DNA of 64,000 nt from Chloroflexota bacterium (lineage in GTDB: Bacteria > Chloroflexota > Limnocylindria > QHBO01): NCBI GenBank assembly GCA_038040195.1, contig JBBPIR010000001.1, forward strand, positions 489,141-553,140. Reading direction: 5' to 3'. The translations under genes were made by a program, and so were the position numbers. Within the stretch, counting starts at the first letter, position 1. Each line of letters begins with the position of its first letter. Below the pieces are notes generated by a model. The model saw only the letters and a program-made list of their open reading frames with translations, was not told where the DNA came from and searched no databases. Positions 1 to 64,000 of the stretch are shown here, one piece after another.

Positions 1-39
1 CCGCTCGCGTTTCCGCACTGACCACGAGGGCTGCGTTCG

Positions 40-1005
40 TTGACCGATCCCCCCGCGCCTCCCGCTGATGAGCCCCTCCGCGGCGAGCTGGCAGACGAGC
101 TGACCGACGCCCTGCAGCGGGTTCCCGAGACAGCCGGTCGCGACCTCACCTTCGTCCCGCTCTCAGGCGGGATCACCAACCGCAACTTCCTGATCACGCT
201 GGCCGGCGAAGCCGATCGGTACGTCATCCGCCTGGCCGGGAACGACACCCACCTGCTCGGCATCAGCCGCGAGGTCGAGCACGCGGCCACCGTGGCCGCC
301 GCCGGGGTGGGCGTCGGGCCCGAGGTGGTGGCCTTCATCCGGCCCGAGGGCTACCTGGTGACGCGCTTCATCGTCGGCACCCCGGTCTCCCTGGAACAGG
401 TCCACGACCCGGCGACCCTGGCCCGCGTGGCGGACTCCATCCGCCGCATCCATGGCGGCCCGGCCATCCCCGGCCTGTTCGTCCCGCTGCGCGTGGCCGA
501 GGCCTATCGCGCACTGGCGGCCGCGCGCGGCGTCCCCGATCCCGCGGACTGGGAGGCGGCCTACGCCGCCGGCCGCCGGATCGAGCGGGCCCTCCTCGAC
601 GCTCCGCTGCCCCTCCATCCGTGCCACAACGACCTGCTCAACGCGAACTTCATCGACGATACGGAGCGGATCCGAATCGTGGACTGGGAGTACGCCGGGA
701 TGGGCGATCCCTTCTTCGACCTGGGCAACTTCAGCATCAACCACGAGCTGACCGCCGACGAGGATGCGGCGCTCCTGTCCGCCTACGACCGGACCGATGT
801 GCCCGATCCCGCCCGCCTGGCGCGAGTGGCCCTGATGCGGGTGGTCTCCGACTTCCGCGAGGCGATGTGGGGCGTCCTCCAGCAGGCCATCAGCACCCTC
901 GACGTGGACTTCGTCGAGTACGCCGACGGGCATTTCGCGCGCCTGCTGCGCCACGCGGCGGAGCCACGCTTCGAGCGGGCCTTGACCGAGGTCGAGGGTG
1001 GCTGA
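40..1005 (+). CDS. Phosphotransferase of the APH / choline-ethanolamine kinase fold
   Basis: 321-aa ORF. HNDLLNANFI and DWEYAGMGDPFFDLGN motifs are typical of this kinase fold. The start codon at 40 is TTG and uncertain. 8-nt overlap with the next gene. Confidence 0.7.
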   Translation: MTDPPAPPADEPLRGELADELTDALQRVPETAGRDLTFVPLSGGITNRNFLITLAGEADRYVIRLAGNDTHLLGISREVEHAATVAAAGVGVGPEVVAFIRPEGYLVTRFIVGTPVSLEQVHDPATLARVADSIRRIHGGPAIPGLFVPLRVAEAYRALAAARGVPDPADWEAAYAAGRRIERALLDAPLPLHPCHNDLLNANFIDDTERIRIVDWEYAGMGDPFFDLGNFSINHELTADEDAALLSAYDRTDVPDPARLARVALMRVVSDFREAMWGVLQQAISTLDVDFVEYADGHFARLLRHAAEPRFERALTEVEGG

Positions 1006-3424
1006 CGCCGTCCGGGTGGTCATCATCGGGGGCGGCGTCGGCGGCACGGCCATCGCCTACCACCTGGCGCGGCTGGGCTGGACCGATGTCGCCCTGGTCG
1101 ATCGGGCCGAGCTGACATCGGGATCGACGTTCCACTCGGCCGGCCTGGTGGGGCAGCTGCGGGCCAGCCCGACCCTGACCCGGATGATGGTCGACTCGGT
1201 GGCCACCTACCGCCAGCTGGCCGCCGAGACCGGGGTCGACCCCGGCTGGCGGGAGGTCGGTTCCCTCCGCCTGGCGTCTTCGCCGGAGCGGATGGAGGAG
1301 CTGCGCCGCCAGGCCGGTTGGGCCAAGGCCTACGGCCTGGAGATGGAGCTCGTGTCGGCCGATGAGGCTCACCGGCGCTTTCCGCTCATGTCGACCGACG
1401 GCGTCCTGGGCGCCGCGTGGCTGCCCACCGATGGCTATCTCGACTCTTCGGGCCTGACCCAGGCCCTGGCCGCCGGCGCCCGCCAGAACGGGGTGTCCAT
1501 CCGGGCCCGGACCCGGGTGACGGGGATTGCCGTCGAGCGTGGGCACGTGACCGGCGTCGAGACCGAGGAGGGGCCGATTCGATGCGAGGTGGTCGTCAAC
1601 GCCGGGGGCATGTTCGCGCCCGAGATCGGCCAGATGGCGAATGTGACGGTGCCCAGCATCCCGTTCGCGCACCAGTACCTGGTGACCGAGCCGATTGCCG
1701 GCGTCACGGCCGACCTGCCGCAGCTGCGCGACCCGGACAACCTGGTGTACTTCCGGCCCGAGGTGGCCGGGCTGGTCATGGGCGGCTACGAGCGGAATCC
1801 GGCGGCCTGGGGCCTGGACGGGATCCCGGCCGACTTCAATGGCAAGCTCCTGCCGCCGGACTGGCCGCGATTTGAGGAGATCAGCCGCGGCGCGCAGCGG
1901 CGCGTGCCCGCCATGGCCGAGGCCGGAGTCCGACAGGTCGTCAACGGCCCGGAGGCCTTCACGCCCGACAACGAGTTCATCCTCGGCGAGTCCGAGGTGC
2001 GCGGGTTCTTCGTGGCGGCCGGCTTCTCGGCCCACGGGATAGCCGGCGCTGGCGGGGTCGGTCGCCAGTTGGCCCGCTGGATCGTGGACGGGGAGCCGGA
2101 GTACGACCTGTGGAAGATGGACATCCGCCGCTTCGGGGCCCAGTACCGCTCGCGTGACTACACCCTGGCACGCGCTCACGAGAACTACGCGACGTACTAC
2201 GACATCCATTACCCGAAAGAGGAGCGCCAGTCGGCCCGCCCGCTGTGGATGTCCCCGACCTACTCCCGGCTGACGGAGCTGGGCTGCGCGTTCGGCGAGA
2301 AGTCGGGCTGGGAGCGGCCGAACTGGTTCGACGCCAACGCCCCGGCCGGCGACGAGTCCCTTCGCCCGCGGGGCTGGGCCGGAATGCACTGGTCGCCCGC
2401 CATCGGCGCCGAGCACCAGGCCACCCGTCAGACCGCCGCCCTGTTCGACGAGACGAGCTTCTCGAAGATCGAGATCAGCGGCCCAGGCGCGCTGGCCTTG
2501 CTCCAGCGCCTGTGCGACAACGACGTCGACCGGGCGGTGGGCCGCATCACCTACACCCAGATGCTGAACCGGCGGGGCGGGATCGAGTGCGACTTCACGG
2601 TGACCCGGCTGGGAGAGGATCGGTTCTTCATCGTCACCGGCACGGCCTTCGGCAACCACGACCTGGGCTGGATCCGCTCGCATGCGCCGAAGGACGGATC
2701 GGTCCAAGTGGCAGACGTCACCTCCGCCTGGGCGTGCCTGGGCATGTGGGGCCCGCGAGCCCGCGACATCCTGGCATCGGTGAGCGCGGATGACGTGTCG
2801 AACGAGGCGTTTCCGTACCTGACGGCGCGGAACATCTCGGTCGGGCAGGCGCCGGTGCAGGCGTTGCGAGTCACCTACGTCGGGGAGCTGGGCTGGGAGC
2901 TGTACACCCCCATGGAGCACGGGGCGGGGCTGTGGGACACGCTGTGGGCGGCGGGGCAGAGCCACGGGATGGTGGCCGGAGGCTATCGGGCCATCGACAG
3001 CCTGCGGCTGGAGAAGGGCTATCGGGTGTGGTCGAGCGACATCACCCCTGACGACAACCCCGACCAGGCGGGCCTGGGGTTCGCGGTGCGGATGAACAAG
3101 GCTGTCCCGTTCATCGGTCGCGAGGCGTTGCTGGCGGCACGCGACGCCGGCCTTGATCGGCGCCTGTGCTGCCTGGTGCTGGACGAGCCGTTGGCGGTGG
3201 CGCTGGGCAATGAGCCGATCCAGGTTGGGAGCGCGGTGGTGGGCCGGGTGACGAGCGGGGGCTACGGGTTCACGGTCGCGGCCAGCATCGCCTACGGCTA
3301 CCTTCCGGTGGAGCTGGGCGCGGTCGGCACCCGGGGCGAGGTCGAGGTCTTTGGGGAGTGGGTCGGCTGCACCGTGAGCGCCGAGCCGCTGTACGACCCG
3401 GAGGGGCTCCGGATCAAGTCCTGA
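998..3424 (+). CDS. FAD-dependent dehydrogenase fused to GcvT-like aminomethyltransferase domain (dimethylglycine/sarcosine dehydrogenase family)
   Basis: 808 aa. N-terminal VVIIGGGVGGTAIAYHLA dinucleotide fold. C-terminal T-protein-like folate-binding domain (GGYRAIDSLRLEKGY). GTG start at 998. Confidence 0.85.
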   Translation: MADAVRVVIIGGGVGGTAIAYHLARLGWTDVALVDRAELTSGSTFHSAGLVGQLRASPTLTRMMVDSVATYRQLAAETGVDPGWREVGSLRLASSPERMEELRRQAGWAKAYGLEMELVSADEAHRRFPLMSTDGVLGAAWLPTDGYLDSSGLTQALAAGARQNGVSIRARTRVTGIAVERGHVTGVETEEGPIRCEVVVNAGGMFAPEIGQMANVTVPSIPFAHQYLVTEPIAGVTADLPQLRDPDNLVYFRPEVAGLVMGGYERNPAAWGLDGIPADFNGKLLPPDWPRFEEISRGAQRRVPAMAEAGVRQVVNGPEAFTPDNEFILGESEVRGFFVAAGFSAHGIAGAGGVGRQLARWIVDGEPEYDLWKMDIRRFGAQYRSRDYTLARAHENYATYYDIHYPKEERQSARPLWMSPTYSRLTELGCAFGEKSGWERPNWFDANAPAGDESLRPRGWAGMHWSPAIGAEHQATRQTAALFDETSFSKIEISGPGALALLQRLCDNDVDRAVGRITYTQMLNRRGGIECDFTVTRLGEDRFFIVTGTAFGNHDLGWIRSHAPKDGSVQVADVTSAWACLGMWGPRARDILASVSADDVSNEAFPYLTARNISVGQAPVQALRVTYVGELGWELYTPMEHGAGLWDTLWAAGQSHGMVAGGYRAIDSLRLEKGYRVWSSDITPDDNPDQAGLGFAVRMNKAVPFIGREALLAARDAGLDRRLCCLVLDEPLAVALGNEPIQVGSAVVGRVTSGGYGFTVAASIAYGYLPVELGAVGTRGEVEVFGEWVGCTVSAEPLYDPEGLRIKS

Positions 3425-3447
3425 CCCCCGCCCGCCAGGGTTGGCGC

Positions 3448-4185
3448 TCAGCGCGCGGCGTACTCCCGGGCCGCGGCCAGGAACGAGGCCCACAGGTTCT
3501 CGAACTCGGGCGACGTGAACTCGGTCCGCTCGGGATGGCTCTGGACTGCCATCAGCCAGCGGTCCGGATCGGTGTCCTCCAGGGCTTCCACCAGGTCACC
3601 GTCGGCATGCGCGCTGTAGCCGCTAATGCGCAGGCGCTGCCCCACCTGTTCGGGCCGGATGGCCTGGTGGTGGTAGGTGTTTACCGAGGCCACTGTCTCG
3701 CCCAGGATCACCTCGAGCCGCGTGCCGGGTTCGATGTCCAGGTCATGGGAGGTGGCCTCCGGCGCGGGGTACGCGGGGCTGGTGTGGCCCTCGAGGTCCT
3801 GGACCAGGGACCCACCCCGGAAGACGTTGATGGCCTGCATCCCGCGGCAGATGCCGAACACCGGGACGCGGCGCTCCTCGGCCACGGCGAATGCGGCCTG
3901 CTCAAGGGCGTCGCGACCGGGCTCCACCACGGTCGTCGGGTGCGGCTCCTCGCCGAACAGCGCGGGGTCCAGGTCGGCCCCGCCGGAGAGGAGCAGGCCA
4001 TCCATGGCCACGAACGCCGCCTCACGCTCGGCGGGGCTGCTGTCCTCGTTGAGGACGATGACCTCGCCTCCGTGCCGCCGCACCCCCTCGAAGTAGCGGT
4101 CGTTCTTGCGCCACGCCACTTCTTCGTTGCGCGCGTGCTCCGGCGACTGCACGGTGACCACGATCCGCGGGTTTCGCTGTACCAC
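3448..4185 (-). CDS. Class I glutamine amidotransferase / peptidase C26 (gamma-glutamyl-GABA hydrolase-like)
   Basis: 245 aa. Nucleophile elbow GICRGMQ and His-Glu region AVQSHPERT. Confidence 0.8.
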   Translation of the reverse strand: MVQRNPRIVVTVQSPEHARNEEVAWRKNDRYFEGVRRHGGEVIVLNEDSSPAEREAAFVAMDGLLLSGGADLDPALFGEEPHPTTVVEPGRDALEQAAFAVAEERRVPVFGICRGMQAINVFRGGSLVQDLEGHTSPAYPAPEATSHDLDIEPGTRLEVILGETVASVNTYHHQAIRPEQVGQRLRISGYSAHADGDLVEALEDTDPDRWLMAVQSHPERTEFTSPEFENLWASFLAAAREYAAR

Positions 4186-4237
4186 GGCCCGATCTTACGC
4201 GGCCCGGGCACCCTTCACGCTTCGCCCGCGTGCTGGG

Positions 4238-4504
4238 TCACATAGGCCGTCGTCGACTGGTCACCATCTGGAACAGGAAGACGACGATGATCGCGCCCAC
4301 GGTGGCGGCGACGAGTGTCGAGATGTTGATGCCGGTTGTGTAGTCCTCGCCGGTCAGCGAGCTGAAGAGGAAGCCCCCAAGCACGGCGCCAACGATGCCG
4401 GCCACCAGGCCGCCCAGCCATCCATAACGCTCGTCACCAGGAACCACTTTGCTGGCGATCCAGCCGGCAATTGCCCCCACCACTAACCACGCAATGATGC
4501 TCAT
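4238..4504 (-). CDS. GlsB/YeaQ/YmgE family small stress membrane protein
   Basis: 88 aa. MSIIAWLVVGAIAGWIASKVVPG opening is typical of the family, with 3 predicted TM helices. GGGAG Shine-Dalgarno upstream. Confidence 0.8.
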   Translation of the reverse strand: MSIIAWLVVGAIAGWIASKVVPGDERYGWLGGLVAGIVGAVLGGFLFSSLTGEDYTTGINISTLVAATVGAIIVVFLFQMVTSRRRPM

Positions 4505-4529
4505 GTCTCCACTCCCTTCGGTTTGCCGG

Positions 4530-4742
4530 TCAGCCGAGAGATCGGATCACCCACGCGCTCGGGGCGGGGGCGGGTGGCTCTTCAGCCGGAGGTGCGGTCG
4601 TTCCGCCCCCGCTGCCACCCAAGAGGAAGTACCACACGATGAAGCCGATGACCAGGATCGCCACGACAAGCCCGACGATCATGCCGGCTCCGTAGCCACC
4701 TGACGAGCCATCGCTCGGAACGTTGACGTTCGTCTGTCCCAT
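4530..4742 (-). CDS. Small single-pass membrane protein, hypothetical
   Basis: 70 aa with one hydrophobic helix (MIVGLVVAILVIGFIVWYFLL). GGAGG about 11 nt upstream of the ATG. No recognisable family. Confidence 0.4.
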   Translation of the reverse strand: MGQTNVNVPSDGSSGGYGAGMIVGLVVAILVIGFIVWYFLLGGSGGGTTAPPAEEPPAPAPSAWVIRSLG

Positions 4743-4857
4743 GGGCCGATAAACCTCCGTGCTCTGGGGCGACTGGTGTCGGAACTAACGCCCGTGAGAT
4801 CATCGAGTGGGACGCTGGCTTCGTCAAGCCCTTAGGTCCCTCCTGAGCACGGGTAAA

Positions 4858-4881
4858 GATGCAAACTGCAAGGATGCAAAC
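4858..4881 (+). promoter_or_regulatory. Direct repeat GATGCAAAC x2 (15-nt period) upstream of the metallopeptidase gene
   Basis: GATGCAAAC at 4858-4866 and 4873-4881, 16-39 nt upstream of the ATG at 4897. A function as a binding site is inferred only. Confidence 0.3.
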
Positions 4882-4896
4882 CGGATTGAGGACGAG

Positions 4897-5745
4897 ATGA
4901 CCTTCGAGCCAGGCGCGCGCCTCGACCCCGGGCAGGTCCGTGACGTGCGAGGCAAGGGAGGCGTGCTGGCGGTCGGGGGTGGCATCGGCGGCGTGATTCT
5001 GCTGGTTCTCTTTGTCGCGCTGGGCGGCGACCCGTCCCAGCTGCCGCCGGGGCTGCTCGAGGGCCAGACGGTCGGCACCGGCCAAGAGAGTGACCTGACG
5101 GAGGAATGCCAGACGGGGGCGGATGCCAACCTGCGCGACGACTGCCGCATCGTCGGCTACGTGAACAGCGTCCAGGCCTACTGGACTGAGGCCGTGGACG
5201 GCTATACCCCGGCCCTGACCACGTTCTTCACCCAGGCGGTCAACACGGGCTGCGGCACGGCCTCGAGCGCGGTCGGCCCCTTCTACTGCCCGCCTGACGA
5301 GAGCGTCTACATCGACCTCGGCTTCTTCGACCAGCTGGAGACCCGCTTCGGCGCCGAAGGTGGGCCCTTCGCCGAGGCGTACGTCATCGCGCACGAGTAC
5401 GGCCACCATATCCAGAACCTGCTCGGGGACCTCCAGCCTGGCGGAGGAACGGGTGCCGAGAGCCATGCGGTGCGCACCGAGCTCCAGGCCGACTGCTACG
5501 CGGGGGTGTGGGCCAGCAATGCGGTTGAAACGGGCTACCTGGAGCCGATCACGCCTGAGCAGGTCGCCCAGGCGCTCGACGCCGCCTCAGCCATCGGCGA
5601 CGATCGGATCCAGGAGCAGACGCAGGGACAGGTGAACCCCGAGACCTGGACGCACGGCTCGTCCGAGCAGCGTCAGGCGTGGTTCCGCGTCGGGCTCGAC
5701 AGCGGCGACCCGAACGACTGCGACACGTTCAGCGCCGACATCTAA
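4897..5745 (+). CDS. Neutral zinc metallopeptidase (YpfJ-like), membrane anchored
   Basis: HEYGHHIQ zinc motif and an N-terminal TM helix. I chose the ATG at 4897 ([14 protein letters not shown]...) rather than the upstream ORF start at 4807. Confidence 0.8.
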
Positions 5746-5809
5746 CTGAGTAGCCGCCCTCGACCGATGAGCAGAAGGCCCTGCTCGTCGAGCGCTTCCG
5801 GCAGTGGGT

Positions 5810-6805
5810 TCAGCCGCTCGCCGCCGCCGAGGCCGCGGAGGCTCCGAACGTCAACCCGCGCTCCAAGCCGGCCTGCACGACCTGATAGGCGATGAGGAGT
5901 TGCGTGAGCGCCAGCGGGTCGGAGTGCCGCTCCACGCTGCCGTCGAGGTAACTGCCGATCTCCCCGGGACGGAGGTGACGATGCGTCTCCATGTGCGCCC
6001 AGATTCGCTCATCGAGCTCGAGAGAGCGTGAGGGCGAAACCGCTCCGTCGATCTCCAGGATGGAAGCGCCCGTAGCGTCCGCCTCCTGCTCGAGGCGAAT
6101 CGGGGGTGGCTCGTCCGCGGCGGCGCTCGCCAACACGTCGCCGAGGTCGAGCCGAGGAAGCCCAGGGCCGAGCCTGAGACGCACGTTCAGATGGGCGTCG
6201 TGATCGACGGCGGTTCCGGCCCGGAAATAGCCGGCCGGTGGGTAGAACTGGACGAGCATATCGGCGTACGCGCGCTGGGGTGCGAGGTACCGCCGATGGT
6301 CATCGCGCCTGTCGACGATCTGGCGGATGACTTCCGGCACGCTGTATCCGCGCTCCGCGCAGTCCCGCTTAACCTTCCAGGCCCACTTCAGCTCCTCCTG
6401 CGGCTGCAGCCACACGCGAACATCAAACGCGTTTCGCAGGTTCGCGGTCATCAGCGGAAAGAGGCCGCGGATGACGACGATCTCGCGCGGCTCGACATCC
6501 TCGCGCTGGCCGAAGGTCCCCGTCGAGTGGTCATAAGTTGGCTTCGAGATGGTCTCGCCGCGTGCAACAGCGGCGACCTGTCGCGCCATGAGCTCAATGT
6601 CGTTCGCGGCCGGGTTGAGGGCGGTCACGCCGAGCCGCTTGCGCTCTGCTCGGTCCAGCTTGTGGTAATCGTCGAGGCACAGGTTGGTGATCCGCTCCGC
6701 GCCGAAGATCCGATACAGGCCCCTGACCAGCGTCGTCTTGCCGCTGCCGCTGTCGCCTCCCACGGCCACCATGATCGGGCGATGGAAGTTCGTCGCCGCC
6801 ATCAA
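5810..6805 (-). CDS. prk: Phosphoribulokinase (class II / cyanobacterial-archaeal type)
   Basis: 331 aa. P-loop VAVGGDSGSGKTTL, plus DDYHKLDR, KPTYDHSTG and KWAWKVKRDCAERGYS patterns of PRK. The start codon abuts the rbcL stop with no gap. Confidence 0.85.
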   Translation of the reverse strand: MMAATNFHRPIMVAVGGDSGSGKTTLVRGLYRIFGAERITNLCLDDYHKLDRAERKRLGVTALNPAANDIELMARQVAAVARGETISKPTYDHSTGTFGQREDVEPREIVVIRGLFPLMTANLRNAFDVRVWLQPQEELKWAWKVKRDCAERGYSVPEVIRQIVDRRDDHRRYLAPQRAYADMLVQFYPPAGYFRAGTAVDHDAHLNVRLRLGPGLPRLDLGDVLASAAADEPPPIRLEQEADATGASILEIDGAVSPSRSLELDERIWAHMETHRHLRPGEIGSYLDGSVERHSDPLALTQLLIAYQVVQAGLERGLTFGASAASAAASG

Positions 6806-8143
6806 TCAGAACCTCACGCCCGACCACAGGTCGAGCGCCTGGCGCAATTCGGGGCAGGTACGCGCCGCGTGCGCGAGCGTCTGCCCGGCGGCCACCGCCT
6901 CCACCGCAACCCGCGCGGCGGTGGCACCGGCCCGGCTGCCGCCCGGATGGCCGTGCACGCCTCCACCGAACAGGAAGAAGGCGTCCGTCCCGAAGACCTC
7001 GTCGAGCTGGGGAACGTGGCCCGGGTGCAACCCGCCTGAGGCGACGGGAACCAGGGGCTTGAGCTCGCCCCAGGCCTGGTCGAACAGCGTCCCACCCCCG
7101 GCCGGCGCGAACGCGGCGGTCATCATTCGACGCCGCTCGCCCATCTCCTGGATGGTTCCCTCCAGCTTCCCGACCCCGGTGCCGACGTGGACGTGGTCCG
7201 CGCCCATCAGCCGCGCCCACTTGGCGATGACCAAGAAGTCCACGCCGTGGTCGGGGTGGCGATCCATCACCGCATGCATCGCCCGATGCGCGTGCAGCGC
7301 CAGGCCCAGCCGCTCGGTCTCCGCACGCAGCGACGCAGTCGCCGCGAAACCCGCCGTCAGGAAGTCGACCATCACGAACCGGCCGCCCTCGTCGGCCACC
7401 AGGTTGGCGCGGCGAAGCATCTCGCTGGTCTCGGCGGCGGTGACGTTGGCCCAATAGCCCTTGCGCTCCCCGGTCTCGGCCTCCGCGCGTTGCACGAGCT
7501 CCAGTGTCCGCCGGATGCGCTCGTCGAACGGCGACCAAGCCTGACTGTTCAGGTTCTCGTCGTCCTTGACGGTGTCGATCCCGCCCCGCAGCGTCTCGTA
7601 GGCGCGCCGCGCATGCTCGGCGGGCGAGAGCCCCAGTTTGGGTTTGATGGTAGATCCGGTCATCGCCCGGCCATGAACGTTCAGCTTCTCCCGGACGCCG
7701 GAGATGCCGAACGCAGGCCCTGGGAACGATTCGACCAGGGGTAGGGGGATACGCATGTCGAGCAGGCGAAGCGCGCTCACCGCCTTGAACCCAAAAACGT
7801 TGCCCACCACGCTGGACAGGATGTTGGGGATGCTGCCGAACTCGAACAGGTCAATCGGGTACGCGATCAAGGCGACGTCGGCGGCGATCCGGTACACCCG
7901 CGCCCGGAGCTGGTAGGCCAGGCCCTCGTCATCCTCGCTCACCTCGGTCCAGGTCCCCGTCGAGGACTCGGCCGCCACCGCCGCCGCGGCCTCCTCCATC
8001 GAGGTGTCCTCACGCGGGGCGAGCTTGAACGCAACCAGCAAGTCAGTCGCGGCGGGAACGTAGTCGAGGGCCAGATACAGCTCTTGGTACGAATGAACCC
8101 CACTGGTCCGCTCAGGTCCCGTCTGCGTTGAAGGCTGGGTCAT
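6806..8143 (-). CDS. rbcL: Ribulose-1,5-bisphosphate carboxylase/oxygenase large subunit (bona fide, not RLP); form III-like or form I-prime-like
   Basis: 445 aa. All catalytic motifs are present: ESSTGTW, GNVFGFK, IKPKLG, GGIDTVKDDEN (carbamylated Lys), HAHRAMH, HVHVGT, GKLEG, SGGLHPG and FGGGVHGHP. No small-subunit gene is adjacent. Confidence 0.9.
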   Translation of the reverse strand: MTQPSTQTGPERTSGVHSYQELYLALDYVPAATDLLVAFKLAPREDTSMEEAAAAVAAESSTGTWTEVSEDDEGLAYQLRARVYRIAADVALIAYPIDLFEFGSIPNILSSVVGNVFGFKAVSALRLLDMRIPLPLVESFPGPAFGISGVREKLNVHGRAMTGSTIKPKLGLSPAEHARRAYETLRGGIDTVKDDENLNSQAWSPFDERIRRTLELVQRAEAETGERKGYWANVTAAETSEMLRRANLVADEGGRFVMVDFLTAGFAATASLRAETERLGLALHAHRAMHAVMDRHPDHGVDFLVIAKWARLMGADHVHVGTGVGKLEGTIQEMGERRRMMTAAFAPAGGGTLFDQAWGELKPLVPVASGGLHPGHVPQLDEVFGTDAFFLFGGGVHGHPGGSRAGATAARVAVEAVAAGQTLAHAARTCPELRQALDLWSGVRF

Positions 8144-8413
8144 GGCACCGTGGCTCCCTCTTCGCTTCCCATCTCAGGCCTCCCTACACCTCCGCGGCCG
8201 CGTTGAATTATGGTCAGCCTGAGTGCCCTCGGCAGGTTCGAACAGGGCCGTTCGTACCGAAAACGCCCCGGCAACGAACCTTCGCGACACAGGATCAGCC
8301 GCACCGGCAGCCGTTGTCCAACCGCGCCGGCTCCGGTGGTGAGCGTCAACAGGGGCTCTGACCGAACAAACGGTCGAGGTCAAAGCCTTCTGGCCTGGCT
8401 TCGTGCTCGATGT

Positions 8414-8459
8414 TGGAGCCGAAGGTGGGATTCGAACCCACGACCGACGGTTTACGAAA
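8414..8459 (-). repeat. Truncated tRNA-Thr copy (3-prime 46 nt: anticodon loop to CCA), att-like direct repeat
   Basis: 46/46 nt identical to 16385-16430 of the intact tRNA-Thr. Beyond the anticodon loop the sequence (ATGCG...) cannot pair as an anticodon stem, and no D-arm or acceptor 5-prime strand is present. Confidence 0.85.
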
Positions 8460-8724
8460 TGCGGCCAGCTCCGTCCACTGGCGTCGTGTCATGCTCACTG
8501 AGAGTGGACGCCGCAGAATTGCCGTCCGCCGAAATCCGCAGGTAGCGCTCCCGTCCATCCCGTGGGGCGTCAGCAGGGGCGTCACCCGCTAGATGCAGCC
8601 CTGGAAACGTTGTCCAGGGCCTCGGCTGGGGCCGGCGGGACGAGAACTCCAGTCGGGCAACTGCGGGGAGTCTACGGGCGCCTTAAGGCGGGTGCCAGTT
8701 GGTGAGTGGGGTAGTAGACATAGC

Positions 8725-8768
8725 GGTCCGAAGTTGCCGGTAGCGCGGTATTGGTCAGAAGTTGCCGG
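8725..8768 (+). repeat. Two copies of the 16-mer GGTCNGAAGTTGCCGG
   Basis: GGTCCGAAGTTGCCGG at 8725-8740 and GGTCAGAAGTTGCCGG at 8753-8768. A third copy lies at 12679-12694. Confidence 0.6.
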
Positions 8769-8832
8769 CGCAGTCCGAGTCGCGCCACTCTCAGCGAGGA
8801 AGCTGGTACAGGATCCTGCCTCCGGGCAACGG

Positions 8833-10152
8833 TCAGGATGGTGGGTCCGGGGGTGCCGTCCGCACTGAGCCATCCGCCTCGTCGATGATGACCTCGAGCA
8901 TGGACCAGGCAACGCGGAGGGCCATCTCCACCGCAGCTGGACTCGCGGCCCGGGCGAACAGGAAGCCGAGGTACCGGTCACCTTCGGGGAGCGGAACGAG
9001 CGCCTCCCCGCGCGGGATCGTGATCGACAGGCCGTCGATGTTGGGGACGGCCCGGGCGGCCGACTGACCGCGAACCTCGCGAAGCCGCCCGGCGTGCCGG
9101 ATCGGGAGCATGAGGACGCCCGACGCGGACCGCTCGCGGTGGTGGGGCGGCAGGTCGAGGCCGGCGGCGTGGCGGAGGATGAGCTCCTCCAGGCTGACGC
9201 CGGCGCCGAATCGAAGGGTCCGAGCGCACAGCCCGCCGATCGAGCGAGCGGCGACCTCGAGGACCCACGCCCCCTCGTCGTTCAGGCGGACCTCGGCGTG
9301 GATCGGGCCTTCGCGAAGGCCGAGCGCCCGAGTGGCCAAGGCGGCGGTCGCCTCAACCTCGCGTCGTCGCTTCGGGGAGAGGCGCGACGGGGTAACGAAG
9401 AGAGTCTCTTCGAAGAACGGTCCGTCGAGCGGGTCGGGCTTGTCGAAGACCGCGAGGACCTCGAGCTCACCGGCGCGGAGCAGGCCTTCGATCGCCAACT
9501 CGACACCGGGAATGAAGTCCTCGACCAGGATCCCGGGGACGCGCGCAGGTTTGGCGGGCGCCGCGGGCTTGCCGACCGTGGCGGCGGTGGCGGCGGTCTC
9601 ATCGCAACCGAGGATTCGGGCAACCCGCCGGAAGGCGGCAACCAGCTCGGCCGGGTCGTTCGCCCGGATGACGCCCTGGCTCCCCGACCGATCGAGTGGC
9701 TTCACGACGCACGGGTAGCGGGTATCGGCCGCGAGCGCAGCGAGGGCGGCCGGGCCTGACGTGGCCGGATACGTTGCAAATCGTGGGGTCGGCAGACCGG
9801 CGGCCGCGAACGCCGTGCGGGCGTGCGCCTTGTCACGGCTCCGCTCGACCGCGGCCACCGAGTTGTGCGGCAGGCCGAGCCGTTCGGCTGCCGCGGCGGC
9901 CACTAGGGTCGACCCGTCGTCGACGCCGACGACGGCATCGAGCCGACGTTCGCGGGCGTACCGCTCGATCGTCGCGGCGCCCCGCTCGGCATCGTCGAGC
10001 TGGACACGGATCGTCCCAGCCCCGGCCACCGACTCGAGCACGTTCCGTCGCTCCGCCCCGACCACCACGTCCACCCCGAGCCGATCCGCAGCGGCGAGGA
10101 AGTCGGCCGTACGGTAGGTCCGCGTCGGGAGGAGCAGGAGGATCCGGGTCAT
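8833..10152 (-). CDS. ATP-grasp domain protein (carboxylate-amine ligase-like)
   Basis: 439 aa. YPCVVKPLDRSGSQGV, ILVEDFIPGVELAIEG and FEETLFVTPS patterns of the ATP-grasp fold. Confidence 0.75.
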   Translation of the reverse strand: MTRILLLLPTRTYRTADFLAAADRLGVDVVVGAERRNVLESVAGAGTIRVQLDDAERGAATIERYARERRLDAVVGVDDGSTLVAAAAAERLGLPHNSVAAVERSRDKAHARTAFAAAGLPTPRFATYPATSGPAALAALAADTRYPCVVKPLDRSGSQGVIRANDPAELVAAFRRVARILGCDETAATAATVGKPAAPAKPARVPGILVEDFIPGVELAIEGLLRAGELEVLAVFDKPDPLDGPFFEETLFVTPSRLSPKRRREVEATAALATRALGLREGPIHAEVRLNDEGAWVLEVAARSIGGLCARTLRFGAGVSLEELILRHAAGLDLPPHHRERSASGVLMLPIRHAGRLREVRGQSAARAVPNIDGLSITIPRGEALVPLPEGDRYLGFLFARAASPAAVEMALRVAWSMLEVIIDEADGSVRTAPPDPPS

Positions 10153-10187
10153 GGCCGAATTCTGCGCCAGTTGTACGATTCAGCGAA

Positions 10188-10775
10188 ATGGACGCCCCGC
10201 TCCTGCTCATCACACGCGAGGCGCAGGCCAAGGTCGCGGCGGCCGCCAGGAGCGCCGGCTACCCCGACGCCCGGCTTCGCGTGGCGATTGCCGGTCGGCG
10301 CGGAGCGAGCTTCGCATATGACCTCTCTCTGGTTCGGCCGGACCGGGTCGACCCGGCGGACCTCGTCGTCGAGACCCCGCTCGGCGTCGTCTATGTCGCG
10401 GCTGCCGATGCCGAGCGACTGCGCGGCGCCACGATCGGCCTGGACGCCACCGTATCCGGCGGGGCGATCGCGATCGACAACCCGAACGTCGGCTGGACCG
10501 ATCCACTCGCCGTGCGGGTCCAGGAGGTACTCGACACGCAGGTCAATCCCGGCGTTGCCGCCCACGGCGGCTACATCGACCTCCTCGAGGTCCGGGACGG
10601 GACGGCCTACATCTCGATGGGCGGTGGATGCGTCGGCTGTGCCCAGGTGGACGTCACCCTCCGTCAAGGGGTGGAGGTTGCTATCAAGCGGTCCGTTCCC
10701 GAGATCGTCGCTATCGTCGACACCACCGACCACGCGTCGGGCACCAATCCCTACTACCAGTCCGCCAAGAAGTAG
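10188..10775 (+). CDS. Nfu-type Fe-S cluster carrier (IscA/HesB-like N-domain + NifU C-domain)
   Basis: NifU C-domain pattern VNPGVAAHGGYIDLLEV...GGGCVGCAQVDVTL with CxxC. The ATG at 10188 was chosen because the longer ORF from 9696 translates as Arg/Pro-rich junk. Confidence 0.75.
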   Translation: MDAPLLLITREAQAKVAAAARSAGYPDARLRVAIAGRRGASFAYDLSLVRPDRVDPADLVVETPLGVVYVAAADAERLRGATIGLDATVSGGAIAIDNPNVGWTDPLAVRVQEVLDTQVNPGVAAHGGYIDLLEVRDGTAYISMGGGCVGCAQVDVTLRQGVEVAIKRSVPEIVAIVDTTDHASGTNPYYQSAKK

Positions 10776-10899
10776 GGATGAGCATCACGCACTTCCTCGA
10801 TGGCGACTAGCCGATTCGTGCGCGTTGACACTGTCGTGGGATTGACCGTGACGACATGATTGCGCCCGGCACGGCCGGCCTCGGAGAGCTGGCGACCGT

Positions 10900-12654
10900 A
10901 TGAGCCCCAGACCAGAGAGCCGCACGCGCCCGTGCAACGTCCTGGTCATCGGGACCGGCGGGGCCGGCCTCAGAGCTGCGATTGCGGCCCGCCAGGCCGG
11001 TGTCGACGTGGTGGTCATCGGCAAGCGGAGCCGACTGGATGCCCATACCGTGCTCGCCGCCGGCGGTATCAACGCGGCGCTTGGCACCGTCGACCCGGAG
11101 GACTCATGGCAGCAGCATTTCGCCGACACCATGCGAGAGGGCTATTACCTGAGCGACCCGCGCGTCGTCGAGATCATGACCAGCGAGGCACCGCTGGCAA
11201 TCAATGAGCTCGCTGAGTGGGGCTGCCCATTCGCGCGCACCGACGACGGCAAGCTTGACCAACGCTACTTCGGCGCCCACACGTTTCGGCGCACGTGCTA
11301 CGCCGGGGACTACACCGGGCGAGCCGTCCTGTCTACCCTGGCCGAACAGGTGCAGAAGCTCGATATCCCGGTGATCGAAGACCAGTACGTCTCGCGCCTG
11401 CTCACCGCCGACAGCCAGTGCTTTGGTGCGCTTGCCTTCGATCTCCACACCGGGGATCGCACGGTCTTTGAGGCCGACGCAGTCGTCCTGTGCGGCGGCG
11501 GGCATACGCGCATCTGGCGTCGCAGCTCGTCGCGGCGCGACGAGAACTACGGCGAGGGCATGTGGCTGGCCTTCCAGGCCGGGGCGCGCCTGATGGACAT
11601 GGAGCTCGTCCAGTTCCATCCCACCGGGATGCTGCTGCCGGAGGAGGCCGCCGGCACGCTGGTCACCGAGGCCGTGCGCGGCGAAGGCGGGCGACTGTAC
11701 AACGCCGAAGGCGAGCGCTTCATGCAGCGCTACGACCCCCAGCGGATGGAGCTGAGCAGCCGCGACCGCATCGCCCTGGCCAACTACACCGAGATCCAGG
11801 AAGGCCGGGGCGGCCCCAACGGCGGCGTCTTCCTCGACGTGACCCACCTGGGCAAGGACGTGATCCTGGAAAAGCTGCCGCGGATGTACCGCCAGTTCGT
11901 GGAGTATCAGATGCTCGACATTGCCAAAGAGCCCATGGAGGTCGCGCCCACGGCGCACTACTCGATGGGCGGGATCGTGGTCGATCCGCCGACCCACGCC
12001 ACCGACGTTGGCGGACTGTACGCCGCCGGCGAATGCACGGCGGGACTGCACGGTGCCAACCGGCTGGGTGGCAACTCGCTGGTGGAGACTCTGGTGTTCG
12101 GTCGGCGCGCCGGTGAGGCAGCGGCGCGATCTTCGCTGGAGCGCGAATCGCGGCTTCGCTCCAAACAAGTCACCGACGAGGCACACGCCGACCTCGACAG
12201 GCTGATCGACAACGGTACCGAGCTCAGCCGGGCCCTGCAGCGCGCGGTCCGCAACATCATGTGGGAGCACTGCGGCGTGGTGCGCGAAGCCAGCGACATG
12301 GAGCGGGCACTCGGCATGCTGGACGAGGTCCGCTCAGCGCTGCCGAGCGTCGACGTGCGCCCCAGCGAAGAGGGATGGGGCGACCTGGCCCACGTCCTCG
12401 ACGTCCAGGCCATGCTGGGCACCGCCGAAGCCACCCTGCGGGGGGCGATCGCGCGCGAAGAGAGCCGTGGTGCGCACAACCGTTCGGACTTCCCGGAGCT
12501 GGATCCGGCGATGGAGGTCAATTTCATCGTCGGGCGCGGCAGTGACGCCCGGATGGCGCTGGAACCCGCACCCGTTCCGGCGGTCTCCGTGGAGCTCCGA
12601 TCGTGGCTCGCGCGAGCGGGGAATATCGACCCCGCGGGGCGGCTTCTAGAATGA
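10900..12654 (+). CDS. SdhA/FrdA/NadB-family FAD flavoprotein, orphan (no Fe-S or membrane partner genes adjacent)
   Basis: 584 aa. VLVIGTGGAGLRAAI, AHTVLAAGG, VQFHPTG, TEAVRGEGG, AHYSMGG and GANRLGGNSL motifs. Confidence 0.8.
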   Translation: MSPRPESRTRPCNVLVIGTGGAGLRAAIAARQAGVDVVVIGKRSRLDAHTVLAAGGINAALGTVDPEDSWQQHFADTMREGYYLSDPRVVEIMTSEAPLAINELAEWGCPFARTDDGKLDQRYFGAHTFRRTCYAGDYTGRAVLSTLAEQVQKLDIPVIEDQYVSRLLTADSQCFGALAFDLHTGDRTVFEADAVVLCGGGHTRIWRRSSSRRDENYGEGMWLAFQAGARLMDMELVQFHPTGMLLPEEAAGTLVTEAVRGEGGRLYNAEGERFMQRYDPQRMELSSRDRIALANYTEIQEGRGGPNGGVFLDVTHLGKDVILEKLPRMYRQFVEYQMLDIAKEPMEVAPTAHYSMGGIVVDPPTHATDVGGLYAAGECTAGLHGANRLGGNSLVETLVFGRRAGEAAARSSLERESRLRSKQVTDEAHADLDRLIDNGTELSRALQRAVRNIMWEHCGVVREASDMERALGMLDEVRSALPSVDVRPSEEGWGDLAHVLDVQAMLGTAEATLRGAIAREESRGAHNRSDFPELDPAMEVNFIVGRGSDARMALEPAPVPAVSVELRSWLARAGNIDPAGRLLE

Positions 12655-12678
12655 CGCGCTCGCGTAGGTAGATAGAGC

Positions 12679-12694
12679 GGTCCGAAGTTACCGG
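12679..12694 (+). repeat. Third copy of the GGTCNGAAGTTRCCGG motif, upstream of the GH130 gene
   Basis: GGTCCGAAGTTACCGG. With its flank it shares 18/19 nt with 8722-8740. Here CGAAGT/ACTTCG also form a 6-bp hairpin. The motif is followed by TAGACT at 12725-12730 and the ATG at 12739. Confidence 0.6.
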
Positions 12695-12738
12695 ACTTCG
12701 TCGAACCCGCCGACCGAGCCGGTCTAGACTCACTGCCA

Positions 12739-13710
12739 ATGTCCTCCGGCCGCGCCCTTTTCACGCGCTTTCCCGGTAATCCGATCATTCGTGCAGCCGA
12801 CCTTCCCTACGACGCGAACGCGGTCTTCAACCCGGGCGCAGCCGAGGTCAACGGTGAGACCGTCCTTCTCCTTCGCGTGGAGGACCTCCGCGGCATCAGC
12901 CACCTCACCGTTGCCCGCAGCCGGGACGGGGTCAGCGACTGGCGAATCAACAGTGAGCCGAGCTTGCGCTCCGCCCCGGTGCGGTACCCGGAGGAGGTGT
13001 GGGGCATCGAGGATCCGCGGCTGACGTGGCTTGAGGAGATGCAGGCCTGGGTGATCGCCTACACCGCCTACAGCCGGCGCGGCCCGCTCGTCTCCTTTGC
13101 ACGCACGGCCGACTTCCGATCCTTCCGGAGGTTTGGCGCGGCGCTTCTGCCGGAGGACAAGGACGCCGCCCTGTTTCCGCGGCGATTCGGCGGCCGATGG
13201 GCGGTCATCCACCGTCCGACGCCGGTGCACGGGAACGCGAGCATGTGGATCTCCTATTCGCCCGACCTACGCCACTGGGGCGATTTCAGCCTGCTCCTCG
13301 AGCCACGCGAGGGCGCGTGGTGGGACTCGGCCAAGATCGGGCTGGGACCCCCGCCGCTGGAGACCCCCGAGGGCTGGTTGGTCATGTACCACGGTAGTCA
13401 TCTCACGGCCAGCGGCGCCCTGTACCGGACTGGGCTCGCCCTGCTCGATCTCGAGGACCCCAGGACCGTCCTGCGACGCAGCGACGAATGGGTGATCGGG
13501 CCGACTGAGCCCTATGAGCGGGTCGGCGACGTGGGCGGCGTCGTCTTCCCGTGCGGCTGGGTGCTGCATCGGGCGACCAACGAGCTCCGCGTGTACTACG
13601 GCGCAGCCGATACGTCCGTCGCGCTCGCCACCGCGCGCCTGGACGATGTGCTCGAGTACCTGCGCAGCTCCCCCCGGCCGACGCCGCAGAGGCGCCGGGT
13701 GCGCCTCTAG
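12739..13710 (+). CDS. GH130 family glycoside hydrolase/phosphorylase (beta-mannoside-type)
   Basis: 323 aa. NPGAAEVNGETVLLLRVED, GIEDPRLTW, AYTAYS and DKDAALFPRRFGGRW patterns of GH130. Confidence 0.8.
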   Translation: MSSGRALFTRFPGNPIIRAADLPYDANAVFNPGAAEVNGETVLLLRVEDLRGISHLTVARSRDGVSDWRINSEPSLRSAPVRYPEEVWGIEDPRLTWLEEMQAWVIAYTAYSRRGPLVSFARTADFRSFRRFGAALLPEDKDAALFPRRFGGRWAVIHRPTPVHGNASMWISYSPDLRHWGDFSLLLEPREGAWWDSAKIGLGPPPLETPEGWLVMYHGSHLTASGALYRTGLALLDLEDPRTVLRRSDEWVIGPTEPYERVGDVGGVVFPCGWVLHRATNELRVYYGAADTSVALATARLDDVLEYLRSSPRPTPQRRRVRL

Positions 13711-16040
13711 CGGGCGACCTTCACGGCCGCCTGCAGGCCACGCAGGCTAGCGGGTGCCTGCCGAACCTCGCGGATCCGTTCCACGGCCAGCAGCCACGCG
13801 AGCGTCGACTCGGCGCCGCAGTTCGCGTTCACCCCATACGGACCCAGCCCGTCGTGGCAGGCTCCGGCCTGCGGGACGGCCAACGCCAGCCCGAGATGAT
13901 TCTCGCCGAGGAACCACGCGTAGGCGCGCTCCATGTCGTCCAGCCAGCGGGCATCACCGGTCACGATCAGGGCAGCGCGAGCGGCCTCCAGCAGCGACGT
14001 CGCTTCGATCGGCTGCTGGTCGAAGGACGCCGGGCGCCCACCACGGGGCCACCAGCCGCGGTTCCCGATGGGGACCAGGTGTCCGTCGGCGTCCGTCTGC
14101 GCGGCGAGCAGCCAGTCCAGCAGGCGGGCGCCGAGCTCGACCCAGCGGTCCTGGTTCAGCAAGTCGCCGGCGCTGAGGAGCGCCTGCGGCAGGGTCCCGT
14201 TGTCGTAGGTCACCGTCGCCTCTGGCCATGGCCAATCGGCAGTTGCAGGCGGGATGGATGCCGCCAGCGTTGTGGTGAGGCTCGCGAGCGATTGCCGCAG
14301 CGCTGGGCTCCCCGCAGAACGCAGGGCGGCCGCGCAGCCTAGGATCGCGTAGCAGCGTGGCCGGAGGTGAGCGAAGGCCAGCGCAGCCGGCAGGGCGGTG
14401 GTGAAGAGCTTCGACGCCAGGCGACGCGCCACATGGTCGTCGGAGCGGGCCAGGAACTCCCCGAGCGCCTGCAACGCGCGGCCGTGGCAGTCCTCGGAGC
14501 CGATCCGTTCAAGCCACACACCATCGGCACTCCGGAGGTTCCGGAAGCGTCCCGCCGCTGGGTCATAGGCGTCATCCAGAAAGCGCAGCGATCGGTGAAT
14601 CGAGGCCGTCACCGCTGGCCCTGGAGCCTGCTCCGCGTGGAGCAGATCCACCACCAGGGCACGCGCCACGTCATCGGTGCAGGTGCCGTGGCGCGGATCG
14701 GCAGTTTCGCCAATCGCATGCTGCCAGATCCCGCGCCCGGTCCCCAGGCGGGAAAGATGATGCCGTTCGATCCGCGGGAGGACCCGCGCCGGCAGAGTCT
14801 TGGCGGTGACGCGACCGTCAGACCGGGCGGCCTCTGGCCCGATCATCTGGACCGGTCGCAGCGCATGGCGCGCTTCGCCGGCCACCTGGGAGAAGATTGC
14901 CCGGTAGCCGTCGCCGACGGCGTCCCAACTCATGTCGGCGGCCAGCGCGCGTGCGCGGTTCCCGATTTTCTGCCGCTCAACGGGATGGGTGAGGAGCGCG
15001 AACAGCCGGTCGGCGAGCGCCTCGACGTCGTCGAATGGAAACAGGACCCCGCGGCCGTCGGCGAGGAGCTCCCGCGCGTACTCGTAGGGTGTCGAGATGC
15101 ACGCTCGACCGGCGGCCACGGCATATGCCAGCGTCCCCGAGGCAGCCTGCTCGGCGTTCCCGTACGGGGTGACGAAGAGGTCCGCGGCCTGCAGCCAGGC
15201 CACCAGCTCGTTGTCATCGACGTAGCGATCCACGAACAGGAGGTGACGCTCGAGGCCGAGCGCCTGCGCCCGCGCAGCGAGGGCAGCGCGATAGCGTTCC
15301 CCGTTTCGGAGCCGCACCTCTGGGTGCGTGGCACCGACGATCGCGAATCGAGTCTGTGGGACACGATCGCGGATTCTGGCGAGGGCATCGATCACCAATT
15401 CGAGGCGCTTGGCTGGACCAAGCAGGCCGAACGAAAGGATGAGAGGCCCTTCTGGCAAGCCGAGGCGGGCCCGTGCCTCGGCTGGGTCGACTATCTCGAT
15501 CTGCGGTACGCCGTGGGGAATGACCTGCAATGCATCGGACGGGGCCTCGTATTCGGTGCTGAGCAGGTGCCGCGCACGTTCGCTCATTACCACGACACGC
15601 GCCGATCGCCGCACCAGCTCGACGAGGATGGCGCGCTGGAGCGGTGTGGGATGGGGGCGGACCGTGTGCAGGGTGGTGACGAGGGGCACCCGCAACGCCG
15701 CCGCGAGCCCGAGGACGTGACGGCCGGATGGGCCACCGAATATGCCGTACTCGTGCTGGAGCGAGACGACCTCGGTACCAGCGACGGCCAGGTGGGCGGC
15801 GGCGGCGACATACGCCTCGGCGTCGGAGCGCTTCAGGCGGAAGGTGACCTCGGGCGGATACCGGGGCGGGTCCCGGCGGCCGCGGTCTACCGCGACCACC
15901 AGCGGTGTGCGCGCGCCCGGCGGTGTGAGATCTACCAGTGCGTCGCGCAGGTCACGCGTGAAGGTGGCGATCCCGCAACGCCGAGGCGGATAGGTCCCTA
16001 CCAAGGCCAGGGCCGGAAGGTCCTGCCACGTCGCGGTCAT
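13707..16040 (-). CDS. GT4 glycosyltransferase fused to a ~390-aa C-terminal domain of unknown function
   Basis: The N-terminal ~390 aa are GT-B/GT4-like (LALVGTYPPRRCGIATFTRDL, EQAASGTLAYAVAAG). The C-terminal half is helical and Trp-rich. The ATG at 16040 has GGAGGTGAGG upstream. The stop overlaps the GH130 stop as a CTAG palindrome. Confidence 0.8.
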   Translation of the reverse strand: MTATWQDLPALALVGTYPPRRCGIATFTRDLRDALVDLTPPGARTPLVVAVDRGRRDPPRYPPEVTFRLKRSDAEAYVAAAAHLAVAGTEVVSLQHEYGIFGGPSGRHVLGLAAALRVPLVTTLHTVRPHPTPLQRAILVELVRRSARVVVMSERARHLLSTEYEAPSDALQVIPHGVPQIEIVDPAEARARLGLPEGPLILSFGLLGPAKRLELVIDALARIRDRVPQTRFAIVGATHPEVRLRNGERYRAALAARAQALGLERHLLFVDRYVDDNELVAWLQAADLFVTPYGNAEQAASGTLAYAVAAGRACISTPYEYARELLADGRGVLFPFDDVEALADRLFALLTHPVERQKIGNRARALAADMSWDAVGDGYRAIFSQVAGEARHALRPVQMIGPEAARSDGRVTAKTLPARVLPRIERHHLSRLGTGRGIWQHAIGETADPRHGTCTDDVARALVVDLLHAEQAPGPAVTASIHRSLRFLDDAYDPAAGRFRNLRSADGVWLERIGSEDCHGRALQALGEFLARSDDHVARRLASKLFTTALPAALAFAHLRPRCYAILGCAAALRSAGSPALRQSLASLTTTLAASIPPATADWPWPEATVTYDNGTLPQALLSAGDLLNQDRWVELGARLLDWLLAAQTDADGHLVPIGNRGWWPRGGRPASFDQQPIEATSLLEAARAALIVTGDARWLDDMERAYAWFLGENHLGLALAVPQAGACHDGLGPYGVNANCGAESTLAWLLAVERIREVRQAPASLRGLQAAVKVAR

Positions 16041-16384
16041 CCTCACCTCCCGGCGCGGGCACAGCAGGTGTCGCGGATGGAGCGACGCCATGCCCGGCCC
16101 TGATGGCTGCGACGACCACGTGCATCAGCAGAGATCGTGGACCTGAGCAGCGGGGTCCGGATCTGCGAACACGCGTCGCGGCTGCACGTGCTCATGGAGC
16201 TGCGCAACTTGAGCGGGCCCCGTCGCGGGGCCTCGTGGTAGCACCCGATGGTATCGCCGGCGGTGGCCGCGGGTCAAATCGCCGCATTCGCGGCGAGCCG
16301 GCGTTCAGGTCGCAGCCGGGGCGTCAAACCGAACAGACGATCGCGCCTCCGATTCGTGAGCGGGGCAACTTCGTGCTCAGAAGA

Positions 16385-16459
16385 CTGGAGCCGAAGGTGG
16401 GATTCGAACCCACGACCGACGGTTTACGAAACCGTTGCTCTACCCCTGAGCTACTTCGG
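16385..16459 (-). tRNA. tRNA-Thr (anticodon CGU), CCA encoded
   Basis: 75 nt, hand-folded cloverleaf. Acceptor GCCGAAG/CTTCGGC, anticodon stem ACGGT/ACCGT with loop TTCGTAA, T-arm GTGGGTTCGAATCCCAC, 3-prime TCCA. Confidence 0.9.
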
Positions 16460-17339
16460 CCCGATCGCCGGCCGATTTTAGCGCCTCTCCCTTTGCGCTC
16501 CCCAACCTGACCGAGGGCGGCGCCCAGCCGTGGAGCAGCTCGTCGTGGTAGCGCGGCCCGCGCTCCAGCGAACGGGGAATGGGGGCCATCCGCGCCTTTC
16601 CGCGCTGGACCAGGGCGAAGTACGGGCACAGGTCGGTGAGCGGGCACAGGCCGCAGATGGGGCGCGGGGCGCGGCACACCTCCCGCCCGTGGCGTATGAG
16701 CAGCACGTGCCCGGCGTACATGGCCTCGGGCGGCACCACTTCCTCCAGCAGGTCGTGGGCCCGGGTCAGGTCGGTCTTGGGCGGGAGCAGGCCCAGCCGG
16801 GAGGCGACTCGATAGACGTGGGTGTCGACCGGCAGCGCGGGCCGGCCGAACGCGAACAGGAGCACGATCGATGCCGTCTTGCGCCCAATCCCGGGCAGGC
16901 CCACCAGCCACTCGCGGGCCCGCTCGAGCGGCCACTCCCGCAGGTACCCGAGGTCCCAGGTCCCGTTCGTGGCGTCGTGGACCTCGGCCAGAACGAGCTG
17001 GATGCGGCGGGACTTGGTTGGGGCCAGCCCGCCGGGCCGGATGACGTCTGCCAGTTCGTCGGTCGGCGCAGCCAGCACGGCGTCCCACGACGGGTAGGCA
17101 GCCCGCAGGGCCACGAAGGCGCGGTGCGAATTCGTGTCGGCCGTGTTCTGGGCCAGCACGGTCAGGACCAGCTCCGCGACGGGGTCCAGCCGCGGACCGG
17201 ACCAGACCGGCATTCCGTATCGGTCAGCCAGGCGTTCCAGGATGGGACGGATGCGCGCGCGCCGCACGCGGCGCAGCGCGGCCAGCCGGCGGCGGTTGAC
17301 CCGCGATCGCACCCTGCGAGGTCGTGCGGCGTCCGTCAC
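16440..17339 (-). CDS. nth: Endonuclease III family DNA glycosylase (HhH-GPD with 4Fe-4S loop)
   Basis: HhH LPGIGRKTASIVLLFAFG, PVDTHVYRV, and Fe-S loop CRAPRPICGLCPLTDLC. The GTG start at 17339 forms a GTGA overlap with the upstream gene. The 3-prime 20 nt overlap the tRNA-Thr. Confidence 0.75.
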   Translation of the reverse strand: MTDAARPRRVRSRVNRRRLAALRRVRRARIRPILERLADRYGMPVWSGPRLDPVAELVLTVLAQNTADTNSHRAFVALRAAYPSWDAVLAAPTDELADVIRPGGLAPTKSRRIQLVLAEVHDATNGTWDLGYLREWPLERAREWLVGLPGIGRKTASIVLLFAFGRPALPVDTHVYRVASRLGLLPPKTDLTRAHDLLEEVVPPEAMYAGHVLLIRHGREVCRAPRPICGLCPLTDLCPYFALVQRGKARMAPIPRSLERGPRYHDELLHGWAPPSVRLGSAKGEALKSAGDRAEVAQG

Positions 17340-17623
17340 GCGGCTCCCAGCCTCGCGGTCTCGCGGGCATACCCGGCCCAGGCCCCGGCTCCGAGTCGCG
17401 AGGCCTGGCCCAGGTCGACGATCCGACCCCGACCATCCTGCCGCGTGGCCCACGCGTCCGCGTGGTCGGGTGAGCAGAGCAGCACGGTTGGGGTGCAGAA
17501 CTCGGCCCTCAAGTCCGTTCCGCCGGCGGCCAACCACAGGCGCTGGGGTGGCTCGGCCTCGGCCCCGATCGGTACCCGGAGCGTGAATGCGGTGCGCCGC
17601 ACGATCTCGTCGACGTCTCGCAC
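17336..17623 (-). CDS. Small hypothetical protein; C-terminal pattern loosely reminiscent of the MerB C-terminus
   Basis: 95 aa with GC3-rich codons. The GTG start lies 1 nt after the glxK stop and a GTGA overlap links it to nth. FCTPTVLLCSPDHADAWA...LGAG resembles the MerB C-terminal region from memory only. Confidence 0.35.
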   Translation of the reverse strand: MRDVDEIVRRTAFTLRVPIGAEAEPPQRLWLAAGGTDLRAEFCTPTVLLCSPDHADAWATRQDGRGRIVDLGQASRLGAGAWAGYARETARLGAA

Positions 17624-17624
17624 G

Positions 17625-18800
17625 TTAGCCTCGGCTCCCCAATCCCTGACCGATGTCGATGCTGCGCGCCAACCGGGCAGCCGCATTGGCCAGCAGGCGT
17701 TCGGTGTCGGCCATGGCGATTTCCAGGCCGAGTGGTCGATCGATGATGGGCTGCACCACGGCGAACGCCCCCGACTCCTCGACGATCTCGGCGCCTGGGC
17801 CCAGGCCGCCGCACAGCAGGACGACCGGGGCATTGCCGGCATGATGGGCCACCCCCAGCGCCGCCTTGCCGGCCAGGGTCTGCTCGTCGGCCCGCCCCTC
17901 CCCGGTGATGACCAGGTCCGCCCCCTCGCAGGCCGCCGCCAGGCCCACCAGGTCGGCCACGACCTCCACGCCGGAGCGCAGCTCGGCGGAGGTGAAGCCC
18001 AGCAGCCCGGCCGTTGTCCCGCCGGCCGCGCCGGCGCCTCGGACCTCCGCCACGTCGCGACCCGTCGCTCGTCGGATCTCGGCTCCCCAGCGCACCAGGG
18101 CCTCGTCCAGCTCGGCGACGGCGTCGGGGTCCGCGCCCTTCTGCGGCCCGTAGCTCGCGGCTGCGCCGTTCGGCCCGGTCAGGGGGTTGGTGACGTCGGA
18201 AGCGATCAGGATCTCGACCTCGGCCAGCCGCGGATCGAGCCCGTCGGCGTCGACGTGGTCCAACGTCGCCAGGGCCGCGCCGCCGTCCGGCACCTGGCCC
18301 CCGCGGGCGTCGAGCAGCCGGAGCCCCATCTCGACCAGCAGCCCCGCCCCGCCATCGGTGGTGGCCGATCCGCCAAGGCCAACCACGATCCGTCCCGTGC
18401 CGGCATCCAGCGCCGCCGCGATGAGCCGTCCCGACCCCCGGGTCGTGGCCAACCGAGCACTGGTCGACGTCCGCTCCGCCAAGGCCAGCCGCGCCAGCCC
18501 GCTGGCCGCCGCCATCTCCACGAACCCCGTTGCACCGCCGTCGAGCGCCAGCCAGTCCGCGCTGATCGGCCGGCCCAGGGGATCGGTCGTCATCACCGTG
18601 TTCCGGGTGGCCGCGCTTCCCCGAGCTGCGGCGATCGCGGCCAGGGTCCCCTCGCCCCCGTCCGCCATCGGGATCTTCACCACCACATCGTCGGGCCGCG
18701 CCGAGGCCCAGCCGCGGGCCATGGCCTCGGCGACCGCCACCGAGTCCAGCGCACCCCCGAACGAGTCGGGAGCCACGACCACGCGCAGCGGCGGGCTCAT
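17625..18800 (-). CDS. glxK: Glycerate kinase (GlxK/GarK family)
   Basis: 391 aa. VVVAPDSFGG, MADGGEGT, ITGEGRADEQTLAGKA patterns. Confidence 0.85.
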   Translation of the reverse strand: MSPPLRVVVAPDSFGGALDSVAVAEAMARGWASARPDDVVVKIPMADGGEGTLAAIAAARGSAATRNTVMTTDPLGRPISADWLALDGGATGFVEMAAASGLARLALAERTSTSARLATTRGSGRLIAAALDAGTGRIVVGLGGSATTDGGAGLLVEMGLRLLDARGGQVPDGGAALATLDHVDADGLDPRLAEVEILIASDVTNPLTGPNGAAASYGPQKGADPDAVAELDEALVRWGAEIRRATGRDVAEVRGAGAAGGTTAGLLGFTSAELRSGVEVVADLVGLAAACEGADLVITGEGRADEQTLAGKAALGVAHHAGNAPVVLLCGGLGPGAEIVEESGAFAVVQPIIDRPLGLEIAMADTERLLANAAARLARSIDIGQGLGSRG

Positions 18801-20707
18801 CGGGAAAGCTCCTTGCGCCTCGCGAGGTAGGCGGGGATCGTGTTCATCGGCGGTCGAATCTCGTCCCCCACCTCGCGGACCTCCAGGCTGAATTTGTCAC
18901 CTTCCTGGCGGATCTGCTTCATCCGCTCGCCCATGTCGGTCAGCAGCTCAATCCGCTGACGCTCCTCCAGCTTGGTGATCCCGGCCTTGAGGATGACAAA
19001 GGCCATCCGCGACAGGTCCAGCAGCGACTGGTTGCGATGGATGCGGCGCTCGAGGTCGACCTGCCCGATGCCGGACAGGCCGACGCGGTCCAGGATGTCG
19101 ATGAGCAGCCCGATCTCGACCGCGTAGCCGGTGAAGAACGGCACCGACTCGAGGAGCGCGCGACGCCCCGCGTACTCCCCGGCCAGGGGTTGGATGATGC
19201 CGGACAGCTCGGGGAAGAACAGGTTGATGAGCGGGCGAGCGGTCAGCTCTGTCACCCGTCCGCCCTCGTCGGGCTGGCGCCGCCCGCCAGCCGTCAGGGG
19301 CCGTTGGTAGAAGGCCTTCACGTAGTGGATCCGCGACTCGCGCAGGAGCGGGCCCAGCAGGCCGTACACGAAGCGAGGCTGGATGTTGCGGATGTCGGTG
19401 TCGACCCAGACCACGATGTCCCCGCGCAGCTCGTACAGGCTCTTCCACAGCGCTTCGCCCTTGCCGACGTGGCTCCCCAGCTCCGGGAGGATGGTGTCGT
19501 GCTGGCGGACGGGTGCCCCCAGCTCGCGGGCGATCTCCACCGTTCGGTCGGTGGAGGCCGAGTCGATGACGAGCAGCTCGTCCACCAACGGCACGCGGTC
19601 CATGAGCGCATCGCGAATGCGACGGATGACCAGCCCGATGGTCTTCTCTTCGTTCAGGGTCGGTAGTCCCACGCTGATGGTCAGGCCCTGGCGCTCCTTG
19701 AGGTCCACCAGGCGCTTGAGGTCGCGAAATTCGCTGGTGTCGAACGTGTTCTCGGCAAACCAGCGGTCGACCACGCTCGGCAGGCTGCGGGTCTGCTCGA
19801 TGGCGGCGTCCGCGGCGGGCAGGCTTCCGGTCTCGGCCCGGAGATGTTCGAAGGTGACTGCGGTGAACGGTTGTCGGGTCTTGACCACCATCACGGTTGG
19901 CTTGGCGCGGCTGGCGACTGTCTCCGCCAGCCGCCCGAACAGGCGCCGGCCCGATCCGGCTCCGGTCGGCTGGGCAGAGGCCCCGACCACAACCAGGTCG
20001 TGGTTCGCGGCCTCTTGCAGGATGGCGCCCCGAACGGTCGGCGCCTCCACCAGCAGCTGGCGGACCTTGACCCCTCGGGTATTACGCCTGACCAGGCGGC
20101 CAAGCGCCGCCCGCTCGTCCTCGAGCGCGGCCGAGCCACCCTCGGGCGGGACCACGTGCAGAACGACCAGCTCAGCGCCGAAGCCGCGCGCCAGGTCGGT
20201 GGCCAGCGAGAGCGCCAGCTCGGCATTCGGACCTCCCCGAACCGGGACCAGGATGGAGCGGACGGTTCCCAGTGCGCGCTGCTTGACCACGGCGATATCG
20301 CATGGGGCCTCACGGACGACCTGGTCAATGGTGGTCGAGAAGACCGCGTGCCGCAGGCCGGTCGGTTGGGGGCCGCCCCAGCCGAAGACCACCAGGTCGG
20401 CCCCGATCTCGGCCACCGCCTCCACGATCCCCTCCGACGCCTGGCGGCCGATGCGGACCGCGGTATGGACCTCGACCGACGCGTCGTCCCGGAAGTCAGG
20501 CACCCGCTGGAGCAGGCGGCGGGCCTGGCGCGCGCGGCTGGCGCCCTCCGCCAGCGACACGCCCTCGGGGACCTCGACGATGCCCAGCGCGGTGATCTCG
20601 GTGGGCCGCCGGTGGGCGAGGTGGGAACCGATGCGGATCAGGTCGCGCGCGGTGCGCGGGTTGGCCAGCGGCATGAGGACCCGATACGGACCACGCCGGC
20701 GGGCCAT
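18797..20707 (-). CDS. gpgS: Tandem universal-stress-protein domains fused to glucosyl-3-phosphoglycerate synthase (GT81)
   Basis: 636 aa. The N-terminal ~300 aa have two Usp-like repeats (DLVVFGWGG, DLVVVGAS). The C-terminal ~320 aa align motif by motif with mycobacterial GpgS as I recall it (PTLNEE, GKGEALW, DTD, GGRVTEL, QPLAGEY, GYAVEIGLLID). Confidence 0.8.
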   Translation of the reverse strand: MARRRGPYRVLMPLANPRTARDLIRIGSHLAHRRPTEITALGIVEVPEGVSLAEGASRARQARRLLQRVPDFRDDASVEVHTAVRIGRQASEGIVEAVAEIGADLVVFGWGGPQPTGLRHAVFSTTIDQVVREAPCDIAVVKQRALGTVRSILVPVRGGPNAELALSLATDLARGFGAELVVLHVVPPEGGSAALEDERAALGRLVRRNTRGVKVRQLLVEAPTVRGAILQEAANHDLVVVGASAQPTGAGSGRRLFGRLAETVASRAKPTVMVVKTRQPFTAVTFEHLRAETGSLPAADAAIEQTRSLPSVVDRWFAENTFDTSEFRDLKRLVDLKERQGLTISVGLPTLNEEKTIGLVIRRIRDALMDRVPLVDELLVIDSASTDRTVEIARELGAPVRQHDTILPELGSHVGKGEALWKSLYELRGDIVVWVDTDIRNIQPRFVYGLLGPLLRESRIHYVKAFYQRPLTAGGRRQPDEGGRVTELTARPLINLFFPELSGIIQPLAGEYAGRRALLESVPFFTGYAVEIGLLIDILDRVGLSGIGQVDLERRIHRNQSLLDLSRMAFVILKAGITKLEERQRIELLTDMGERMKQIRQEGDKFSLEVREVGDEIRPPMNTIPAYLARRKELSR

Positions 20708-22008
20708 CAGCCCGGCCCCCCGACCTTTCCCCCGGCCGACTGCGCCTGCCAGGCGCGGACCAGCCAGGGCTTGAGGTCCTCGAACTCGCGGGCCTGGCTC
20801 TCGACCAGCCGTTCGGCCTGCTCATCGGTCATCTCACGAGCCTCATTGAAGAAGCCCGCGGTACGCCCGAAGTACAGCCCGGTCAGGCCCGCCAGCAGCG
20901 CGTCGCGGTCGATGCCCGGCCGTTGAAAGGCGAGCAACGCGTCGTAGAGGCAGCGGATCCAGAGCTCCGAGGGGAAGGTGAAGGCCGCAGGGTCCTCGGC
21001 AGGCAGCGCCAGCACCCGTTCCAGCTGCTCCCCGGCCAGGGTCCGCTTCCACACCTGGCGCTGGGCCAGGCGCGCGGTCTCGAACGCGTCCACGAGCTTG
21101 GCCTGGTTGACCGTTATCGCCTCTGGCAGCACCACCCGCTCGAAGCCGTACTCGGGAACCGGCTGCGAGCCGCGGACCGGGAGCCACGCCTCGGACATCG
21201 AGCCAGCCAGCCGGAACAGGGTGCCGACCACCTGCCGGAACATGGGTCCCAGGTCAGAGGCGGGATCCTTGGGGTCGTGGATCTTGGCCCCCAGCCTGGT
21301 CTGGCACACCGCAAACCCGGCGGCCAGGGCGTGGTGAGTCATCCAGACGTCGATCCCGAACTTCGCCGTGGCCTCGTCCCAGTCGTCGAGTTCCAGCAGG
21401 GCGTTGACCAGGTCGCGGCTGAAGGCGAACTCGCCCCCGATCGGCTGGCGCATCCGCCGCCCATACAGGGTCCGCGTCAGGGGGTAGGCGATCTGGTTGG
21501 TGATGGTCCCGTCGAACTTGTGGCGCGCGTACAGAGGGGCCACGTAGTCGTAGCCGCCCTTCAGGATCGGACCCGCCAGCAGCTCTATCCACTCGGGCAC
21601 GATGCTCCGCAGGTCGGAGTCGACCAGCACCAGGGCCTCGACCTTCAGCTCGCGGGCGACCTCCAGCAGCGCCCGGACGGCGGACCCCTTGCCGCTCGGC
21701 CCGCGGTAGGTGACCGCGACCCGTCGCAGCCGATGCGGCGGCCGGACCAGGATCATCTTTTCGAGGTAGGCGGGGCTCTCCGTGCTGACCGCCACCCGTG
21801 GCGTGTCGTCGGGCGATCCCCCGTCGGCGTTGACCAGGACCGGCTTCAACTCCGGGAAGTACTGGACCATGCCGGCCATGGCGGCCCGGACGACGTAACC
21901 GATGGTGTCGGCGTTGCCGAAGCTGGGGATCCCGACCATGAGGTCCGCCTGGCCGACCCCCCGCACTGCGGACCGACCGCGCGCATCGAGGGCGGAGGCG
22001 ACGCTCAC
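20707..22008 (-). CDS. GT-A glycosyltransferase resembling mannosylglycerate/glucosylglycerate synthases (GT78-like)
   Basis: 433 aa. GIPSFGNADTIG, GKGSAVRAL, VDSDLRSI, QPIGGEFAF and FGIDVWM parallel the Rhodothermus MGS motif order as recalled. The GTG start at 22008 forms a GTGA overlap with the upstream gene. Confidence 0.55.
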   Translation of the reverse strand: MSVASALDARGRSAVRGVGQADLMVGIPSFGNADTIGYVVRAAMAGMVQYFPELKPVLVNADGGSPDDTPRVAVSTESPAYLEKMILVRPPHRLRRVAVTYRGPSGKGSAVRALLEVARELKVEALVLVDSDLRSIVPEWIELLAGPILKGGYDYVAPLYARHKFDGTITNQIAYPLTRTLYGRRMRQPIGGEFAFSRDLVNALLELDDWDEATAKFGIDVWMTHHALAAGFAVCQTRLGAKIHDPKDPASDLGPMFRQVVGTLFRLAGSMSEAWLPVRGSQPVPEYGFERVVLPEAITVNQAKLVDAFETARLAQRQVWKRTLAGEQLERVLALPAEDPAAFTFPSELWIRCLYDALLAFQRPGIDRDALLAGLTGLYFGRTAGFFNEAREMTDEQAERLVESQAREFEDLKPWLVRAWQAQSAGGKVGGPG

Positions 22009-22703
22009 CGGGTGATCTCGCGCTTCTTGCGTCCCTTCCAGAACAGGCCGGTCACGCCGGGGTGCCGGTCTGGGTCGATGGTGATGATGATCCAGTCCTC
22101 GTTCGACGTCCCGGGCCGGTAGCGCGAGTTGGCGTGCTTGGCCACCGCGCGGCTGAATCCGTTCTCCTGCCAGGCGTGGAACCACGACCGGAGTGGCATC
22201 TTGATCGAGGGCGTGACCCGCAGCCGAACACTCTCGCTGACCACCCCCGACAGGAGGCGGCGGCGCTCCTGGTACGGGTGCTCACCCAAGAACTGCCCGT
22301 CCAGCTCGATGAGGTCGACGACCACGAATGCGCGCCGCTTCTCCAGCTGCGCGGGATCGGGTCCGTCCTCGGGCAGATCGCCGGCCTCGTCGGCCAGCGC
22401 TTCGGACCAGCGTTCGGCCGCCGATCCGCGACCCAGGAACGGCTGTGCGGTCCAGATCCCGTCCAGCACCGCCTGGTCGGCGTCGACCGAGGTCCGCAGC
22501 ACCTCGGCCAGGTCGCCGTAGAACTCGTCGACGGCGTGTCCGCCGGCATCGGTCAGGCGAATTTCGCCGTCCGCGACGCGAGCCAGCAGCCGTTCCCCGA
22601 TCCAGTACGGCTCGAACGACCAATGCGGACTGTTGATTCCGACGCTCGCCTCGGTGGCGAGCTGGGGGCGGATCGGCTCGTCGCCCAAGGGCTGATCGGT
22701 CAT
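22005..22703 (-). CDS. LigD/ATP-dependent-DNA-ligase-like nucleotidyltransferase domain with catalytic residues substituted (pseudo-ligase)
   Basis: 232 aa, collinear with the ligase motifs. Motif I reads EPYWIGER instead of E-x-K-x-D-G-x-R. Motif III reads VLDGIW (no Glu). Motif IV reads GFSRAVAK and motif V reads WIIITI (no Lys). ATGA overlap with the helicase gene. Confidence 0.55.
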   Translation of the reverse strand: MTDQPLGDEPIRPQLATEASVGINSPHWSFEPYWIGERLLARVADGEIRLTDAGGHAVDEFYGDLAEVLRTSVDADQAVLDGIWTAQPFLGRGSAAERWSEALADEAGDLPEDGPDPAQLEKRRAFVVVDLIELDGQFLGEHPYQERRRLLSGVVSESVRLRVTPSIKMPLRSWFHAWQENGFSRAVAKHANSRYRPGTSNEDWIIITIDPDRHPGVTGLFWKGRKKREITR

Positions 22704-23968
22704 CGGTACAGGCCCAGCTCCCCCTCTTCGACCTCCATGCCCACCTCGGACCGGATGGCCTGCCACGCGTCGAGATCCCACTCGGCGACGAACGTGATGG
22801 CCGTGCCGGCACGCCCCATTCGCGCCGTGCGACCCACCCGGTGGACGTAGGTGTCCGCGTCCTCGGGGATGTCGTAGCTCAGGACGTACGGCAGGTCGGT
22901 GATGTCCAGCCCGCGGCTGGCGACATTGGTGGCCACCAGGAACTGGATCTCCCCCGCCTTGAAAGCGGCCAGCGTCTTCTCCCGCTCCCGCTGGGACAGG
23001 CCGCCATGGAGGGCGGCCGCGTTCCTGCCCCGCCGCTTGAGCGAGGCGCTCAGCCGATCCACGCCGATCTGGGTATGGCGGAAGATGAGGAGCCGATCGA
23101 ACCCGAACCCATCGGCCAGCTCAATCAGGGCCGCCACTTTGTCCTGCTCGGCCACGAAGTAGACCATCTGGCGGACCGTTTCGACCAACTTCAGCTCGGG
23201 ACGGACCGCGATGTGGTCCGCGTCGCGGCGCATGAACCGATCGCAGATGCGGAGGATGGCGTACGGCATGGTGGCGCTGAACAGCGCCGTCTGGCGTTGG
23301 CGCGGGCAGCGGGCCAGGATCGTCTCCACGTCCACGATGAAGCCCATGTCCAACATCCGGTCGGCCTCGTCGAGGATCACGGTCCGCACCGATTCCAGGC
23401 GCAGCTCCCCTCGACGGATGAGGTCGAGAACGCGCCCCGGGGTGCCGATCACGACTTGCGCTCCGCGCTGGAGGGCGGTGATCTGGCGGTCCATGGCCGC
23501 TCCGCCGTAGATGGCCACCGTCTTGACGTTCCGGAAGCGCCCGATGCGGGCGATCTCGGCGGTGACCTGCTGGCACAGCTCCCGGGTGGGGGTCAGGATC
23601 AGGGCCTGGACCGATTTCGAGCCGGGGTCCACGTGCTCGACGATGGGGATCCCGAACGCGGCCGTCTTGCCCGTCCCGGTCTGGGCCTGACCGATGAGAT
23701 CGTGGCCCGCCCGGAGGGGCGGAATAGCCCGGGCCTGGACCTCGGTGGGCGTGACGTAGCCCATCTGCTCCAGGGCGCGGGCGATGGTGACCGGGACCTC
23801 GATGTCCCCGAACCGATACCCGGCCGCAGCGGCCATCACGGCCGCAGTCAGCGCGGAGAGGGGTTCGGCAGTCGGTTCGGCGGTGGGCTGGCGGCCGTCG
23901 GTGTGCGGCGGCGGGACCGGCGCGCGGCGACGCGTTCGGCGACGGGGCGTGGTCGGGGTTGGCGGCAA
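22700..23968 (-). CDS. DEAD-box ATP-dependent RNA helicase
   Basis: 422 aa. Q-motif TPTEVQ, AQTGTGKT, PTRELC, DEAD, SAT, ARGLD and HRVGRTAR. Confidence 0.9.
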   Translation of the reverse strand: MPPTPTTPRRRTRRRAPVPPPHTDGRQPTAEPTAEPLSALTAAVMAAAAGYRFGDIEVPVTIARALEQMGYVTPTEVQARAIPPLRAGHDLIGQAQTGTGKTAAFGIPIVEHVDPGSKSVQALILTPTRELCQQVTAEIARIGRFRNVKTVAIYGGAAMDRQITALQRGAQVVIGTPGRVLDLIRRGELRLESVRTVILDEADRMLDMGFIVDVETILARCPRQRQTALFSATMPYAILRICDRFMRRDADHIAVRPELKLVETVRQMVYFVAEQDKVAALIELADGFGFDRLLIFRHTQIGVDRLSASLKRRGRNAAALHGGLSQREREKTLAAFKAGEIQFLVATNVASRGLDITDLPYVLSYDIPEDADTYVHRVGRTARMGRAGTAITFVAEWDLDAWQAIRSEVGMEVEEGELGLYR

Positions 23969-24070
23969 GCAGTGGCTCCGGCAGGTTGTTGATCGGTTGC
24001 TCGGATCGTAGCACGGGCGCTTCCCGCGCCTTGACGGCGGCCCATTACGCGTTGATACTGCGTCTCAGGT

Positions 24071-24817
24071 ATGACTCCCCTCCTGGTCGCCATGTCGGCC
24101 ACCGCTGTCCTGTCTGCCCTGGGCGGCGGGGTGATGGCGTTGCGGCTCGTCCGGCAGGTGGGCTACGTCATCGCGGTCGGGGCCGGGATCCGGATCGGAG
24201 CCGCGTTCTTCGACCTGCTACCCGAATCGGTGGAGTTGATGGCCGGTGCCACGAACTTGGCCATGTTATTCGCGGCGGTGGGCTTCCTCGCCTTCTACGT
24301 GATCGAGAAGGTGACGCTCCTGCACGTCGGCCACGAAACGGCGACCGAGCTCGACCACGACGACGCGGCCCACCGTCACGTGGGGCTCATCGGGGCCGGC
24401 GCGATGTCGGTCCACAGCCTTCTCGACGGGGTGGCCATGGCGGCCGCATTCCAGGCCAGCCCGGAGCTCGGCCTCGTCGTCAGCCTGGTCGTCGTCATCC
24501 ATCGGTTCAGCGACGGGATCGGCATCGTGAGCCTGCTGCTCGCCAGCCGCGTACCGCAATCATCGACCATGCGCTGGGTCTTCGTCGTGAGCCTGGCACC
24601 GGTGCTCGGGGCTGCGGTGACCGCGATCATCCCGATCCCTGATCCGATTCTGGGGGCCCTGCTGGCCACCTTCGCGGGCTTCTTCCTGTACGTCGGCGCT
24701 GCCGAGCTCTTACCCGAAGCTCACCGCAATGAAGGCTCGCGCTGGGTGATCGTGGCCACGCTGGTCGGCGTGGCGGCGATCATGGCCATGACCTGGGGGC
24801 TGGAAGCGCAACTGTGA
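24071..24817 (+). CDS. ZIP family divalent metal (zinc) transporter
   Basis: 248 aa, about 8 TM helices, with HSLLDGVAMA and HRFSDGIG motifs of ZupT-like proteins. Confidence 0.85.
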   Translation: MTPLLVAMSATAVLSALGGGVMALRLVRQVGYVIAVGAGIRIGAAFFDLLPESVELMAGATNLAMLFAAVGFLAFYVIEKVTLLHVGHETATELDHDDAAHRHVGLIGAGAMSVHSLLDGVAMAAAFQASPELGLVVSLVVVIHRFSDGIGIVSLLLASRVPQSSTMRWVFVVSLAPVLGAAVTAIIPIPDPILGALLATFAGFFLYVGAAELLPEAHRNEGSRWVIVATLVGVAAIMAMTWGLEAQL

Positions 24818-25305
24818 GCGCAGCGACCGCGCGCCGGCTTCGGCTGGCAGGCCAACGCGTCACCACCCAACGGCTGGCCGTGGCCGCAGCACTGTCCTCT
24901 GCGCGCCACCAGGTCACAGCCCAGGAGCTATGGGAGCGGATGCGCCCCCGTCACCGCAACCTGGGCCGCGCGACCGTGTTCCGGACCCTGGAAGCGCTGA
25001 CCGAGGCCGGCCTGGCCCGACGGCTGGAGCGCGACGGCCACATTTACGCCTACGTCGCCTGCCGCCCGGCCCATCACCACCACCTGGCGTGCCGCGTCTG
25101 CGGCACGGTGGAGGAGGTCGGGGAGGAGCTGGTGGCCGAGATCAGCCGGCGCGCGCGACGCGAGCTGGGGTTCGAGATCGAGGACGCGAGGATGGACTTC
25201 TACGGCGTGTGCCGCCGATGCGCCGCCGAGGCGGCCGAGGCTCAGGCGGCGGCCGATGCATCCGCGGCCGCTGAGGTGGCCGAGACGGCTCCGCCTAGTA
25301 GCTGA
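24814..25305 (+). CDS. Fur family metalloregulator (Zur-like by context)
   Basis: 163 aa. Winged helix plus HHHLACRVCG...CRRC metal sites. 4-nt overlap with the ZIP gene. Confidence 0.8.
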   Translation: MSAATARRLRLAGQRVTTQRLAVAAALSSARHQVTAQELWERMRPRHRNLGRATVFRTLEALTEAGLARRLERDGHIYAYVACRPAHHHHLACRVCGTVEEVGEELVAEISRRARRELGFEIEDARMDFYGVCRRCAAEAAEAQAAADASAAAEVAETAPPSS

Positions 25306-26404
25306 CCCGGGTCGAAACCCGCTCGACGGAAGCGGTCGGTCCGGCGTCCGCGGCCGCCACACCATCCGACGACTGGCCCGCACCTCCCCGCCCGTGATGG
25401 CGCGGGGCGCGCGGCTTGCGCTTGGCATAGCCGGTCGGATGGGACAGCTTCCAGGCCCAGGCATCGGCCAGCATCTGCTCCAGCGACGACTCCCGCGGCT
25501 GCCAGCCCAGGTCGCGGCGAGCCCGACGGGATGAGGCCACCAGCCGTGGCGGGTCGCCGAGCCGGCGCTTGACGACGCGGGCCGGGATCGCGCGGCCGGT
25601 CACCTTGCGGGCGGCCTCGATCACCTCGCGGACCGAGAACCCGGCCGCCGAGCCCAGGTTGTAGACCTCGAACGAGGGCTCCGCCTCGCCGGTTGCTTCC
25701 AGGGCCAGGAGGTGGGCCGTAGCCAGGTCGCGGACGTGGATGAAGTCGCGGATGCATGTCCCATCGGGTGTGTTGTAGTCCTGGCCGAAGATCCGCACGT
25801 CGGGCAACTCGCCAGCGGCCACCTTGAGCACCAGCGGGATGAGGTGGGTCTCGGGGTCGTGGTCCTCGCCGTTGCGCTCGGTGGCGCCGGCGCAGTTGAA
25901 GTAGCGCAGGCTGATGGCGCGGAAGCCATGGCAGGCGGCGTACCAGCGCATGGCGCCCTCGAAGGCCAGCTTCGTCTCGCCGTAGGGGTTGATCGGCTCG
26001 GTCCGGTCCGCCTCGGCGATTGGCACCCGCTTGGGCTCGCCATAGACCGCGGCCGTGGACGAGAACACGATCCGGTTCACGCGTCGCTCACGCAGGGCCT
26101 CGAGCAGCTTGACGCCGTTCGCCACGTTCTCGCGGTAATACAGCTCCGGCTTCTCCATCGACTCGCTGACCAGCGAGCGCGCGGCGCAATGAAGGACCGC
26201 CTGAATCCGATGCTCGCGCAGAACGCGCTCGACCCGGTTCTGGTCGCTCAGGCTGCCCACCACCAGGCGCACGTCGCGGATCACCGCATCGCGGTGCCCG
26301 AACTTCAGGTTGTCGTAAACGGTGACGTCGTGACCGGCGTCAATGAAGGTCTCGACGCTGGTCGAGCCCACGAAGCCGGCACCACCGACGACCAGGATCC
26401 GCAC
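25295..26404 (-). CDS. galE: UDP-glucose 4-epimerase with a basic C-terminal extension
   Basis: 369 aa. MRILVVGGAGFVGS and the YGETK catalytic motif. A ~45-aa Arg/Gly-rich tail is present. 11-nt convergent overlap with the Fur-family gene. Confidence 0.85.
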   Translation of the reverse strand: MRILVVGGAGFVGSTSVETFIDAGHDVTVYDNLKFGHRDAVIRDVRLVVGSLSDQNRVERVLREHRIQAVLHCAARSLVSESMEKPELYYRENVANGVKLLEALRERRVNRIVFSSTAAVYGEPKRVPIAEADRTEPINPYGETKLAFEGAMRWYAACHGFRAISLRYFNCAGATERNGEDHDPETHLIPLVLKVAAGELPDVRIFGQDYNTPDGTCIRDFIHVRDLATAHLLALEATGEAEPSFEVYNLGSAAGFSVREVIEAARKVTGRAIPARVVKRRLGDPPRLVASSRRARRDLGWQPRESSLEQMLADAWAWKLSHPTGYAKRKPRAPRHHGRGGAGQSSDGVAAADAGPTASVERVSTRVSY

Positions 26405-26517
26405 GCGGCCAACCTAGCTGACAGACCGATGGACGGGCAGGGCAGCCCGTCGGGTACTGACGCTCATGCGGGGAAGGGCTCCTCCGATGGGTCCGGGTCG
26501 CCGATTGTAGCAGCGGG

Positions 26518-27951
26518 CTAGGCCGATTCCGAAGCGCCAGGTCCGGTGTTGTGGTGCTTCGACGCACCACCCTGGCCGGCCGTCGCCGCCTCGCGGGCCA
26601 ACCGCAATAGCGGCTCCCGGTTGTTGAGCGCGGGGTCGTCCAGGACGGCCTGCAGCAATTCGTCGAGGATCCGCCCGATTTCCGGGCCAGGCGCCATGCC
26701 AAGCTCCGCGATGAGATCATCCCCATCCACCGCCAGCTCGCGGACCGAAAGGACCGCGGCTCCCCGGAGTGCGGCCAGGCGCCGCTCCAGCTCGTCGGCG
26801 GCGCGGTCACGCAGCTCCGGTCCGACCGACGCGGCGGTATCGGCGCGGCGCAACGCCAGCAGATCGTCCAGCGGCTGGCCGGCGCCGATGCGGCGCAGGA
26901 AGCGGCGCACGGCGGCATCGGACCAGTCGGACGTGTAGTGGATGAGGTGGTGACGCACCAGGTGGCTGACGCGATCGATCTCGGTGCGGGGGAAGGCCAG
27001 CTCCCGCAAGCGGCGCTCGACGAGCTGAGCGCCGACCGACTCGTGGCCGATGAAGTGGCCGTCGGCAGCGGTGGGCGCCTTGCCCACGTCGTGGAGCAAT
27101 CCGGCCAGGCGGAGCACCGGGTCCGCGGCCGGCAGCGCATCCACGGCCCTCAGGGAGTGATCCAGGGCGTCGCCACCCAGGACCTTGCCCTGCTCCACGC
27201 CCCGCAGGGCCGCCAGCTCGGGAAGCACCACGCCCAGCAGCCCCAGCCGCTCCATCAGGGAGAACCCGCGTGACGGCTCCTCCGCGGCCAGGAGCCGGAG
27301 CAGTTCGTCGCGCACCCGCTCCCCGGAGAGCTGCTCCGCGGCCGGGGCCAGCCGCGTCGCGGCGGCCTCCGTGGCGGGGTCCAGGGTTAAGCCCAGGGTG
27401 GTGGCGAAACGCACGGCCCGCAGGAGGCGCAGCGCGTCCTCGGTGAATCGCTGCTCCGCGTCCCCCACCGCGCGCAGGGCGCCGGCCGCCAGGTCCGCCT
27501 GCCCGCCGTACGGGTCGACCACGTGGCCGCGCCCCGCGGCCAGGTCATCGGGCACCCAGGCCATGGCGTTGATCGTGAAGTCGCGTCGTTCCAAGTCGTC
27601 CTCGAGCCGCGTCCCCCACCGCACCTCCGACGGGTGGCGCGCGTCGCGGTACCCGGCTTCGGTGCGGTAGGTCGTCACCTCCACCGCCATCGGTCCGGAT
27701 CGGACGGTTACGGTCCCGTACGGATTGACCCAGGTGGAGTCCGGGAACAGCGCGGCCACCACGTCCGGAGGAGCGGACGTGGCCACGTCCCAGTCGCCGG
27801 GCTCGACCCCGCGGACCAGGTCGCGCACGCAGCCCCCGACCAGCGCGGCCTCGTGACCGGCGGCAGCCAGGTCACCCAGGACGGCGGTGACCGGGGCGGG
27901 GAGCCTCAGTTCCGTGGCTTGGGCTCGTCCAGGAACAGGAACGTCCGCCAA
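26518..27951 (-). CDS. cca: CCA-adding tRNA nucleotidyltransferase with HD domain
   Basis: 477 aa. LVGGCVRDLV, RDFTINAMA, and the HD region LLHDVGK. The exact start is uncertain because it overlaps the HNH gene 3-prime end by 46 nt. Confidence 0.8.
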   Translation of the reverse strand: MADVPVPGRAQATELRLPAPVTAVLGDLAAAGHEAALVGGCVRDLVRGVEPGDWDVATSAPPDVVAALFPDSTWVNPYGTVTVRSGPMAVEVTTYRTEAGYRDARHPSEVRWGTRLEDDLERRDFTINAMAWVPDDLAAGRGHVVDPYGGQADLAAGALRAVGDAEQRFTEDALRLLRAVRFATTLGLTLDPATEAAATRLAPAAEQLSGERVRDELLRLLAAEEPSRGFSLMERLGLLGVVLPELAALRGVEQGKVLGGDALDHSLRAVDALPAADPVLRLAGLLHDVGKAPTAADGHFIGHESVGAQLVERRLRELAFPRTEIDRVSHLVRHHLIHYTSDWSDAAVRRFLRRIGAGQPLDDLLALRRADTAASVGPELRDRAADELERRLAALRGAAVLSVRELAVDGDDLIAELGMAPGPEIGRILDELLQAVLDDPALNNREPLLRLAREAATAGQGGASKHHNTGPGASESA

Positions 27952-28436
27952 GCGTCGTTCCGCTCATCGGTCAGATAGGAGCCATACAGGTAGCGCGCGT
28001 CGGCGCGCGGGGCGCGCGGCTCGCGGCGCAGGGCCATCCGCGACTCGGCCAGAGTCTTGGAACCCTTGCGATGATTGCAGCGCCGGCAGGCGGCGACCAG
28101 GTTTTCCCACTCGTGGCGGCCGCCGCGGTGGCGTGGTACGACGTGGTCGATCGTCAGGTCGTGGGTGGCGGTGCCGCAGTACTGGCAGCTATGGCGGTCC
28201 CGGGCGAACACCTCGCGCCGCGAGAGCTTGACCCGGGGCTGGGGCCGGCGGACGAGATACACCAGGCGAATGACCGATGGCGCGTCGAAGGCGCGGCTGA
28301 CGGTGTGGATCACCTGGTGGTTGCGGGCGATCAGCTCCGCCTTCTCGGCGCCGAGCAGCCGGAAGGCGCGCCTGATGTCGCAGACGTTGAGGGCTTCGTA
28401 ATTCTGGTTGAGAACCAGGACTGGTGCGTTGAGCAA
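27906..28436 (-). CDS. HNH endonuclease family protein
   Basis: CQYCG...[10 protein letters not shown]...[16 protein letters not shown]. The TTG start at 28436 was chosen because GGAGG lies 6 nt upstream and the longer ORF would run into the pdxS promoter region. Confidence 0.7.
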
Positions 28437-28539
28437 TCCGAGCCTCCGTGCGCGCGATGATAGCGGAGCCGCCAACGAGGCCCGGCAACCAGGCCCACCG
28501 ATCGGATCCTCGAGGGGCCGCGAGTACAATGCGGGCCTG

Positions 28540-29454
28540 ATGACGACCACCGAGCCAACCACCCACGACCTCACCCAAACCTCGACCTGGGCGACCAAGG
28601 TCGGGCTGGCGCGCATGCTCGCCGGCGGGGTGATCATGGACGTCGTGACCGCCGATCACGCCCGGATTGCTGAGGAAGCGGGCGCGGTGGCGGTGATGGC
28701 CCTCGAGCGCGTCCCATCCGACATCCGCAAGCACGGTGGGGTGGCCCGCATGAGCGACCCCAAGCTGATCGAGGACATCAAGCGGGCGGTCACCATCCCG
28801 GTCATGGCCAAGTGCCGGATCGGCCACTTCGTCGAAGCCCAGATCCTCCAGGCCCTGGAGGTCGACTACATCGACGAGTCGGAGGTCCTGACTCCGGCCG
28901 ACGAGGCGCACCACATCGACAAGCACCGCTTTGACGTGCCGTTCGTGTGCGGCTGCCGCGACCTGGGCGAGGCCCTGCGCCGGATCGGCGAGGGCGCGGC
29001 CATGATCCGGACCAAGGGCGAGGCGGGCACCGGCAACGTGGTCGAGGCCGTGCGCCACATGCGCGCCGTACGGTCCGGCATCGCGCAGCTGCGCACCATG
29101 CGTTCGGACGAGCTCTTCGCTACCGCCAAGGAGCTGCGCGCCCCGCTGGAGGTCGTCCGGCAGGTGGCCGAGCTGGGCGAGCTGCCGGTCCCCAACTTCT
29201 CGGCCGGCGGCGTCGCCACCCCTGCCGACGCGGCCCTCATGCGCCAGCTCGGCGCGGAGGCCGTGTTCGTAGGCAGCGGGATCTTCAAGGCCGAGCATCC
29301 GGAGAAGGTCGCGCGGGCCATCGTCAAGGCCACCACCCACTACGACAACGCGGAGATCCTGGCCGAGGTCAGCGCGGGGCTGGGTGAGCCGATGCGTGGC
29401 CTGGAGCTGGCCGAGATCCCTGCCGAGGAGCGGCTGGCCACCCGGGGTTGGTAG
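28540..29454 (+). CDS. pdxS: Pyridoxal 5-prime-phosphate synthase lyase subunit PdxS
   Basis: [21 protein letters not shown] and [15 protein letters not shown]. Highly conserved. Confidence 0.95.
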
Positions 29455-30053
29455 GCACAGAGCGCCGGCCACGGGTCGGCATCCTGGCGCTGCAGGGGGA
29501 CGTTCGCGAGCACGCCGCCGCGCTGCGCGAGGTGGGCGCGGAGCCAGTGGAGGTCCGCCTTCCACGCGACCTGGCCGGCGTGGAGGCCCTCATCCTGCCC
29601 GGCGGGGAGAGCACCACCATGCGGCGCCTGATCGACGCCTACGGCCTGGCCGAGCCGATCCTCAGCCTGGCGGCCTCGGGTGCGCCGATGTGGGGCACCT
29701 GTGCGGGCATGATCCTGCTCGCCCGCCGAATCACCGATGGCGATGAGCCGATCCTGCCGCTGCTCGATATCGAGGTCCGGCGCAACGCCTACGGGCGCCA
29801 GCTGGACTCGTTCGAGGCCGACCTGGCCGTCCCGGCCCTGGGGGACGAGCTGCTCCACGCGGTCTTCATTCGCGCGCCGGTGGTGACCGATGTGGGACCG
29901 GGGGTCGAGGTCCTGGCCACCGATCCGATGGGGCGCACGGTGGCCGTGCGCCAGGGCCGCCTGCTGGCCACCGCGTTCCATCCCGAGCTGACCGGGGATC
30001 GGCGCTTCCACCGCGCGCTGGTAGACCTCATCGGGGTCGAGACGCGAGCATGA
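29448..30053 (+). CDS. pdxT: Pyridoxal 5-prime-phosphate synthase glutaminase subunit PdxT
   Basis: [30 protein letters not shown] start overlapping the pdxS stop. Confidence 0.9.
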
Positions 30054-31111
30054 ACAGCGTGGCCAACGATGCCGGCGAGGTGCGTGCCGCGCGCCTGACC
30101 GACCGCCAGGCCCTGGCCGAGCTGTCGGGACAGGTCCATGCCGCGTCGGACGCGTATCGGCGCAGCCTGGGCGTACCCGCCCCAGCGGGGAGTCCCGGCA
30201 TCCAGCTGTCCACCCTCATCCCGTCGTGGATCCCACTGCGCCCGCCATCGGTCCACCTGGTGGCCGAATCGGACGGGGCGCTGATCGGCTCATGCCGGGC
30301 CATCACTGAGCCGCACCGTGACGACTGGGTGATCATCGAGCTCGACGCCGCCGACGGGCCGATGGCCGGCGAGGTGCGCTGGGCCCTCCTCGAGGCCCTC
30401 ATCGCAGAGGGGGCCAAGCGCGACGTTGCGCGCTATCACGTGGCCTGCGCGGACGTGCCCGAGAACCTCCAGCTGTTCGGGACGGCAGGCTTCATGGCAT
30501 ACGCCCAAGAGGAGATCCTGTACCGCCCGGCCGAGGAGCCGGGGAGCACCGGGCGGAGCTGGCTGCGCCGCGGCTTCCGGAATCGGCTGCCCAGGCGGGG
30601 AGCCGTCGCCGCGGACATCAACCTCCAGCCCGCCGGGGCGCCCGACGCCTGGCACCTGTTCGACTTGTGGAGCCACTGCACCCCGCCCGCCGTCGCGAGG
30701 GTGGAGGACTACCGCGCCGCGGACTGGGAGTCGGCGGGCCACGAGGCCATCGTCCCGCGCTCCAGCCTGAACCCCATCCTCCACTTCTCCGCCGTCAGTG
30801 CCTGGCTTGCGCCACTCGACCAGCGGGCCGGGGGATTCGCCCAGCACGGGGCGAGCCGGGTGGGACCGCACTACCTGCGCTTCCTGGTCCGCGACGGAAC
30901 CGACGGGGCCGCCATGCTCAGCGCTGTCCTGGGACGCCTGCCCGCGGACGCGCTCGCCGCCGGGATCCTGGCTCCGGTGCGAACATACGAGTCGGCGGGA
31001 CTACAGGCAGCCGCGGACGCAGGCTTCGCACCGGTGGGACGAGTCACCCTGCTGGTACGCGAGGTGAGGGCCACGGCACGCCAACCGGCGATGGTGCCGG
31101 CGGTCAATTGA
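30050..31111 (+). CDS. Hypothetical protein, probable GNAT-fold acetyltransferase domains
   Basis: 353 aa. ATGA overlap with pdxT. Weak GNAT-like core ([15 protein letters not shown]...FGTAGFM). Confidence 0.45.
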
Positions 31112-31137
31112 GCAGGCAACCGAGCGCGGAGGAACGC

Positions 31138-32835
31138 GTGGCGAAACTCGAAACCACCGACGACCTCGAGGCCCTGTTGGGGGCGCTGCCCCCGGAGGTC
31201 ATCGAGCGCGTCCGCGGCTTGGGGTCGCGGGCCGACCTGTTGGAGGTCGTCCTGGACCTGGGCCGCCGGCCGGAGGCCCGCTTCACGCATAGTGAGGAGC
31301 TCCTCCTGGAGCGTGAGGTCACCGAGGCCGACATCGGCTGGGTGGTGGACCGCATCGGCGCCTTCGGTGACGACAACCGGGCCGGCATCGAGCGCACCCT
31401 GCATCGGATCAGCGCCATCCGGAATCGGTCCGGCAAGGTGGTGGGCCTGACCTGCCGCATCGGGCGGGCCGTGTTCGGAACCATCGACATCATCCGCGAC
31501 ATCGTGGAGTCGGGGCAGAGCCTGCTGATCCTGGGCCGGCCGGGGATCGGCAAGACGACCATGCTGCGCGAGGTGGCTCGCGTCCTGGCCGACGACCTGG
31601 GCAAGCGGGTGGTGGTGGTCGACACCTCCAACGAGATCGCCGGCGACGGGGACATCCCGCATCCGGGGATCGGTGACGCGCGGCGGATGCAGGTCCGGAC
31701 CCCCACCGAGCAGCACGCGGTGATGATCGAGGCGGTCGAGAATCACATGCCCGAGGTCATCGTCATCGACGAGATTGGGACCGAGTTGGAGGCGGTCGCG
31801 GCCCGGACCATCGCCGAGCGGGGTGTCCAGCTGGTGGGCACCGCCCACGGCAACACGCTGGACAACCTCATGCTCAACCCGACCCTGTCCGACCTCATCG
31901 GTGGGATCCAGACCGTGACCCTGGGCGACGAGGAGGCCCGGCGGCGCGGGACCCAGAAGAGCGTCCTGGAGCGCAAGGCGCCGCCGACGTTCGACGTGGT
32001 GGTCGAGATCGTGGAGCGGGACCGGGTCATCGTCCACCGCAGCGTGGCAGAGACGATAGACGCCATCCTGCGCGGCCACATGGTGCCGCCCGAGTCGCGC
32101 TGGCGGGACGAGGCAGGCGAGGTGCGCGCCGCGACCAAGTATGACTACCGGATCCAGGAGGCAGCCTCCAACAGCTCGATGTTCGTGACGCCCGAGCCGG
32201 GCGGACACGGTACGTTCAGCCGGCGCACCGGCTTGTCTGGGCTCCAGCCGCTCCCCGGGGGGCGGGGTCAGGGGTCGATCGAGGAGGCGATGCTCGCATC
32301 GGACGTTTCCTCGGACGTGGCCCAGGCCACGACCGCCCGCGAGCGCGAAACGCGTGTGGCGAGCATGCGGCCCATGGCCGTGTTCCCGTATGGCGTCAGC
32401 CGCAAGCGCCTGGAGCAGGCGGTCCGCGAGCTGGGCGTGCCTGTGACCGTGGCCCGCGACCTTGAGGAATCGGATGCGGTCATCACCCTGCGGACGTACT
32501 ACCGCCGCAAGCCACCGGCCCTGCGCGACGCGGAGGCGGGCGGTACCCCGCTGTTCGTGCTGAAGACGAATACGCTGCTCCAGATGGAGTCCATGCTCGC
32601 CAACCTGTACGAGCTGGAGGCCAATCCCCAGGAGGCCGCCCTGCGCGAGACCGCAGAGGCCATCGGCCTGGTGCAGGAGAGCGGCCGATCGATGGAGCTG
32701 GCGCCCCAGAACGCTTACGTGCGGCGCCTTCAGCACCAGATGGCCGAGCAGCACAACCTCATGAGCCGCTCGCGGGGCAGCGAGCCGAACCGCCGGGTTC
32801 AGCTCCTTCCCGAAGAGGGGCGCGCCTGGCGCTAG
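31138..32835 (+). CDS. AAA ATPase with C-terminal R3H nucleic-acid-binding domain (SpoIIIAA/Ycf45-like)
   Basis: P-loop [21 protein letters not shown], and the R3H region [35 protein letters not shown]. The GTG start at 31138 has GGAGG 5 nt upstream. Confidence 0.75.
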
Positions 32836-32837
32836 GT

Positions 32838-33458
32838 TTGTTCATCACCCTGGAGGGCCCCGAAGGCAGCGGCAAGAGCACCGCCGCCCGCCACCTGGCC
32901 GAATGGCTGCGCACCCGCGGCGTGCCGACGACCCTGACCGCCGAACCGGGCGGAACTCCGGTGGGCGAGGAGATCCGGCGACTGCTTCTCCACATCCGAA
33001 CGCTCTCCGACGACCTCGATCCCAAGGCCGATGCGCTCCTGTTCGCCGCCGGTCGCGCCCAGCATGTCGAGCGCCGCATCCTCCCCGCCCTGCAGCGGGG
33101 CGAGTGGGTCGTCTGCGCCCGCTACCTCGACTCGTCCATGGCCTACCAGGGAGGCGGCTACGGCCTCGACATGGACGCCCTGCGCGACCTCCAGGCGTTC
33201 GCCACCGGCGGGTTGAAGCCGGACCTCACCATCCTTTTGGACGTGCCGGTCGAGATCGGCCTCGGGCGCAAGCGGCGCGACCGTTGGAACCGGTTCGAAG
33301 ACACGGAGAGCGCTGCCTTCTTCGAGCGCGTGCGACGCACATACCTTGATCTGGCCGCGGCCGAACCTGGTCGGTACCGGGTCCTGGACGCCTCCGGATC
33401 GGTCGAAGAAACCGACGCAGCCATCCGCGAGCTGGTGGCGCCGCTCCTGCATCGGTAG
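32838..33458 (+). CDS. tmk: Thymidylate kinase
   Basis: MFITLEGPEGSGKST P-loop and the DRY-like RYLDSS region. Confidence 0.9.
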   Translation: MFITLEGPEGSGKSTAARHLAEWLRTRGVPTTLTAEPGGTPVGEEIRRLLLHIRTLSDDLDPKADALLFAAGRAQHVERRILPALQRGEWVVCARYLDSSMAYQGGGYGLDMDALRDLQAFATGGLKPDLTILLDVPVEIGLGRKRRDRWNRFEDTESAAFFERVRRTYLDLAAAEPGRYRVLDASGSVEETDAAIRELVAPLLHR

Positions 33459-33473
33459 GGCATACTGCGGCCG

Positions 33474-33803
33474 ATGAAGCTGGTCACCGCCGTCGTTCAC
33501 AGCGAGGACGCCGGAGCCCTCGTCGACGCCCTGCTCGAAAAGGAGTACCGCGCCACCCGGCTGAACTCGTCGGGCGGGTTCCTCAAGCAGGGCAACGCGA
33601 CCATCCTGATCGGGTGCGAGGACGACCAGGTGGACGCCGTCTTGGCCCTCATCAGCGCCAACTGCCACGCCCGCAAGCAGTTCGTGAACCCCATGCCCCC
33701 GATCATGGAGCCGGGCGAGTTCTACATGCCCTACCCGGTCGAGGTCGAGGTCGGCGGGGCCACCGTCTTCGTCCTTCCCGTCGAGCGCTTCGAGCGCTTG
33801 TAG
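33474..33803 (+). CDS. darA: PII-like cyclic-di-AMP receptor DarA (YaaQ family)
   Basis: 109 aa, near-collinear with B. subtilis YaaQ as recalled (MKL..AVV, TGGFLK.GN, PYPVEVEVGGATVFVLPV). Lies next to tmk, as in Bacillus. Confidence 0.8.
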   Translation: MKLVTAVVHSEDAGALVDALLEKEYRATRLNSSGGFLKQGNATILIGCEDDQVDAVLALISANCHARKQFVNPMPPIMEPGEFYMPYPVEVEVGGATVFVLPVERFERL

Positions 33804-33812
33804 AGACCGATA

Positions 33813-34424
33813 GTGATGCGCGCAAATTCGCGCGCCTGGGTGGACGAGCTGGAGTTCGGGGCGCCGGACGTGCTGGCCGTCTGGCGGCTCATCGATCCTG
33901 CCGATTTCAGCAAGGATTATTCGGCGATCCGCGCCGAGCTGAGTCGCCGGGCGGGAACGGGAAGCGCCCCTCGTGTGTTGGCCGAGCAGGAGGCAATCGC
34001 CGACGCTCTCGAGGCGGTCCTGGCCGAGATGCCGGAGGAGCTCCTCCTAGCGCCTGGAGGCGAGGACGACTGGAACGTGGCCCAGGCCTTCGCGCACGCC
34101 ACGGGGTCGCGGCGCTACCTGGCCGCGGCGGCCGCCTTCGCAGCTCGTGGCGAGTGGCCCGATCCCCCGCCCGTAGTCACGCCGGGCATCCCCGGCCCGG
34201 CCGATGCCGACCGCGAGACGTTGCTCATGCTGTTGAACAAGAGCCGTCGCTCCATGGCCCTGTCGGCCGCGGCCATCGCCGGCCACGAGACCGATCCATG
34301 CCCCCTCGACCATCCGCTGATCGGCACCCGGCTGCTTTGCGGGGAATGGCTCCTGTTCTGCGGAGTCCACGACCTCATGCACCTCGAGCAGCTCCACGAC
34401 CTGCTGGACCGCGCCTCGGGATGA
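33813..34424 (+). CDS. DinB/YfiT-like four-helix-bundle metalloprotein
   Basis: 203 aa. His triad pattern including VHDLMHLEQL. Confidence 0.65.
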   Translation: MMRANSRAWVDELEFGAPDVLAVWRLIDPADFSKDYSAIRAELSRRAGTGSAPRVLAEQEAIADALEAVLAEMPEELLLAPGGEDDWNVAQAFAHATGSRRYLAAAAAFAARGEWPDPPPVVTPGIPGPADADRETLLMLLNKSRRSMALSAAAIAGHETDPCPLDHPLIGTRLLCGEWLLFCGVHDLMHLEQLHDLLDRASG

Positions 34425-35551
34425 GCGGCGACCAGCGCCCCGCGCCGCTGGTCCTGATGGGCGCCCCCGCCGCCGACGAGGCACCGTTTGGCTCGTACGC
34501 AGCGGGGCTGGCCACCGGCCGGCACTTGCTGGCCGCGGAGCTCAGCCAGCGGCTGGCCCGCCAGGGCGCCGCCGTGCAGCTGATCCCGCCGGCGGTGGAG
34601 GCCGGGCCGTTTCACTGGGGAAGTTGGTACTCGCGCGCTGCCCGAGCTGCGTTGGACGAGGCCGGCGACCGAGTAGACGCATTGGGTTGGGTCGGCGCCG
34701 GGGCGCTGGCCATGCTCGGGGATGAGGCGTTGGACGCGCTGCTGAGCCCGATCGCCGGAGAGGTGGTCACCAACAACCGTTTCAGCTCCGATGCGTTCGT
34801 TGTGGCCGGCGACCTGAGTGCCGCGCTGGGAGTTTTGGCCGGACTGGGAGCCGATAACGGCGCCCCGCGAGCCCTGGAAGCGGCCGGTTTCACGGTCCGC
34901 GACCTCTCTGACGCGCCTTGGACCCGATTCGACGTCGACACGCCGCTCGATCTCGCCCTGCTGCGCTTGGCGACGCGCATCGCCGGCACGCGGACGCTGG
35001 ATCCGGCGATTGTCGCGTTCCTCGAGGGCGCGCAACTGCCCGGCAGCCGATCACTGGAGATCCCGCGCCTCGAGGATCTGCTGGCGGTCCTCAGGAACCG
35101 GAATGCGGAGCTGGTTGTGGCCGGCCGCGTTCCGTCCAGCGCTTTCGCCTACCTCGAGGAGCAGGCCGCCTGCCGGGTGCGCCTTTTCGTGGAGGAGCGT
35201 GGGATGCGAGCGGCACCCGGCCACCGTCCACGATCCTTACTCGCGGATTGGGTGACGGAACACGGGGGCGCCTCGCTTATGGAGCACCTGGCGACCCTCG
35301 GCGATGCGGTCATCATCGATACACGGGTCGTGATGGCGTCCCTTGCCGGCTCATCGGACACCGCCGCTTGGCCATCGCCAGAAGAGCGTTATGCCTCCGA
35401 CTTCGGCGACCCTTCGCCTATAGCCACTCCGTGGCTCCGCGACCTCACCACGGCGGCGGCGTCCGCATCGGTCCCGTTCCTACTCGGCGCCCACACTCTG
35501 GTCAGCGACGGCCTCCGCATCCTCACAGACGCCGCCTGGCTTGGCAGGTAG
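34421..35551 (+). CDS. Hypothetical protein
   Basis: 376 aa. ATGA overlap with the DinB-like gene and GC3-rich codons. No family recognised. The upstream extension of the ORF to 33614 is rejected. Confidence 0.5.
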   Translation: MSGDQRPAPLVLMGAPAADEAPFGSYAAGLATGRHLLAAELSQRLARQGAAVQLIPPAVEAGPFHWGSWYSRAARAALDEAGDRVDALGWVGAGALAMLGDEALDALLSPIAGEVVTNNRFSSDAFVVAGDLSAALGVLAGLGADNGAPRALEAAGFTVRDLSDAPWTRFDVDTPLDLALLRLATRIAGTRTLDPAIVAFLEGAQLPGSRSLEIPRLEDLLAVLRNRNAELVVAGRVPSSAFAYLEEQAACRVRLFVEERGMRAAPGHRPRSLLADWVTEHGGASLMEHLATLGDAVIIDTRVVMASLAGSSDTAAWPSPEERYASDFGDPSPIATPWLRDLTTAAASASVPFLLGAHTLVSDGLRILTDAAWLGR

Positions 35552-35573
35552 CCGAGTTCGTCGTCGGAAGGCT

Positions 35574-35597
35574 CTCCTGATAGACTCTGATCAGGAG
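35574..35597 (+). promoter_or_regulatory. Inverted repeat CTCCTGAT-N8-ATCAGGAG enclosing a TAGACT -10-like hexamer, upstream of nuoA
   Basis: 8-bp perfect arms at 35574-35581 and 35590-35597, with TAGACT at 35581-35586. A GC hairpin GCGGGCCG-TAG-CGGCCCGC follows at 35612-35630. nuoA starts at 35650. Confidence 0.4.
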
Positions 35598-35649
35598 ATT
35601 TGATCCGCATTGCGGGCCGTAGCGGCCCGCTCGAGCGAGCACAACGACG

Positions 35650-36009
35650 ATGGACCAGACCGGGCTGCTCTACGTCCTGGGATTCGGCTTCGCCGCCACG
35701 ACGTTCGTGTTCGGCACGATTCTGTTCTCGTGGCTGATCACGCATCGGCGCAAAGAGGCCCAGAAGGGGCTGCCCTACGAGTGCGGGATCGACACCATCG
35801 GTGACACCTGGTCCCGCTTCGGGCTGGCGTTCTACCTGTACGCCCTGCTGTTCGTGGCCTTCGACGTGGAGATCATCTTCATCTACCTCTGGGCGATCGT
35901 GATTCGCGACCTCACGCTCACCGGCATGATCCTGATGGGGATCTTCCTGGTGGTCCTGATGTACGGCGAGTTCTACGCCTGGAAGAAGGGTGACCTGAAA
36001 TGGCGATAA
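35650..36009 (+). CDS. nuoA: NADH-quinone oxidoreductase subunit A
   Basis: 119 aa, 3 TM helices, PYECG motif. Confidence 0.9.
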
Positions 36010-36629
36010 CAACCGCTCCCCGAGCTGACGAGCCGATCGTCATCCCCGACGCGGCCGGCGACGATCCGCTGCTGGGCGAGTTCGGGATGGAGAACCACCC
36101 CCAGGGTGGGTTCCATGGCCTGCTGGAGGTCATCCCCACCCGGGCCGATTACATCCTGGACCTGATCCGGGCCAACTCGCTGTGGCCGCTCCTGTCCGGC
36201 CTGTCGTGCTGCGCCATCGAGATGATGAGCACCGCCACCAGCGTCAACGACATCGACCGATTCGGGATGTTCCCGTTCCGCGCCTCGCCGCGCCAGGCTG
36301 ACGTCCTGATCGTGGCCGGCACCCTGACCACCAAGATGGCCGGTCCGCTGGTGCGCCTGTGGCAGCAGATGCCGGAGCCCAAGTGGTGCGTCGCCATGGG
36401 CACCTGCACCACCTCCGGCGGACGCTTCAAGCGCAGCTACAGCGTCGTCCAGGGCGTGGACCGGGTCATGCCGGTCGACGTCTACGTGCCGGGTTGCCCG
36501 CCGCGCCCCGAAGGCCTGATCTACGGGCTGATGAAGCTCCAGGAACTGGTCAAGCAACGCCGCGGCCAGTGGGCCACCTATGCCGACCGGGGTCCGGACC
36601 TCCGATCCTGGGAAGGAGACGTGCGCTGA
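36000..36629 (+). CDS. nuoB: NADH-quinone oxidoreductase subunit B
   Basis: 209 aa. N2 ligand pattern SCCAIEM, CVAMGTC, GCPPRP. Confidence 0.95.
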
Positions 36630-37204
36630 GCGCACCGGCCGCGGCGGGCCCGCTGGTCCGGCTGCTGGGCGACCGGCTCGCCGACGCGGCGAGCGAACTG
36701 TGGACCGACGAGGACACGGTCGAGATCCAGGTTCCCCGCGACAAGATCGTCGATTCGCTCCGCACCCTGCGCGACGACGCGGACTTCGGCTTCTTCTTCC
36801 TGGCCGATGCGGCCGCGGTCGACTACGGGGTCGGCAACTGGTTCGAGGTCGTCTACCACCTGTACTCGGACCGCCACCCCACCTGGCTGCGGGTCCGGGT
36901 CAAGGTTGACCGCGAGAATCCGGTGACGCCCAGCATCACCTCGCTGTGGGAAGGGGCGATGTTCCACGAGCGCGAGATGTACGACATGATGGGCATCGTC
37001 TTCGAGGGCAACCGCGACCTGCGGCGGATCTACATGTCGCCGGACTACCGGTCCTTCCCGCAGCGCAAGGACTTCCTGCTCCCCGATGACGCCGCCGATT
37101 CCGCCGCCGCCGGCAACCGCCCGCTGGAGCGGCCCGAGACCTGGGACCTGAGCAAGCTGGCGGACGCCGCCGCGCACCGCGACGAGCCGGGAGGCCCGGT
37201 GTGA
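36626..37204 (+). CDS. nuoC: NADH-quinone oxidoreductase subunit C
   Basis: 30-kDa subunit pattern ([28 protein letters not shown]). No ATG/GTG/TTG is available in frame near the N-terminus. CTG at 36626 overlaps the nuoB stop as CTGA, with GGAAGGAG 7 nt upstream. Confidence 0.8.
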
Positions 37205-38484
37205 CGACCACCAAGCCGCCGCAAGCTGAGGACGCGGAGGAGCCACGCTCCGACGAGCCGCGCATCCCCGACCCGCTGGTATTGGACGCCATGGCCACCG
37301 GCGCGCCGCGCCAGGAGTTCTTCGGCTTCGACATCGTCCCGCCCCCCGACCGGCCGCCCCAGACCGAGCGCGAGCAGGAGGTCTACACCCTCGGCGACGG
37401 CGAAATGCTCGTCAACATGGGCCCCCAGCACCCCTCCACCCACGGCGTGATGCGCCTGGTGGTCAAGGTCCGCGGCGAGGTGGTCATCGACATCGACCCT
37501 GTGCTCGGCTACCTGCACCGAGGGATCGAGAAGCTGTGCGAAGAGGCCACCTACACCACGGTCCTGACCTACGTGGACCCCATGGACTACATGTCGGCCA
37601 TGCACAACGAGCACGCGCCGGCGATCGCGTTCGAGAAGCTGTACGGGATCCAGGCACCGCGCCGGGCGGAGTACATCCGGGCCCTGGTGGTCGAGCTGAA
37701 CCGGGTGTTCAGCCACGGCCTGATGATGGGCTTCCTGGCGCTCGACATCGGCGGCCTGACTCCCATCCTGTACGGCTTCATCAACCGCGACGAGGTGGTC
37801 GAGATGCTGGCCGCCATCTCCGGCCAGCGGATGCTGTTCAACTTCTTCCGAGTGGGCGGCGTGAACTTCGACACCAATGACGAGTTCATGTCGCGCCTCG
37901 GCCGATGGCGGGCCAACGTCCTGGACAACGTCGAGATGAACGAGAAGATCCTGACCGATAACGAGATCTTCCGGGCTCGGACCAGGGGGATGGGCACCCT
38001 GAGCGGCAAGGAAGCGATAGCTCTGGGGGTCAGCGGACCCAATCTGCGGGCCAGCGGGGTGCCGTTCGACGTCCGCAAGGCCCACCCGTACTGCATCTAC
38101 AACGAGCTCGAGTTCGACGTCATCACCCACACCGAGGGCGACACCTATGCCCGCTACATGCAGCGCATCGCGGAGCTGAAGCAGTCCATCCACCTTATCG
38201 ACCAGATCGTGGACAAGATGCCCCACGGCCCGGTCCAGGCCCAGGTGCCGGGGATCATCCGCCCTCGCCCCGGACGCGCCTATGCGGCCATCGAGTCGCC
38301 CCGTGGGCTGTACAGCGTGTACGCCATCAGCGACGGCGGCCCGAACCCGTATCGGTTCCGCATGCGCGACCCGAGCTTCATCAGCCTGCAGGTCATGCCC
38401 AAGCTCATGCCCGGGCACCTCATCGCCGACACCATGGCGATCATGGCCAGCCTGGATCCGATCATGGGCGGCGTGGACAAGTAG
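37201..38484 (+). CDS. nuoD: NADH-quinone oxidoreductase subunit D
   Basis: 427 aa. NMGPQHPSTHGV, and the C-terminal SLDPIMGGVDK. GTGA overlap with nuoC. Confidence 0.95.
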   Translation: MTTTKPPQAEDAEEPRSDEPRIPDPLVLDAMATGAPRQEFFGFDIVPPPDRPPQTEREQEVYTLGDGEMLVNMGPQHPSTHGVMRLVVKVRGEVVIDIDPVLGYLHRGIEKLCEEATYTTVLTYVDPMDYMSAMHNEHAPAIAFEKLYGIQAPRRAEYIRALVVELNRVFSHGLMMGFLALDIGGLTPILYGFINRDEVVEMLAAISGQRMLFNFFRVGGVNFDTNDEFMSRLGRWRANVLDNVEMNEKILTDNEIFRARTRGMGTLSGKEAIALGVSGPNLRASGVPFDVRKAHPYCIYNELEFDVITHTEGDTYARYMQRIAELKQSIHLIDQIVDKMPHGPVQAQVPGIIRPRPGRAYAAIESPRGLYSVYAISDGGPNPYRFRMRDPSFISLQVMPKLMPGHLIADTMAIMASLDPIMGGVDK

Positions 38485-38493
38485 GGGGCCGAA

Positions 38494-39513
38494 ATGGATC
38501 CGGCGACCATCGAAACCCTGCTCGGCGTCGGCCGTTTCGTGGCGGCAACGACCCTGCTGCTGCTGCTGACCGTGCCGACCGCGTTCATCGTGGGCCAGCT
38601 GGAGCTGAAGATCATCGCCCTCATGCAGCTCCGCTACGGCCCCAACCGGGTCGGCCCGCGCGGGATGTTCCAGAGCGCGATCCACGGCTTCAAGATCCTG
38701 GCCAAGGAGGACCAGACGCCGGATCGAGCCGACGTCCCGGTCTTCACCCTGGCGCCGTGGATGGTGTTCATGGCGGCCGCCATGAGCATGCTGGTCATCC
38801 CGTTCGCCCCGGGCCTTGTGGCCTTCGACTCCGACATCGGCGTCATCTACTTCTTCGCCATCATCGGTCTGTCGGTGGTCGGGATGCTGGTCGCCGGTTG
38901 GGCCAGCTACAACAAGTACGCGCTGCTGGGCGGGCTGCGGAGTGCGGCCCAAATGGTCAGCTACGAGATCCCGTTGACCCTGTCCATCGTGGGCGTGGTG
39001 GTCCTGACCGGGACGTTGTCGTTCACCCACATCGTCGAATGGCAGCTGGAGCACGGCTGGGCGGTCATCTGGCAGCTGGTCGGCTTCCCGATCTTCTTCA
39101 TCGCCGCCGCCGCGGAGATCAACCGCACCCCGTTCGACATGGTGGAGGCCGATTCGGAGATCGTGGCCGGCCCGTTCACCGAGTACTCGGGCATGCGATT
39201 CGGTTTCTTCTATTTTGCGGAGTACGTCGCACTTTTCATCATGTGCGGCATCCTGGTCACCCTCTTCTTCGGCGGGTGGCTGGCGCCGTGGCCCTTCCCG
39301 GCCCAGCTGGACGGCTTCGCCGGCACCGTCTACGGCCTGGTCTGGTTCTTCCTGAAGACGTACATCTTCGTGTTCATCGCGATCTGGGTGCGGGCTACCC
39401 TGCCCCGCGTGCGAGTCGACCAGCTCATGGGCATGGCCTGGAAGGCGCTCCTCCCGCTGGCGCTCATCAATCTGTTCGTGACCGCCGCGGTGGTCCTGAT
39501 CTTCAAGCTGTGA
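38494..39513 (+). CDS. nuoH: NADH-quinone oxidoreductase subunit H
   Basis: 339 aa, polytopic. EIVAGPFTEYSGMRFGFFYFAEY motif. It follows nuoD directly, the gene order of 11-subunit-type operons. Confidence 0.95.
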   Translation: MDPATIETLLGVGRFVAATTLLLLLTVPTAFIVGQLELKIIALMQLRYGPNRVGPRGMFQSAIHGFKILAKEDQTPDRADVPVFTLAPWMVFMAAAMSMLVIPFAPGLVAFDSDIGVIYFFAIIGLSVVGMLVAGWASYNKYALLGGLRSAAQMVSYEIPLTLSIVGVVVLTGTLSFTHIVEWQLEHGWAVIWQLVGFPIFFIAAAAEINRTPFDMVEADSEIVAGPFTEYSGMRFGFFYFAEYVALFIMCGILVTLFFGGWLAPWPFPAQLDGFAGTVYGLVWFFLKTYIFVFIAIWVRATLPRVRVDQLMGMAWKALLPLALINLFVTAAVVLIFKL

Positions 39514-39524
39514 TGGCCTGACAC

Positions 39525-40373
39525 ATGGCGATCCCCGGCTCCGGCCTGCTCACCGGCATGGGCGTCACCCTGCGCAACCTCTTCCGCCCCAAGGTGACGC
39601 AGCAGTACCCCGAGGTGCGCCCCGCCATGGCGGAGCGTTGGCGGGGTCGGCTGGACCTGATCTACGACCCGTTCGGGGAGCACAAGTGCGAGGTCTGCTT
39701 CCAGTGCGCCATGGTGTGCCCGGTGGAAGCCATTGACATGAGCGGCTTCGACTCGCAGGGCAACAAGATCCGATACGGGCTGCCCGAGATCTACGACGAG
39801 CGCCGGGACCCCAACGCCTTCCGACGGGCCGGCCTTCCATCCAGACCGATGCGCAACGCGGCGCGCTGGGAGGAAGCGGTAGATGACGCCTGGGTCGACC
39901 AGGTCGTAGATGGATTTGGCGGGCGTCCGGAGTCGCTGGTGGCCATCTTCGTCGCGGTCCAGACCCGATACGGGTACCTGCCCGAGCCCGCGTTGCGCCG
40001 GATCAGCGACAGGATGACGATCCACTGGGCCCAGGTCTTCGGGGCTGCCGGGCTGGGCGGCTTCCGGCTGCTGCCGACCGAGGGGCACCTGGTCACGGTG
40101 TGCGACTGCGCCGCGTGCCGCTTCGCCGGAGGCGACAAGCTCCTGGCGGCCCTGGAGGAGGAGCTGGGGGTACGGGCCGGGGAGACGACCGATGACGGCG
40201 CATTCACCCTGGAGACCGATGCGAGCGTGGGAGCGGGCGCGATTGCGCCGGCGGTGCGGATCGACACCCTGGTATACGGGCCGCTCAACGTCGACGAGGC
40301 ACGCCACCTGATCTACGCCCGGCGGGCGGAGAAGTCCCGCGCCGAGAAGCTCGGCGCCGGGGCGAGCGCCTGA
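39525..40373 (+). CDS. nuoI: Fusion: N-terminal half of NuoI (one 4Fe-4S motif only) + diverged NuoE-like thioredoxin-fold domain
   Basis: 282 aa. Residues 1-~95 are NuoI-like (QYPE...RWRGRLDLIYDPFGEHKCEVCFQCAMVCPVEAIDM). Residues ~120-270 are NuoE-like (VCDCAAC retained; the second Cys pair reads SVGAGAIAP). Confidence 0.8.
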   Translation: MAIPGSGLLTGMGVTLRNLFRPKVTQQYPEVRPAMAERWRGRLDLIYDPFGEHKCEVCFQCAMVCPVEAIDMSGFDSQGNKIRYGLPEIYDERRDPNAFRRAGLPSRPMRNAARWEEAVDDAWVDQVVDGFGGRPESLVAIFVAVQTRYGYLPEPALRRISDRMTIHWAQVFGAAGLGGFRLLPTEGHLVTVCDCAACRFAGGDKLLAALEEELGVRAGETTDDGAFTLETDASVGAGAIAPAVRIDTLVYGPLNVDEARHLIYARRAEKSRAEKLGAGASA

Positions 40374-41719
40374 TGGCGGCCGGCCTCTCCCCGCAGATCC
40401 GGATCCTCCCCGGCGGGGAGCACCGCCTGCTGGCCGGGATCGGGAAGCTGGACCCCGAGTCGCTGGCTGCGTACCGCAAGGCCGGTGGCTACCGCGGCCT
40501 GACCCGCGCCATCACCAAGCTCTCCCCCGACGAGGTCATCACCGAGATCTTCGCGTCCCGCCTCCGCGGCCGAGGGGGCGCTGGGTTCCCGGTGGCCGAC
40601 AAGTGGCGCGCCACCCGTTCCGCCCCCGGTGAGCGGAAGATCGCGGTCGCCAACCTGATGGGCGCCGACCCGACATCGCTGGGGGATCGGGCGCTGGCCG
40701 AGGGCAACCCCCACCTCGTCCTGGAGGGGCTGCTCATCGCCGCCGCCGCGGTGGGGGCCTCGGAGGCCATTCTGGCCGTGCGGCGCGACTGGACCGCGGG
40801 CATCGAGCGCCTCCGCAAGGCGGCGGCGGATGCCGAGGCCGCCCACCTGGCGGGCTACCTCATCCTGGGCACCGACGTATCGGTCCAGGTGTCGGTGTGG
40901 GAAGGCTCCGGCGCCTACGTGGCGGGGGAGGAGACGGCCCTCATCCACGCCCTCCAGGGCGACCGCGGCATGCCGCTCATCCGCCCCCCGTATCCTGCCG
41001 CGCGCGGGCTGTGGGGCGTCCCGACGCTGGTCCACAACGGCGAGACCCTGGCCCACGTGGCCTGGATCCTGGGCCACTCGGCAGGCGACTTTGCCAAGGT
41101 CGGGCCCGAGGAGGCGCCGGGCACCAAGCTGGTCACCATCGCCGGCGCGGTGCGCAACCCGGGTCTGGCGGAGGTCGCGATGGGCACCGTGGTCGCCGAC
41201 ATCGTCAAGCTGGCCGGCGGGTCGACCGGGACCGTGAAAGCCGCGTTCGTGGGTGGACCGGGTGCCGGCGCGCTGGCTGCCAACGAACTGTCTGACACGG
41301 GCTACGAATACGGCGCGCTGGGCGCCGCCGGCGCTCACATCGGTTCGGGATCGGTCCTGGTCACCGACGCCGCCACCTGCATGGTGGCCACCGCCCGCTT
41401 CCTGCTGGACTACTCCGCGCGCGAGGCATGCGGAAAGGCCGTCCCGTGCCGGATCGGTCCGTTGCGGCTGGTTGAGATCCTGGACCGCATCCTGGCCGCC
41501 ACCCCGCGCCCCAACGACCTGGTCCTGCTGCGCGAGCTGTCGGCCAAGATCGCCGACACCGCCCTGTGCCGCCTCGAATCGCTCGCCCCCAAACCCATGC
41601 TCACCACCCTGGATCGCTTCGAGGACGAGTACCGCGCCCACGCCGAGCGGGGCGTTTGCCTGGCGGGCTCGTGCAAGACGGACCCGGTCTCCCCGTTGCT
41701 GGCGCCGCTGGCGTCATAG
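40373..41719 (+). CDS. nuoF: Diverged NuoF-like flavoprotein subunit
   Basis: 448 aa. RLRGRGGAGFP and GSGAYVAGEETAL are conserved. The NADH-pocket loop reads NLMGADPTSLGDR. The N3 motif reads ACGKAVPC, with the middle Cys missing. Confidence 0.8.
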   Translation: MAAGLSPQIRILPGGEHRLLAGIGKLDPESLAAYRKAGGYRGLTRAITKLSPDEVITEIFASRLRGRGGAGFPVADKWRATRSAPGERKIAVANLMGADPTSLGDRALAEGNPHLVLEGLLIAAAAVGASEAILAVRRDWTAGIERLRKAAADAEAAHLAGYLILGTDVSVQVSVWEGSGAYVAGEETALIHALQGDRGMPLIRPPYPAARGLWGVPTLVHNGETLAHVAWILGHSAGDFAKVGPEEAPGTKLVTIAGAVRNPGLAEVAMGTVVADIVKLAGGSTGTVKAAFVGGPGAGALAANELSDTGYEYGALGAAGAHIGSGSVLVTDAATCMVATARFLLDYSAREACGKAVPCRIGPLRLVEILDRILAATPRPNDLVLLRELSAKIADTALCRLESLAPKPMLTTLDRFEDEYRAHAERGVCLAGSCKTDPVSPLLAPLAS

Positions 41720-41729
41720 GATTGGACCG

Positions 41730-44114
41730 ATGACCTTCGCAGGCAACGGCAACGGGAAAGGCAACAGCAGCATGGTGGGGCCCTTCGAGGACTACGCCCC
41801 CATCTGGCCGGTGGTGCCCGGCACGCGCAAGATTACGGTCACGATCAATGGCCGCCAGGTCCAGGCCGAGGAGGGCCAGACCATCCTCCAGGCCTGTCGG
41901 GTGCTTGGGCTCGAGATCCCCACCCTGTGCTACGAGCCCAAGCTGTCCCCGTACGGTGCCTGCCGGATCTGCGTGGTCGAGGTGGACGGCCAGGACAACA
42001 CGCCCATCTCGTGCGGGACCGACCTCGCCGAGGGGATGGTCATAACCACCCACTCGGAGCGGGTCATCGAGAACCGCCGCCTGGTGCTGGAGCTGATCTT
42101 CTCGGACCACGACGCGTACTGCCTGCCGCCCTGCCAGTTCAAGTGCCCCACCCGGGTCGACATCCCCGGCTACCTGAAAGCCAACGCGGAGGGCAACTGG
42201 GAAGAGGCGACCCGCATCCTGAAGCGCTCGCTCCCCTTCCCGGCCATCCTGGGTCGGGTGTGCCCCGCCCCCTGCGAGACCCACTGCCGGCGCGAAGAGG
42301 TGGACACCGCCATCGCCATCCGCGACTCGCATCGGTACTGCGCCGACCGGGTCCTGGAGGTGGACGCGCCGGCCCCGCTGCCGTGGCCCAAGGAATCGGA
42401 CACCGGGCGCCGGGTGGCGATCGTCGGTTCAGGGCCCGCCGGCATGACGGTGGCCTACTACCTCCAGCTGCGCGGGCATCACTGCGACGTGTTCGAGGCC
42501 GATCCCGAGCAGGGGGGAATGCTCCGCTACGGGATTCCCGAGTACCGCCTGCCCAACGGCTGGATGGACCGCGAGCTGAACCACGTCTGGGAGCTGGGCG
42601 CCACCTTCAAGCCGAACATGCGCCTGGGCCGCGACTTCCACCTGGCCGATCTGGTGGAGCAGGGCTACGACGCCATCTTCGTGGGCATCGGCTGCTACAA
42701 GCCCAACGAGATGGGGATTCCCGGCGAGGACGCCGACGGGACCGTCAACGCGCTGGAGAACCTGTACAACAGCACCCGCGGCATCCCGGTTCCCGCCCTG
42801 AAGGGGGCCAGCGTGGTGGTCATCGGCGGCGGCTTCACGGCCATCGACTGCACCCGGACCTCCCTCCGCCAGGGCGCAGCCGAGGTCAACCTGGTGTACC
42901 GCCGTGACCTGAAGGACATGCCAGCGCAGGACGAGGTCCACGAGGCCGCCGAGGAAGGCGCCAAGGTCACCTTCCAGGCCGCGCCGGTCCGCATCGTGAC
43001 CGATGCCAAGGGCAAGGTGACCGGGGTCGAGTTCCAGAAGATGCACCTGGGCGAGGCCGATGAGAAGGGCCGGCGCCGGCCGGAGCCCATGCCCGGCACC
43101 GAATTCATCATCGAGTGCGACACGGTCCTGGGTGCCATCGGCCAGGGGCCGGAGCTGGCGTGGATCGACTCCGAGCCCGATGAGATCCGCTCCGGGCTGG
43201 AGGTCAGCCGCCAGGGGCGTCTGGTGGCCGATGCGAACACGTTCCGCACAGGCATCCCCAAGATCTTCGCCGCCGGCGACGTGAACCTGGGGGCCACCAC
43301 CGTGGTGGAGGCCATCGGCGACGGTCGGCGGGCGTCGTATGCCATGGACTACTGGCTCCGCGGCCACGACCTGGACGACCCGCAGGTGCGGCGCATGGTG
43401 TCCGAGCCGCAGCCCTCGTTCCTGACCATCGTGCCCTTCACCGACGACGTGAAGGAGCCCCAGGCGGTGATGGGCAAGCTGGGCGCTGAGGAACGGCGCA
43501 CGAACTTCGAAGAGTACGAGCACGGCTACACCCACGACCAGGCCATGGGCGAGGCCGCCCGCTGCCTGCAGTGCACGTGCGAGGCGATTGGCCACTGCGA
43601 CCTGCGCGAGGCGGCCATCGAGTACGAGACCACCCTGAACATGACGATCGACGAGCGGTCGATCCAGGACAACCCGTATGTCGGCATCAACCACGGCTAC
43701 GGCCGGGACGAGACCCACTCGTTCATCCTGCGCGATTACTCGCGCTGCATCGATTGCGGCCGATGCGCCCAGGTGTGCAAGGACATCGTGGGCGCCGGGT
43801 GCTACGACTTCATCGGAAAGGGCTTCGACTCGCTGGTTACGACCGCCGATTACGTCTCGTTGAACGAAACGCCGTGCGTGTCATGCGGGCGGTGCGCGGA
43901 GACGTGCCCGGTGGGGGCGCTCATGCCGCGGCCGCGGATCCTGGAGACGTACCAGCTCGACGTGAGCCGCTGCATCTTCTGCGGCATCTGCGCCGACGCC
44001 TGCCCCTACGACGCGCTCCGCTGCGGCCCGGAGTTTGAGTTCAGCGAGTACCAGCGCGACCTGCCCATGCTCGACATCCTCGAGATGTCCGACCGGGAGC
44101 GCCCCACCCGCTAG
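41730..44114 (+). CDS. Multidomain Fe-S flavoprotein: NuoG-type 2Fe-2S domain + GltD-like FAD/NAD(P)H oxidoreductase + ferredoxin motifs + C-terminal half of NuoI
   Basis: 794 aa, with the ATG at 41730. Motifs are CYEPKLSPYGACRICVVEV...SCGT; CLPPCQFKCP and GRVCPAPCETHC; VAIVGSGPAGMTVAYYL; VVVIGGGFTAIDCTRTSLRQGAAEVNLVYRR; RCIDCGRCAQVC; and CVSCGRCAETCPVGAL. The protein ends with RCIFCGICADACPYDALRCGPEFEFSEYQRDL. No molybdopterin-like domain is present. Confidence 0.8.
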   Translation: MTFAGNGNGKGNSSMVGPFEDYAPIWPVVPGTRKITVTINGRQVQAEEGQTILQACRVLGLEIPTLCYEPKLSPYGACRICVVEVDGQDNTPISCGTDLAEGMVITTHSERVIENRRLVLELIFSDHDAYCLPPCQFKCPTRVDIPGYLKANAEGNWEEATRILKRSLPFPAILGRVCPAPCETHCRREEVDTAIAIRDSHRYCADRVLEVDAPAPLPWPKESDTGRRVAIVGSGPAGMTVAYYLQLRGHHCDVFEADPEQGGMLRYGIPEYRLPNGWMDRELNHVWELGATFKPNMRLGRDFHLADLVEQGYDAIFVGIGCYKPNEMGIPGEDADGTVNALENLYNSTRGIPVPALKGASVVVIGGGFTAIDCTRTSLRQGAAEVNLVYRRDLKDMPAQDEVHEAAEEGAKVTFQAAPVRIVTDAKGKVTGVEFQKMHLGEADEKGRRRPEPMPGTEFIIECDTVLGAIGQGPELAWIDSEPDEIRSGLEVSRQGRLVADANTFRTGIPKIFAAGDVNLGATTVVEAIGDGRRASYAMDYWLRGHDLDDPQVRRMVSEPQPSFLTIVPFTDDVKEPQAVMGKLGAEERRTNFEEYEHGYTHDQAMGEAARCLQCTCEAIGHCDLREAAIEYETTLNMTIDERSIQDNPYVGINHGYGRDETHSFILRDYSRCIDCGRCAQVCKDIVGAGCYDFIGKGFDSLVTTADYVSLNETPCVSCGRCAETCPVGALMPRPRILETYQLDVSRCIFCGICADACPYDALRCGPEFEFSEYQRDLPMLDILEMSDRERPTR

Positions 44115-44155
44115 ATCCGAGCCCGGGCCGGCGCTGGGCGGTATCCTCGGGCGGA

Positions 44156-44560
44156 ATGACCGATCTTCCCCAGCAGCCGATCGAGATGATCCTGCTCCGC
44201 CAGCTGTCGGAGCACCTGTCCATTCCGATGTGGGTCATCGACGGCGAGGGGGATCTCGTCTTTTTCAACGAGGCGGCCGAGCCGACCCTCGGCGTGCGGG
44301 CCGACGACGTTGACCAGATGCCGTTCGAGACCTGGACCACGTCCTTCCGGCCCCGGGATCTATCGGGCAATCCGCTGCCGCCCGAGGCGCTGCCCCCGAT
44401 CATCGCGCTGCGAAAGGGGGAACCGGCCCATGCCACGATCGAGATCACGGGCGGGGATGGGGTCGCGCGCCGGATCGGCGTCACCGCCTTCCCGCTGACC
44501 GGCGGCCACGGCGACATCATGGGCTCGGTGACGATGTTCTGGGAGTCCCCCAAGGCGTGA
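44156..44560 (+). CDS. Stand-alone PAS domain protein
   Basis: 134 aa. PAS-like pattern (IPMWVIDGEGDLVFFNEAAEPTLG ... GVARRIGVTAFPL). Located inside the nuo operon. Confidence 0.65.
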   Translation: MTDLPQQPIEMILLRQLSEHLSIPMWVIDGEGDLVFFNEAAEPTLGVRADDVDQMPFETWTTSFRPRDLSGNPLPPEALPPIIALRKGEPAHATIEITGGDGVARRIGVTAFPLTGGHGDIMGSVTMFWESPKA

Positions 44561-45402
44561 TCGTCCGTCTGTGGGGCACCCGCGGGTCGGTGGCGGCCGC
44601 CGGCCCCCAGACCGCGCGCTATGGCGGCAACACGGCCTGCGTGGAGGTGCGCGGCGACGATGGGACGCTGCTCGTCCTCGACGCGGGGACCGGCATCCAG
44701 CGCCTGGGCGCTGAGGTCGCGATGGAGGCGGGGCGGATCGACATCCTGCTGACCCACCTCCACATGGACCACATCCAGGGCCTGGGCTTCTTTGCCCCGA
44801 TCTTTCGCCCCGGCTGCGAGATCCACATCTGGGGTCCGCCCTCGCCGACGCTCCATCTGCGCGCCCGCCTGACGCGCTACCTCTCCCCGCCCCTGTTCCC
44901 CATCCGCTTGCGCGACCTGCGTGCCAACTTCGACTTTCACGATGCTCCACAGGAGCCGTTCCGGATCGGTCCATTCACCATCCTGGCCGATGAGGTCATC
45001 CATCCCGGCGCGACCCTCGGCTTTCGGGTCAGCGAGAACGGCCGTTCCCTGGCCTACCTGAGCGACCACGAGCCGGCGCTCGGGACGGGGAACGGAGATG
45101 GCAACACATCCTGGGTGAGCGGGCTGCGCCTGGCGCGCGGGGCGGACGTGCTCATCCACGACGCCCAATACACGAACGAAGAGCGTGCCGAGCGGCTGGG
45201 CTGGGGCCACTCATCGGTCGGCGAGGCCATTGCCTTCGCGCGCCGCGCCCAGGTCGGCAAGCTGGTCCTGTTCCACCACGATCCGGCACGAACCGACGAT
45301 CAGATGGACGTCCTGGCCATGGCGGCCGCGGACCTGGCCGCGTCCACCGCCAACGGCCTGCAGGTGACCGCCGGGCGCGAGGGCGATCAGCTCTTGCCGT
45401 AG
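44557..45402 (+). CDS. MBL-fold metallo-hydrolase
   Basis: 281 aa. HLHMDHIQG (HxHxDH) and the later LFHHD. 4-nt overlap with the PAS gene. Confidence 0.8.
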   Translation: MIVRLWGTRGSVAAAGPQTARYGGNTACVEVRGDDGTLLVLDAGTGIQRLGAEVAMEAGRIDILLTHLHMDHIQGLGFFAPIFRPGCEIHIWGPPSPTLHLRARLTRYLSPPLFPIRLRDLRANFDFHDAPQEPFRIGPFTILADEVIHPGATLGFRVSENGRSLAYLSDHEPALGTGNGDGNTSWVSGLRLARGADVLIHDAQYTNEERAERLGWGHSSVGEAIAFARRAQVGKLVLFHHDPARTDDQMDVLAMAAADLAASTANGLQVTAGREGDQLLP

Positions 45403-45432
45403 AATCGGTCACGGCCTCTCGAGCGAGGCCGT

Positions 45433-45975
45433 GTGAGCGCTCGGTCTCGAACGGGAGCCTCGACTCTGGACATCTCGACCGTCCTCTTCGTGGTGCTCGC
45501 CGCCGGCGTCCTCGGCGGCGGCCTGGCGGCCGTCCTGCTGCGGAACGTGATCCATTCCGCGGTGGCCATGATGGTCTCTTTCGGAGCCCTGGCGGGCACG
45601 TACGCCCTGCTCGGCGCGCCCATCGTGGCCGCCGCCCAGGTCCTCATCTACCTGGGGGCCATCAGCGTCCTGATCCTGTTCGCGATCATGCTGACCCAGG
45701 CCGGCGACGCCAACCTGCCGGCACCTTTCCAGCGCCAGGCGCCGTTCGCGGCCCTGGTCGCCATCGGGATCGTGGCCCTCGTCGGTTGGGCCCTGCTCCA
45801 GACCGACTGGCCCAACCCCAGCGTGATCATCCCGGTCGAGCTCGACGCCCTGGCCGCCGCCCTCTTCAACGACTACGCGCTGCCGTTCGAGATCGTGGGC
45901 TTCCTGTTGCTGGCCGCCATCATCGGCGCCATCTACCTCGCCCGACGGCCCGAAGAAGACGAGCGGATGAACTGA
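45433..45975 (+). CDS. nuoJ: NADH-quinone oxidoreductase subunit J
   Basis: 180 aa, 5 TM helices, NVIHSAVAMMVSF pattern. The GTG start is uncertain and lies in the 3-prime arm of a 9-bp hairpin (45410-45433). Confidence 0.85.
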   Translation: MSARSRTGASTLDISTVLFVVLAAGVLGGGLAAVLLRNVIHSAVAMMVSFGALAGTYALLGAPIVAAAQVLIYLGAISVLILFAIMLTQAGDANLPAPFQRQAPFAALVAIGIVALVGWALLQTDWPNPSVIIPVELDALAAALFNDYALPFEIVGFLLLAAIIGAIYLARRPEEDERMN

Positions 45976-45978
45976 CCG

Positions 45979-46287
45979 ATGGGCCTCAACGGCTACCTGT
46001 TCCTGTCACTCGCCCTGTTCGGGATCGGGGCCTTCGGCTTCCTGGCCCGACGCAACGCGATCATGATGCTGATCTGCATCGAGCTCATGTTGAACGCGGT
46101 CAACCTGGCCCTGGTGGCCTTCAACGCGTTCGATTATTACGCCACCGATGACGCGGGCGCCGTCTTCTCGCTGCTCGTGATGGCCGTCGCGGCAGCCGAG
46201 GCGACGGTCGGCCTGGCCCTGGTCATCGCGATCATCCGCACCCGTCAGACCGCCGAGGTCGACGACTACGCCGATCTGAAGGAGTAA
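45979..46287 (+). CDS. nuoK: NADH-quinone oxidoreductase subunit K
   Basis: 102 aa, 3 TM helices, conserved membrane Glu (ICIELMLNA, AAEATVGLA). Confidence 0.9.
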   Translation: MGLNGYLFLSLALFGIGAFGFLARRNAIMMLICIELMLNAVNLALVAFNAFDYYATDDAGAVFSLLVMAVAAAEATVGLALVIAIIRTRQTAEVDDYADLKE

Positions 46288-46291
46288 CGCG

Positions 46292-48529
46292 CTGGACCTG
46301 CAGTCGCTCGTCGCCCTGATCCCGGCCCTGCCGCTGGCCGGCTTCCTGTTCGCGGTGCTGGTTGGGCCGCGCTTCGACCGCATTCCGGAGCACGCCGAGC
46401 ACGATGACGAGCACGGCGCCGGGGCCGGTCACGACACGGGCGGCGACGCGCACGCCTCCCACGCCGAGGCGGTCGACGAGTCCGGGTACCGCGGCGTCCC
46501 GACCGAGGAGGAGCAGCGCGAGACCTCGCCCCACCGGGGCCACGCCGACGACCTGGCCAACGCCAACGGGGCCGATGGGATCATCCCCGACGAGCTGAAC
46601 GACGGGCGCGGGCAGCCCGGTCACGTGACGCCCGGCGGGCCGCGGCCGGTCTACCGCTCGTGGTGGGTCCCGGTCGCATTGGTGGCCGTGGCCTGGGCCG
46701 CGTCAATGGCCATCTTCGGCGCGGTCATCTTCGGAGGCGCCGAGTACCGGGTCACCGTCTACGAGTGGATCGTGTCGGGTGATTTCCGGATCGAGATCAC
46801 GTTCTTCGTGGACGCGCTGACCGCGGTCCTGCTGCTGGTGGTCAGCACGGTGGGCCTGCTGGTCCACGTCTATTCCATCGGCTACATGGACGGCGACCGC
46901 AGCGTCTGGCGCTTCTTCGCCTACCTGAACCTGTTCATGTTCAGCATGCTGCTGCTGATCCTGGCCGACAACTTCCTGCTCCTGTACGTGGGCTGGGAGG
47001 CGGTCGGCCTGTGCTCGTACCTCCTCATCGGCTACTGGTACAAGAAGCCGTCCGCGGCAGGAGCCGCCAAGAAGGCGTTCATCGTCAACCGGGTCGGCGA
47101 CTTCGGTTTCGGGCTGGGCGTGATCCTGATCTGGACCCTGCTCGGCACGCTGACGTTCGACGAGGTGTTCGCGGGGATCGGCGGCCTCGAGGGCTGGCAG
47201 ATCACCCTCATCGCCCTGCTCCTGTTCGCAGGGGCAGTGGGCAAGAGCGCCCAGTTCCCGCTGCACGTCTGGCTCCCGGACGCGATGGAGGGCCCCACCC
47301 CGGTCAGCGCCCTCATCCACGCCGCGACCATGGTCAACGCCGGGGTGTACCTGGTCGCCCGCGCCAACCCGATCTTTGCCCACTCGCCGGAGGCAATGGG
47401 CGTGGTGGTCGCGATCGGGGTGTTCACCGCCGTCCTGGCGGCGGCCATTGCGGTCACCCAGAACGACATCAAGAAGGTGCTGGCCTACTCGACCGTCAGC
47501 CAGCTGGCGTACATGTTCTTCGGGCTGGGGATCGGGGCCTGGGCGGCGGCCATCTTCCACCTGCTGACCCACGGCTTCTTCAAGGGCCTGCTGTTCATGG
47601 CTTCCGGATCGGTCATCCACGGGGCCGGCGGGGAGCAGGACATGCGCTTCATGGGCGGCCTCCGGGAACGCATGCGCTGGACGTACGGGACCATGCTCGT
47701 GGGGGCCCTGGCGCTGGCCGGGATCCCGATCTTCGCGGGGTTCTTCAGCAAGGACGAGATCCTGTCGGAGGCCTTCGCCCGCGGCTACCCGATCTACTGG
47801 GCGGTGGGCATCGGGGTCGCGTTCCTGACCGCGTTCTACACCTTCCGGATGATCTTCATGACCTTCCACGGCTCGTGGCGCGGGCCGGCGGCCGCCTGGA
47901 AGCACGTCCACGAGAGCGCGCGGACGATGGTCGCGCCGCTCGTCATCCTGGCCGTCCCTACCGCGCTGGCCGGGCTCCTGCTGGGCATTCCGCCCGAGGG
48001 CGGCACGATCCATCTGTGGCTGGAGGAGGTCTTCGCCAGTGCTGAGGGGCTCGGGGCCGGTATCCAGCCCGGCTCGATCCTGGCGGAGGCCATGGAGCAC
48101 GGGGAGGCGCACGGCTTCGAGCTGTTCGGCCTTGGCGGGCTGCTGCTGCTGGCCGGGGCGTCGGTCGGCCTGGCCGGCATCCTGCTCGCCCGGCGCTGGT
48201 ACATCCAGGATCCCGAGGCGCCCGCGCGTTTTGTGGAGCGCTTCCCGTTCGGGCTGGGGCCGGGCATGTACCGGGCCAGCCTGAACAAGTACTACTTCGA
48301 CGACCTGTACCAGCTCATCTTCGCTCGCGGCGGCGTGGTGCTTTCAAATGCCCTGTGGTGGTTCGACGTGAAGGTCATCGACGGGGCGGTGAACGGCGTC
48401 GGCTGGTTGGCCCAGCGCCTGGGCGGCGGGTTGCGCAGGTCCCAGACCGGGCGGGTCCAGAACTACGGATTGGGGATCGCGGCCGGGTTGGTCATCGTCC
48501 TGCTGGTCTATGCCACGGTGGTGCGCTGA
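46292..48529 (+). CDS. nuoL: NADH-quinone oxidoreductase subunit L with a ~93-aa His/Asp/Glu-rich insertion after TM1
   Basis: Antiporter-like core (WEAVGLCSYLLIGYW, SAQFPLHVWLPDAMEGPTPVSALIHAATMV). TM1 (LVALIPALPLAGFLFAVLVG) is only encoded if translation starts at CTG 46292. GAAGGAG lies 7 nt upstream of that codon. Confidence 0.85.
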   Translation: MDLQSLVALIPALPLAGFLFAVLVGPRFDRIPEHAEHDDEHGAGAGHDTGGDAHASHAEAVDESGYRGVPTEEEQRETSPHRGHADDLANANGADGIIPDELNDGRGQPGHVTPGGPRPVYRSWWVPVALVAVAWAASMAIFGAVIFGGAEYRVTVYEWIVSGDFRIEITFFVDALTAVLLLVVSTVGLLVHVYSIGYMDGDRSVWRFFAYLNLFMFSMLLLILADNFLLLYVGWEAVGLCSYLLIGYWYKKPSAAGAAKKAFIVNRVGDFGFGLGVILIWTLLGTLTFDEVFAGIGGLEGWQITLIALLLFAGAVGKSAQFPLHVWLPDAMEGPTPVSALIHAATMVNAGVYLVARANPIFAHSPEAMGVVVAIGVFTAVLAAAIAVTQNDIKKVLAYSTVSQLAYMFFGLGIGAWAAAIFHLLTHGFFKGLLFMASGSVIHGAGGEQDMRFMGGLRERMRWTYGTMLVGALALAGIPIFAGFFSKDEILSEAFARGYPIYWAVGIGVAFLTAFYTFRMIFMTFHGSWRGPAAAWKHVHESARTMVAPLVILAVPTALAGLLLGIPPEGGTIHLWLEEVFASAEGLGAGIQPGSILAEAMEHGEAHGFELFGLGGLLLLAGASVGLAGILLARRWYIQDPEAPARFVERFPFGLGPGMYRASLNKYYFDDLYQLIFARGGVVLSNALWWFDVKVIDGAVNGVGWLAQRLGGGLRRSQTGRVQNYGLGIAAGLVIVLLVYATVVR

Positions 48530-48530
48530 C

Positions 48531-50057
48531 ATGAGCGGCCTGCCGGTGCTGTCGCTGATCGTCTTCACGCCGCTGCTCGGCGTGGCGGCCCTGCTGTTCG
48601 TGCCGGGCACCAACCATCGGCTCATCCGCTGGGTGGCCCTGCTGGCGGCCATGGGAAGCCTGGGCTTCAGCCTATTCCTGGTGGGCTACGACCCCGCCGG
48701 GGCGGAGTTCCAGTTCCGCGAGGACCTTCCCTGGATCAGCGCATTCGGGATCCGCTACCAGCTGGGGGTGGACGGCATGAGCGCAGTGCTGGTGCTGCTC
48801 ACCACGGTCCTGAGCGTGGTCAGCATCCTGTACTCCTGGGGGCCGATCCAGATGCGGGTCAAGGAGTACTACGCCGCGATGCTGCTCCTGATGGCCGGCA
48901 TGCTCGGCGTCTTCGTGGCGCTCGACCTGTTCGTGTTCTACGTTTTTTGGGAGCTGAGCCTGATCCCGATGTACCTGGTGATCGGGATCTGGGGTGGGCC
49001 GCAGCGCATTTACGCCACGCTGAAGTTCGTCATCTACACGCTGGTCGGCTCGCTCCTCATGCTGGTCGCCATCCTGGCCGTGGTCATCGCCAACGCCAAC
49101 CTCCCGGGCGGGACGTTCACGTTCAGCTACGAGGCCCTGCGCGGCGTCCCCTTCCCCGATCTGCTCCAGGCTGGCGCATTCATCGCGTTCGGGCTGGCCT
49201 TTGCCATCAAGGTACCGATGTGGCCGTTCCACACCTGGCTGCCCGATGCTCACGTGGAGGCCCCGACCGCGGGCTCCATCATCCTGGCCGGGGTCCTGCT
49301 CAAGCTGGGCGGCTACGGGTTCCTGCGATTCAGCCTGCCGCTGCTGCCCGACGCGGCCCAGTCCTTCGCGCCGCTCATGATCGGCCTGGCCTTGATCGCC
49401 ATCATGTATGGCGCGCTGGTGGCCATGGTCCAGCCCGATCTGAAGAAGCTGATCGCCTACTCGAGCGTGTCGCACATGGGCTTCGTGATGCTGGGGGCGT
49501 TCGTCTTCAACACCCAGGGCCTGCAGGGCGCGATCTTCCAGATGGTCAGCCACGGGATCACGACCGGCGCCCTGTTCCTCTTGGTGGGCGTCATCTATGA
49601 ACGCACCCACGACCGGCTGATCAGCCACATGGGCGGTCTGAACGCCCGCCTGCCGGCCTACGCCGCCCTGTTCGGGCTGTTCACCTTCGCGAGCATCGGC
49701 TTACCAGGCTTGTCGGGGTTCGTGGGCGAGTTCCTGGTCATGCTCGGCGCTTTCCAGTACTCGGCCTGGGTGGGGGCCTGGGCCATGCTGGTCGTGATAG
49801 CCAGCGCGGTCTACATGCTGTGGATGTTCCAGCGCGCCTTCTTTGCCGTGCCGTCGGACTGGATGCGCCGGGCCTGGGGCGGCCTGCATGACCTGACCCG
49901 GGTCGAGTGGCTGTCGCTGGCCCCACTGGTGGTCCTGGTGGTGGCACTGGGGGTGTTCCCGGCCCCCGTCCTGGAGGCCACCGCCGGGCCGGTGCAGCGC
50001 ATCCTCGACGCGGTCCAGGGCGCCGCGGGGCTCAACCTGGTCGCCTGGCCGTGGTGA
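48531..50057 (+). CDS. nuoM: NADH-quinone oxidoreductase subunit M
   Basis: 508 aa, antiporter-like (FAIKVPMWPFHTWLPDAHVEAPTAGS). The ATG lies 1 nt after the nuoL stop. Confidence 0.95.
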   Translation: MSGLPVLSLIVFTPLLGVAALLFVPGTNHRLIRWVALLAAMGSLGFSLFLVGYDPAGAEFQFREDLPWISAFGIRYQLGVDGMSAVLVLLTTVLSVVSILYSWGPIQMRVKEYYAAMLLLMAGMLGVFVALDLFVFYVFWELSLIPMYLVIGIWGGPQRIYATLKFVIYTLVGSLLMLVAILAVVIANANLPGGTFTFSYEALRGVPFPDLLQAGAFIAFGLAFAIKVPMWPFHTWLPDAHVEAPTAGSIILAGVLLKLGGYGFLRFSLPLLPDAAQSFAPLMIGLALIAIMYGALVAMVQPDLKKLIAYSSVSHMGFVMLGAFVFNTQGLQGAIFQMVSHGITTGALFLLVGVIYERTHDRLISHMGGLNARLPAYAALFGLFTFASIGLPGLSGFVGEFLVMLGAFQYSAWVGAWAMLVVIASAVYMLWMFQRAFFAVPSDWMRRAWGGLHDLTRVEWLSLAPLVVLVVALGVFPAPVLEATAGPVQRILDAVQGAAGLNLVAWPW

Positions 50058-50064
50058 GACCGGT

Positions 50065-51516
50065 ATGAACGACCCCGCGGCGCTGTACGCGCTCCTGCCC
50101 GAGGTGGCCCTGGCCATCTCGGTCCTGGTGATCATCACCGTCGACCTGTTCCTTCCCCGGGAGCGCAAGTGGCTGCTGACCCCGCTGACCGTGGCCGGCC
50201 TGGCGGCCACCGCGCTGGCCATCGGCGCGGTCTGGACCACCCCGCCCAGCGGGGCGTTGGCGGGAGGGGTCTATACCGTGGACCGGCTGGCGCTGGTGCT
50301 GAAGCTGGCGGCGGTCGGTATCGGCGTGTTGACGACCCTGTTCGCGCCGGGCTACCTGGTCGTCCGCCGCCTGCCGTTGGGCGAGTTCAACGCCATCCTG
50401 CTGTTCTCGACCCTGGGCATCTTCGTCCTGGCCAGCAGCGCGGATCTCATCACCCTGTTCCTCGGCCTCGAGCTGATGGTCATGCCAGCCTACCTGCTGG
50501 CCGCCTTCCACAAGACCGATCGGTTCAGCAACGAGGGCGGGCTGAAGTACTTCCTGCTCGGGTCATTTGCGAGCGCCATCCTCCTGTTCGGCATCGCCTG
50601 GACCTACGGCCTGACCGGCTCGACCGTGTTCACCGAGATCGCCGAGGTGTTCTCGGGCGGCTTGATGAACGGGGCGGTGCTGGTGGCGATCGGCTTCCTG
50701 ACCGTGGGGGCGACCTTCAAGGCGGCGGCGGTGCCGTTCCACTTCTGGACTCCGGACGCCTACCAGGGCGCCCCGACGCCCATCACCGGGTTCCTGTCAG
50801 TAGGCCCCAAGCTGGGGGCCTTTGCCCTGCTGCTGCGCCTCTTCGGGGAAGCGCTCGGCCCGTTGCGCACCGACTGGCTGGACGTGTTCGTCGTGCTGGC
50901 GGTGGTGACCATGACGTTTGGCAACGTGGTGGCCCTGACCCAGACCAACGTCAAGCGGATGCTGGCCTACTCCTCGATCGCCCATACCGGCTACATCCTG
51001 GCCGGGCTGGCGGCGTTTGCAGCAGCCACAGATCCAAAGGTTGCCACCGAGGCCATCGAGGCGGTCGTGTTCTACCTGGTCGGCTACTCGGTGATGAACA
51101 TCGCGGCTTTCGCGGTGGTCGGCATGCTGCAGCGCGACGTGCGCCGATACGGCGGATTGGGCTCATTCGCGGGCCTGGCCGGGCGTCAGCCGGCCCTGGC
51201 CGCAGCCATGACCGTCCTGCTCCTGTCGCTGACGGGCATCCCGCCCACGGTCGGGTTCTTTGCCAAGCTGTACGTCCTGCTGACGTCGGTCGACGCGGGC
51301 CTGGCCTGGCTGGCGGTGGCCATCGCCCTGAATGCCGCCCTGGCCGCGTTCTACTACCTGCGGGTGGTGGTCTACATGTACATGCGTGACCCGGAGGCTG
51401 AGCCGGCGGATGTGGAGCGCTCCGGGGTCGGCCGCCTGGCGCTGGGACTCAGCGTGGCCGGCGTGCTCCTGCTCGGCATCTTCCCCGGCATCCTGCTCGG
51501 GTGGCTGCCGGCTTGA
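50065..51516 (+). CDS. nuoN: NADH-quinone oxidoreductase subunit N
   Basis: 483 aa (FKAAAVPFHFWTPDAYQGAPTPITGF). Confidence 0.95.
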   Translation: MNDPAALYALLPEVALAISVLVIITVDLFLPRERKWLLTPLTVAGLAATALAIGAVWTTPPSGALAGGVYTVDRLALVLKLAAVGIGVLTTLFAPGYLVVRRLPLGEFNAILLFSTLGIFVLASSADLITLFLGLELMVMPAYLLAAFHKTDRFSNEGGLKYFLLGSFASAILLFGIAWTYGLTGSTVFTEIAEVFSGGLMNGAVLVAIGFLTVGATFKAAAVPFHFWTPDAYQGAPTPITGFLSVGPKLGAFALLLRLFGEALGPLRTDWLDVFVVLAVVTMTFGNVVALTQTNVKRMLAYSSIAHTGYILAGLAAFAAATDPKVATEAIEAVVFYLVGYSVMNIAAFAVVGMLQRDVRRYGGLGSFAGLAGRQPALAAAMTVLLLSLTGIPPTVGFFAKLYVLLTSVDAGLAWLAVAIALNAALAAFYYLRVVVYMYMRDPEAEPADVERSGVGRLALGLSVAGVLLLGIFPGILLGWLPA

Positions 51517-52199
51517 CCACCCGCCGTCCCCGGGGGCTGGCCCTCCCGCTGACCCTCGCCCTGCTGGGGGTGGTCCTGATCCTGTCCGGCCAACTGCCCC
51601 TGGACGAGGGCGCCCGCCCCAGCCTGGCGCCCATCCCGACCCCCAGCCTGGTGGCCCGGACCCAATCGCCCGGGGCCGAACCCTCGACGGATGGCACGCC
51701 CGAGGCCACCCCCGAAGCCACGCCGATCCCCAGCGACTGGGTGGCGACCCAGATCCAGGTCGAATCGGTGGGCGTCAATGTGGCTGTCCAGCGGCTCGCG
51801 CCAGGCCAGCCGCTCGGCGAGTGCTGCGCCTTCCTCCTCGCCCAGACCTCGGACCCGGGCCGCGGAACGAACTCGTACATCGTGGCGCACGCCCTGCGGC
51901 CGCTGTTCATCGGCCTGTGGAACGTCGAGCTTGGCGCCGAGGTGCGCATCCTGATGTCCGACGGCCAGGTCCTCCGCTACCGCGTGACCGAGGTCCACGC
52001 CAACGTGTCCTGCCCCGACCCGGACGCCGAGCCAATGCCGAGCCCGCCGTTGGACCTCCTCTATGCGGGCCCCGGGTGCGAGGAGGGAGGCCGCTGGACG
52101 GCGGCCACCGACCACGAACGGCTGACGCTCCAGACCTCCCAGGGCTTCAACCGCAACTGGGGCGAGTTGATCGTGGTCGCACTGCCCATCCAGCCCTGA
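51501..52199 (+). CDS. Membrane-anchored sortase-fold-like protein with Ser in place of the catalytic Cys
   Basis: 232 aa with an N-terminal TM helix. Pattern order is sortase-like: IQVESVGVNVAV, PGRGTNSYIVAHAL, VLRYRVTEV, LTLQTS (where sortases have TLxTC), then NRNWGELIVVA. 16-nt overlap with nuoN. Confidence 0.4.
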   Translation: MAAGLTTRRPRGLALPLTLALLGVVLILSGQLPLDEGARPSLAPIPTPSLVARTQSPGAEPSTDGTPEATPEATPIPSDWVATQIQVESVGVNVAVQRLAPGQPLGECCAFLLAQTSDPGRGTNSYIVAHALRPLFIGLWNVELGAEVRILMSDGQVLRYRVTEVHANVSCPDPDAEPMPSPPLDLLYAGPGCEEGGRWTAATDHERLTLQTSQGFNRNWGELIVVALPIQP

Positions 52200-52209
52200 T
52201 CTCGACCCG

Positions 52210-52902
52210 TCAGAGGTCGCGCCGCCGGAACCGCAAGGCGGCGACGGCCCAGGCCAAGGCGGCCAGCGTCAGGCACAGGCCGATGGCCTGGAGGCCCACC
52301 GTGATCGGCCGATCGGCGGGGACCATCCCGGCCACCAGCCAGTAGCCGCTTGCGGGATGGACGGCCGTCTCACCCAAGAGGACGAGCGGCAGGGCTAATA
52401 TCGCGGCTCCCCCGACGACCGCCACGAGCGTCACCCGGCTCGAAGCGTCGACGGCGATGGCCAGCGCAGCCGCCGACAGTGGCAGCGCCGGAGCGGCGGC
52501 GGCGACCACCGTCACCGCCACCGCGACTGGACCCGGCGCCCCTTCCAACGGAGGCGGCAGGGCGAGGGCGGCCAGGATCCCGGCCAGTACGAAGGCCACC
52601 AGCACGGCCAGCGCCGGAAGCGCCAGCCAAGCCCTGATGAGCGCGGTCCGGGGCACGGCCCGGACCACCAGCCACGCTGCGGCGCCCGAGCCGATTTCCT
52701 CGCTGAAGCCTGTGCCCACCAGGGCGGCGCTCAGGACGGCGGCCACCCCGAAGCCAACCGCCAGCGCCAGGCGACCGGCCTCCGAACCGAACTGGCCGTC
52801 GACGACGACCGCCACCACGGCCGCGATGGCCGGAAGGACCAGCAGGCCCAGCAGCCGGAGCTGAATCCACAGCTGACGTGCGACGTGGACGGTGAGGATC
52901 AT
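52210..52902 (-). CDS. Polytopic membrane protein (ABC-2 permease-like), hypothetical
   Basis: 230 aa, about 6 TM helices. 4-nt overlap with the upstream ABC-ATPase-like gene. Confidence 0.55.
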   Translation of the reverse strand: MILTVHVARQLWIQLRLLGLLVLPAIAAVVAVVVDGQFGSEAGRLALAVGFGVAAVLSAALVGTGFSEEIGSGAAAWLVVRAVPRTALIRAWLALPALAVLVAFVLAGILAALALPPPLEGAPGPVAVAVTVVAAAAPALPLSAAALAIAVDASSRVTLVAVVGGAAILALPLVLLGETAVHPASGYWLVAGMVPADRPITVGLQAIGLCLTLAALAWAVAALRFRRRDL

Positions 52903-53672
52903 GGGACCAGGTCGGCCATTGCGGTCAGGCCGCGCAACGAGAGGGGCAGACGTTGGGCGTCCAGCTCGCCAATCGGCGCGTGAAGCGCGACGCGTCCGTC
53001 GCGGATGAGGACCACCCGGTCGACAACACCGCCCTGCTGGGCCGGGTAGCGACTGGCGATGAGCACGGTTCGGCGCTCGCCCGGGATGCGGAGCAGCCGC
53101 AGTCGATCGGGCGCAGCATGGGCGCGCAGCGGCTCATCCAGGAGGAGGACTTCGGGGTCGGGGAGGAGGGCGGCTGCCAGCGCCGTCCGTTCGAGAATGA
53201 TGCGCCCGGCATGCTGCAGCGGACGGTCGCGGATGGCGCCCAGCCGGAACGCCTGGAGGGATTCTTCGATCTCGCGCTGTCGTTCCGCTCCGTCGATTCC
53301 GGACAGGCGCGCGGCCAGGTCAAGGCTTTCGGCTGCCGTCATCCATCGCGGAATGCCTGGATCCGATCCAACGAACCCGATCCGCCGCACCCAGCCCTCG
53401 GGAATGGCCGTCTCGCGCTGGAGCCCGGCCAGGGTCACCGTTCCCCGATCCGCGCGCGCCAGGCCGGCCATGATCCGCAACAGGAGCGAAGGAGCCTCGG
53501 GGTCGATCCCGGCCAGCAGGACACGTGCCCCGACCGGTACCGCCAGCTCGACCCCGTCCAGGATCGGCCGGTTGCCAACCCGGCGAGCGAGGTCGACGAC
53601 CTCCACCGCCACCGGCCGCAGGCGACCGGCGGCCGGCGACGACCACAGCGCGTCCGGCGTGGAGGTCGGCAT
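52899..53672 (-). CDS. ABC ATPase-like protein with degenerate nucleotide-binding motifs
   Basis: 257 aa. Walker B LLLDEP is present. Walker A reads GIDPEAPSLLL (no Lys), no LSGGQ signature is recognisable, and the H-loop position reads IASRYP. Confidence 0.55.
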   Translation of the reverse strand: MPTSTPDALWSSPAAGRLRPVAVEVVDLARRVGNRPILDGVELAVPVGARVLLAGIDPEAPSLLLRIMAGLARADRGTVTLAGLQRETAIPEGWVRRIGFVGSDPGIPRWMTAAESLDLAARLSGIDGAERQREIEESLQAFRLGAIRDRPLQHAGRIILERTALAAALLPDPEVLLLDEPLRAHAAPDRLRLLRIPGERRTVLIASRYPAQQGGVVDRVVLIRDGRVALHAPIGELDAQRLPLSLRGLTAMADLVP

Positions 53673-53710
53673 GGCCGGACTCTACCGCGTCGCGATCGGC
53701 GAAGGGCGTA

Positions 53711-53740
53711 TTGACACCTGCCCATTCCGGGGGATAGGAT
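53711..53740 (+). promoter_or_regulatory. Sigma-70-type promoter candidate TTGACA-N18-TAGGAT for the arsR-pgsA-ino1 operon
   Basis: TTGACA at 53711-53716 and TAGGAT at 53735-53740, followed by an unusually AT-rich stretch (TTATATAAAG). The ArsR-family ATG is at 53803. Confidence 0.5.
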
Positions 53741-53802
53741 AAGCACGGCCTTATATAAAGACCACCTTACCTGTTCTCTTCAAGGGGACTCGAGCGACAC
53801 AC

Positions 53803-54168
53803 ATGACCCTTCAGCCCGCCGACTCGATCGCCACCCGCGACCTCCGCCTGCTGCGCGACCTGTACCGCGCCCTGGCCGACCCCACCCGGCTCCGCATCTG
53901 CGCCATCCTGGGCGAGTCGGGGCCGCTCCCCGTCAATGAGCTGTCGGCTCGATTCGGCCTCTCTCAGCCGCTCATCAGCTGGCACCTGCGGATCCTGCGC
54001 ACGGCGGGGCTGGTGGAGATGCGGCCCCACGGTCGCGAGAAGCTGTGCGCCCTGCGACCCGCCGCCTTCGCGGCGCTGACCGCCGCCCAGCAACGCCTGG
54101 TGGCAGGTGACCTGCGCGTGGCCGCCACCCAAGGGTTGGATGCGGGAGGCGTGCTTCGTGTCCGCTGA
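53803..54168 (+). CDS. ArsR/SmtB family transcriptional regulator
   Basis: 121 aa. LADPTRLRICAILGE...VNELSARFGLSQPLISWHLRILRTAGLV winged HTH. Confidence 0.85.
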   Translation: MTLQPADSIATRDLRLLRDLYRALADPTRLRICAILGESGPLPVNELSARFGLSQPLISWHLRILRTAGLVEMRPHGREKLCALRPAAFAALTAAQQRLVAGDLRVAATQGLDAGGVLRVR

Positions 54169-54832
54169 CCCAACGCCCCGGGGCGATGCGCTCCTCTCGG
54201 CCCGGCTCAAGGAAGCGGGTCGGGTGGCCGTTGCGCCGGTGGTGAATGTCCTGGCCGCGGCGGGGGTCTCCCCCAACTCGGTCACGGTCTCCGGCCTGAT
54301 CCTGGTCGCCGCGGCCTCGCTCCTGGTGTGGCAGCGATCCCTGCTCCTGGGCGCGGTGTTCCTGGCCGTGGGCGCGAGTCTGGACGCCATCGACGGCGGC
54401 CTGGCCCGAGCCCAGGGCGGCGCCACGCCCTTCGGGGCGTTCCTGGACAGCACCCTGGACCGCACCGGGGAAGCCCTCGTCTACCTGGGCATCGTCGCCT
54501 TCTGGCTGGATCGCACCGCGCAACCCTTCGTGCCGGTCATGCTGGCCGCCCTCGCCCTGAGCGGTTCGTTCCTGGTCAGCTACTCGCGGGCGCGGGCCGA
54601 GGCCGCCGGATTCACCGCCTCCAACGGCTTGGCGCCCCGACCCGAGCGGCTGATCATCCTGGTCCTGGGCCTGGCGCTGGCCGGGCTCGGCCATTCCATC
54701 GCTCTGATCGTGGCGATGGGTCTCATCGCCATCCTCGCCTGGGCGACTGTCGCCCAGCGTATCTGGAACGTTCGTCAGCAGGCGGCTTCCGCCGCCCTGC
54801 CTGCCCCCATCGGTCAAGACAAGGAGATCTGA
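54158..54832 (+). CDS. pgsA: CDP-alcohol phosphatidyltransferase (phosphatidylinositol phosphate synthase-like)
   Basis: DAIDGGLAR...[13 protein letters not shown] matches the D-x2-D-G-x2-A-R...D-x3-D motif. The GTG start at 54158 has GGGAGG 8 nt upstream. 11-nt overlap with the ArsR-family gene. Confidence 0.8.
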
Positions 54833-54837
54833 ACATC

Positions 54838-56055
54838 GTGGCCACCAACACCAAGATCGCGTCGAACGGGCGGAACGGGAAGCGTCGCCCGGACGGCAAA
54901 GTCCGGGTCGCCATCGTCGGCGTGGGCAACTGCGCCTCGAGCCTGGTCCAGGGGCGCCACTACTACGAGAACGCCCGTGTCGGGGACCAGATTCCGGGCC
55001 TCATGCACGTCGACCTCGGCGGCTACCACATCCGTGACATCGAGTTCGTGGCGGCCTTCGACATTGACAAGAACAAGGTCGGCAAGGACCTGTCGGAGGC
55101 CATCTACGCGCCGCCCAACAACACGTTCGTGTTCCAGCAGGTGCCCCACCTGGGCGTCACCGTGGATCGGGGCATGACCCTCGACGGGCTGGGCAAGTAC
55201 CTGTCCCAGGTGATCGAGAAGGCGCCCGGCCAAACCTCCGACGTGGTCGGCATCCTCCGCGAGCGGGAGGTCGACGTCATCGTGTCCTACCTGCCGGTGG
55301 GCAGCGAGGACGCCACCAAGTGGTACGTCGAGCAGGCGCTTCAGGCGGGCGTCGGGTTCATCAACGCCATCCCGGTGTTCATCGGTCGCGAGGCCTACTG
55401 GCAGCGCCGGTTTGCCGAGCACGGCCTGCCGATCATCGGTGACGACATCAAGAGCCAGGTGGGTGCCACGATCACGCATCGCGTCCTGACCCGGCTGTTC
55501 ATGGACCGCGGGGTGCGGGTGGATCGCACCTACCAGCTGAACTTCGGGGGCAACACCGACTTCCTGAACATGCTCGAGCGCGAGCGGCTGGAGTCGAAGA
55601 AGATCAGCAAGACGAACGCGGTGACCTCGATGCTCGACTACGAACTTGGCCCGGACAACGTCCACGTCGGGCCGTCGGACTACGTGCCGTGGCTGAAGGA
55701 CCGCAAGTGGTGCCACATCCGGATGGAGGGAACCACCTTCGGCGACGTGCCGCTCAACCTGGAGCTGAAGCTCGAGGTCTGGGACTCGCCGAACAGCGCC
55801 GGCGTCATCACCGATGCCATCCGCTGCGCGAAGCTGGGATTGGACCGCGGGCTGGCCGGCACGCTGGTCGCGCCGTCCTCGTACTTCATGAAGTCGCCGC
55901 CCATCCAGATCCACGACGACGTGGCCCGGGAGCGGGTGGAGGCCTTCATCCGAGGCGAGGACAACGAGACCCTGGACGGCACCGAGGCGCCGCGTCCGGT
56001 ACGGGCCAGGCATGCCCCGCGGGCGCCTCGCGCCAAAGCCGCCGCCCGGCGCTGA
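54838..56055 (+). CDS. ino1: myo-Inositol-1-phosphate synthase (actinobacterial/archaeal type)
   Basis: Near-collinear with mycobacterial Ino1 as recalled ([69 protein letters not shown]). The GTG start at 54838 has AAGGAG upstream. Confidence 0.9.
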
Positions 56056-56079
56056 AGGTTTGGCTGAGGGCGTCCGCCC

Positions 56080-57087
56080 GTGACCGCTGAGGAAAGCCCG
56101 ACTCGGGCTCGGGCGCGGCCGCATGCCGCGCGTGGGGGCGAGCGCGGGCGTGAGCGACTGGCGTACTGGGGTTACCGAGCGACCGAACGCGCCCTGAGCG
56201 CGCTGCCTCGTGGGGTCGTGCTGCCGGCGGCGGCGGCGCTCGCCAACGGCGCCTATGACGTGTCCGGCGCGAAGGGCGCCGTGATCCGGGCCAACATGGC
56301 CCAGGCCCTGGGCCTCCCAGTTGAGGATCCACGAGTGTCGCGCGCCGCGCGCCGCGCGTTCCAGAACTACGGGCGCTACCTGGCCGAGGTCATGCGGCTG
56401 CCGGCCCTGGACCCGGTGGAGGCCCGGCAGCGGGTCACATTCCACGGCTGGGAGAACCTGGCCGTCGCGCAGGGCACCGAGGGCAAGGGACTCCTCATCT
56501 GCGCGGTTCACGTGGGCGCCATGGATCTCCTGGCCCCAGCCCTGATGGTCGAGGGCGAAAAGATCAGCGTGGTGGGCGACGACACGACGTACGGACGGCT
56601 GTACGACCACCTGGCCGCGGTGCGTGGAGCGTTCGGGGTGCAGGTCATCGGGTGGCGCAACCTGCGCCGGCTGTACAAGGTGCTCCAGAGCGGCGGCAAC
56701 CTCGCCCTCCTGTGCGATGGCGCCTACCGACCCGGCGACGTCCCGGTCGAGCTGCTGGGAGCCGCCACCACGTTCCCGGCGGGGCCGGCGGTGATCTCGG
56801 CGCGGACCGGTGCCGCCATCCTGCCCATCGGCGCGCGACGGACCGATGACGACCGGCTGGAGGCGTGGGGATACCCCGTCATCCGGGCCACCAGTTCCGA
56901 GCCGGCCGAGGTCTACCGCGCCACCCAGGCCCTGGCCGATGCCCTGGGCCAGGTCATCGCCGGCGACCCGGGCCAGTGGTACATGTTCCGCCCGGTGTGG
57001 CCCCAGACCGAGGCCGACCGGGCCGCTGCGGACGCGGCGTTGGCTCGAGCCCGGGCGGGCGAGGACTGGACCATCGGCGGCCGATGA
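56080..57087 (+). CDS. LPLAT/HtrB-family acyltransferase (PIM acyltransferase-like), copy 1
   Basis: 335 aa. HVGAMD (H-x4-D) catalytic motif. Context between ino1 and pimA. Confidence 0.7.
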   Translation: MTAEESPTRARARPHAARGGERGRERLAYWGYRATERALSALPRGVVLPAAAALANGAYDVSGAKGAVIRANMAQALGLPVEDPRVSRAARRAFQNYGRYLAEVMRLPALDPVEARQRVTFHGWENLAVAQGTEGKGLLICAVHVGAMDLLAPALMVEGEKISVVGDDTTYGRLYDHLAAVRGAFGVQVIGWRNLRRLYKVLQSGGNLALLCDGAYRPGDVPVELLGAATTFPAGPAVISARTGAAILPIGARRTDDDRLEAWGYPVIRATSSEPAEVYRATQALADALGQVIAGDPGQWYMFRPVWPQTEADRAAADAALARARAGEDWTIGGR

Positions 57088-58025
57088 GCCTGCGCCCGGG
57101 CGGCCTGGTCCTGCGCGCCGGCCTGGAGCTCGGCGATGCGCTGGTCGGCCTTCTCCCGTCTCGTGCCGCCTACGCCGTGGCGGACCGGCTCGGGCTGGCG
57201 TGGTACCGATTTGCCCCCGCGCGGCGCCGGCTGGTGGCGGCCAACCTGGCCCGCGTGTGCGCCGCAACAGGCCGGCCGGCCCGCGGCACGGAGCTTCGGC
57301 GACTGGTGCGCGCGGCATTCGTGGCCCACGCCCGCTACTACCTGGAGGTGATCCGCCTCCCACGCCAGGGCCGCCGGGATATCGACCAGATGCTGGTTCT
57401 CGACGATGCGGCCGGCGTCGAAGCGCTGGCGCGAGCGGGCGGCGTCATCGGCGTATCCGCCCATTTCGGCAATCCCGAGCCAGGGGCCATCTGGCTTGCC
57501 GCCCGCGGCCTGCGCTGGGTGGCCCCGGTCGAGCGCATCGAGCCGCCGGAGCTGTTCGCGTACCTGCGTTCGCGCCGCGGCGCGGGCAGCGTTGGGGGGG
57601 AGATGGTGCCGCCTCCGAGCGGCCGTCGCGTGCTCGATGGCCTGCGCCACGGCGAGCTGGTGGCCATCGCTGCCGACCGCGACTTGAGCGGGAGCAGCCT
57701 GGTGGTGAGCTTCTTCGGCCACCCGGCGCGGGTGCCGGATGGTCCGGCCACGATCTCCGTCCTGACCGGCGCCCCGGTGGTGGTGGGCACGATCCGCCGC
57801 ACCGCCCCGAATCGCTTCGCGGCCCGCGCCGATCTCGTGGCATGGACACCAACCGGCAACCGCCGGGCCGACGTGGCGGCGTTGACCCAGCGCATCACCG
57901 ACGTCCTGGCCGATCACATCGCCCGGGCGCCCGAGCAATGGTGGGGCGCCTTCCAGCCGATCTGGGCCGACCTGACGCCCGATCAGCTGCCCGACCTCCT
58001 TGCTGGCGGCGGGGGCCCACCATGA
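57084..58025 (+). CDS. LPLAT/HtrB-family acyltransferase, copy 2
   Basis: 313 aa. HFGNPE (H-x4-E). ATGA overlap with copy 1. Confidence 0.7.
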   Translation: MSLRPGGLVLRAGLELGDALVGLLPSRAAYAVADRLGLAWYRFAPARRRLVAANLARVCAATGRPARGTELRRLVRAAFVAHARYYLEVIRLPRQGRRDIDQMLVLDDAAGVEALARAGGVIGVSAHFGNPEPGAIWLAARGLRWVAPVERIEPPELFAYLRSRRGAGSVGGEMVPPPSGRRVLDGLRHGELVAIAADRDLSGSSLVVSFFGHPARVPDGPATISVLTGAPVVVGTIRRTAPNRFAARADLVAWTPTGNRRADVAALTQRITDVLADHIARAPEQWWGAFQPIWADLTPDQLPDLLAGGGGPP

Positions 58026-58771
58026 GCCGATCCGGACCCCGGAGTGGGGCGCGCGGCATGGCCGATCTCCACCTCCACACCCTGTACTCCGACGGCACCG
58101 CGCGCCTGGTGGACCTGCTCGACTGGGTCGAGCAGCGGACGAGTCTGGACCTGGTGGCCATCACGGATCACGATCGGATCGACGGCGCCCTGCGCGCCCA
58201 CGCCATGCATGCCGCTGGCGACTACCACTTCGGGCTCGTGGTGGGCGAGGAGATCACCACCCGCAGCGGTCACCTGCTCGGCCTGTTCCTGACCAGCCCC
58301 ATCCCGCCGTTCCGCTCGGTGACCGAGACCGTGGAGCGGATTCACGAGCAGCGCGGCCTGGCGGTGGCGCCCCACGCCCTGGGCGTCTTCCTGTCGCTCG
58401 GCCGCGGGAGCCTGGTCCGCCTCCAGACCGATCCACGCCCCGAACGCCACCTCGACGCGGTCGAGCTGATCAACCCCAGCCTCGGCGGGCGGCTGCGCCA
58501 CGCGGCGCTGGCCGAGCTGAACGCCGAGCGCCTCCATCTGCCGGGGTTGGGCAGCTCGGACGCCCACGTGCTTGAGACGGTGGGCAGCGCCTGGACTGCC
58601 TTCGACGGCACGACGGCGGACGAATTCCGGGCCGCGCTGGCAGCAGGTGCGGTCGAGGCGGTCGGCCGCCACTGGAGCACCAGCCACAACGTGGCGGTGT
58701 ACGGCCGTCAGCTGGTGGCCAAGGCCCGCAAGCTGGGGCATACTCTGCGCCCGTCCGGAGAGTGGCGATGA
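58022..58771 (+). CDS. PHP domain phosphoesterase
   Basis: DLHLHTLYSDG, AITDHD and SSDAH motifs. The ATGA-coupled start at 58022 was chosen. An alternative ATG lies at 58058. Confidence 0.75.
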   Translation: MSRSGPRSGARGMADLHLHTLYSDGTARLVDLLDWVEQRTSLDLVAITDHDRIDGALRAHAMHAAGDYHFGLVVGEEITTRSGHLLGLFLTSPIPPFRSVTETVERIHEQRGLAVAPHALGVFLSLGRGSLVRLQTDPRPERHLDAVELINPSLGGRLRHAALAELNAERLHLPGLGSSDAHVLETVGSAWTAFDGTTADEFRAALAAGAVEAVGRHWSTSHNVAVYGRQLVAKARKLGHTLRPSGEWR

Positions 58772-59979
58772 GCGTGATTGAGGCCCCCGAGGCCGCCCGA
58801 CTCGACGTCCGTGCGGAGCCGACCGGCCCGACCGTTGCACGCGCCCCGCTGAAGATCGGGATCGTCAGTCCGTATGGCTTTCCGCACCCCGGCGGGGTCA
58901 ACGAGCACGTACGGCACACCTACGAGGAGCTGCGCTCGCTTGGTCACGACGCATGGATCATCACTCCCAAGTACGGTCCGGAGCGCGACAGCGAGGGCCA
59001 CGTCATCCGCGTCGGCACGGGCTGGGCGGTGCCCAGCAACGGAAGCGTCGGCCGCCTGACCATCGGTTGGCGGCTCAGACCCCGGATCCGCGATCTGCTG
59101 GCGGCCCACCGCTTCGACGTCCTCCACTTCCACGAGCCGTTCGTCCCGTTCCTGTGCCCTGTGGTGCTGCGGGAATCGAGGACCGTCAACGTGGCGACCT
59201 TCCACGCGTTCGGCGGCTTCTCCCCGTCCTATTGGCTCGGACGCCGGGCGGGCTCCGGTTTGGCCGCGCGCCTGCACGGCCGGATTGCGGTCAGCGGCGC
59301 GGCCCGCCACTTCATCGGCCGCTACTTCGAAGGCGACTACCGGATCATTCCCAATGGAGTCGAGATCGAGCCGTTTGCCACTGCGCAGCCCTTCGACGAA
59401 CTGCGGGACGGGACCTTGAACATCCTGTTCGTTGGTCGGATGGAGGACCGCAAGGGCATGTCGTACCTCCTGCGGGGCTACCACCGGCTCCGGAAGCGCC
59501 ACGTCGACGCGCGCCTGATCGTGGTCGGCGAGGGTCCGCGACTCCGCGAGTACAAGCGCTACGCGGCGACCCGCCGCATCCGGGACGTCGAGTTCGTGGG
59601 TCACGTGTCGCAGGCCGCCAAGCTCCGCTACTTCGCCAGTGCCGACATCTTCTGTGCCCCGTCTACGGGCCAGGAGAGCTTCGGGATCGTCCTGCTGGAA
59701 GCCATGGCCGCCGGCCTGCCGATCGTGGCCTCGGACATCCACGGCTACAAGAACGTGGTCTCGCGCGATGTCGAGGGCTACCTGGTCGAGCCGCGCAACC
59801 CACGCGCCATCGCGGCGGCGCTGTACAAGCTGGCCAGGAATCCGGACCTGCGACATCGGATGGGCGAGGCCGGCCGCGCAAAGGCCGAGGACTACTCCTG
59901 GGAGCGTGTCACCCAGCAGTTGGTGGCGTACTACCACGAGGTGCGCGACGAGGTCCTCGCGAAGCGCGTCGGCCCCTAG
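58768..59979 (+). CDS. pimA: GT4 phosphatidylinositol mannosyltransferase (PimA-like)
   Basis: IGIVSPYGFPHPGGVNEHV and ESFGIVLLEAMAAG (E-x7-E region). ATGA overlap with the PHP gene. Confidence 0.8.
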   Translation: MSVIEAPEAARLDVRAEPTGPTVARAPLKIGIVSPYGFPHPGGVNEHVRHTYEELRSLGHDAWIITPKYGPERDSEGHVIRVGTGWAVPSNGSVGRLTIGWRLRPRIRDLLAAHRFDVLHFHEPFVPFLCPVVLRESRTVNVATFHAFGGFSPSYWLGRRAGSGLAARLHGRIAVSGAARHFIGRYFEGDYRIIPNGVEIEPFATAQPFDELRDGTLNILFVGRMEDRKGMSYLLRGYHRLRKRHVDARLIVVGEGPRLREYKRYAATRRIRDVEFVGHVSQAAKLRYFASADIFCAPSTGQESFGIVLLEAMAAGLPIVASDIHGYKNVVSRDVEGYLVEPRNPRAIAAALYKLARNPDLRHRMGEAGRAKAEDYSWERVTQQLVAYYHEVRDEVLAKRVGP

Positions 59980-60965
59980 GCCACCTCGAATGGCCGCCGA
60001 TAGGCGGTGAACTTCTCGCTGACGACGAATCCGTTGTCGGTGTAGACGCCAAGTGCCCCGGTCTCGTTGCCCGCGTCGACGCCGAGGATCCCCTCGGCCA
60101 TGCCCCGGTCGCGCAGCAGCGTCAACGAGCGCGCGACGAGCGCGTGGGCCAGCCCGCGACCGCGCCACTGGCGCCGGGTGAAGACCGAGTCCAACCAGCC
60201 CCGTTCGACACCCAGCTGCCGGTTCGCATCGGCGTAGATGGCGTTGATGACTGCGCCCGCGATCTCATCGCCGTCGAAGGCCACCACGTGCAGGGAGGGG
60301 TCGAAACTCGACTCCTCAGACCAGCGAGCGAACGCCGTGTCCGAACTGTCCACTCCGCCCCAGTGGTCGAGAAACGCCTCGTTGTCGGCCAGGAACAGCC
60401 GATGCGAGTCCTCGCGTGTGACCGGCCGCACCTCGAGCCCCTCGGGGAGCGGGAGGTCGGCGATCGGCTGCGCCAGGTCACGGGTCATGTGGAAGAACCA
60501 CCGGGCCGGCCGGTAGCCGTTCCGCTCGTACAGAGCGTGCGCGCCCTTGTCCGTCTCCGCGGCCCAGCAGCCGGCCACCCGAGGCCGATCGATGTCATGG
60601 CTGGCCGCCACCTCAGAGATGCGCTTTCGCGCGCGGGCGAACAGCACGGAGCCGACTCCGCGCCGGCGCCAAACCGGATCCACCTCGCCCCAGGATCGGT
60701 ACTCGCGCAGCCCATCGTTGGTGTCGATCCATGCGACCTTCGCGAAGCCAACGGTCGTCTCGTCGACCTCGGCCACGACCAGGTCGTGGGCGGGGTCGCA
60801 CTTCTCGTCGGGACGCAGCTCCAGGGTCATCTGCTCCACGGTGAGGCGGTCGCTGATCTGGTCGGCCGCCTCGGCATCGTTCGTGATGCGGGTGAGGATC
60901 GGGATGTCGGCCTCCCCGGCGTACGGTCGCAGCCGGACCTGGACATCGGTCAATTTCGAGCTCAT
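59976..60965 (-). CDS. Tandem-GNAT N-acetyltransferase (MshD-like architecture)
   Basis: 329 aa with two GNAT cores (WRRRGVGSVLFARA and WRGRGLAHALVARS). 4-nt convergent overlap with pimA. Confidence 0.65.
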   Translation of the reverse strand: MSSKLTDVQVRLRPYAGEADIPILTRITNDAEAADQISDRLTVEQMTLELRPDEKCDPAHDLVVAEVDETTVGFAKVAWIDTNDGLREYRSWGEVDPVWRRRGVGSVLFARARKRISEVAASHDIDRPRVAGCWAAETDKGAHALYERNGYRPARWFFHMTRDLAQPIADLPLPEGLEVRPVTREDSHRLFLADNEAFLDHWGGVDSSDTAFARWSEESSFDPSLHVVAFDGDEIAGAVINAIYADANRQLGVERGWLDSVFTRRQWRGRGLAHALVARSLTLLRDRGMAEGILGVDAGNETGALGVYTDNGFVVSEKFTAYRRPFEVA

Positions 60966-60966
60966 G

Positions 60967-61767
60967 TCAGCCCACCCGCTTCAGTCTGCCCGTGCGCTTG
61001 GCGTAGCGCTCGGCCCGCCCGAAGGCCCACAGGCCCAGGGGAATGAACACGAACCCCATCAGGGCCAACGGCCAGGCGTCGTGGAGCAGCGCGGTGACCG
61101 ACGTGCCGTTGATCAGCCCCTCCCGCACCGCGTCCAGCACATACGTTGCCGGGCTGAAGTTGCTCAGGAACTGCATCCACTCGGGCAGGATCTCGACCGA
61201 GTAGTACACCCCGCTGATCAGCAGCAGGACCGACTGCAGGACGAAGGTCATCTGCGCCCCGCGCTCCACGTACATGAGCGGCAGGATGGCGGTCATGATC
61301 CCGATCCCGATGAACGAGAACGAGCCCAGGACCATGAACACCGCCGCCGTGCCCAGATCCGCCTGGGCCAGATTCAGGTCGAAGAACAGCGCCAGCACCA
61401 CGAGCATGACCACGGTGTGAATCATCCCGTACGTGACCGCGAAGATGGTCGACCCCAGCATGTGGGTCCAGCGCCGCACGGGAGCCATGAAGGTGTACTC
61501 CAGGGTCCCCTCCCAGCGCTCCCAGGCCACCGTCTCGGCGATGAAACTGAACAGGATGGACAGGTAGTTCCAGAAGATGGCGCCAACGACCAGGGTGAGC
61601 AACAGCACCTGGTCGTTCTGAGACTGACCGATGAGGGCGACCGCCAGGGCGCCCGCCACCGAGTAGACCAGGAAGGCGACTTCCCAGCCCCAGTAGCGCT
61701 TGGTGAGGTTGAAGTTCCGCTCGACGAAGGCGTACGAGGCCCTCAGCTCGCGGGTCAGGATGGCCAT
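60967..61767 (-). CDS. ABC-2 type exporter permease
   Basis: 266 aa, 6 TM helices. It starts immediately after the ATPase stop. Confidence 0.8.
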   Translation of the reverse strand: MAILTRELRASYAFVERNFNLTKRYWGWEVAFLVYSVAGALAVALIGQSQNDQVLLLTLVVGAIFWNYLSILFSFIAETVAWERWEGTLEYTFMAPVRRWTHMLGSTIFAVTYGMIHTVVMLVVLALFFDLNLAQADLGTAAVFMVLGSFSFIGIGIMTAILPLMYVERGAQMTFVLQSVLLLISGVYYSVEILPEWMQFLSNFSPATYVLDAVREGLINGTSVTALLHDAWPLALMGFVFIPLGLWAFGRAERYAKRTGRLKRVG

Positions 61768-62673
61768 CTACTCGTCCTCTTCCGGTTCTTTTTCCTCGAC
61801 GTCGTCGTCCAGCGACCGTCCGGTGAAGGTCATGAACACGCTTTCCATGGTCGGAGGCTGGCCGTGCTCAGCGGCGACCATCGCCATCAGGCCGGCCGGG
61901 GTGTCCTCGGCCACGATCCGCCCGTCGTTGAGGATCGCGATCCGCCGACACAGCCGCTCCGCCTCGTCCAGGTCGTGGGTGGTCAGCACGATCGTCGCGT
62001 CGTGGTTGTCCCGCACGTCCTCGATGAAGGTCTGGACGTCCAGCTTGGACCGTGGATCCAGGCCGGTGGTCGGCTCGTCCAGGAGGAGCAGGATCGGGCT
62101 GGTCAGCAGGGCGCGTGCGATGGCCACCTTCTGCTGCATGCCCCGGCTCATCTGCTCCAGCGGCCGGGACAGGCGCTTCTCGGCGATCCCCAGCCGGGCC
62201 AGGATGCGGATCGCCTCGACCCGCGCCAGCCGGGCGTCCATGCCGTACAGGCGCGCGGCGTAGATCAGGTTCTCGAACGGGGACAGCTTCTTGAAGAACG
62301 CCGCGTCCACGCTGACCCGGTTGATCAGGCGCTTGACGGCCATCTCGTCGCGCTCGATGTCATGGCCGAAGATCTCCACCCGTCCGGTGTCGAGCGTCAG
62401 CAGGGTTGAAAAGAGCCGGATGAGGGTCGACTTGCCGCTCCCGTTGGCGCCCAGGATGCCGTAGATCTCGCCGCGCTCGATCCGGATCGACACGTCGTTG
62501 ATGGCCACCACCGGCCGCTTCTTGCGGCCGACCTGGAACCGCTTGCTGACGTGCTCGGCCGTGACGGCCAACGGCAGCACCGGCTCAGGCAGCACCACCT
62601 GCGGCGTCTCCACCGTCGCGGTGGGGCGCTCGTCGGTCACCGTCTTCGTCTGTGGGCTGATGCCGGTCTGCAT
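61768..62673 (-). CDS. ABC transporter ATP-binding protein (DrrA-like)
   Basis: GANGSGKST, LSRGMQQKVAIA, LLLDEPTTGLD and TTHD. The ATG at 62673 is preferred. A GTG at 62748 would add a repeat-encoded HRSSRQ-HRSSRR-HRSSQK extension. Confidence 0.85.
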   Translation of the reverse strand: MQTGISPQTKTVTDERPTATVETPQVVLPEPVLPLAVTAEHVSKRFQVGRKKRPVVAINDVSIRIERGEIYGILGANGSGKSTLIRLFSTLLTLDTGRVEIFGHDIERDEMAVKRLINRVSVDAAFFKKLSPFENLIYAARLYGMDARLARVEAIRILARLGIAEKRLSRPLEQMSRGMQQKVAIARALLTSPILLLLDEPTTGLDPRSKLDVQTFIEDVRDNHDATIVLTTHDLDEAERLCRRIAILNDGRIVAEDTPAGLMAMVAAEHGQPPTMESVFMTFTGRSLDDDVEEKEPEEDE

Positions 62674-62682
62674 CTGGAGTTC

Positions 62683-62736
62683 CTTCTGGCTGGACCGATG
62701 TCTTCGGCTGGACCGATGTTGTCGGCTGGACCGATG
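62683..62736 (-). repeat. 18-nt tandem repeat x3 (minus strand CATCGGTCCAGCC + 5 variable nt) directly upstream of the ABC ATPase start
   Basis: Units at 62683-62700, 62701-62718 and 62719-62736. A 13-nt core is identical in all three. Confidence 0.85.
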
Positions 62737-62748
62737 CGGACCGGGCAC

Positions 62749-62779
62749 AAAAAGGCCGTGGTCCGGATCGGCCCACGGC
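62749..62779 (-). terminator. Intrinsic-terminator-like hairpin plus U5 tract inside the ABC exporter leader
   Basis: Minus strand reads GCCGTGG-(GCCGATCCGGA)-CCACGGC followed by CTTTTTG. A U5 run looks rare in this GC-rich sequence. Confidence 0.5.
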
Positions 62780-62942
62780 TGGGGTCTGAGTCGGCGGCGG
62801 TGCCGCCGGATCGTCAGCTGGTCGCGGGCGTAGATCTCCCGTTTCGCGGGGCGCTGAGCGTGCAGGTCATGGCGATGCGGCTCCTCGTTGCGAACGGGAA
62901 GGATGGCGGGTGGCGGCTACACCCGGCGTTGGTCGCCGGCGG

Positions 62943-62972
62943 AGTCTACGGGCGGGGGTCGGACGGTGTCAA
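62943..62972 (-). promoter_or_regulatory. Sigma-70-type promoter candidate TTGACA-N18-TAGACT (minus strand) for the ABC exporter leader
   Basis: On the plus strand, TGTCAA lies at 62967-62972 and AGTCTA at 62943-62948. This predicts a leader of about 260 nt before the ATG at 62673. Confidence 0.5.
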
Positions 62973-63052
62973 GAAACGGGCCGAATGGCATTGGAGTCCG
63001 GACAGGACGGGTGCCAGAATGGGAGTCCTAGCTCGGAGGGGAGTCAGTCGCC

Positions 63053-64000
63053 ATGAAATCCGCGCCGCGCGGCGCCATCTTCTGGGGCGCCGCACTTGTC
63101 ACCGCCGGAGTGGTGATCCTGGCCATTCAACAGGGCTACATCAACGACGAGATCCTGGCCGAGGCCTCGCGGTGGTGGCCCTTGATCCTGATCGGCGCCG
63201 GCGTAGCGGTCATTTTCGCCGGCAGCCTGGGCGTGGTGGCCATCGGCTTGGCCGGGATCCTTCTCGGCGCGTTGATTGGCGGGCTGGTGGGGAGCGGGGG
63301 TTCGTTCCCGACTGCGTGTGGTGGCGGTGACCCCGCCCCGTTGGGCGCCTTCGAAAGCGGCTCCTTCGGCGGGAGTGGCGGCGACGTCGAGCTAGATCTC
63401 AATTGCGTCACCCTCGAGGTGAGCGGCGGAGACGCCCCGGAGTGGATCGTCGAGGCCGACGAGGAGTCCGCCTCGGATCTCGAGCTGGCCTCGGCCGAGC
63501 GGAACCTGGTAATCCGATCCGGCGACGCGGTGTCGCTGGGCGGACGCCGTAACGTGGCGCTGGCACTCCCCCAGGACGACGGTACGAACATTTCGACCTC
63601 GCTCAACGCCGGGGACGCGACTCTGGATCTGGCCGGAGGCCACTGGGGCGCGATCCTGATGGACGGGAACGCGGCGGCCTTTACGGTCGACCTCTCGGAC
63701 GCGGAGGTGGACTCGCTGGAGGCGTCACTGAACGCGGGATCGGCCGGCCTCCAGTTCTCCGATCAGACCGCGGTCGGATCGGTCCGGCTGAGCGCGAATG
63801 CGGGCGAGTTCCACGTCTGCGTGCCCGATGGCATCGGCCTGCAGGTCACCATCGGCAGTGACGTCGCGGTGGGTCACAACCTCGACGAAGAGGGATTGAC
63901 CGAGGATGGAGACGTGTGGCGCACGCCGGGATACGCGTCCGCGGACATCCGGATCGACATCGTGTTCAGCGGCAACGCCGCCGCGTTCACGCTCAACCCG
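63053..64000 (+). CDS. Membrane protein with LiaF/DUF4097-like beta-repeat C-terminal domain (partial, runs off the window)
   Basis: The frame is open from the ATG at 63053 to the window end (316 codons, hand-translated) and is not in the supplied ORF track. GGAGGGGA lies upstream. It has two or three N-terminal TM helices, then repeated LNAGDATLDL / LNAGSAGLQF / SANAGEFHV strands. Confidence 0.65.
   Translation, partial: MKSAPRGAIFWGAALVTAGVVILAIQQGYINDEILAEASRWWPLILIGAGVAVIFAGSLGVVAIGLAGILLGALIGGLVGSGGSFPTACGGGDPAPLGAFESGSFGGSGGDVELDLNCVTLEVSGGDAPEWIVEADEESASDLELASAERNLVIRSGDAVSLGGRRNVALALPQDDGTNISTSLNAGDATLDLAGGHWGAILMDGNAAAFTVDLSDAEVDSLEASLNAGSAGLQFSDQTAVGSVRLSANAGEFHVCVPDGIGLQVTIGSDVAVGHNLDEEGLTEDGDVWRTPGYASADIRIDIVFSGNAAAFTLNP

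Follow-up and report, generated by a model that had tools for sequence, protein, structure and literature searches.

A two-gene rbcL-prk operon with a form Iα-type RuBisCO and no small-subunit gene nearby, at a tRNA-Thr locus in Chloroflexota

The window, which is the entire 64-kb stretch of DNA that was analysed, carries on its reverse strand two adjacent genes, rbcL (6806..8143), coding for a form Iα-type RuBisCO large subunit of 445 residues (MEK6191180.1), and prk (5810..6802), coding for a cyanobacterial/plant-type phosphoribulokinase (PRK) of 330 residues (MEK6191179.1). Both products match their NCBI entries exactly; the identity of the first was further established from Pfam and NCBIfam models, the ranking of PDB matches, active-site residues and phylogeny, and that of the second from the NCBIfam model NF005655, PDB matches and conserved adjacency. 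Upstream of the operon, and on the same strand, lie 270 nt of non-coding DNA (8144..8413), presumed to be the promoter region, which are not conserved in the syntenic locus of a relative, L005. ORFs within this interval displayed no Pfam match and none is a LysR/cbbR gene, while a scan of positions 5600-8900 for the sigma-70 consensus and for terminators returned nothing above shuffled expectation. Next to it lie a partial copy of a tRNA-Thr(CGT) gene, an inserted islet and the intact tRNA-Thr(CGT) gene, as described below. The first-pass annotation had taken the genome for an Actinomycetota-like one, a view contradicted by the proteins, which match a Chloroflexota MAG exactly, and by the relatives, which are Limnocylindria/Chloroflexota MAGs; the host is a high-GC member of the Chloroflexota, probably of class Limnocylindria (also termed Ellin6529, RIF-CHLX or "Eulabeiota").

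The rbcL product matches the Pfam families RuBisCO_large_N (E 5e-39) and RuBisCO_large (E 2e-97). All 21 active-site positions checked, numbered as in the spinach enzyme and assigned via motif anchors, are intact; they comprise E60, T65, W66, N123, T173, K175, K177, K201, D203, E204, H294, R295, H298, H327, K334, L335, S379, G380, G381, G403 and G404. The full set is kept in 20 of the 21 clade sequences checked. With a complete complement of RuBP-binding, carbamylation and catalytic residues, the protein is predicted to be a bona fide catalytic-type enzyme (forms I-III), and a form IV RuBisCO-like protein is excluded because every checked catalytic residue is conserved, in agreement with the initial description of a 445-residue RuBisCO with intact catalytic motifs. 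By analogy, it would be expected to carboxylate without a small subunit (SSU), an ability reportedly shown biochemically for form I' and said to extend to other SSU-less form I relatives. A member of the same clade is included in a published kinetic library (PNAS 2025 table), where it is filed as "Form 3" and its row holds no rate value.

The form to which the window RuBisCO belongs was approached through model scores, structural matches, sequence identity and phylogeny. The NCBIfam form I-type large-subunit model reached 560 against a cut-off of 438, whereas TIGR03326, the model for form III, gave 485.6 and thus fell short of its cut-off of 497.45. Among PDB structures, reconstructed form I ancestors rank highest (557 bits), followed by 8U66 (524 bits) and the form I' enzyme 6URA (487 bits), with canonical form I (about 400 bits) and the Pyrococcus horikoshii form III enzyme 2cwx (349 bits) further down. 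Identities, which for the tree set were counted over 432 aligned columns, are 74-97% within its own clade, 64-66% to Bathyarchaeia, 60% to form I'' and the ancestors, 59% to an Anaerolineae/Desulfobacterales group, 45-48% to canonical form I and 41-47% to form III (44% over the columns of the tree set), while the best match in a scan of GTDB species representatives was at 90%. In a neighbour-joining tree with 100 bootstraps, whose references included neither form I' (6URA) nor form II, the window clade branches below forms I and I'' and beside the Bathyarchaeia clade. This clade of Chloroflexota sequences includes RBG_16_70_13, a RIF-CHLX Chloroflexi genome from Rifle sediment, and received a bootstrap value of 100/100. 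Its grouping with Bathyarchaeia and P0069 received 58/100, the joining node being weak (48-58%), and the union of that group with forms I and I'' received 84/100, with the MBC8333483 (L022)/Dissulfurimicrobium group outside.

The placement, as obtained in a tree without form I' or form II references, is thus in the form I-related radiation and not in form III. The earlier impression that the end region is archaeal form III-like stands as far as the motifs GLHPG and GGGVHGHPGG are concerned, since both are common to form III, but does not extend to membership, which is contradicted by scores, PDB matches and tree. Form III itself was ruled out by the model score below cut-off, the identity of 41-47% and the lack of bootstrap support for such a grouping. 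The form III-type motifs are equally present in all form Iα-type sequences and are therefore best regarded as a retained ancestral state. A passing remark of the first-pass annotation, that SSU-less form I relatives are known from Chloroflexota, proved to be the correct lead. An ordinary second copy of canonical form I was also ruled out for the window, where there is no rbcS, the characteristic insertion and extension are missing and identity is 48%. The topology of the tree is the same as that of form Iα clan-1/clan-2 of Bamba et al. (2026, bioRxiv 10.64898/2026.09.21.753380). We infer that the window RuBisCO belongs to form Iα, a label that derives from concordant topology, taxonomy and context; no sequence in the supplements of a soil-autotrophy preprint matched. 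The naming of sub-clades in the literature is still shifting (Iα, Iβ, Iγ, Iδ, I''').

Form Iα was founded on Eulabeiota (RIF-CHLX/Limnocylindria) genomes from the Rifle aquifer and sediment and was defined by the absence of rbcS from the whole genome and by an rbcL adjoining prkB; the founding enzymes show an identity of about 50% with form III and 48% with form I (West-Roberts et al. 2021, bioRxiv 10.1101/2021.08.23.457424). The window shares with it a Chloroflexota host of ~70% GC, with RBG_16_70_13 in the same 100%-bootstrap clade, no rbcS, a prk immediately downstream, and identities of ~48% to form I and ~44-50% to form III; like clan-1 of Bamba et al. (2026), its RuBisCO is weakly sister to a Bathyarchaeota sequence. 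The operon is most probably a further member of the already described form Iα type of soil and aquifer Chloroflexota, and the SSU-less rbcL-prk pair, initially considered unusual, is the very arrangement by which form Iα has been defined in print for this lineage. The surroundings differ: the original description has an adjacent cbbR, which is missing from the window yet present as cbbR/LysR in the relative L041, and the window copy, unlike those described, adjoins a tRNA-Thr that later took an 8-kb insertion and has no other Calvin-Benson-Bassham (CBB) genes adjacent. A dimeric L2 assembly, which has been reported or predicted for form Iα (Bamba et al. 2026), is by extension putative for the window RuBisCO. 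Form Iα is reportedly also treated by Liu et al. 2023 (Curr Biol 33:5316).

Other known systems resemble the window enzyme in part. The form I' enzyme of Anaerolineae ("Candidatus Promineofilum breve", PDB 6URA), which according to Banda et al. 2020 is said to fix CO2 without a small subunit, is likewise an SSU-less form I relative in Chloroflexota encoded with prk, but it is an L8 octamer from another host class, and its score against the window protein (487 bits) is lower than those of form I'' and the ancestors (524-557 bits). The form I'' enzyme (8U66; Armatimonadota-type P0119) and the form I ancestors, reportedly reconstructed by Schulz et al. 2022 (PDB 7QSV etc.), are also SSU-less and are the top-scoring structures, at ~60% identity. 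They differ in having the motif SGGIHVWH, a C-terminal extension and, ahead of the C-terminal helices, an insertion of 12 residues, all three of which the window protein lacks, and they occupy a clade separate from the window clade in the tree. Canonical form I (IA-IE, L8S8) has rbcS downstream together with the 12-residue insertion and the C-terminal extension, none of which is found in the window. The closest relatives outside Chloroflexota are the Bathyarchaeia form Iα-type sequences (Bamba et al. 2026), which share length class and motifs with the window protein. Archaeal form III (Thermococcus kodakarensis; P. horikoshii 2CWX) is similar in its single subunit, in GGLHPG and GGG[VI]HGHP and in lacking the form I insertion and extension. 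However, form III has Ile at position T173 and Met at position L335, whereas the window enzyme carries the form I residues at both.

The prk gene starts at an ATG at position 6802, 3 nt past the rbcL TGA, which is the annotated start of MEK6191179.1. An alternative TTG start at position 6805 (ORF 5810-6805) leaves a 0-nt gap to rbcL; the claim of zero intergenic nucleotides thus holds for this mechanical start only, the gap being 3 nt for the annotated ATG. A GAGG sequence 10-13 nt upstream of the ATG lies inside the 3' end of rbcL, making translational coupling of the two genes likely. The product matches the Pfam PRK family (E 1e-41) and the PRK07429-type model NF005655 (323.6 bits, cut-off 236), which covers residues 4-311 of 330, while the class I (proteobacterial) model NF011997 scored only 50.6 bits against a cut-off of 362. 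PDB matches are 9qko, 9qkn, 6gve and 6hzk, and the substrate and catalytic motifs CLDDYHxLDR and KxKRDxAERG align with solved PRKs (6GVE, 9QKO); a literature search on 9QKO, a "cyanobacteria specific PRK", found nothing relevant. The kinase is predicted to be a PRK of the cyanobacterial/plant-type ("class II") lineage, as already proposed together with its tight coupling to rbcL. Its P-loop reads GGDSGSGKTT, with Ser in place of the thioredoxin-regulated Cys, and plant-type redox control would therefore be unlikely.

The coupling of rbcL to prk was observed throughout the clade. The two genes are adjacent in all eight clade loci checked (L004-L008, L039-L041), with gaps of 2-39 nt and despite unrelated flanking genes, and also in more distant bacterial loci (L016-L024) wherever the contig continues beyond rbcL. 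The conserved unit of the window clade is rbcL plus prk only. Bathyarchaeia loci, in contrast, lack PRK and carry one or two genes of the IF-2B family upstream, suggesting that RuBP is supplied by different routes in the two clades. Homologues of IF-2B/ribose-1,5-bisphosphate (R15P) isomerase were found in all nine Bathyarchaeia loci and in all three form III loci; at E<1e-5, none was found in the 64-kb window or in the locus of any bacterial relative. These distributions bear on the suggestion that the enzyme is a form III-type RuBisCO in nucleotide/pentose-bisphosphate salvage, acting after AMP phosphorylase and R15P isomerase in the manner known from archaea and CPR bacteria. Such a role could be read from SGGLHPGH, GGGVHGHPGG and the lack of both the 12-residue insertion and the C-terminal extension, all of which resemble form III, from the closeness of the TIGR03326 score to its cut-off, from the filing of a clade member as "Form 3" and from the R15P-isomerase-like genes adjoining the Bathyarchaeia sister clade. 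Some form III systems do pair with PRK, namely in methanogens and in the transaldolase-variant CBB cycle of Thermodesulfobium. Nevertheless, in the window and in all bacterial relatives rbcL is immediately followed by a PRK, which provides RuBP without salvage enzymes, the isomerase is missing from window and bacterial loci and present in 12 of 12 archaeal ones, the form III model score is under its cut-off, and the tree sets the enzyme apart from form III, at 44% identity and with no grouping bootstrap. The salvage option raised initially is thus disfavoured by an empty isomerase search of the window, set against an isomerase gene in every archaeal sister locus, and we consider it extremely improbable.

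The region upstream of the operon is marked by a tRNA-Thr site. An intact tRNA-Thr(CGT) gene (16386..16460, reverse strand; ARAGORN; Rfam tRNA 73.5 bits) forms the proximal boundary of an insertion, and an exact 46-nt duplicate of its 3' half (8414..8459, reverse strand; 0 matches expected by chance) forms the distal, att-like repeat, 270 nt upstream of rbcL. The islet between them (8460..16385; repeat spacing 7,972 bp) was recognised by Pfam and by its absence from the syntenic L005; it contains genes for an ATP-grasp ligase, an SdhA/TfrA-like flavoprotein, a GH130 enzyme and a 794-residue GT4 protein, and no Pfam match to an integrase or its remnants was found within it. The remnant at 8414..8459 shows where the tRNA gene originally stood, immediately upstream of rbcL. 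L005 is collinear with the window, in the order MGS, Usp-GT2, glycerate kinase, HhH-GPD, tRNA-Thr, rbcL, prk, GATase, DMGDH and kinase, at 77-90% amino-acid identity between syntenic genes, and it lacks the 8-kb insertion, its tRNA-Thr(CGT) gene being intact and located 105 nt ahead of rbcL. The synteny shows that rbcL-prk was held vertically at the tRNA-Thr site before the insertion. The first-pass annotation placed the cassette against the tRNA-Thr remnant at the edge of the islet; the remnant is real, but the implied link to the islet is not, as the insertion does not include the cassette, which already stood beside the tRNA-Thr beforehand.

Recent horizontal arrival of the cassette as cargo of the tRNA-Thr islet, foreign to the genome, is very unlikely. 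The remnant is only 270 nt away and rbcL-prk is found in unrelated neighbourhoods across the clade, suggesting that the module moved or that genomes were rearranged over longer timescales. Yet the cassette lies outside both 46-nt direct repeats, the tRNA 3' end occurs in only two copies in the window with none beyond prk, and L005 retains the tRNA-Thr-rbcL-prk order where the insertion is absent. The GC and GC3 of the cassette are also those of its flanks (GC3 of 0.84-0.87 for rbcL and prk, matching the remainder of the window). Cargo of the islet was accordingly ruled out on L005 synteny and repeat positions.

Apart from the operon itself, the window holds no sign of a dedicated CBB gene set. 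A Pfam scan of called genes and candidate ORFs across the 64 kb revealed no rbcS (PF00101), cbbX, LysR/cbbR or other CBB genes, and tblastn with three rbcS queries, whose positive controls gave E values of 1e-62 to 1e-82, found no rbcS in the window or in loci L004-L008 and L039-L041. The initial statement that no rbcS, cbbX or other cycle genes lie nearby is therefore upheld within 64 kb. The interpretation that we favour, with a probability of about 0.85, is a two-gene form Iα rbcL-prk operon of Chloroflexota that serves PRK-fed Calvin-type carboxylation with the help of housekeeping sugar-phosphate enzymes. Flux through it may amount to full autotrophy or to a mixotrophic PRK-RuBisCO shunt that recaptures CO2 or balances redox. 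PRK would convert ribulose-5-phosphate to ribulose-1,5-bisphosphate, and the SSU-independent RuBisCO would carboxylate the latter to two molecules of 3-phosphoglycerate, these two steps being the sole CBB-specific reactions. For the other steps (PGK, GAPDH, aldolase, FBPase, transketolase, epimerase and isomerase) the cell would draw on housekeeping genes of gluconeogenesis and the pentose-phosphate pathway located elsewhere in the genome, which would explain why no other cbb genes are found nearby.

A role short of autotrophic growth is possible, though we rate it as less likely than not. PRK-RuBisCO shunts operate in purple non-sulfur bacteria and oilseed embryos, and in a heterotroph or mixotroph the operon could similarly convert sugar-derived pentose phosphates to RuBP and carboxylate it, recapturing respiratory CO2 or disposing of excess reductant. 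The shunt and the favoured Calvin-type reading involve the same two reactions and differ only in physiological role. The shunt is suggested by a two-gene module without dedicated cbb genes, carboxysome, cbbX/cbbQO or adjacent regulator, and by flanking genes that are wholly different between clade members. It would also suit a window that encodes a Complex I operon (ordinary aerobic-type respiration) together with sugar and compatible-solute metabolism and has no lithotrophy genes among its genes, as well as the report by West-Roberts et al. (2021, 10.1101/2021.08.23.457424) that form Iα genomes hold no more than a "partial CBB pathway". However, the view of lithotrophy genes covers 64 kb only, and in L039 the operon lies beside DsrE/TusA/molybdopterin-oxidoreductase genes. 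Furthermore, hydrogenase and CO dehydrogenase are reported to be common in the lineage, and the authors who introduced form Iα conclude in favour of a role in the CBB pathway (West-Roberts et al. 2021, 10.1101/2021.08.23.457424).

With Calvin-type carboxylation as the preferred reading, the operon confirms and slightly extends published work and leaves current understanding unchanged. Form Iα enzymes are used to reconstruct the rise of form I L8S8 from dimeric SSU-less ancestors, and the window adds a well-contextualised member from a long contig of at least 808 kb, in which the conserved unit of the clade is seen at a tRNA-Thr locus. The occurrence of R15P isomerase in the archaeal sister clade and of PRK in the window clade provides a clean comparative handle on pathway rewiring. 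Clan-1 of form Iα might even comprise PRK-fed enzymes in soil Limnocylindria and R15P-isomerase-fed enzymes in at least nine Bathyarchaeia genomes, with an ancestral-like enzyme, presumably of low specificity, run bare under oxic conditions in a Complex I-bearing host; we regard this extended scenario as speculative and rather unlikely. Were it true, the window clade would be a natural test system for how a pre-small-subunit RuBisCO copes with O2 and for the way in which a RuBisCO passed from one type of pathway, salvage or Calvin-type, to the other. Clustered at 90% identity, the window clade amounts to more than 40 groups of sequences in the protein database, and SSU-less RuBisCO may therefore contribute to dark CO2 fixation.

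The RuBisCO large-subunit gene, rbcL (6806-8143, minus strand; 445 aa), matches Pfam RuBisCO_large_N (E 5e-39) and RuBisCO_large (E 2e-97), and is followed on the same strand by the phosphoribulokinase (PRK) gene prk, which extends over 5810-6805 from a TTG start or 5810-6802 from ATG (330 aa) and matches the PRK/uridine-kinase family (E 1e-41). These reading frames and Pfam matches bear out the position and nature of the pair reported in the first-pass annotation. GC content is ~70% across the window; GC3 frame analysis backs both co-directional genes, and the cassette GC3 of 0.84-0.87 is typical of the window. The rbcL/prk junction reads ...GTGAGGTTC TGA TTG ATG GCG..., and the gap, previously described as zero nucleotides, is 0 nt with the mechanical TTG start but 3 nt with the publicly annotated ATG. 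The RuBisCO sequence is that of NCBI MEK6191180.1 ('MAG: ribulose-bisphosphate carboxylase large subunit [Chloroflexota bacterium]'), encoded on an 807,896-bp contig and also present in three Logan assemblies, and the 330-residue PRK starting at 6802 matches MEK6191179.1 exactly. Direct reading of the sequence locates a GAGG 10-13 nt 5' of the prk ATG, within rbcL, a placement consistent with translational coupling of the two genes.

A scan with one genome per GTDB species retrieved relatives of the window RuBisCO from Chloroflexota MAGs, one labelled Candidatus Limnocylindria (loci L004-L008; 80-90% identity), Bathyarchaeia (L009-L015, L038; 64-67%), Anaerolineae and Desulfobacterales/Deltaproteobacteria MAGs (L016-L026; 56-62%), canonical form I loci of a Rhodospirillales MAG and Ectothiorhodospira (L027-L034; 45-48%) and archaeal form III loci (L035-L037; 41-47%). 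The identical protein of a Chloroflexota MAG, and closest relatives that are likewise Chloroflexota MAGs, contradict the earlier impression of an Actinomycetota-like genome. That impression may have come from a cluster at 54107-59979, encoding a CDP-alcohol phosphatidyltransferase, myo-inositol-1-phosphate synthase, two lipid-A-type acyltransferases and a GT4 glycosyltransferase, which resembles actinobacterial phosphatidylinositol-mannoside biosynthesis.

The window RuBisCO scores 560 bits against the NCBIfam form I-type large-subunit model NF003252 (cut-off 438). Among solved structures, the reconstructed form I ancestors (7QSV etc.) rank first (557 bits), followed by 8U66 (524 bits), form I' 6URA (487 bits), canonical form I (about 400 bits) and Pyrococcus horikoshii form III 2CWX (349 bits); 8U66, taken here as the Liu et al. 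2023 form I'' structure, shares ~88% identity with P0119 from Armatimonadota. Neighbour-joining trees (100 bootstraps) were built from a MAFFT alignment of 84 sequences, with 432 columns retained and without form I' (6URA) or form II references. The window clade (21 sequences, including RBG_16_70_13 from a published supplement) and the Bathyarchaeia clade each have a bootstrap of 100; they join each other at 48, the sequence P0069 at 58, and forms I, I'' and relatives at 84, while a deeper group with L022 (the contig encoding MBC8333483) and a Dissulfurimicrobium sequence stays outside the last grouping. This topology agrees with that of Bamba et al. 2026 (bioRxiv 10.64898/2026.09.21.753380), where form Iα clan-1, comprising six earlier Chloroflexi sequences and one weakly joined Bathyarchaeota sequence, is sister to forms I, I' and I'', and clan-2, including MBC8333483 and Dissulfurimicrobium, is placed outside. 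Form Iα was named by West-Roberts et al. 2021 (bioRxiv 10.1101/2021.08.23.457424) from Eulabeiota (= RIF-CHLX, Limnocylindria, Ellin6529), in genomes without rbcS anywhere, with an enzyme ~50% identical to form III and 48% identical to form I, and with rbcL adjoining prkB and cbbR. The window agrees in identity values, host and context, although cbbR is not adjacent. Because topology, identities, host and context coincide with the published accounts, the window RuBisCO was filed as form Iα (clan-1), an assignment matched to published topology and descriptions rather than to the authors' labelled sequences; nomenclature of these deep clades (Iα, Iβ, Iγ, Iδ, I''') is still shifting. The pair thus adds another case to the form Iα RuBisCO plus PRK type already published, and rbcL-prk without rbcS, earlier considered unusual for an Actinomycetota-like genome, is the published context in the same lineage.

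The first-pass annotation had noted a form III-like end region, and the likeness itself is real: the alignment reveals SGGLHPGH and GGGVHGHPGG motifs common to the window RuBisCO and form III, both of which also lack the 12-residue insertion and the C-terminal extension of canonical form I and form I''. Since the Bathyarchaeia clade and clan-2 show all three features equally, these are retained ancestral states rather than signs of form III membership. Form III was rejected on a score of 485.6 against its equivalog TIGR03326 (cut-off 497.45), the 41-47% identity and the tree. At T173 and L335 the window RuBisCO has the form I residues, the form III sequences having Ile and Met. In supplementary file 4 of a large kinetic survey (PNAS 2025, PMC12663927), the window-clade member RBG_16_CP_70_13_RBG_16_scaffold_22096_8 is filed as 'Form 3', with no rate value seen in its row, a label showing that confusion of form III with form Iα is common. 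Active-site positions were anchored on the invariant motifs AAESSTGTWT, GNVFGF, STIKPK, VKDDEN, HAHRAMHA, DHVHVGTGVGKLEG, VASGGLH and FGGGVHGH. All 21 positions checked in the alignment (E60, T65, W66, N123, T173, K175, K177, K201, D203, E204, H294, R295, H298, H327, K334, L335, S379, G380, G381, G403, G404) are intact, and only one of the 21 clade sequences examined fails to keep the full set. The complete set rules out a form IV RuBisCO-like protein, as previously proposed from the catalytic motifs, and the window protein is a bona fide RuBisCO.

Pfam scans of the called genes and of candidate intergenic ORFs identified no rbcS, cbbX, cbbQ/O, LysR-type regulator, carboxysome gene or sugar-phosphate cycle enzyme in the window. 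Three rbcS proteins taken from canonical form I loci and used as tblastn queries gave a best window match of only E = 6.5, and placed rbcS directly 3' of rbcL in every canonical locus (E 1e-62 to 1e-82). The reported absence of rbcS from the window is upheld by both methods, and that of cbbX and other cycle genes by the Pfam scans. Wherever the contig of a clade member offers sufficient flanking sequence (L004-L008, L039-L041), a PRK gene lies 3' of rbcL at a gap of 2-39 nt, amid otherwise unrelated flanking genes, with a divergent LysR gene in L041 only. The distant bacterial groups L016-L024 also keep rbcL-prk wherever the contig runs past rbcL. The opposite holds for the nine sister-clade Bathyarchaeia loci (L009-L015, L038, L042; eight GTDB species-representative genomes and one JGI metagenome contig), where no PRK was found (0/9) and one or two IF-2B-family (ribose-1,5-bisphosphate-isomerase-like) genes lie just upstream of RuBisCO in 9/9. 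IF-2B-family genes also occur in 3/3 form III loci, whereas neither the window nor any bacterial locus has one at E<1e-5. This reciprocal pattern argues strongly for a Calvin-type RuBP supply through PRK in the window host rather than for nucleotide salvage. The nine loci also extend a single-MAG report of archaeal form Iα and argue against mis-assembly. The contrast between PRK here and R15P-isomerase in the nine Bathyarchaeia genomes, together with a clean ancestral-site reconstruction, is the most useful by-product of the analysis.

The PRK scores 323.6 bits (residues 4-311) against NF005655, the cyanobacterial/plant-type subfamily (cut-off 236), and 50.6 against the proteobacterial class I model (cut-off 362), such that its designation as class II holds in a broad sense. 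Its best full-length solved relatives are 9QKO, 9QKP and 9QKN, entries with the titles 'cyanobacteria specific phosphoribulokinase' and 'uridine kinase', for which no paper was found in the literature searched; alignments to the canonical cyanobacterial PRKs 6GVE and 6HZK span the N-terminal 180 residues. PRKs linked to form Iα may belong to a little-studied 9QKO-type lineage. The window PRK conserves CLDDYHxLDR and KxKRDxAERG, which hold the catalytic Asp and Ru5P-binding His/Arg residues known from Rhodobacter and plant PRK work. Thioredoxin-type control seems unlikely, because Ser occupies the P-loop position (GGDSGSGKTT) where redox-regulated PRKs have Cys.

The cassette abuts a tRNA-Thr remnant, as first annotated: an exact 46-nt copy of the 3' half of tRNA-Thr(CGT) (intact gene at 16386-16460, minus strand) lies at 8414-8459, and the window holds no further copy (0 expected by chance). 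The direct repeats at 8414-8459 and 16386-16431, spaced 7,972 bp apart, flank an islet (8460-16385) in the tRNA-Thr(CGT) 3' end that encodes an ATP-grasp ligase (8833-10152), an SdhA/TfrA-like flavoprotein (10900-12654), GH130 (12739-13710) and a 794-aa GT4 protein (13707-16091), with no integrase or integrase remnant detected. L005, the closest GTDB genome, is collinear with the window (77-90% amino-acid identity) in the order mannosylglycerate-synthase-like gene, Usp-GT2, glycerate kinase, HhH-GPD glycosylase, tRNA-Thr(CGT), rbcL, prk, C26 amidotransferase, dimethylglycine-dehydrogenase-like gene and APH-type kinase. Its tRNA-Thr(CGT) is 105 nt upstream of rbcL and 0/4 islet genes are present, so the 7,972-bp segment is an insertion into the tRNA gene, which shifted the intact copy ~8 kb from rbcL. 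The cassette is outside the islet and older than the insertion; carriage as islet cargo was rejected, since the pair lies beyond the repeats and beside tRNA-Thr in islet-free L005. The present 270-nt region 5' of rbcL could not be aligned with L005. Within the islet, a 27-nt direct repeat (89% identical; possibly chance) occurs near the rbcL-proximal end (8714-8740) and between the flavoprotein and GH130 genes (12668-12694). Just past tRNA-Thr, glycerate kinase, Usp-GT2 fusion and mannosylglycerate-synthase-like glycosyltransferase genes (17625-22185; L005:3844-8371), syntenic with rbcL-prk in L005 and not in more distant clade members, possibly form a glycerate-based compatible-solute cluster, whose metabolic tie to RuBisCO-made 3-phosphoglycerate is speculative.

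PRK and RuBisCO catalyse the sole reactions unique to the Calvin cycle, and these two genes can close it in any cell with gluconeogenesis and the non-oxidative pentose-phosphate pathway. Since only two reactions are Calvin-specific, the minimal cassette, a tight operon of the two genes, is sufficient in principle, and not anomalous, with those two pathways supplying the rest. CO2 fixation has been reported for small-subunit-less form I relatives (West-Roberts et al. 2021 among sources), and a dimeric state has been predicted or reported for form Iα (Bamba et al. 2026). According to West-Roberts et al. 2021, terminal oxidases occur in most genomes of the lineage, and aerobic oxidation of CO, H2 and similar gases is prevalent in it. 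The pair may serve CO2 recapture or a redox shunt instead of autotrophic growth, though this is less likely than not: such a role would suit the Complex I operon, the sugar and compatible-solute genes and the absence of lithotrophy genes within the 64 kb, but in a 79%-identical relative (L039:215-7208; GCA_040960765.1, JBFOMR010000015.1) rbcL-prk adjoins DsrE, TusA, a molybdopterin oxidoreductase with Fe-S/NrfD subunits and TauE, which may hint at sulfur-based energy metabolism tied to CO2 fixation in that genome. The Complex I operon of the window (35650-51516) is unusually ordered: nuoA, B, C, D and H come first, E-like and F next, and a 953-aa fusion (41253-44114; 2Fe-2S, Fer4_20, Pyr_redox_2 and 4Fe-4S domains) stands where nuoG and nuoI are expected, followed by a PAS protein, a metallo-beta-lactamase-fold protein and nuoJ, K, L, M, N.

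Follow-up and report, generated by a model that had tools for sequence, protein, structure and literature searches.

The window, a stretch of 64,000 nucleotides from an uncultured soil Chloroflexota bacterium, contains a single tRNA gene, tRNA-Thr(CGU), at 16386–16460 on the minus strand (ARAGORN; Rfam tRNA, 73.5 bits). A repeat search of the window returned one two-copy family, an exact 46-nt direct repeat at 8414–8459 and 16386–16431 (100% identity, spacing 7972), for which an origin by chance in 64 kb is impossible by plain arithmetic. The sequence-only reading had noted the 46/46 identity and the shared orientation of the copies, both of which stand, but had set the second copy one base off, at 16385–16430. 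The repeat equals positions 30–75 of the intact tRNA gene: it spans the last base of the 5′ anticodon-stem strand, the loop, the 3′ stem strand and the variable loop, and continues through the T arm, the 3′ acceptor strand and the encoded CCA. Copy 1 (16386–16431), the 3′ part of the intact gene, would be the attL core, and copy 2 (8414–8459, minus strand), a displaced 3′ fragment of the same gene, the attR core; both cores of these putative att sites are intact.

As had been read from the letters, the displaced copy lacks the D arm, the 5′ acceptor strand and the 5′ anticodon-stem strand; ARAGORN calls no tRNA there and the Rfam tRNA model gives no match. We considered whether this short copy belongs to a functional, differently folded RNA rather than being a scar. 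Consistent with this idea, an Rfam tmRNA-type match covers 8411–8472 (E = 6e-4) and, as we read the sequence, the 3′-terminal CGGCUCC could form a helix with GGAGCUG immediately upstream. However, the score of 17.7 bits is far under the gathering score of 47, the folding of the region is unremarkable (z = -1.34; matched or bettered by 19 of 200 shuffles), and the sequences upstream of the fragments in the window and in two relatives with inserts at the same tRNA (L123 and L126, below) are unrelated to each other. We regard a functional RNA here as extremely improbable.

Between the repeats, downstream (3′) of the intact tRNA gene as had been noted, lies a 7.9-kb islet (8460–16385) of sugar- and redox-metabolism genes, and domain searches confirmed the gene content first read from the sequence. 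It comprises an ATP-grasp/L-amino-acid-ligase-like protein (439 aa; 8833–10152, minus strand; Pfam ATP-grasp_4, ATPgrasp_N and LAL_C2), an Nfu/NifU-domain protein (195 aa; 10188–10775, plus strand, start ATG at 10188; NifU domain 1.2e-18 in this frame), an SdhA/TfrA-like flavoprotein with no partner subunits (10900–12654, plus strand; domain and family searches), a gene of the GH130 mannoside-phosphorylase family (12739–13710, plus strand; Pfam GH130, 6e-51) and, convergent with the latter and overlapping it by 4 nt, a 777-aa GT4 glycosyltransferase fusion (13707–16040, minus strand). The GT4 domain of the fusion is PimA-like, whereas its C-terminal ~390 aa gave no match in Pfam, NCBIfam and PDB searches. 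A 194-aa minus-strand open reading frame over the Nfu position is spurious; a 195-aa NifU gene is called at the equivalent position in two related contigs (L127 and L128).

The islet genes are flanked by two non-coding arms. The P′ arm (16041–16385) adjoins the intact tRNA, the usual position of an integrase, and has no six-frame Pfam match; it is 98.55% identical in L127 and 99.4% identical in a further assembly, L119. The P arm (8460–8832), next to the displaced fragment, has no Pfam match and no homologue among the loci compared. It holds two copies (8714–8740 and 8751–8768) of an islet-specific 27-nt motif, GTAGAyAkAGCGGTCCGAAGTTrCCGG, of which a third copy lies between the flavoprotein and GH130 genes (12668–12694, plus strand). 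These three matches compare with 0.27 expected, and 0 of 100 shuffles reach three; the 18-nt motif core occurs at ≤1 mismatch in the islet and L119 only, all other matches carrying 3–4 mismatches.

The tRNA-Thr site in relatives

The empty site that the sequence-only reading had suggested looking for exists. In L005, a syntenic relative at ~80% nucleotide identity, a tRNA-Thr gene identical to that of the window is followed after ~100 nt by rbcL-prk, with no second repeat copy. Synteny holds on both sides of this putative attB (L005 2049–9256 corresponds to window 23981–16511, and L005 9996–12326 to window 8148–5814), giving a presence/absence polymorphism: L124 and L125 lack the islet as L005 does, and it is absent from all five of the syntenic relatives at 79–85% nucleotide identity. 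The tRNA gene itself is identical over 75/75 nt in L005 and L123–L126, and L127 carries tRNA-Thr(CGU) at the equivalent position, 100% identical over the aligned 75 nt.

Two relatives carry other DNA at this tRNA. L123 has a different, 7.7-kb insert with 46-nt repeats and a tyrosine integrase (Phage_int_SAM_3 and Phage_integrase) adjoining the tRNA, its stop codon 328 nt away from the end of the tRNA. The insert of L126 measures 0.58 kb, is bounded by 45-nt repeats and lacks an integrase; the flank after the L126 tRNA fragment is the tRNA trailer of L005 (z = 42.9), a clean attB/attR relation. The repeats of the window, L123 and L126 all begin at U30/U31 of the anticodon stem-loop, so that identity starts at tRNA position 30 or 31, a canonical crossover subsite, with the crossover point taken from the start of the repeat. 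Because different inserts sit at the same tRNA with the same repeat start, tRNA-Thr is an integration hot spot. Taken together, the empty site in L005 and the tyrosine-integrase island of L123 bear out the original suggestion that the geometry is that of an attL/attR-bounded insertion. Perfection of the repeat is not a clock: the 45-nt repeats of L126 are still perfect, although the cargo ORF between them shares only 82% identity with the corresponding ORF of L124. Neither the islet nor the L123 island yielded any conjugation genes.

The far end of the islet is less simple. The ~120-nt flank after the fragment (8291–8413) differs from the ancestral tRNA trailer of L005, L126 and L125, and the sequence becomes homologous to the L005/L126 trailer again only near 8243–8267; one-step insertion into an L005-like site does not reproduce the sequence exactly. 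This flank resembles the islet P′ arm weakly, a likeness that extends ~110 nt past the 46-nt repeat, 3′ of each copy (shuffle-based z = 5.4, compared with z of -1.1 to 2.0 for unrelated flank pairs). The stretch 8291–8413 may be the remnant of an earlier related insert, or possibly a captured or native trailer; the P′-like sequence is compatible with past tandem elements without being proof of them. Between the arms of the islet and those of the L123 island we found no similarity except one borderline pair among multiple tests (window P versus L123 P′, 1 of 200 shuffles), so that nothing ties the islet to the L123 integrase.

Divergence of the islet and its missing recombinase

The islet and its surroundings have diverged to different extents. 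Between the window and L127, a strain 94–96% identical, identity is 98.6% over the islet and 94.3% over the backbone (95.8% if nth is left out; Fisher p = 1e-16), and the step between them lies at the tRNA, the comparison covering the tRNA-side boundary. An islet less diverged than its backbone, with the step at the tRNA, indicates that it has been shared horizontally more recently than the chromosome. The sequence-only reading had called the islet old; its absence from the syntenic relatives and its low divergence from the L127 copy point instead to exchange after the strains diverged, and on these comparisons we consider it recently exchanged and not demonstrably old.

The cargo is a mosaic of a lineage-foreign, mannoside-related GT4-fusion/GH130 pair and an ATP-grasp/Nfu/flavoprotein module native elsewhere in a relative, L128, where it sits at a different chromosomal locus. 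Homologues of the GT4 fusion are found at 97% and then at ≤62% with nothing between, whereas those of Nth run continuously from 97% to 81%, which argues against the pair belonging to the core genes of this lineage, itself well sampled; the pair is kept at 52–62% amino acid identity in other contexts. Homologues of the ATP-grasp protein form a continuum from 98% to 79%. In composition the islet is native-like (GC 0.694 versus 0.696 for the window; tetranucleotide distance not an outlier). This comparison is uninformative on insertion, and the donors were likely related high-GC Chloroflexota.

These data bear on the idea that the genes are native, the tRNA gene having undergone a local partial duplication and the relatives having lost 8 kb by deletion between the repeats. 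Direct repeats would make such a deletion easy, the composition agrees with it, and ATP-grasp and flavoprotein homologues at 85–93% are common in related metagenome contigs. However, it must contend with the absence of the islet from every syntenic relative, with the module at another locus in L128, with the gap among GT4-fusion homologues and with the lower divergence of the islet relative to the backbone, where ancient native DNA should show the reverse. We consider this explanation largely refuted already, and very unlikely.

A different idea is that homologous recombination alone carries the islet from strain to strain, anchored in the tRNA gene and in the fragment or the rbcL flank; the repeats would then date from a single ancient integration, with site-specific recombination no longer at work. 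The tRNA gene, being identical in all relatives, is an ideal crossover anchor; no integrase is present; and the identity step at the tRNA is predicted by either model. Moreover, the flavoprotein gene is absent from the L127 copy, which joins window 12683 to 10778, and present in L119; such presence and absence between near-identical strains indicates ordinary recombination inside the islet. Homologous recombination alone, however, leaves the origin of the repeat unexplained, as well as the use of the same tRNA position by the integrase-bearing L123 island, and we judge it unlikely as the whole account.

The repeat could also have misled assembly, letting an unrelated segment or an excised circle be threaded between tRNA-Thr and rbcL when the true chromosome has the empty site. 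Logan contigs end 29–30 nt inside the repeat at both ends (L001–L003 at 8443, L119 at 16414), indicating that short-read graphs branch there, and the integrated and excised-plus-empty states have all k-mers <46 in common; only the window spans the attR junction, other contigs ending inside the repeat. By contrast, the islet and its attL junction are present in two independent assemblies, L119 and L127, and the latter, an independent NCBI MAG contig, runs unbroken through nth, the tRNA, the P′ arm, the GT4 fusion and GH130. The islet has no replication genes, and the sequence following the fragment matches the P′ arm at only ~60% rather than being identical, so that it is not one sequence read twice. 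An artefact has, in our estimation, very little chance of being the answer.

The sequence-only reading had also seen no recombinase or integrase remnant in the segment, and directed searches agree. Pfam searches of all islet genes, six-frame Pfam scans of the arm regions (8144–8850 and 16020–16400; nothing at E ≤ 1) and tblastn with the L123 integrase (best E 0.62, outside the islet) found no integrase, excisionase or remnant of either in the islet. Pfam likewise found no recombinase among the scanned genes of the window, which are those outside the nuo block (35650–51516) and a few gaps, and the arm scans revealed no remnants of integration or transfer genes of integrative and conjugative or mobilizable elements (ICEs or IMEs). 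We give roughly even odds to loss of the integrase, either in an internal deletion or when a tandem array resolved; that another element supplies it in trans is less probable, at perhaps half that weight or slightly less, and the remainder goes to strain-to-strain spread in which homologous recombination used the conserved tRNA and flank.

Proposed origin and comparison with known islands

Taken together, these data lead us to propose, with a probability of about 75%, that window 8460–16385 is a CIME-like genomic islet that site-specific recombination, presumably catalysed by a tyrosine integrase, inserted at the tRNA-Thr(CGU) anticodon loop. Under the standard tyrosine-integrase model, the incoming DNA would have carried a copy of the 3′ part of the tRNA, from the anticodon loop to CCA. 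That copy would now complete the functional tRNA gene as attL (16386–16431), and the original 3′ part would have been pushed to the far end as attR (8414–8459). The present state, with both att-type repeats kept and no recombinase or transfer genes, would be the one called a cis-mobilizable element (CIME). A broader speculation, which we hold to be doubtful, is that integrase-less, att-bounded segments at this tRNA (the 7.9-kb islet and the 0.58-kb single-ORF insert of L126) form a class of trans-mobilized cassettes, moved by integrases on other elements such as the L123 island and shuttling native-type metabolic modules between related Chloroflexota strains as a tRNA-targeted analogue of integron cassettes.

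The locus documents, for uncultured and abundant soil Chloroflexota (some relatives of which are labelled Candidatus Limnocylindria), a tRNA-Thr hot spot of active integration whose ends are precise. A small recombinase-less islet shared between strains later than their chromosomes offers a concrete example in which to study the continued movement of decayed or satellite islands, and the rbcL-prk pair in the same variable region bears on the gain and loss of carbon-fixation-type genes in the group. Current concepts of genomic islands are unchanged by it: this is a well-documented, ordinary kind of island, an integrase-less CIME-like tRNA island.

Islander-type tDNA islands use a tyrosine integrase, with canonical crossover subsites in the anticodon loop (described as 'anticodon-centred'), the T loop and the T/acceptor junction (PMC4383910). 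As in those islands, an intact tRNA gene and its cognate displaced 3′ fragment, on the same replicon and in direct orientation, mark the ends of the islet; the identity block runs from the anticodon loop to the 3′ end; and the islet breaks synteny, with an empty site in one relative and an integrase-bearing island at the same site in another. Unlike them, it is small, its cargo is purely metabolic and it contains no integrase gene, so that the Islander filter would reject it.

CIMEs were defined for streptococcal ICE and IME systems (PMC5704250). The islet resembles them in being bounded by attL- and attR-type repeats without integration or transfer genes, and in occupying a site that accumulates related and unrelated elements; the P′-like stretch that follows the fragment is a hint that elements accumulated there in tandem and then decayed. 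A CIME would be excised or transferred once a cognate element had integrated beside it, and for this the lower divergence of the islet than of the backbone between strains is an indirect hint. The islet differs from the streptococcal cases in phylum and target gene and in having no parental ICE or IME identified. Closer to its host, the ssrA islands of Dehalococcoides, also Chloroflexota, form a hot spot at which islands with and without integration modules coexist, the module-less ones having been proposed as CIMEs; they target tmRNA, with a 20-bp repeat, a T-loop crossover and the serine recombinase DsiB (PMC3146451). The islet differs in its tRNA-Thr target and 45–46-nt repeats from the anticodon loop, and the only integrase seen at its site is a tyrosine recombinase, but it shares with the ssrA islands a hot spot downstream of a small RNA gene, direct repeats of the 3′ end of that gene, and the phylum.

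The tRNA-Thr repeat and its empty site

The sole tRNA gene of the window, tRNA-Thr(CGU) (16386-16460, minus strand), contains one copy of the only exact 46-nt direct repeat that we detected there (16386-16431 and 8414-8459). The sequence-only reading had correctly described the duplicate as exact and in the same orientation, although it placed the copy inside the intact gene one nucleotide away. Counted along the tRNA, the repeat covers positions 30-75. It takes in the final nucleotide of the 5' strand of the anticodon stem, the anticodon loop and the rest of the gene through the encoded CCA. The copy at 8414, which had been taken for a partial tRNA, indeed lacks the 5' half, and no tRNA is called there. 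Between the two repeats, on the 3' side of the intact gene, lies a 7.9-kb islet (8460-16385). A search for a third tRNA fragment in the window found none besides these two copies (a 12-nt match at 5353-5364 is at chance level), and the neighbouring rbcL-prk pair therefore has no distal att mark. The 46-nt core had no match in viral contigs. At the other end of the tRNA gene, the stop codon of the nth-type glycosylase ORF overlaps the 5' end by 21 nt (region 16440-17600; corresponding region 4407-5587 in L127, a contig with a near-identical islet).

The closest relatives of the RbcL encoded beside the tRNA fragment come from metagenome-assembled genomes of uncultured Chloroflexota, labelled Chloroflexia or Candidatus Limnocylindria. 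The best of them, L005 (CAWFKB010000007.1; RbcL 90% identical), is syntenic on both sides, with positions 2049-9256 aligning to window 23981-16511 and 9996-12326 to window 8148-5814. Its tRNA-Thr(CGU) is identical to that of the window and ends, on the 3' side, about 100 nt from rbcL; a search for another copy of the repeat in L005 found none. The empty site that the sequence-only reading had asked for thus exists in L005, as tRNA-Thr, about 100 nt and rbcL between syntenic flanks. Relative to L005, the 8 kb of the window is an insertion bounded on the left by the 3' terminus of the tRNA.

The flank beyond the fragment is less straightforward. The first ~110 nt (from 8413 downward) are unlike the ancestral trailer found in L005 and in two further relatives, L125 and L126 (TCGTGCCGGTCAGC...), and homology to that trailer restarts only ~123-146 nt later, at the motif GGCGTTTTCGGTAC. 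This ~110-nt flank resembles the P' arm of the islet itself, the non-coding DNA beside the intact tRNA (16041-16385; z = 5.4; common GAGCACGAAG and CGAyCGTyTGTTCGG), and a simple insertion model does not cover it. On one of two readings, it may be the remnant of an earlier related element, left by tandem accretion and a subsequent deletion that also took ~20 nt of the old trailer. On the other, it may be the native trailer of the sublineage, a homologous trailer having been captured in the attP of the element. A rival to the insertion itself is an assembly artefact at the repeat, since contigs assembled from other samples end 29-30 nt into it; against this, L127 spans attL unbroken, and the flank of the fragment is not merely the P' arm sequence assembled twice.

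An integration hot spot in relatives

The lineage is well sampled, as homologues of the nth-type glycosylase, encoded directly beside the tRNA, span 97% to 81% identity without gaps. We compared the site in four contigs that carry such homologues (L123-L126). All four keep the MGS-like GT, Usp-GT2, glycerate kinase, nth and tRNA-Thr (75/75 identical) on one side and Peptidase_C26 and a FAD/GCV_T gene on the other. Between tRNA and far flank, L125 has only a 341-aa ORF, and L124 has a 157-aa ORF, the same as that of L126, and a 345-aa ORF. In L126, a 0.58-kb insert (5345-5925) with a single 157-aa hydrophobic membrane ORF lies between tRNA-Thr and a 45-nt fragment that matches it perfectly. After this fragment comes the L005 trailer (z = 42.9), a textbook attB/attR relation. 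The ORF is 82% identical in amino acids to that after the tRNA in L124 (11483-12000), where there is no distal fragment. The L126 insert is a second repeat-bounded segment without an integrase at the tRNA-Thr site.

L123, the closest backbone (85% nucleotide identity), has a 7.7-kb insert between the tRNA and a 46-nt fragment. In this insert, the stop codon of a gene with Phage_int_SAM_3 and Phage_integrase domains is 328 nt away from the tRNA end, and roughly ten small ORFs without annotation come after the gene. Both L123 and L127 have a short MerB-like ORF upstream of nth. The repeat starts at U30 or U31 in the window, L123 and L126 alike, which is the anticodon-centred subsite described for tyrosine-integrase islands by the authors of Islander (PMC4383910). 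The window thus shows the geometry that an integrase-bearing element has left at this very nucleotide in a relative. The tRNA-Thr site is an integration hot spot.

At the position of the L123 integrase, 345 nt of non-coding DNA precede the start of a GT4 fusion gene in the window. The sequence-only reading had seen neither a recombinase nor an integrase remnant in the islet, and this was borne out. Six-frame Pfam scans of both non-coding arms gave nothing at E<=1, and no recombinase domain was found in the Pfam-run genes of the 64-kb window, namely those outside the nuo block (35650-51516) and some smaller gaps. The tblastn search for integrase fragments that had been proposed, run with the L123 integrase against the whole window, gave a best E of 0.62, outside the islet. 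The islet arms (8460-8832 and 16041-16385) showed no convincing similarity to those of the L123 island, with one borderline pair among nine tests, and had no homologue in any fetched locus except L127 and L119, the other near-identical islet copy.

We also considered whether the fragment could be a functional RNA. The one sign of this is a sub-threshold Rfam tmRNA-type match at 8411-8472 (minus strand; 17.7 bits vs 47, E = 6e-4), comprising the tRNA fragment and 13 nt upstream, but the fold is unremarkable (z = -1.34). By eye, a shifted 7-bp acceptor-like stem can form between GGAGCUG upstream and CGGCUCC at the fragment's 3' end; neither the L123 nor the L126 fragment conserves this stem.

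The rbcL-prk pair (5810-8143) occupies the same variable region downstream of tRNA-Thr. The window, L005 and L126 have the pair, and L123, L124 and L125 lack it despite the common backbone; in L004 (RbcL 86% identical) it lies in another context. The RuBisCO has no small-subunit gene at this locus. The best NCBIfam match of RbcL is the generic large-subunit model PRK04208 (560 bits), with type III RuBisCO at 486 bits, just below its cut-off of 497, and its nearest relatives outside Chloroflexota are in Bathyarchaeia (64-66%).

Islet cargo

The genes reported from sequence alone (ATP-grasp, Nfu, an SdhA-like flavoprotein, GH130 and a GT4 fusion) are as stated. The gene calls needed one correction: Nfu lies on the plus strand (10188-10775), and a 194-aa minus-strand ORF at 10149-10733 is spurious and antisense to it. 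Searches for proteins exactly matching the GT4 fusion or the ATP-grasp protein, with longest-ORF starts, returned nothing. The GT4 fusion has one homologue at 97%, in the same islet in L119, and the next best is at <=62%. Its convergent pairing with GH130 is kept at 52-62% amino acid identity in ordinary chromosomal contexts of other Chloroflexota contigs. The pair is a functional module foreign to this sublineage. The GT4 domain resembles GDP-mannose-dependent mannosyltransferases, and GH130 resembles mannoside phosphorylases, scoring below equivalog cut-offs. The backbone beside the tRNA (17625-22185) encodes a glycerate kinase, a Usp-GT2 fusion and a mannosylglycerate-synthase-like GT. With the mannosyltransferase-like GT4 fusion and the mannoside phosphorylase-family enzyme that the islet contributes (12739-16040), a common mannoside or compatible-solute theme is possible.

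Homologues of the ATP-grasp protein form a continuum from 98% to 79%. In L128 (ATP-grasp 91% identical), the flavoprotein, Nfu and ATP-grasp trio is found elsewhere, at a locus unrelated to this one, and there Nfu is translationally coupled to the flavoprotein. The flavoprotein is present in the L119 islet and absent from that of L127, where window 12683 is joined to 10778. Judged from these comparisons, the cargo is a mosaic of a foreign pair and a lineage-typical module, with a structure that still varies between near-identical strains. In L127, the islet ATP-grasp gene (97% identical) is followed by an inverted copy, at 88%, of the ATP-grasp 5' part and Nfu (L127 10803-12307 against window 9304-10825). 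Either the assembly is chimeric here, or the contig joins a further, native copy of the module that the genome carries.

A metagenome scan with the flavoprotein yielded 80 loci (L039-L118), none of which shared flanks with the window or revealed a parent element. In about 20 metagenome contigs the SdhA/TfrA-like gene (window 10900-12654) is 85-94% identical in amino acids; homology ends at the gene ends, and in the cross-comparisons made these contigs mostly have no flanks in common. Downstream of it, L039 and L060 carry an Nfu remnant made of the first and last parts of the window gene, with 495 nt missing in frame. Against plasmids and phages, blastn of the whole islet returned only generic flavoprotein similarity; the islet therefore belongs neither to the known plasmids nor to the known phages.

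A 27-nt motif, GTAGAyAkAGCGGTCCGAAGTTrCCGG, occurs at 8714-8740, 8751-8768 and 12668-12694, on one strand and, within the window, in the islet only (3 vs 0.27 expected). At <=1 mismatch, its 18-nt core was found elsewhere only in L119. Two copies bracket the ATP-grasp/Nfu/flavoprotein module, and a diverged version directly follows Nfu in L127. The motif could be an operator or the scar of a nested insertion.

Exchange between strains and the kind of element

The composition comparison suggested by the sequence-only reading revealed no anomaly and cannot decide origin: GC is 0.694 in the islet vs 0.696 in the window, and the tetranucleotide distance of the islet is 0.160 vs 0.129 ± 0.025, with 11.5% of equal-sized windows as far. 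Nor is a perfect repeat a sign of youth, as L126 keeps one around an ORF only 82% identical to its L124 copy.

L127 (GCA_046717345.1, JBKJVN010000166.1), an independent assembly, is colinear with the window through the backbone, tRNA, P' arm, GT4 fusion and GH130. Identity is 95.2-96.2% for the MGS-like GT, Usp-GT2 and glycerate kinase and 88.7% for the nth region, then 100% for the tRNA, 98.55% for the non-coding P' arm, 98.5% for the GT4 fusion and 99.5% for GH130. The step lies at the tRNA (300-nt bins), with 45 mismatches in 3647 nt vs 186 in 4405 nt (Fisher p = 1e-16). In the same bins, the nth region (83-93%) is far more diverged than the remaining backbone (94-98%). Purifying selection is ruled out as the cause of the high islet identity, because the non-coding P' arm is equally high. 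The step indicates that the islet was shared between the window strain and L127 later than their chromosomes diverged, and these alignments fit a unit moving or exchanged between strains, with one boundary at attL. Homologous recombination via the invariant tRNA could account for this spread, but it does not account for the origin of the repeats.

The best-supported reading is an insertion of the tyrosine-integrase type at the tRNA anticodon loop, in an islet that now lacks an integrase: the state of a cis-mobilizable element (CIME), as defined previously (PMC5704250). We infer the catalyst of the insertion, which would either have been deleted or act in trans. The sequence-only reading of an old islet that had lost its integrase or been mobilised in trans was therefore right about the kind of element; its age was wrong or at least unsupported, given that the islet is less diverged than the backbone relative to L127. 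The islet is a well-resolved example of a known phenomenon and of modest interest. It resembles the Dehalococcoides ssrA islands without an integration module (n = 15), for which a CIME proposal was made (PMC3146451): both lack that module, and both are read as CIMEs.

Follow-up and report, generated by a model that had tools for sequence, protein, structure and literature searches.

The class Limnocylindria, still uncultured, is abundant in soil and fresh water, and next to nothing is known of its stress physiology. In the 64,000-nucleotide stretch of DNA that we analyzed (hereafter, the window), a gene encoding glucosyl-3-phosphoglycerate synthase (GpgS) fused to universal stress protein (USP) domains lies between a second glycosyltransferase gene and a glycerate kinase gene. 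We asked whether these genes act together in making a sugar-glycerate solute and, as an earlier note on this DNA had suggested, whether they combine a one-step with a two-step route. Our analysis shows the gene content, the fusion itself, operon coupling, conservation, protein fold and active-site residues. Our main reading, to which we give a probability of roughly 60%, is that the genes form a class-wide Limnocylindria operon that makes and recycles a hexosyl-glycerate compatible solute, either glucosylglycerate or mannosylglycerate, with two reactions leading into it.

A conserved block couples two glycosyltransferase genes to a glycerate kinase gene

The features of the block and its surroundings are listed in Table 1. 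Three stop/start junctions overlap: the stop codon of the ligase-like gene with the GTG start codon of the 433-aa glycosyltransferase gene (GTGA), the stop codon of the latter with the ATG of the fusion gene by a single nucleotide (TGATG), and the gpgS stop codon with the start of the glycerate kinase gene (ATGA). These overlaps indicate that the block is co-translated. No riboswitch (e.g. for c-di-AMP) was found ahead of the operon, the tRNA being the sole Rfam match in the window, and a scan for promoters and terminators was uninformative in this 70% GC sequence.

Table 1. Genes and domains discussed, numbered from the first nucleotide of the window.
Feature	Position	Strand	Basis or remark
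LigD-like ligase adenylation domain, without OB domain	22005..22781	-	PF01068, 34 bits; aligned to 6nhx, 1vs0
GT-A glycosyltransferase, 433 aa	20707-22008	-	ORF
Tandem-USP::GpgS fusion, 636 aa	18797-20707	-	ORF
USP domain 1	20282..20683	-	Residues 9-142; Pfam Usp; aligned to structures 4wny, 3s3t
USP domain 2	19877..20263	-	Residues ~149-277, boundaries estimated; second Pfam Usp stretch
GT81 catalytic domain	18833..19771	-	Residues 313-625; NF010496, PDB matches
Glycerate kinase (class I, GlxK/GarK family), 391 aa	17625-18800	-	ORF; PF02595, TIGR00045
HhH-GPD base-excision DNA glycosylase (Nth-like)	16440..17537	-	PF00730; NF053634, 165.6 bits
tRNA-Thr(CGT)	16386..16460	-	Rfam; distal boundary of conserved block
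GT4, 794 aa	13707-16091		Beyond tRNA; weakly PimA-like
GH130	12739-13710		Beyond tRNA; TM1225 / beta-mannoside-phosphorylase type

We compared the window with the best 80 loci of a genome scan, all of which belong to the Limnocylindria lineage. The order of ligase-like gene, glycosyltransferase, USP-GpgS, glycerate kinase and HhH-GPD gene was found again, as far as each contig reaches, in essentially all of these 80 species-level genomes. Glycosyltransferase identities were 50-98%, and this recurrence places the arrangement far beyond chance. The glycerate kinase gene follows gpgS at every locus whose contig reaches that far. Some relatives carry extra genes between gpgS and glxK (GNAT in the loci that were read), and 1.6-2 kb of other sequence separates the two genes at L012, L014, L016 and L017. 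This insert was considered as the missing phosphatase gene and rejected, since it encodes a GNAT acetyltransferase in a 55%-identity clade.

Tandem USP domains are fused to a GpgS-type GT81 domain

The earlier note had described an N-terminal extension of GpgS by ~300 aa of tandem USP sequence. Consistent with this description, Pfam Usp (PF00582) matched the fusion protein in two N-terminal stretches (E 1.2e-26, best over residues 9-142), and the NCBIfam GpgS model NF010496 matched residues 313-625 with 386.8 bits against a cutoff of 262, covering profile positions 5-306 of 307. Of 79 species-level Limnocylindria genomes, 75 encode the USP and GpgS parts in a single unbroken reading frame, and more than 120 database clusters (66-99% identity) span ~100% of the length of the fusion. 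These data rule out an assembly artefact at the junction, a concern that had been raised with the original description. A literature search found no paper combining GpgS with a universal stress protein, and the USP fusion and the kinase-containing operon are the new elements in an otherwise known system.

The GT81 domain matched the structures of Rubrobacter MpgS/GpgS (3f1y, 252.9 bits) and M. hassiacum GpgS (7p5l, 245.1 bits) almost equally well, so that glucose and mannose are both plausible donor sugars. When aligned to 3f1y, it contained the GKGE, DTD, GGRVTE, PLAGE, VEIG and HRN motifs, which were conserved at 95% or more in 70 aligned fusion sequences (the window and 69 loci); the residue roles of these motifs, namely the PGK lysine, DxD, the GGRVTE acceptor loop, the PLxGE loop and the equivalents of Glu232 and His258, have been described (PMC2581804). 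The PLAGE form of the loop is that of the dual-specificity Rubrobacter enzyme, with PLSGE being found in M. tuberculosis (PMC2581804). The domain is predicted to be a glucosyl/mannosyl-3-phosphoglycerate synthase of the actinobacterial type. It shares all catalytic and 3-PGA-binding motifs with the actinobacterial GT81 GpgS enzymes (M. tuberculosis Rv1208 and M. hassiacum) and with Rubrobacter xylanophilus MpgS/GpgS, but it differs from them in the added ~300-aa tandem USP and in that its operon also encodes a predicted one-step enzyme and a glycerate kinase.

The canonical ATP-binding motif of MJ0577-type USPs is G-2x-G-9x-G-[ST]. Neither USP domain contained this motif, as judged from structure alignments and from conservation across the 70 sequences. 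In the first domain, which is the better conserved of the two among the aligned fusion sequences, the corresponding region has the non-canonical form GWGG-x10-F-S-T with an invariant Phe, while the region in the second domain is degenerate (GASA...FGR). Residues 150-188, at the start of the second domain, aligned weakly to USP structures, and the motif and boundary of this domain were read from the translation and the conservation line. Calling these domains nucleotide-binding, as had been done from the sequence, was thus an overstatement, though they may bind nucleotides in a non-canonical way.

A less likely but conceivable reading is that the USP module is a ligand-gated allosteric switch in GpgS that, together with glycerate kinase, divides carbon between the phosphorylating route and the direct route to a hexosyl-glycerate solute throughout the class. 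The ligand, bound in a non-canonical pocket, would be a nucleotide, a metabolite of the pathway or a second messenger. If this were true, the gated module would amount to enzyme-level stress control of compatible-solute synthesis, and we know of no described case of such control in sugar-glycerate pathways. The fusion also lends itself to finding out which signals USP domains respond to, since its output is a measurable enzyme activity.

The upstream glycosyltransferase is predicted to be a single-step, MGS-like enzyme

By sequence, the 433-aa glycosyltransferase is only 15-18% identical to R. marinus mannosylglycerate synthase (MGS; GT78; PDB 2bo4, 2y4j-m), its similarity to GpgS is weak, and it lies as near to GT81 GpgS as to R. 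marinus MGS. Its match to Pfam MGS_GT (PF21969) was marginal (29.8 bits against a cutoff of 27), and among the homologues listed, which are of equal length, only the closest 21 (P0001-P0021, 79-95% identical) had a precomputed match to this family. A first structure prediction, made from an alignment of only 70-95% identical sequences, reached a pLDDT of 50 and was discarded; when the structure was re-predicted with ~45% identical homologues from a profile search, the pLDDT rose to 89.9. The enzyme has a two-domain build, with a GT-A catalytic domain and a C-terminal helical domain, and the structure closest to it is that of a mannosyltransferase.

The catalytic and glycerate-binding residues of MGS had counterparts in the 433-aa enzyme (K107 for K76, D130/D132 for D100/D102, R162 for R131, and I169/T170 for I138/T139), as did PLGGE (PIGGE), D192 (D220) and H217 (H244). 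Of these, the positions R131, I138/T139, D192 and H217 provide the glycerate-carboxylate and metal ligands in MGS and GpgS (PMC2581804). K107, D130/D132, R162, I169-T170, PIGGE, D220 and H244 were invariant in 81 sequences, and the segment R162-T170 aligned without gaps to the MGS acceptor loop. Where GpgS has GGRVTE and a longer loop, the 433-aa enzyme has DGTITN, and we infer from this motif and from the MGS-like loop length that the acceptor would be free D-glycerate. Fold, catalytic residues and acceptor loop thus agree with the initial impression that this enzyme recalls MGS and Ggs, and they contradict its being an unrelated GT2 enzyme. In terms of CAZy families, the fusion belongs to GT81 and the 433-aa enzyme is MGS-type (GT78-like); we predict the latter to be a single-step, Ggs/MGS-like NDP-hexose:D-glycerate glycosyltransferase.

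Relatives of the 433-aa enzyme are named "glucosylglycerate synthase" by JGI and NCBI. At five sampled loci from four other lineages, the family lies by a Methanococcoides-type GpgS (5/5) and has an MscS-like channel gene directly downstream (5/5), with a HAD-IIB GpgP/MpgP-like phosphatase at three of the five. GpgS(-GpgP)-Ggs-like gene orders occur among relatives from Blastocatellales, Syntrophaceae and Nitrospiraceae, and no Aquificota entry was present among 20 diverse or AT-rich family representatives looked up in clusters. Through the names of its relatives, the enzyme can be likened, indirectly, to the Ggs of Persephonella marina. The pairing of a one-step with a two-step route is the best reading of these genes, because the enzyme is of the MGS/Ggs type and its family clusters with GpgS and GpgP elsewhere.

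The ggs, gpgS and gpgP genes of P. marina reportedly lie in one operon, an observation attributed to Fernandes et al. 2007. As in P. marina, the gene for a glucosyl-3-phosphoglycerate synthase lies here beside that for a predicted single-step glycerate glycosyltransferase, which would give two routes to one solute class. In contrast with P. marina, the GpgS has a tandem USP at its N-terminus and is of the actinobacterial GT81 type rather than the Methanococcoides/Persephonella type, no phosphatase gene is present, and glycerate kinase takes the third position. P. marina has a single-step Ggs (EC 2.4.1.268) in addition to the two-step GpgS/GpgP route (Fernandes et al. 2007, cited in PMC3736172), and dual pathways are also known from Rhodothermus marinus and Petrotoga mobilis, the products being GG, MG and MGG (PMC3736172). 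The combination of routes that had been proposed for this locus is therefore well supported but not new. In R. marinus, the two MG routes are under separate stress control (PMC3736172).

Glycerate kinase, the phosphatase and solute breakdown

The glycerate kinase gene was correctly placed immediately downstream of gpgS from the outset, and its product matched two family models, PF02595 with 397.7 bits and TIGR00045 with 369.6 bits (cutoff, 168). The 3-kinase and 2-kinase models scored 275.2 and 274.4 bits, respectively, both far below their cutoffs, so that either 3-PG or 2-PG may be the product. The kinase had been thought to interconvert the two acceptor pools, but the reaction runs only from glycerate to phosphoglycerate. 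Glucosylglycerate phosphorylase genes are often accompanied by glycerate kinase (PMC7178133), so a glycerate-salvage role for the kinase would have precedent. The clusters of this phosphorylase (GH13_18) resemble the present block in that glycerate kinase shares their neighborhoods with GpgS or GpgP, which suggests that glycerate is salvaged once it has been released (PMC7178133). They differ from it in that neither the block nor the window genes examined include a glycerate-releasing phosphorylase or hydrolase, which counts against our main reading.

The absence of a GpgP/MpgP gene from the cluster, noticed earlier, extends to all the sequence that we searched. A six-frame scan of the 64-kb window for DxD[GN]T and RHG[EQ] gave no match in a plausible phosphatase ORF, the sole two matches falling in ORFs of 958 and 118 aa, the shorter of which is absent from the GC3-based gene list. 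A tblastn search with a HAD-IIB MpgP/GpgP-like protein (a GpgP-like query scoring 236.6 bits against TIGR02461) found nothing in the window or in the 80 related loci. As far as these loci go, the two-step route is incomplete, which also argues against our main reading. However, the phosphatase of mycobacterial GpgS is an unlinked histidine-phosphatase, and actinobacterial-type GpgS is not clustered with its phosphatase (PMC3240985), so its absence here is unremarkable; the block resembles mycobacteria in that no cognate phosphatase gene adjoins gpgS (PMC3240985).

A dual-route model and its alternatives

In the model that we favor, the GT81 domain of the fusion would convert NDP-hexose and 3-phosphoglycerate to hexosyl-3-phosphoglycerate, which an unlinked phosphatase would then dephosphorylate, while the MGS-fold enzyme would form hexosyl-glycerate directly from NDP-hexose and free D-glycerate. 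Glycerate kinase would pass free glycerate, whether from solute breakdown or from other sources, to the phosphoglycerate pool, thereby limiting the one-step route and feeding either glycolysis or the two-step route. As a regulatory module particular to this lineage, the tandem USP at the N-terminus would adjust GpgS activity in response to stress or to the energy state of the cell. The substrates, the sugar, the direction of control and the role of the USP domains are what we infer in this model. Because the operon is class-wide, the model predicts that Limnocylindria cells accumulate glucosyl- or mannosylglycerate, and the operon supplies two cloneable enzymes with which this prediction can be tested. 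The pathway logic of two routes with glycerate salvage is already established elsewhere, and in this respect the gain is incremental.

It is also conceivable, if rather unlikely, that the two transferases make different products, for example a mannosylglycerate osmolyte by the MGS-fold enzyme and, by USP-GpgS, a glucosyl-3-phosphoglycerate primer for another molecule, which might be mannosylglucosylglycerate or an oligo- or polysaccharide built on glucosylglycerate, as MGLP is in mycobacteria. The mannosyltransferase structure closest to the 433-aa enzyme fits this idea, as does the role of actinobacterial GpgS in starting MGLP synthesis rather than making an osmolyte (PMC2581804, PMC3240985). 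The JGI and NCBI names of the relatives speak for glucosylglycerate instead, and genes of the family are found together with those for GpgS and GpgP, a combination also described for the dual GG pathway of Persephonella. The Gly-containing PIGGE loop has been linked to mannose tolerance (PMC2581804), but M. hassiacum GpgS also has PLGGE, so this loop does not decide the sugar. The PimA-like GT4 and GH130 genes, which would fit different products, lie just past the block in this window only; a tRNA gene sets them apart from it, and hardly any related genome has them (GT4 found in 1/80 and GH130 in 0/80 related loci).

We find it improbable that the synteny is conserved without shared function, with the kinase serving general glycerate/glyoxylate metabolism and co-transcription reflecting genome compactness. 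The ligase-like pseudo-enzyme and the DNA glycosylase, which have no obvious link to a solute, are equally conserved in the block, so synteny need not mean a shared pathway, a point against our main reading, and some members of the class have further genes separating gpgS from glxK. Nevertheless, a three-way match between two transferases with glycerate-type acceptors and a kinase acting on glycerate is unlikely by chance, the Ggs-like/gpgS and gpgS/glxK junctions overlap, the Ggs-like family is tied to a GpgS of a different type in other lineages, and GG genes are known to be accompanied by glycerate kinase elsewhere (PMC7178133).

Lastly, we regard it as highly improbable that the MGS-fold enzyme is mainly degradative, turning hexosyl-glycerate and NDP into NDP-hexose and glycerate with the kinase pulling the reaction and USP-GpgS carrying out synthesis: some Leloir transferases are reversible, the kinase is invariably linked to the transferases, and the block has a glycerate kinase yet no solute hydrolase or phosphorylase, but the characterized relatives MGS and Ggs are described as synthases (PMC3736172, PMC2581804), and elsewhere the 433-aa family lies beside synthesis genes without a kinase.

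Genes flanking the operon

The GH130 and GT4 genes were considered as mannosylglucosylglycerate (MggS/MggA-like) enzymes and rejected on the basis of their enzyme types, the intervening tRNA gene and their absence from nearly all relatives; a literature search found no paper linking GH130 to MGG. On the nearer side of the tRNA, the HhH-GPD gene follows glxK in nearly all loci reaching that far. At the other end of the block, the ligase-like gene lies upstream in most of the 80 loci, and its product is probably catalytically inactive, because motif I (KxDG) reads YWIG.

Gene run carrying the USP-GpgS fusion

The window has a GC content of ~70%, and its proteins have their nearest homologues in metagenome-assembled genomes of Candidatus Limnocylindria (Chloroflexota). 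GC3-guided ORF calling combined with family scans defined the gene run in the table below. The features listed in the earlier note were all recovered there, namely the universal stress protein (USP) extension on gpgS, the GT-A enzyme upstream of it, the glycerate kinase downstream and the lack of a clustered phosphatase gene. Stop and start codons overlap at the ligase-like/glycosyltransferase (GTGA), glycosyltransferase/fusion (TGATG) and fusion/kinase (ATGA) junctions, so the four genes are translationally coupled.

Table. Features of the window, with coordinates in nucleotides
Feature	Coordinates	Strand	Remark
Choline/ethanolamine-kinase-like gene	22-1005	plus	
812-aa ORF	986-3424	plus	FAD-binding motif at start, by eye
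RuBisCO large-subunit gene and adjoining phosphoribulokinase gene	5810-8173	minus	
GH130 gene	12739-13710	plus	converges on the minus-strand run
GT4 protein, 794 aa	13707-16091	minus	
tRNA-Thr(CGT)	16386-16460	minus	
HhH-GPD DNA glycosylase	16440-17537	minus	
Glycerate kinase, 391 aa	17625-18800	minus	
USP-USP-GpgS fusion, 636 aa	18797-20707	minus	
GT-A glycosyltransferase, 433 aa	20707-22008	minus	
Ligase-like protein, 258 aa	22005-22781	minus	
DEAD-box helicase	22700-23968	minus	
Phosphatidylinositol-phosphate synthase-like, PIM-acyltransferase-like and GT4 genes, in a row	54080-59979	plus	

The 433-aa transferase is predicted to resemble mannosylglycerate synthase

The family of the 433-aa transferase is ambiguous from sequence alone, since its Pfam MGS_GT match (29.8 bits) lies barely above the threshold of 27, its match to the GpgS model (57.5 bits) is sub-threshold, and its PDB matches include both GpgS (E ~1e-8) and mannosylglycerate synthase (MGS; 9e-6). 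When a profile of the family was compared with GpgS, the match was confined to the catalytic domain; against MGS, residues 36-359 matched, the MGS C-terminal helical domain included. AlphaFold gave an unusable model from a shallow alignment (pLDDT 50), and adding ~45% identical homologues by profile search raised the pLDDT to 89.9. The top eight Foldseek matches of this improved model were all MGS.

For the active site, we used the residues given as common catalytic and acceptor ligands of MGS and GpgS (PMC2581804). The set is complete in the 433-aa protein and invariant among 81 family members: MGS Lys76 corresponds to K107, Asp100/Asp102 to D130/D132, Ile138-Thr139 (binding the carboxylate of glycerate) to I169-T170, the PLGGE loop to PIGGE, Asp192 to D220, and His217 to H244. 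Also invariant is R162, at the position of MGS Arg131, a reported glycerate ligand. Residues R162-T170 align without gaps to MGS R131-T139, whereas the corresponding loop of GpgS is longer and flexible and leads into GGRVTE. This difference is the strongest indication we have that free glycerate, rather than 3-phosphoglycerate, would be the acceptor. Calling this enzyme MGS/Ggs-like was correct, with backing from both the predicted fold and the gene context.

Ggs-like genes accompany GpgS and channel genes in other lineages

The family comprises ~600 clusters at 50% identity (E < 1e-30), with members in Acidobacteriota, Nitrospirota, Thermodesulfobacteriota, Thermotogota and some archaea, several of which JGI or NCBI label "glucosylglycerate synthase". 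Outside Chloroflexota, we examined five loci representing four lineages (L004, L005, L086, L087 and L088). In all five, a full-length GpgS of the Methanococcoides/Persephonella type lies just upstream of the Ggs-like gene (377.6 bits to NF040724 in L005, the copies in the other four loci being 58-59% identical), and an MscS-like mechanosensitive-channel gene (~235 aa) lies directly downstream, in Nitrospiraceae, Blastocatellales, Syntrophaceae and one JGI metagenome contig. Three of the five also carry a HAD-IIB GpgP/MpgP-like phosphatase (236.6 bits to TIGR02461 for the L005 copy). L005 has three further MscS genes nearby. Taken with the Limnocylindria operon, these loci tie the Ggs-like enzyme to two unrelated GpgS types in different lineages, and to osmotic-release channels, which is strong guilt-by-association evidence that the family works in glucosylglycerate-type osmolyte synthesis.

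Dual pathways have been reported for Persephonella marina, Rhodothermus marinus and Petrotoga mobilis (PMC3736172). The layouts pairing a Ggs-like gene with gpgS mirror the first of these and, in principle, the other two; homology to P. marina Ggs is indirect. A one-step route alongside a two-step route is therefore the best reading of the operon, as the earlier note had proposed; the two-route design itself has already been described. What the note made of USP nucleotide binding, acceptor pools and the missing phosphatase was overstated, as detailed below.

The USP-GpgS fusion is conserved across Limnocylindria

The fusion begins with two Pfam Usp stretches, and its C-terminal part scores 386.8 bits against the NCBI curated GpgS model (cutoff 262). 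The possibility, raised in the earlier note, that the junction is an assembly artefact does not hold, because the fusion is matched over all 636 aa, at 66-99% identity, by more than 120 clusters drawn from JGI, ENA, NCBI and Logan assemblies, and USP and GpgS share one uninterrupted frame in 75 of the 79 informative loci among 80 species-level genomes fetched via the neighbouring glycosyltransferase. Each of the four exceptions (L030, L037, L058 and L064) is a MAG from Microflora Danica (MFD), and frameshift errors rather than split genes are the probable cause.

The first USP domain (USP1) is strongly conserved across the class, which argues for selection on some function, regulation of the attached enzyme being the simplest candidate; the second (USP2) is less conserved. 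The canonical MJ0577-type USP nucleotide motif is G-2x-G-9x-G-[ST]. In an alignment with USP structures 4wny and 3s3t (whose PDB entry names a nucleotide-binding UspA-family protein only for 3s3t), USP1 has GWGG at this position, then ten residues, an invariant Phe and Ser-Thr, while USP2 reads GASA...FGR in the translation and conservation line. Since both motifs deviate, the canonical ATP site is not intact, and the label "nucleotide-binding" is unproven for these domains. Our literature search found no paper joining GpgS with a universal stress protein. Neither the USP-GpgS architecture nor the kinase-containing operon was found described, and both are conserved across this whole uncultured class.

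The GpgS domain scores nearly equally against Rubrobacter xylanophilus MpgS/GpgS (252.9 bits) and M. hassiacum GpgS (245.1 bits). Its sugar loop, PLAGE, is that of the dual-specificity R. xylanophilus enzyme and differs from PLSGE, whose serine has been proposed to exclude mannose (PMC2581804); the 433-aa protein has PIGGE. However, M. hassiacum GpgS is a glucosyltransferase despite its PLGGE loop, so the loop cannot settle the sugar, which leaves glucosylglycerate and mannosylglycerate both as candidate products.

The kinase gene and the lack of a clustered phosphatase

The kinase is clearly class I (PF02595, 397.7 bits), with 2- and 3-kinase models tied. On general thermodynamic grounds, the kinase reaction goes from glycerate to phosphoglycerate. 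The enzyme can thus drain the one-step acceptor into the two-step pool but not the reverse, so that "interconversion" of the pools overstated its role. A salvage role has precedent, since a review on GH13 phosphorylases points out that genes for glycerate kinase, GpgS or GpgP are often found alongside those for glucosylglycerate phosphorylase (PMC7178133).

The absence of a clustered phosphatase gene was upheld: across all frames of the 64 kb, neither the HAD-type signature DxD[GN]T nor the RHG signature of histidine phosphatases fell within an ORF that could plausibly encode a phosphatase, and tblastn with a GpgP/MpgP-like protein from a related operon gave no match in the window or the 80 loci. 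Such an absence is the usual situation for GpgS of the actinobacterial type; mycobacterial GpgP is an unlinked histidine phosphatase that long escaped sequence searches (PMC3240985). About a dozen loci of a ~55%-identity Limnocylindrales clade (L024, L030, L033, L038, L041, L042, L044, L046, L049, L053, L064 and L067, at ~9.3-10.2 kb in locus coordinates) carry an ORF of ~180-200 aa between gpgS and the kinase gene, with the common motifs NPNSPHRAEIGKV...RRxGxG...FWKDLR. This ORF was ruled out as the missing phosphatase, since the L049 copy, the one scanned, gave weak GNAT-family/acetyltransferase matches instead; its product might acylate the solute or have no connection with it.

Extent of the conserved block

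The order ligase-like, glycosyltransferase, USP-GpgS, kinase, HhH-GPD holds in essentially all of the 80 genomes with a long enough contig, across 50-98% glycosyltransferase identity. Closer relatives also retain the upstream DEAD-box helicase, and GalE and a CCA-adding enzyme lie farther upstream in all three loci read with gene calls. The ligase-like gene, which precedes the glycosyltransferase in most of these loci (L006-L085), and the base-excision glycosylase gene flank the solute genes faithfully across relatives. The ligase-like protein is similar to the ligase domain of LigD (a 230-260-aa adenylation domain without the OB domain) and is probably a pseudo-enzyme, because its motif I reads YWIG in place of KxDG and has lost the catalytic lysine. 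The HhH-GPD ORF in the window (365 aa) has an N-terminus ~90 aa longer than in relatives (270-277 aa), and the tRNA gene, which overlaps its final ~20 nt, borders the conserved block on the side of the variable GT4/GH130 segment.

We ruled out the two genes beyond the tRNA, GT4 and GH130, as members of the system, as GT4 was present in only one of the 80 related loci and GH130 in none. The PimA-like GT4 domain of the 794-aa protein is restricted to residues ~100-400, its C-terminal ~390 aa having no Pfam family match, and the GH130 gene is of the TM1225-like beta-mannoside phosphorylase type.

Other genes in the window

The RuBisCO large subunit (455 aa) scores 560 bits against NF003252 and 485.5 bits against the type III model, just below its cutoff of 497, and no small-subunit ORF was found among adjacent ORFs in the GC3-based list. 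This suggests a form III-like or small-subunit-less module for CO2 fixation or nucleotide salvage in a Limnocylindria genome. The row of lipid genes likewise suggests phosphatidylinositol-mannoside-type glycolipid synthesis in a Chloroflexota genome. At a related locus (L001), an 808-aa FAD/FAO_M/GCV_T protein (dimethylglycine or sarcosine oxidase-like) adjoins a choline-kinase-like gene and may be the counterpart of the 812-aa ORF in the window; if so, the neighbourhood would hold a further osmolyte-related (betaine-type) function.
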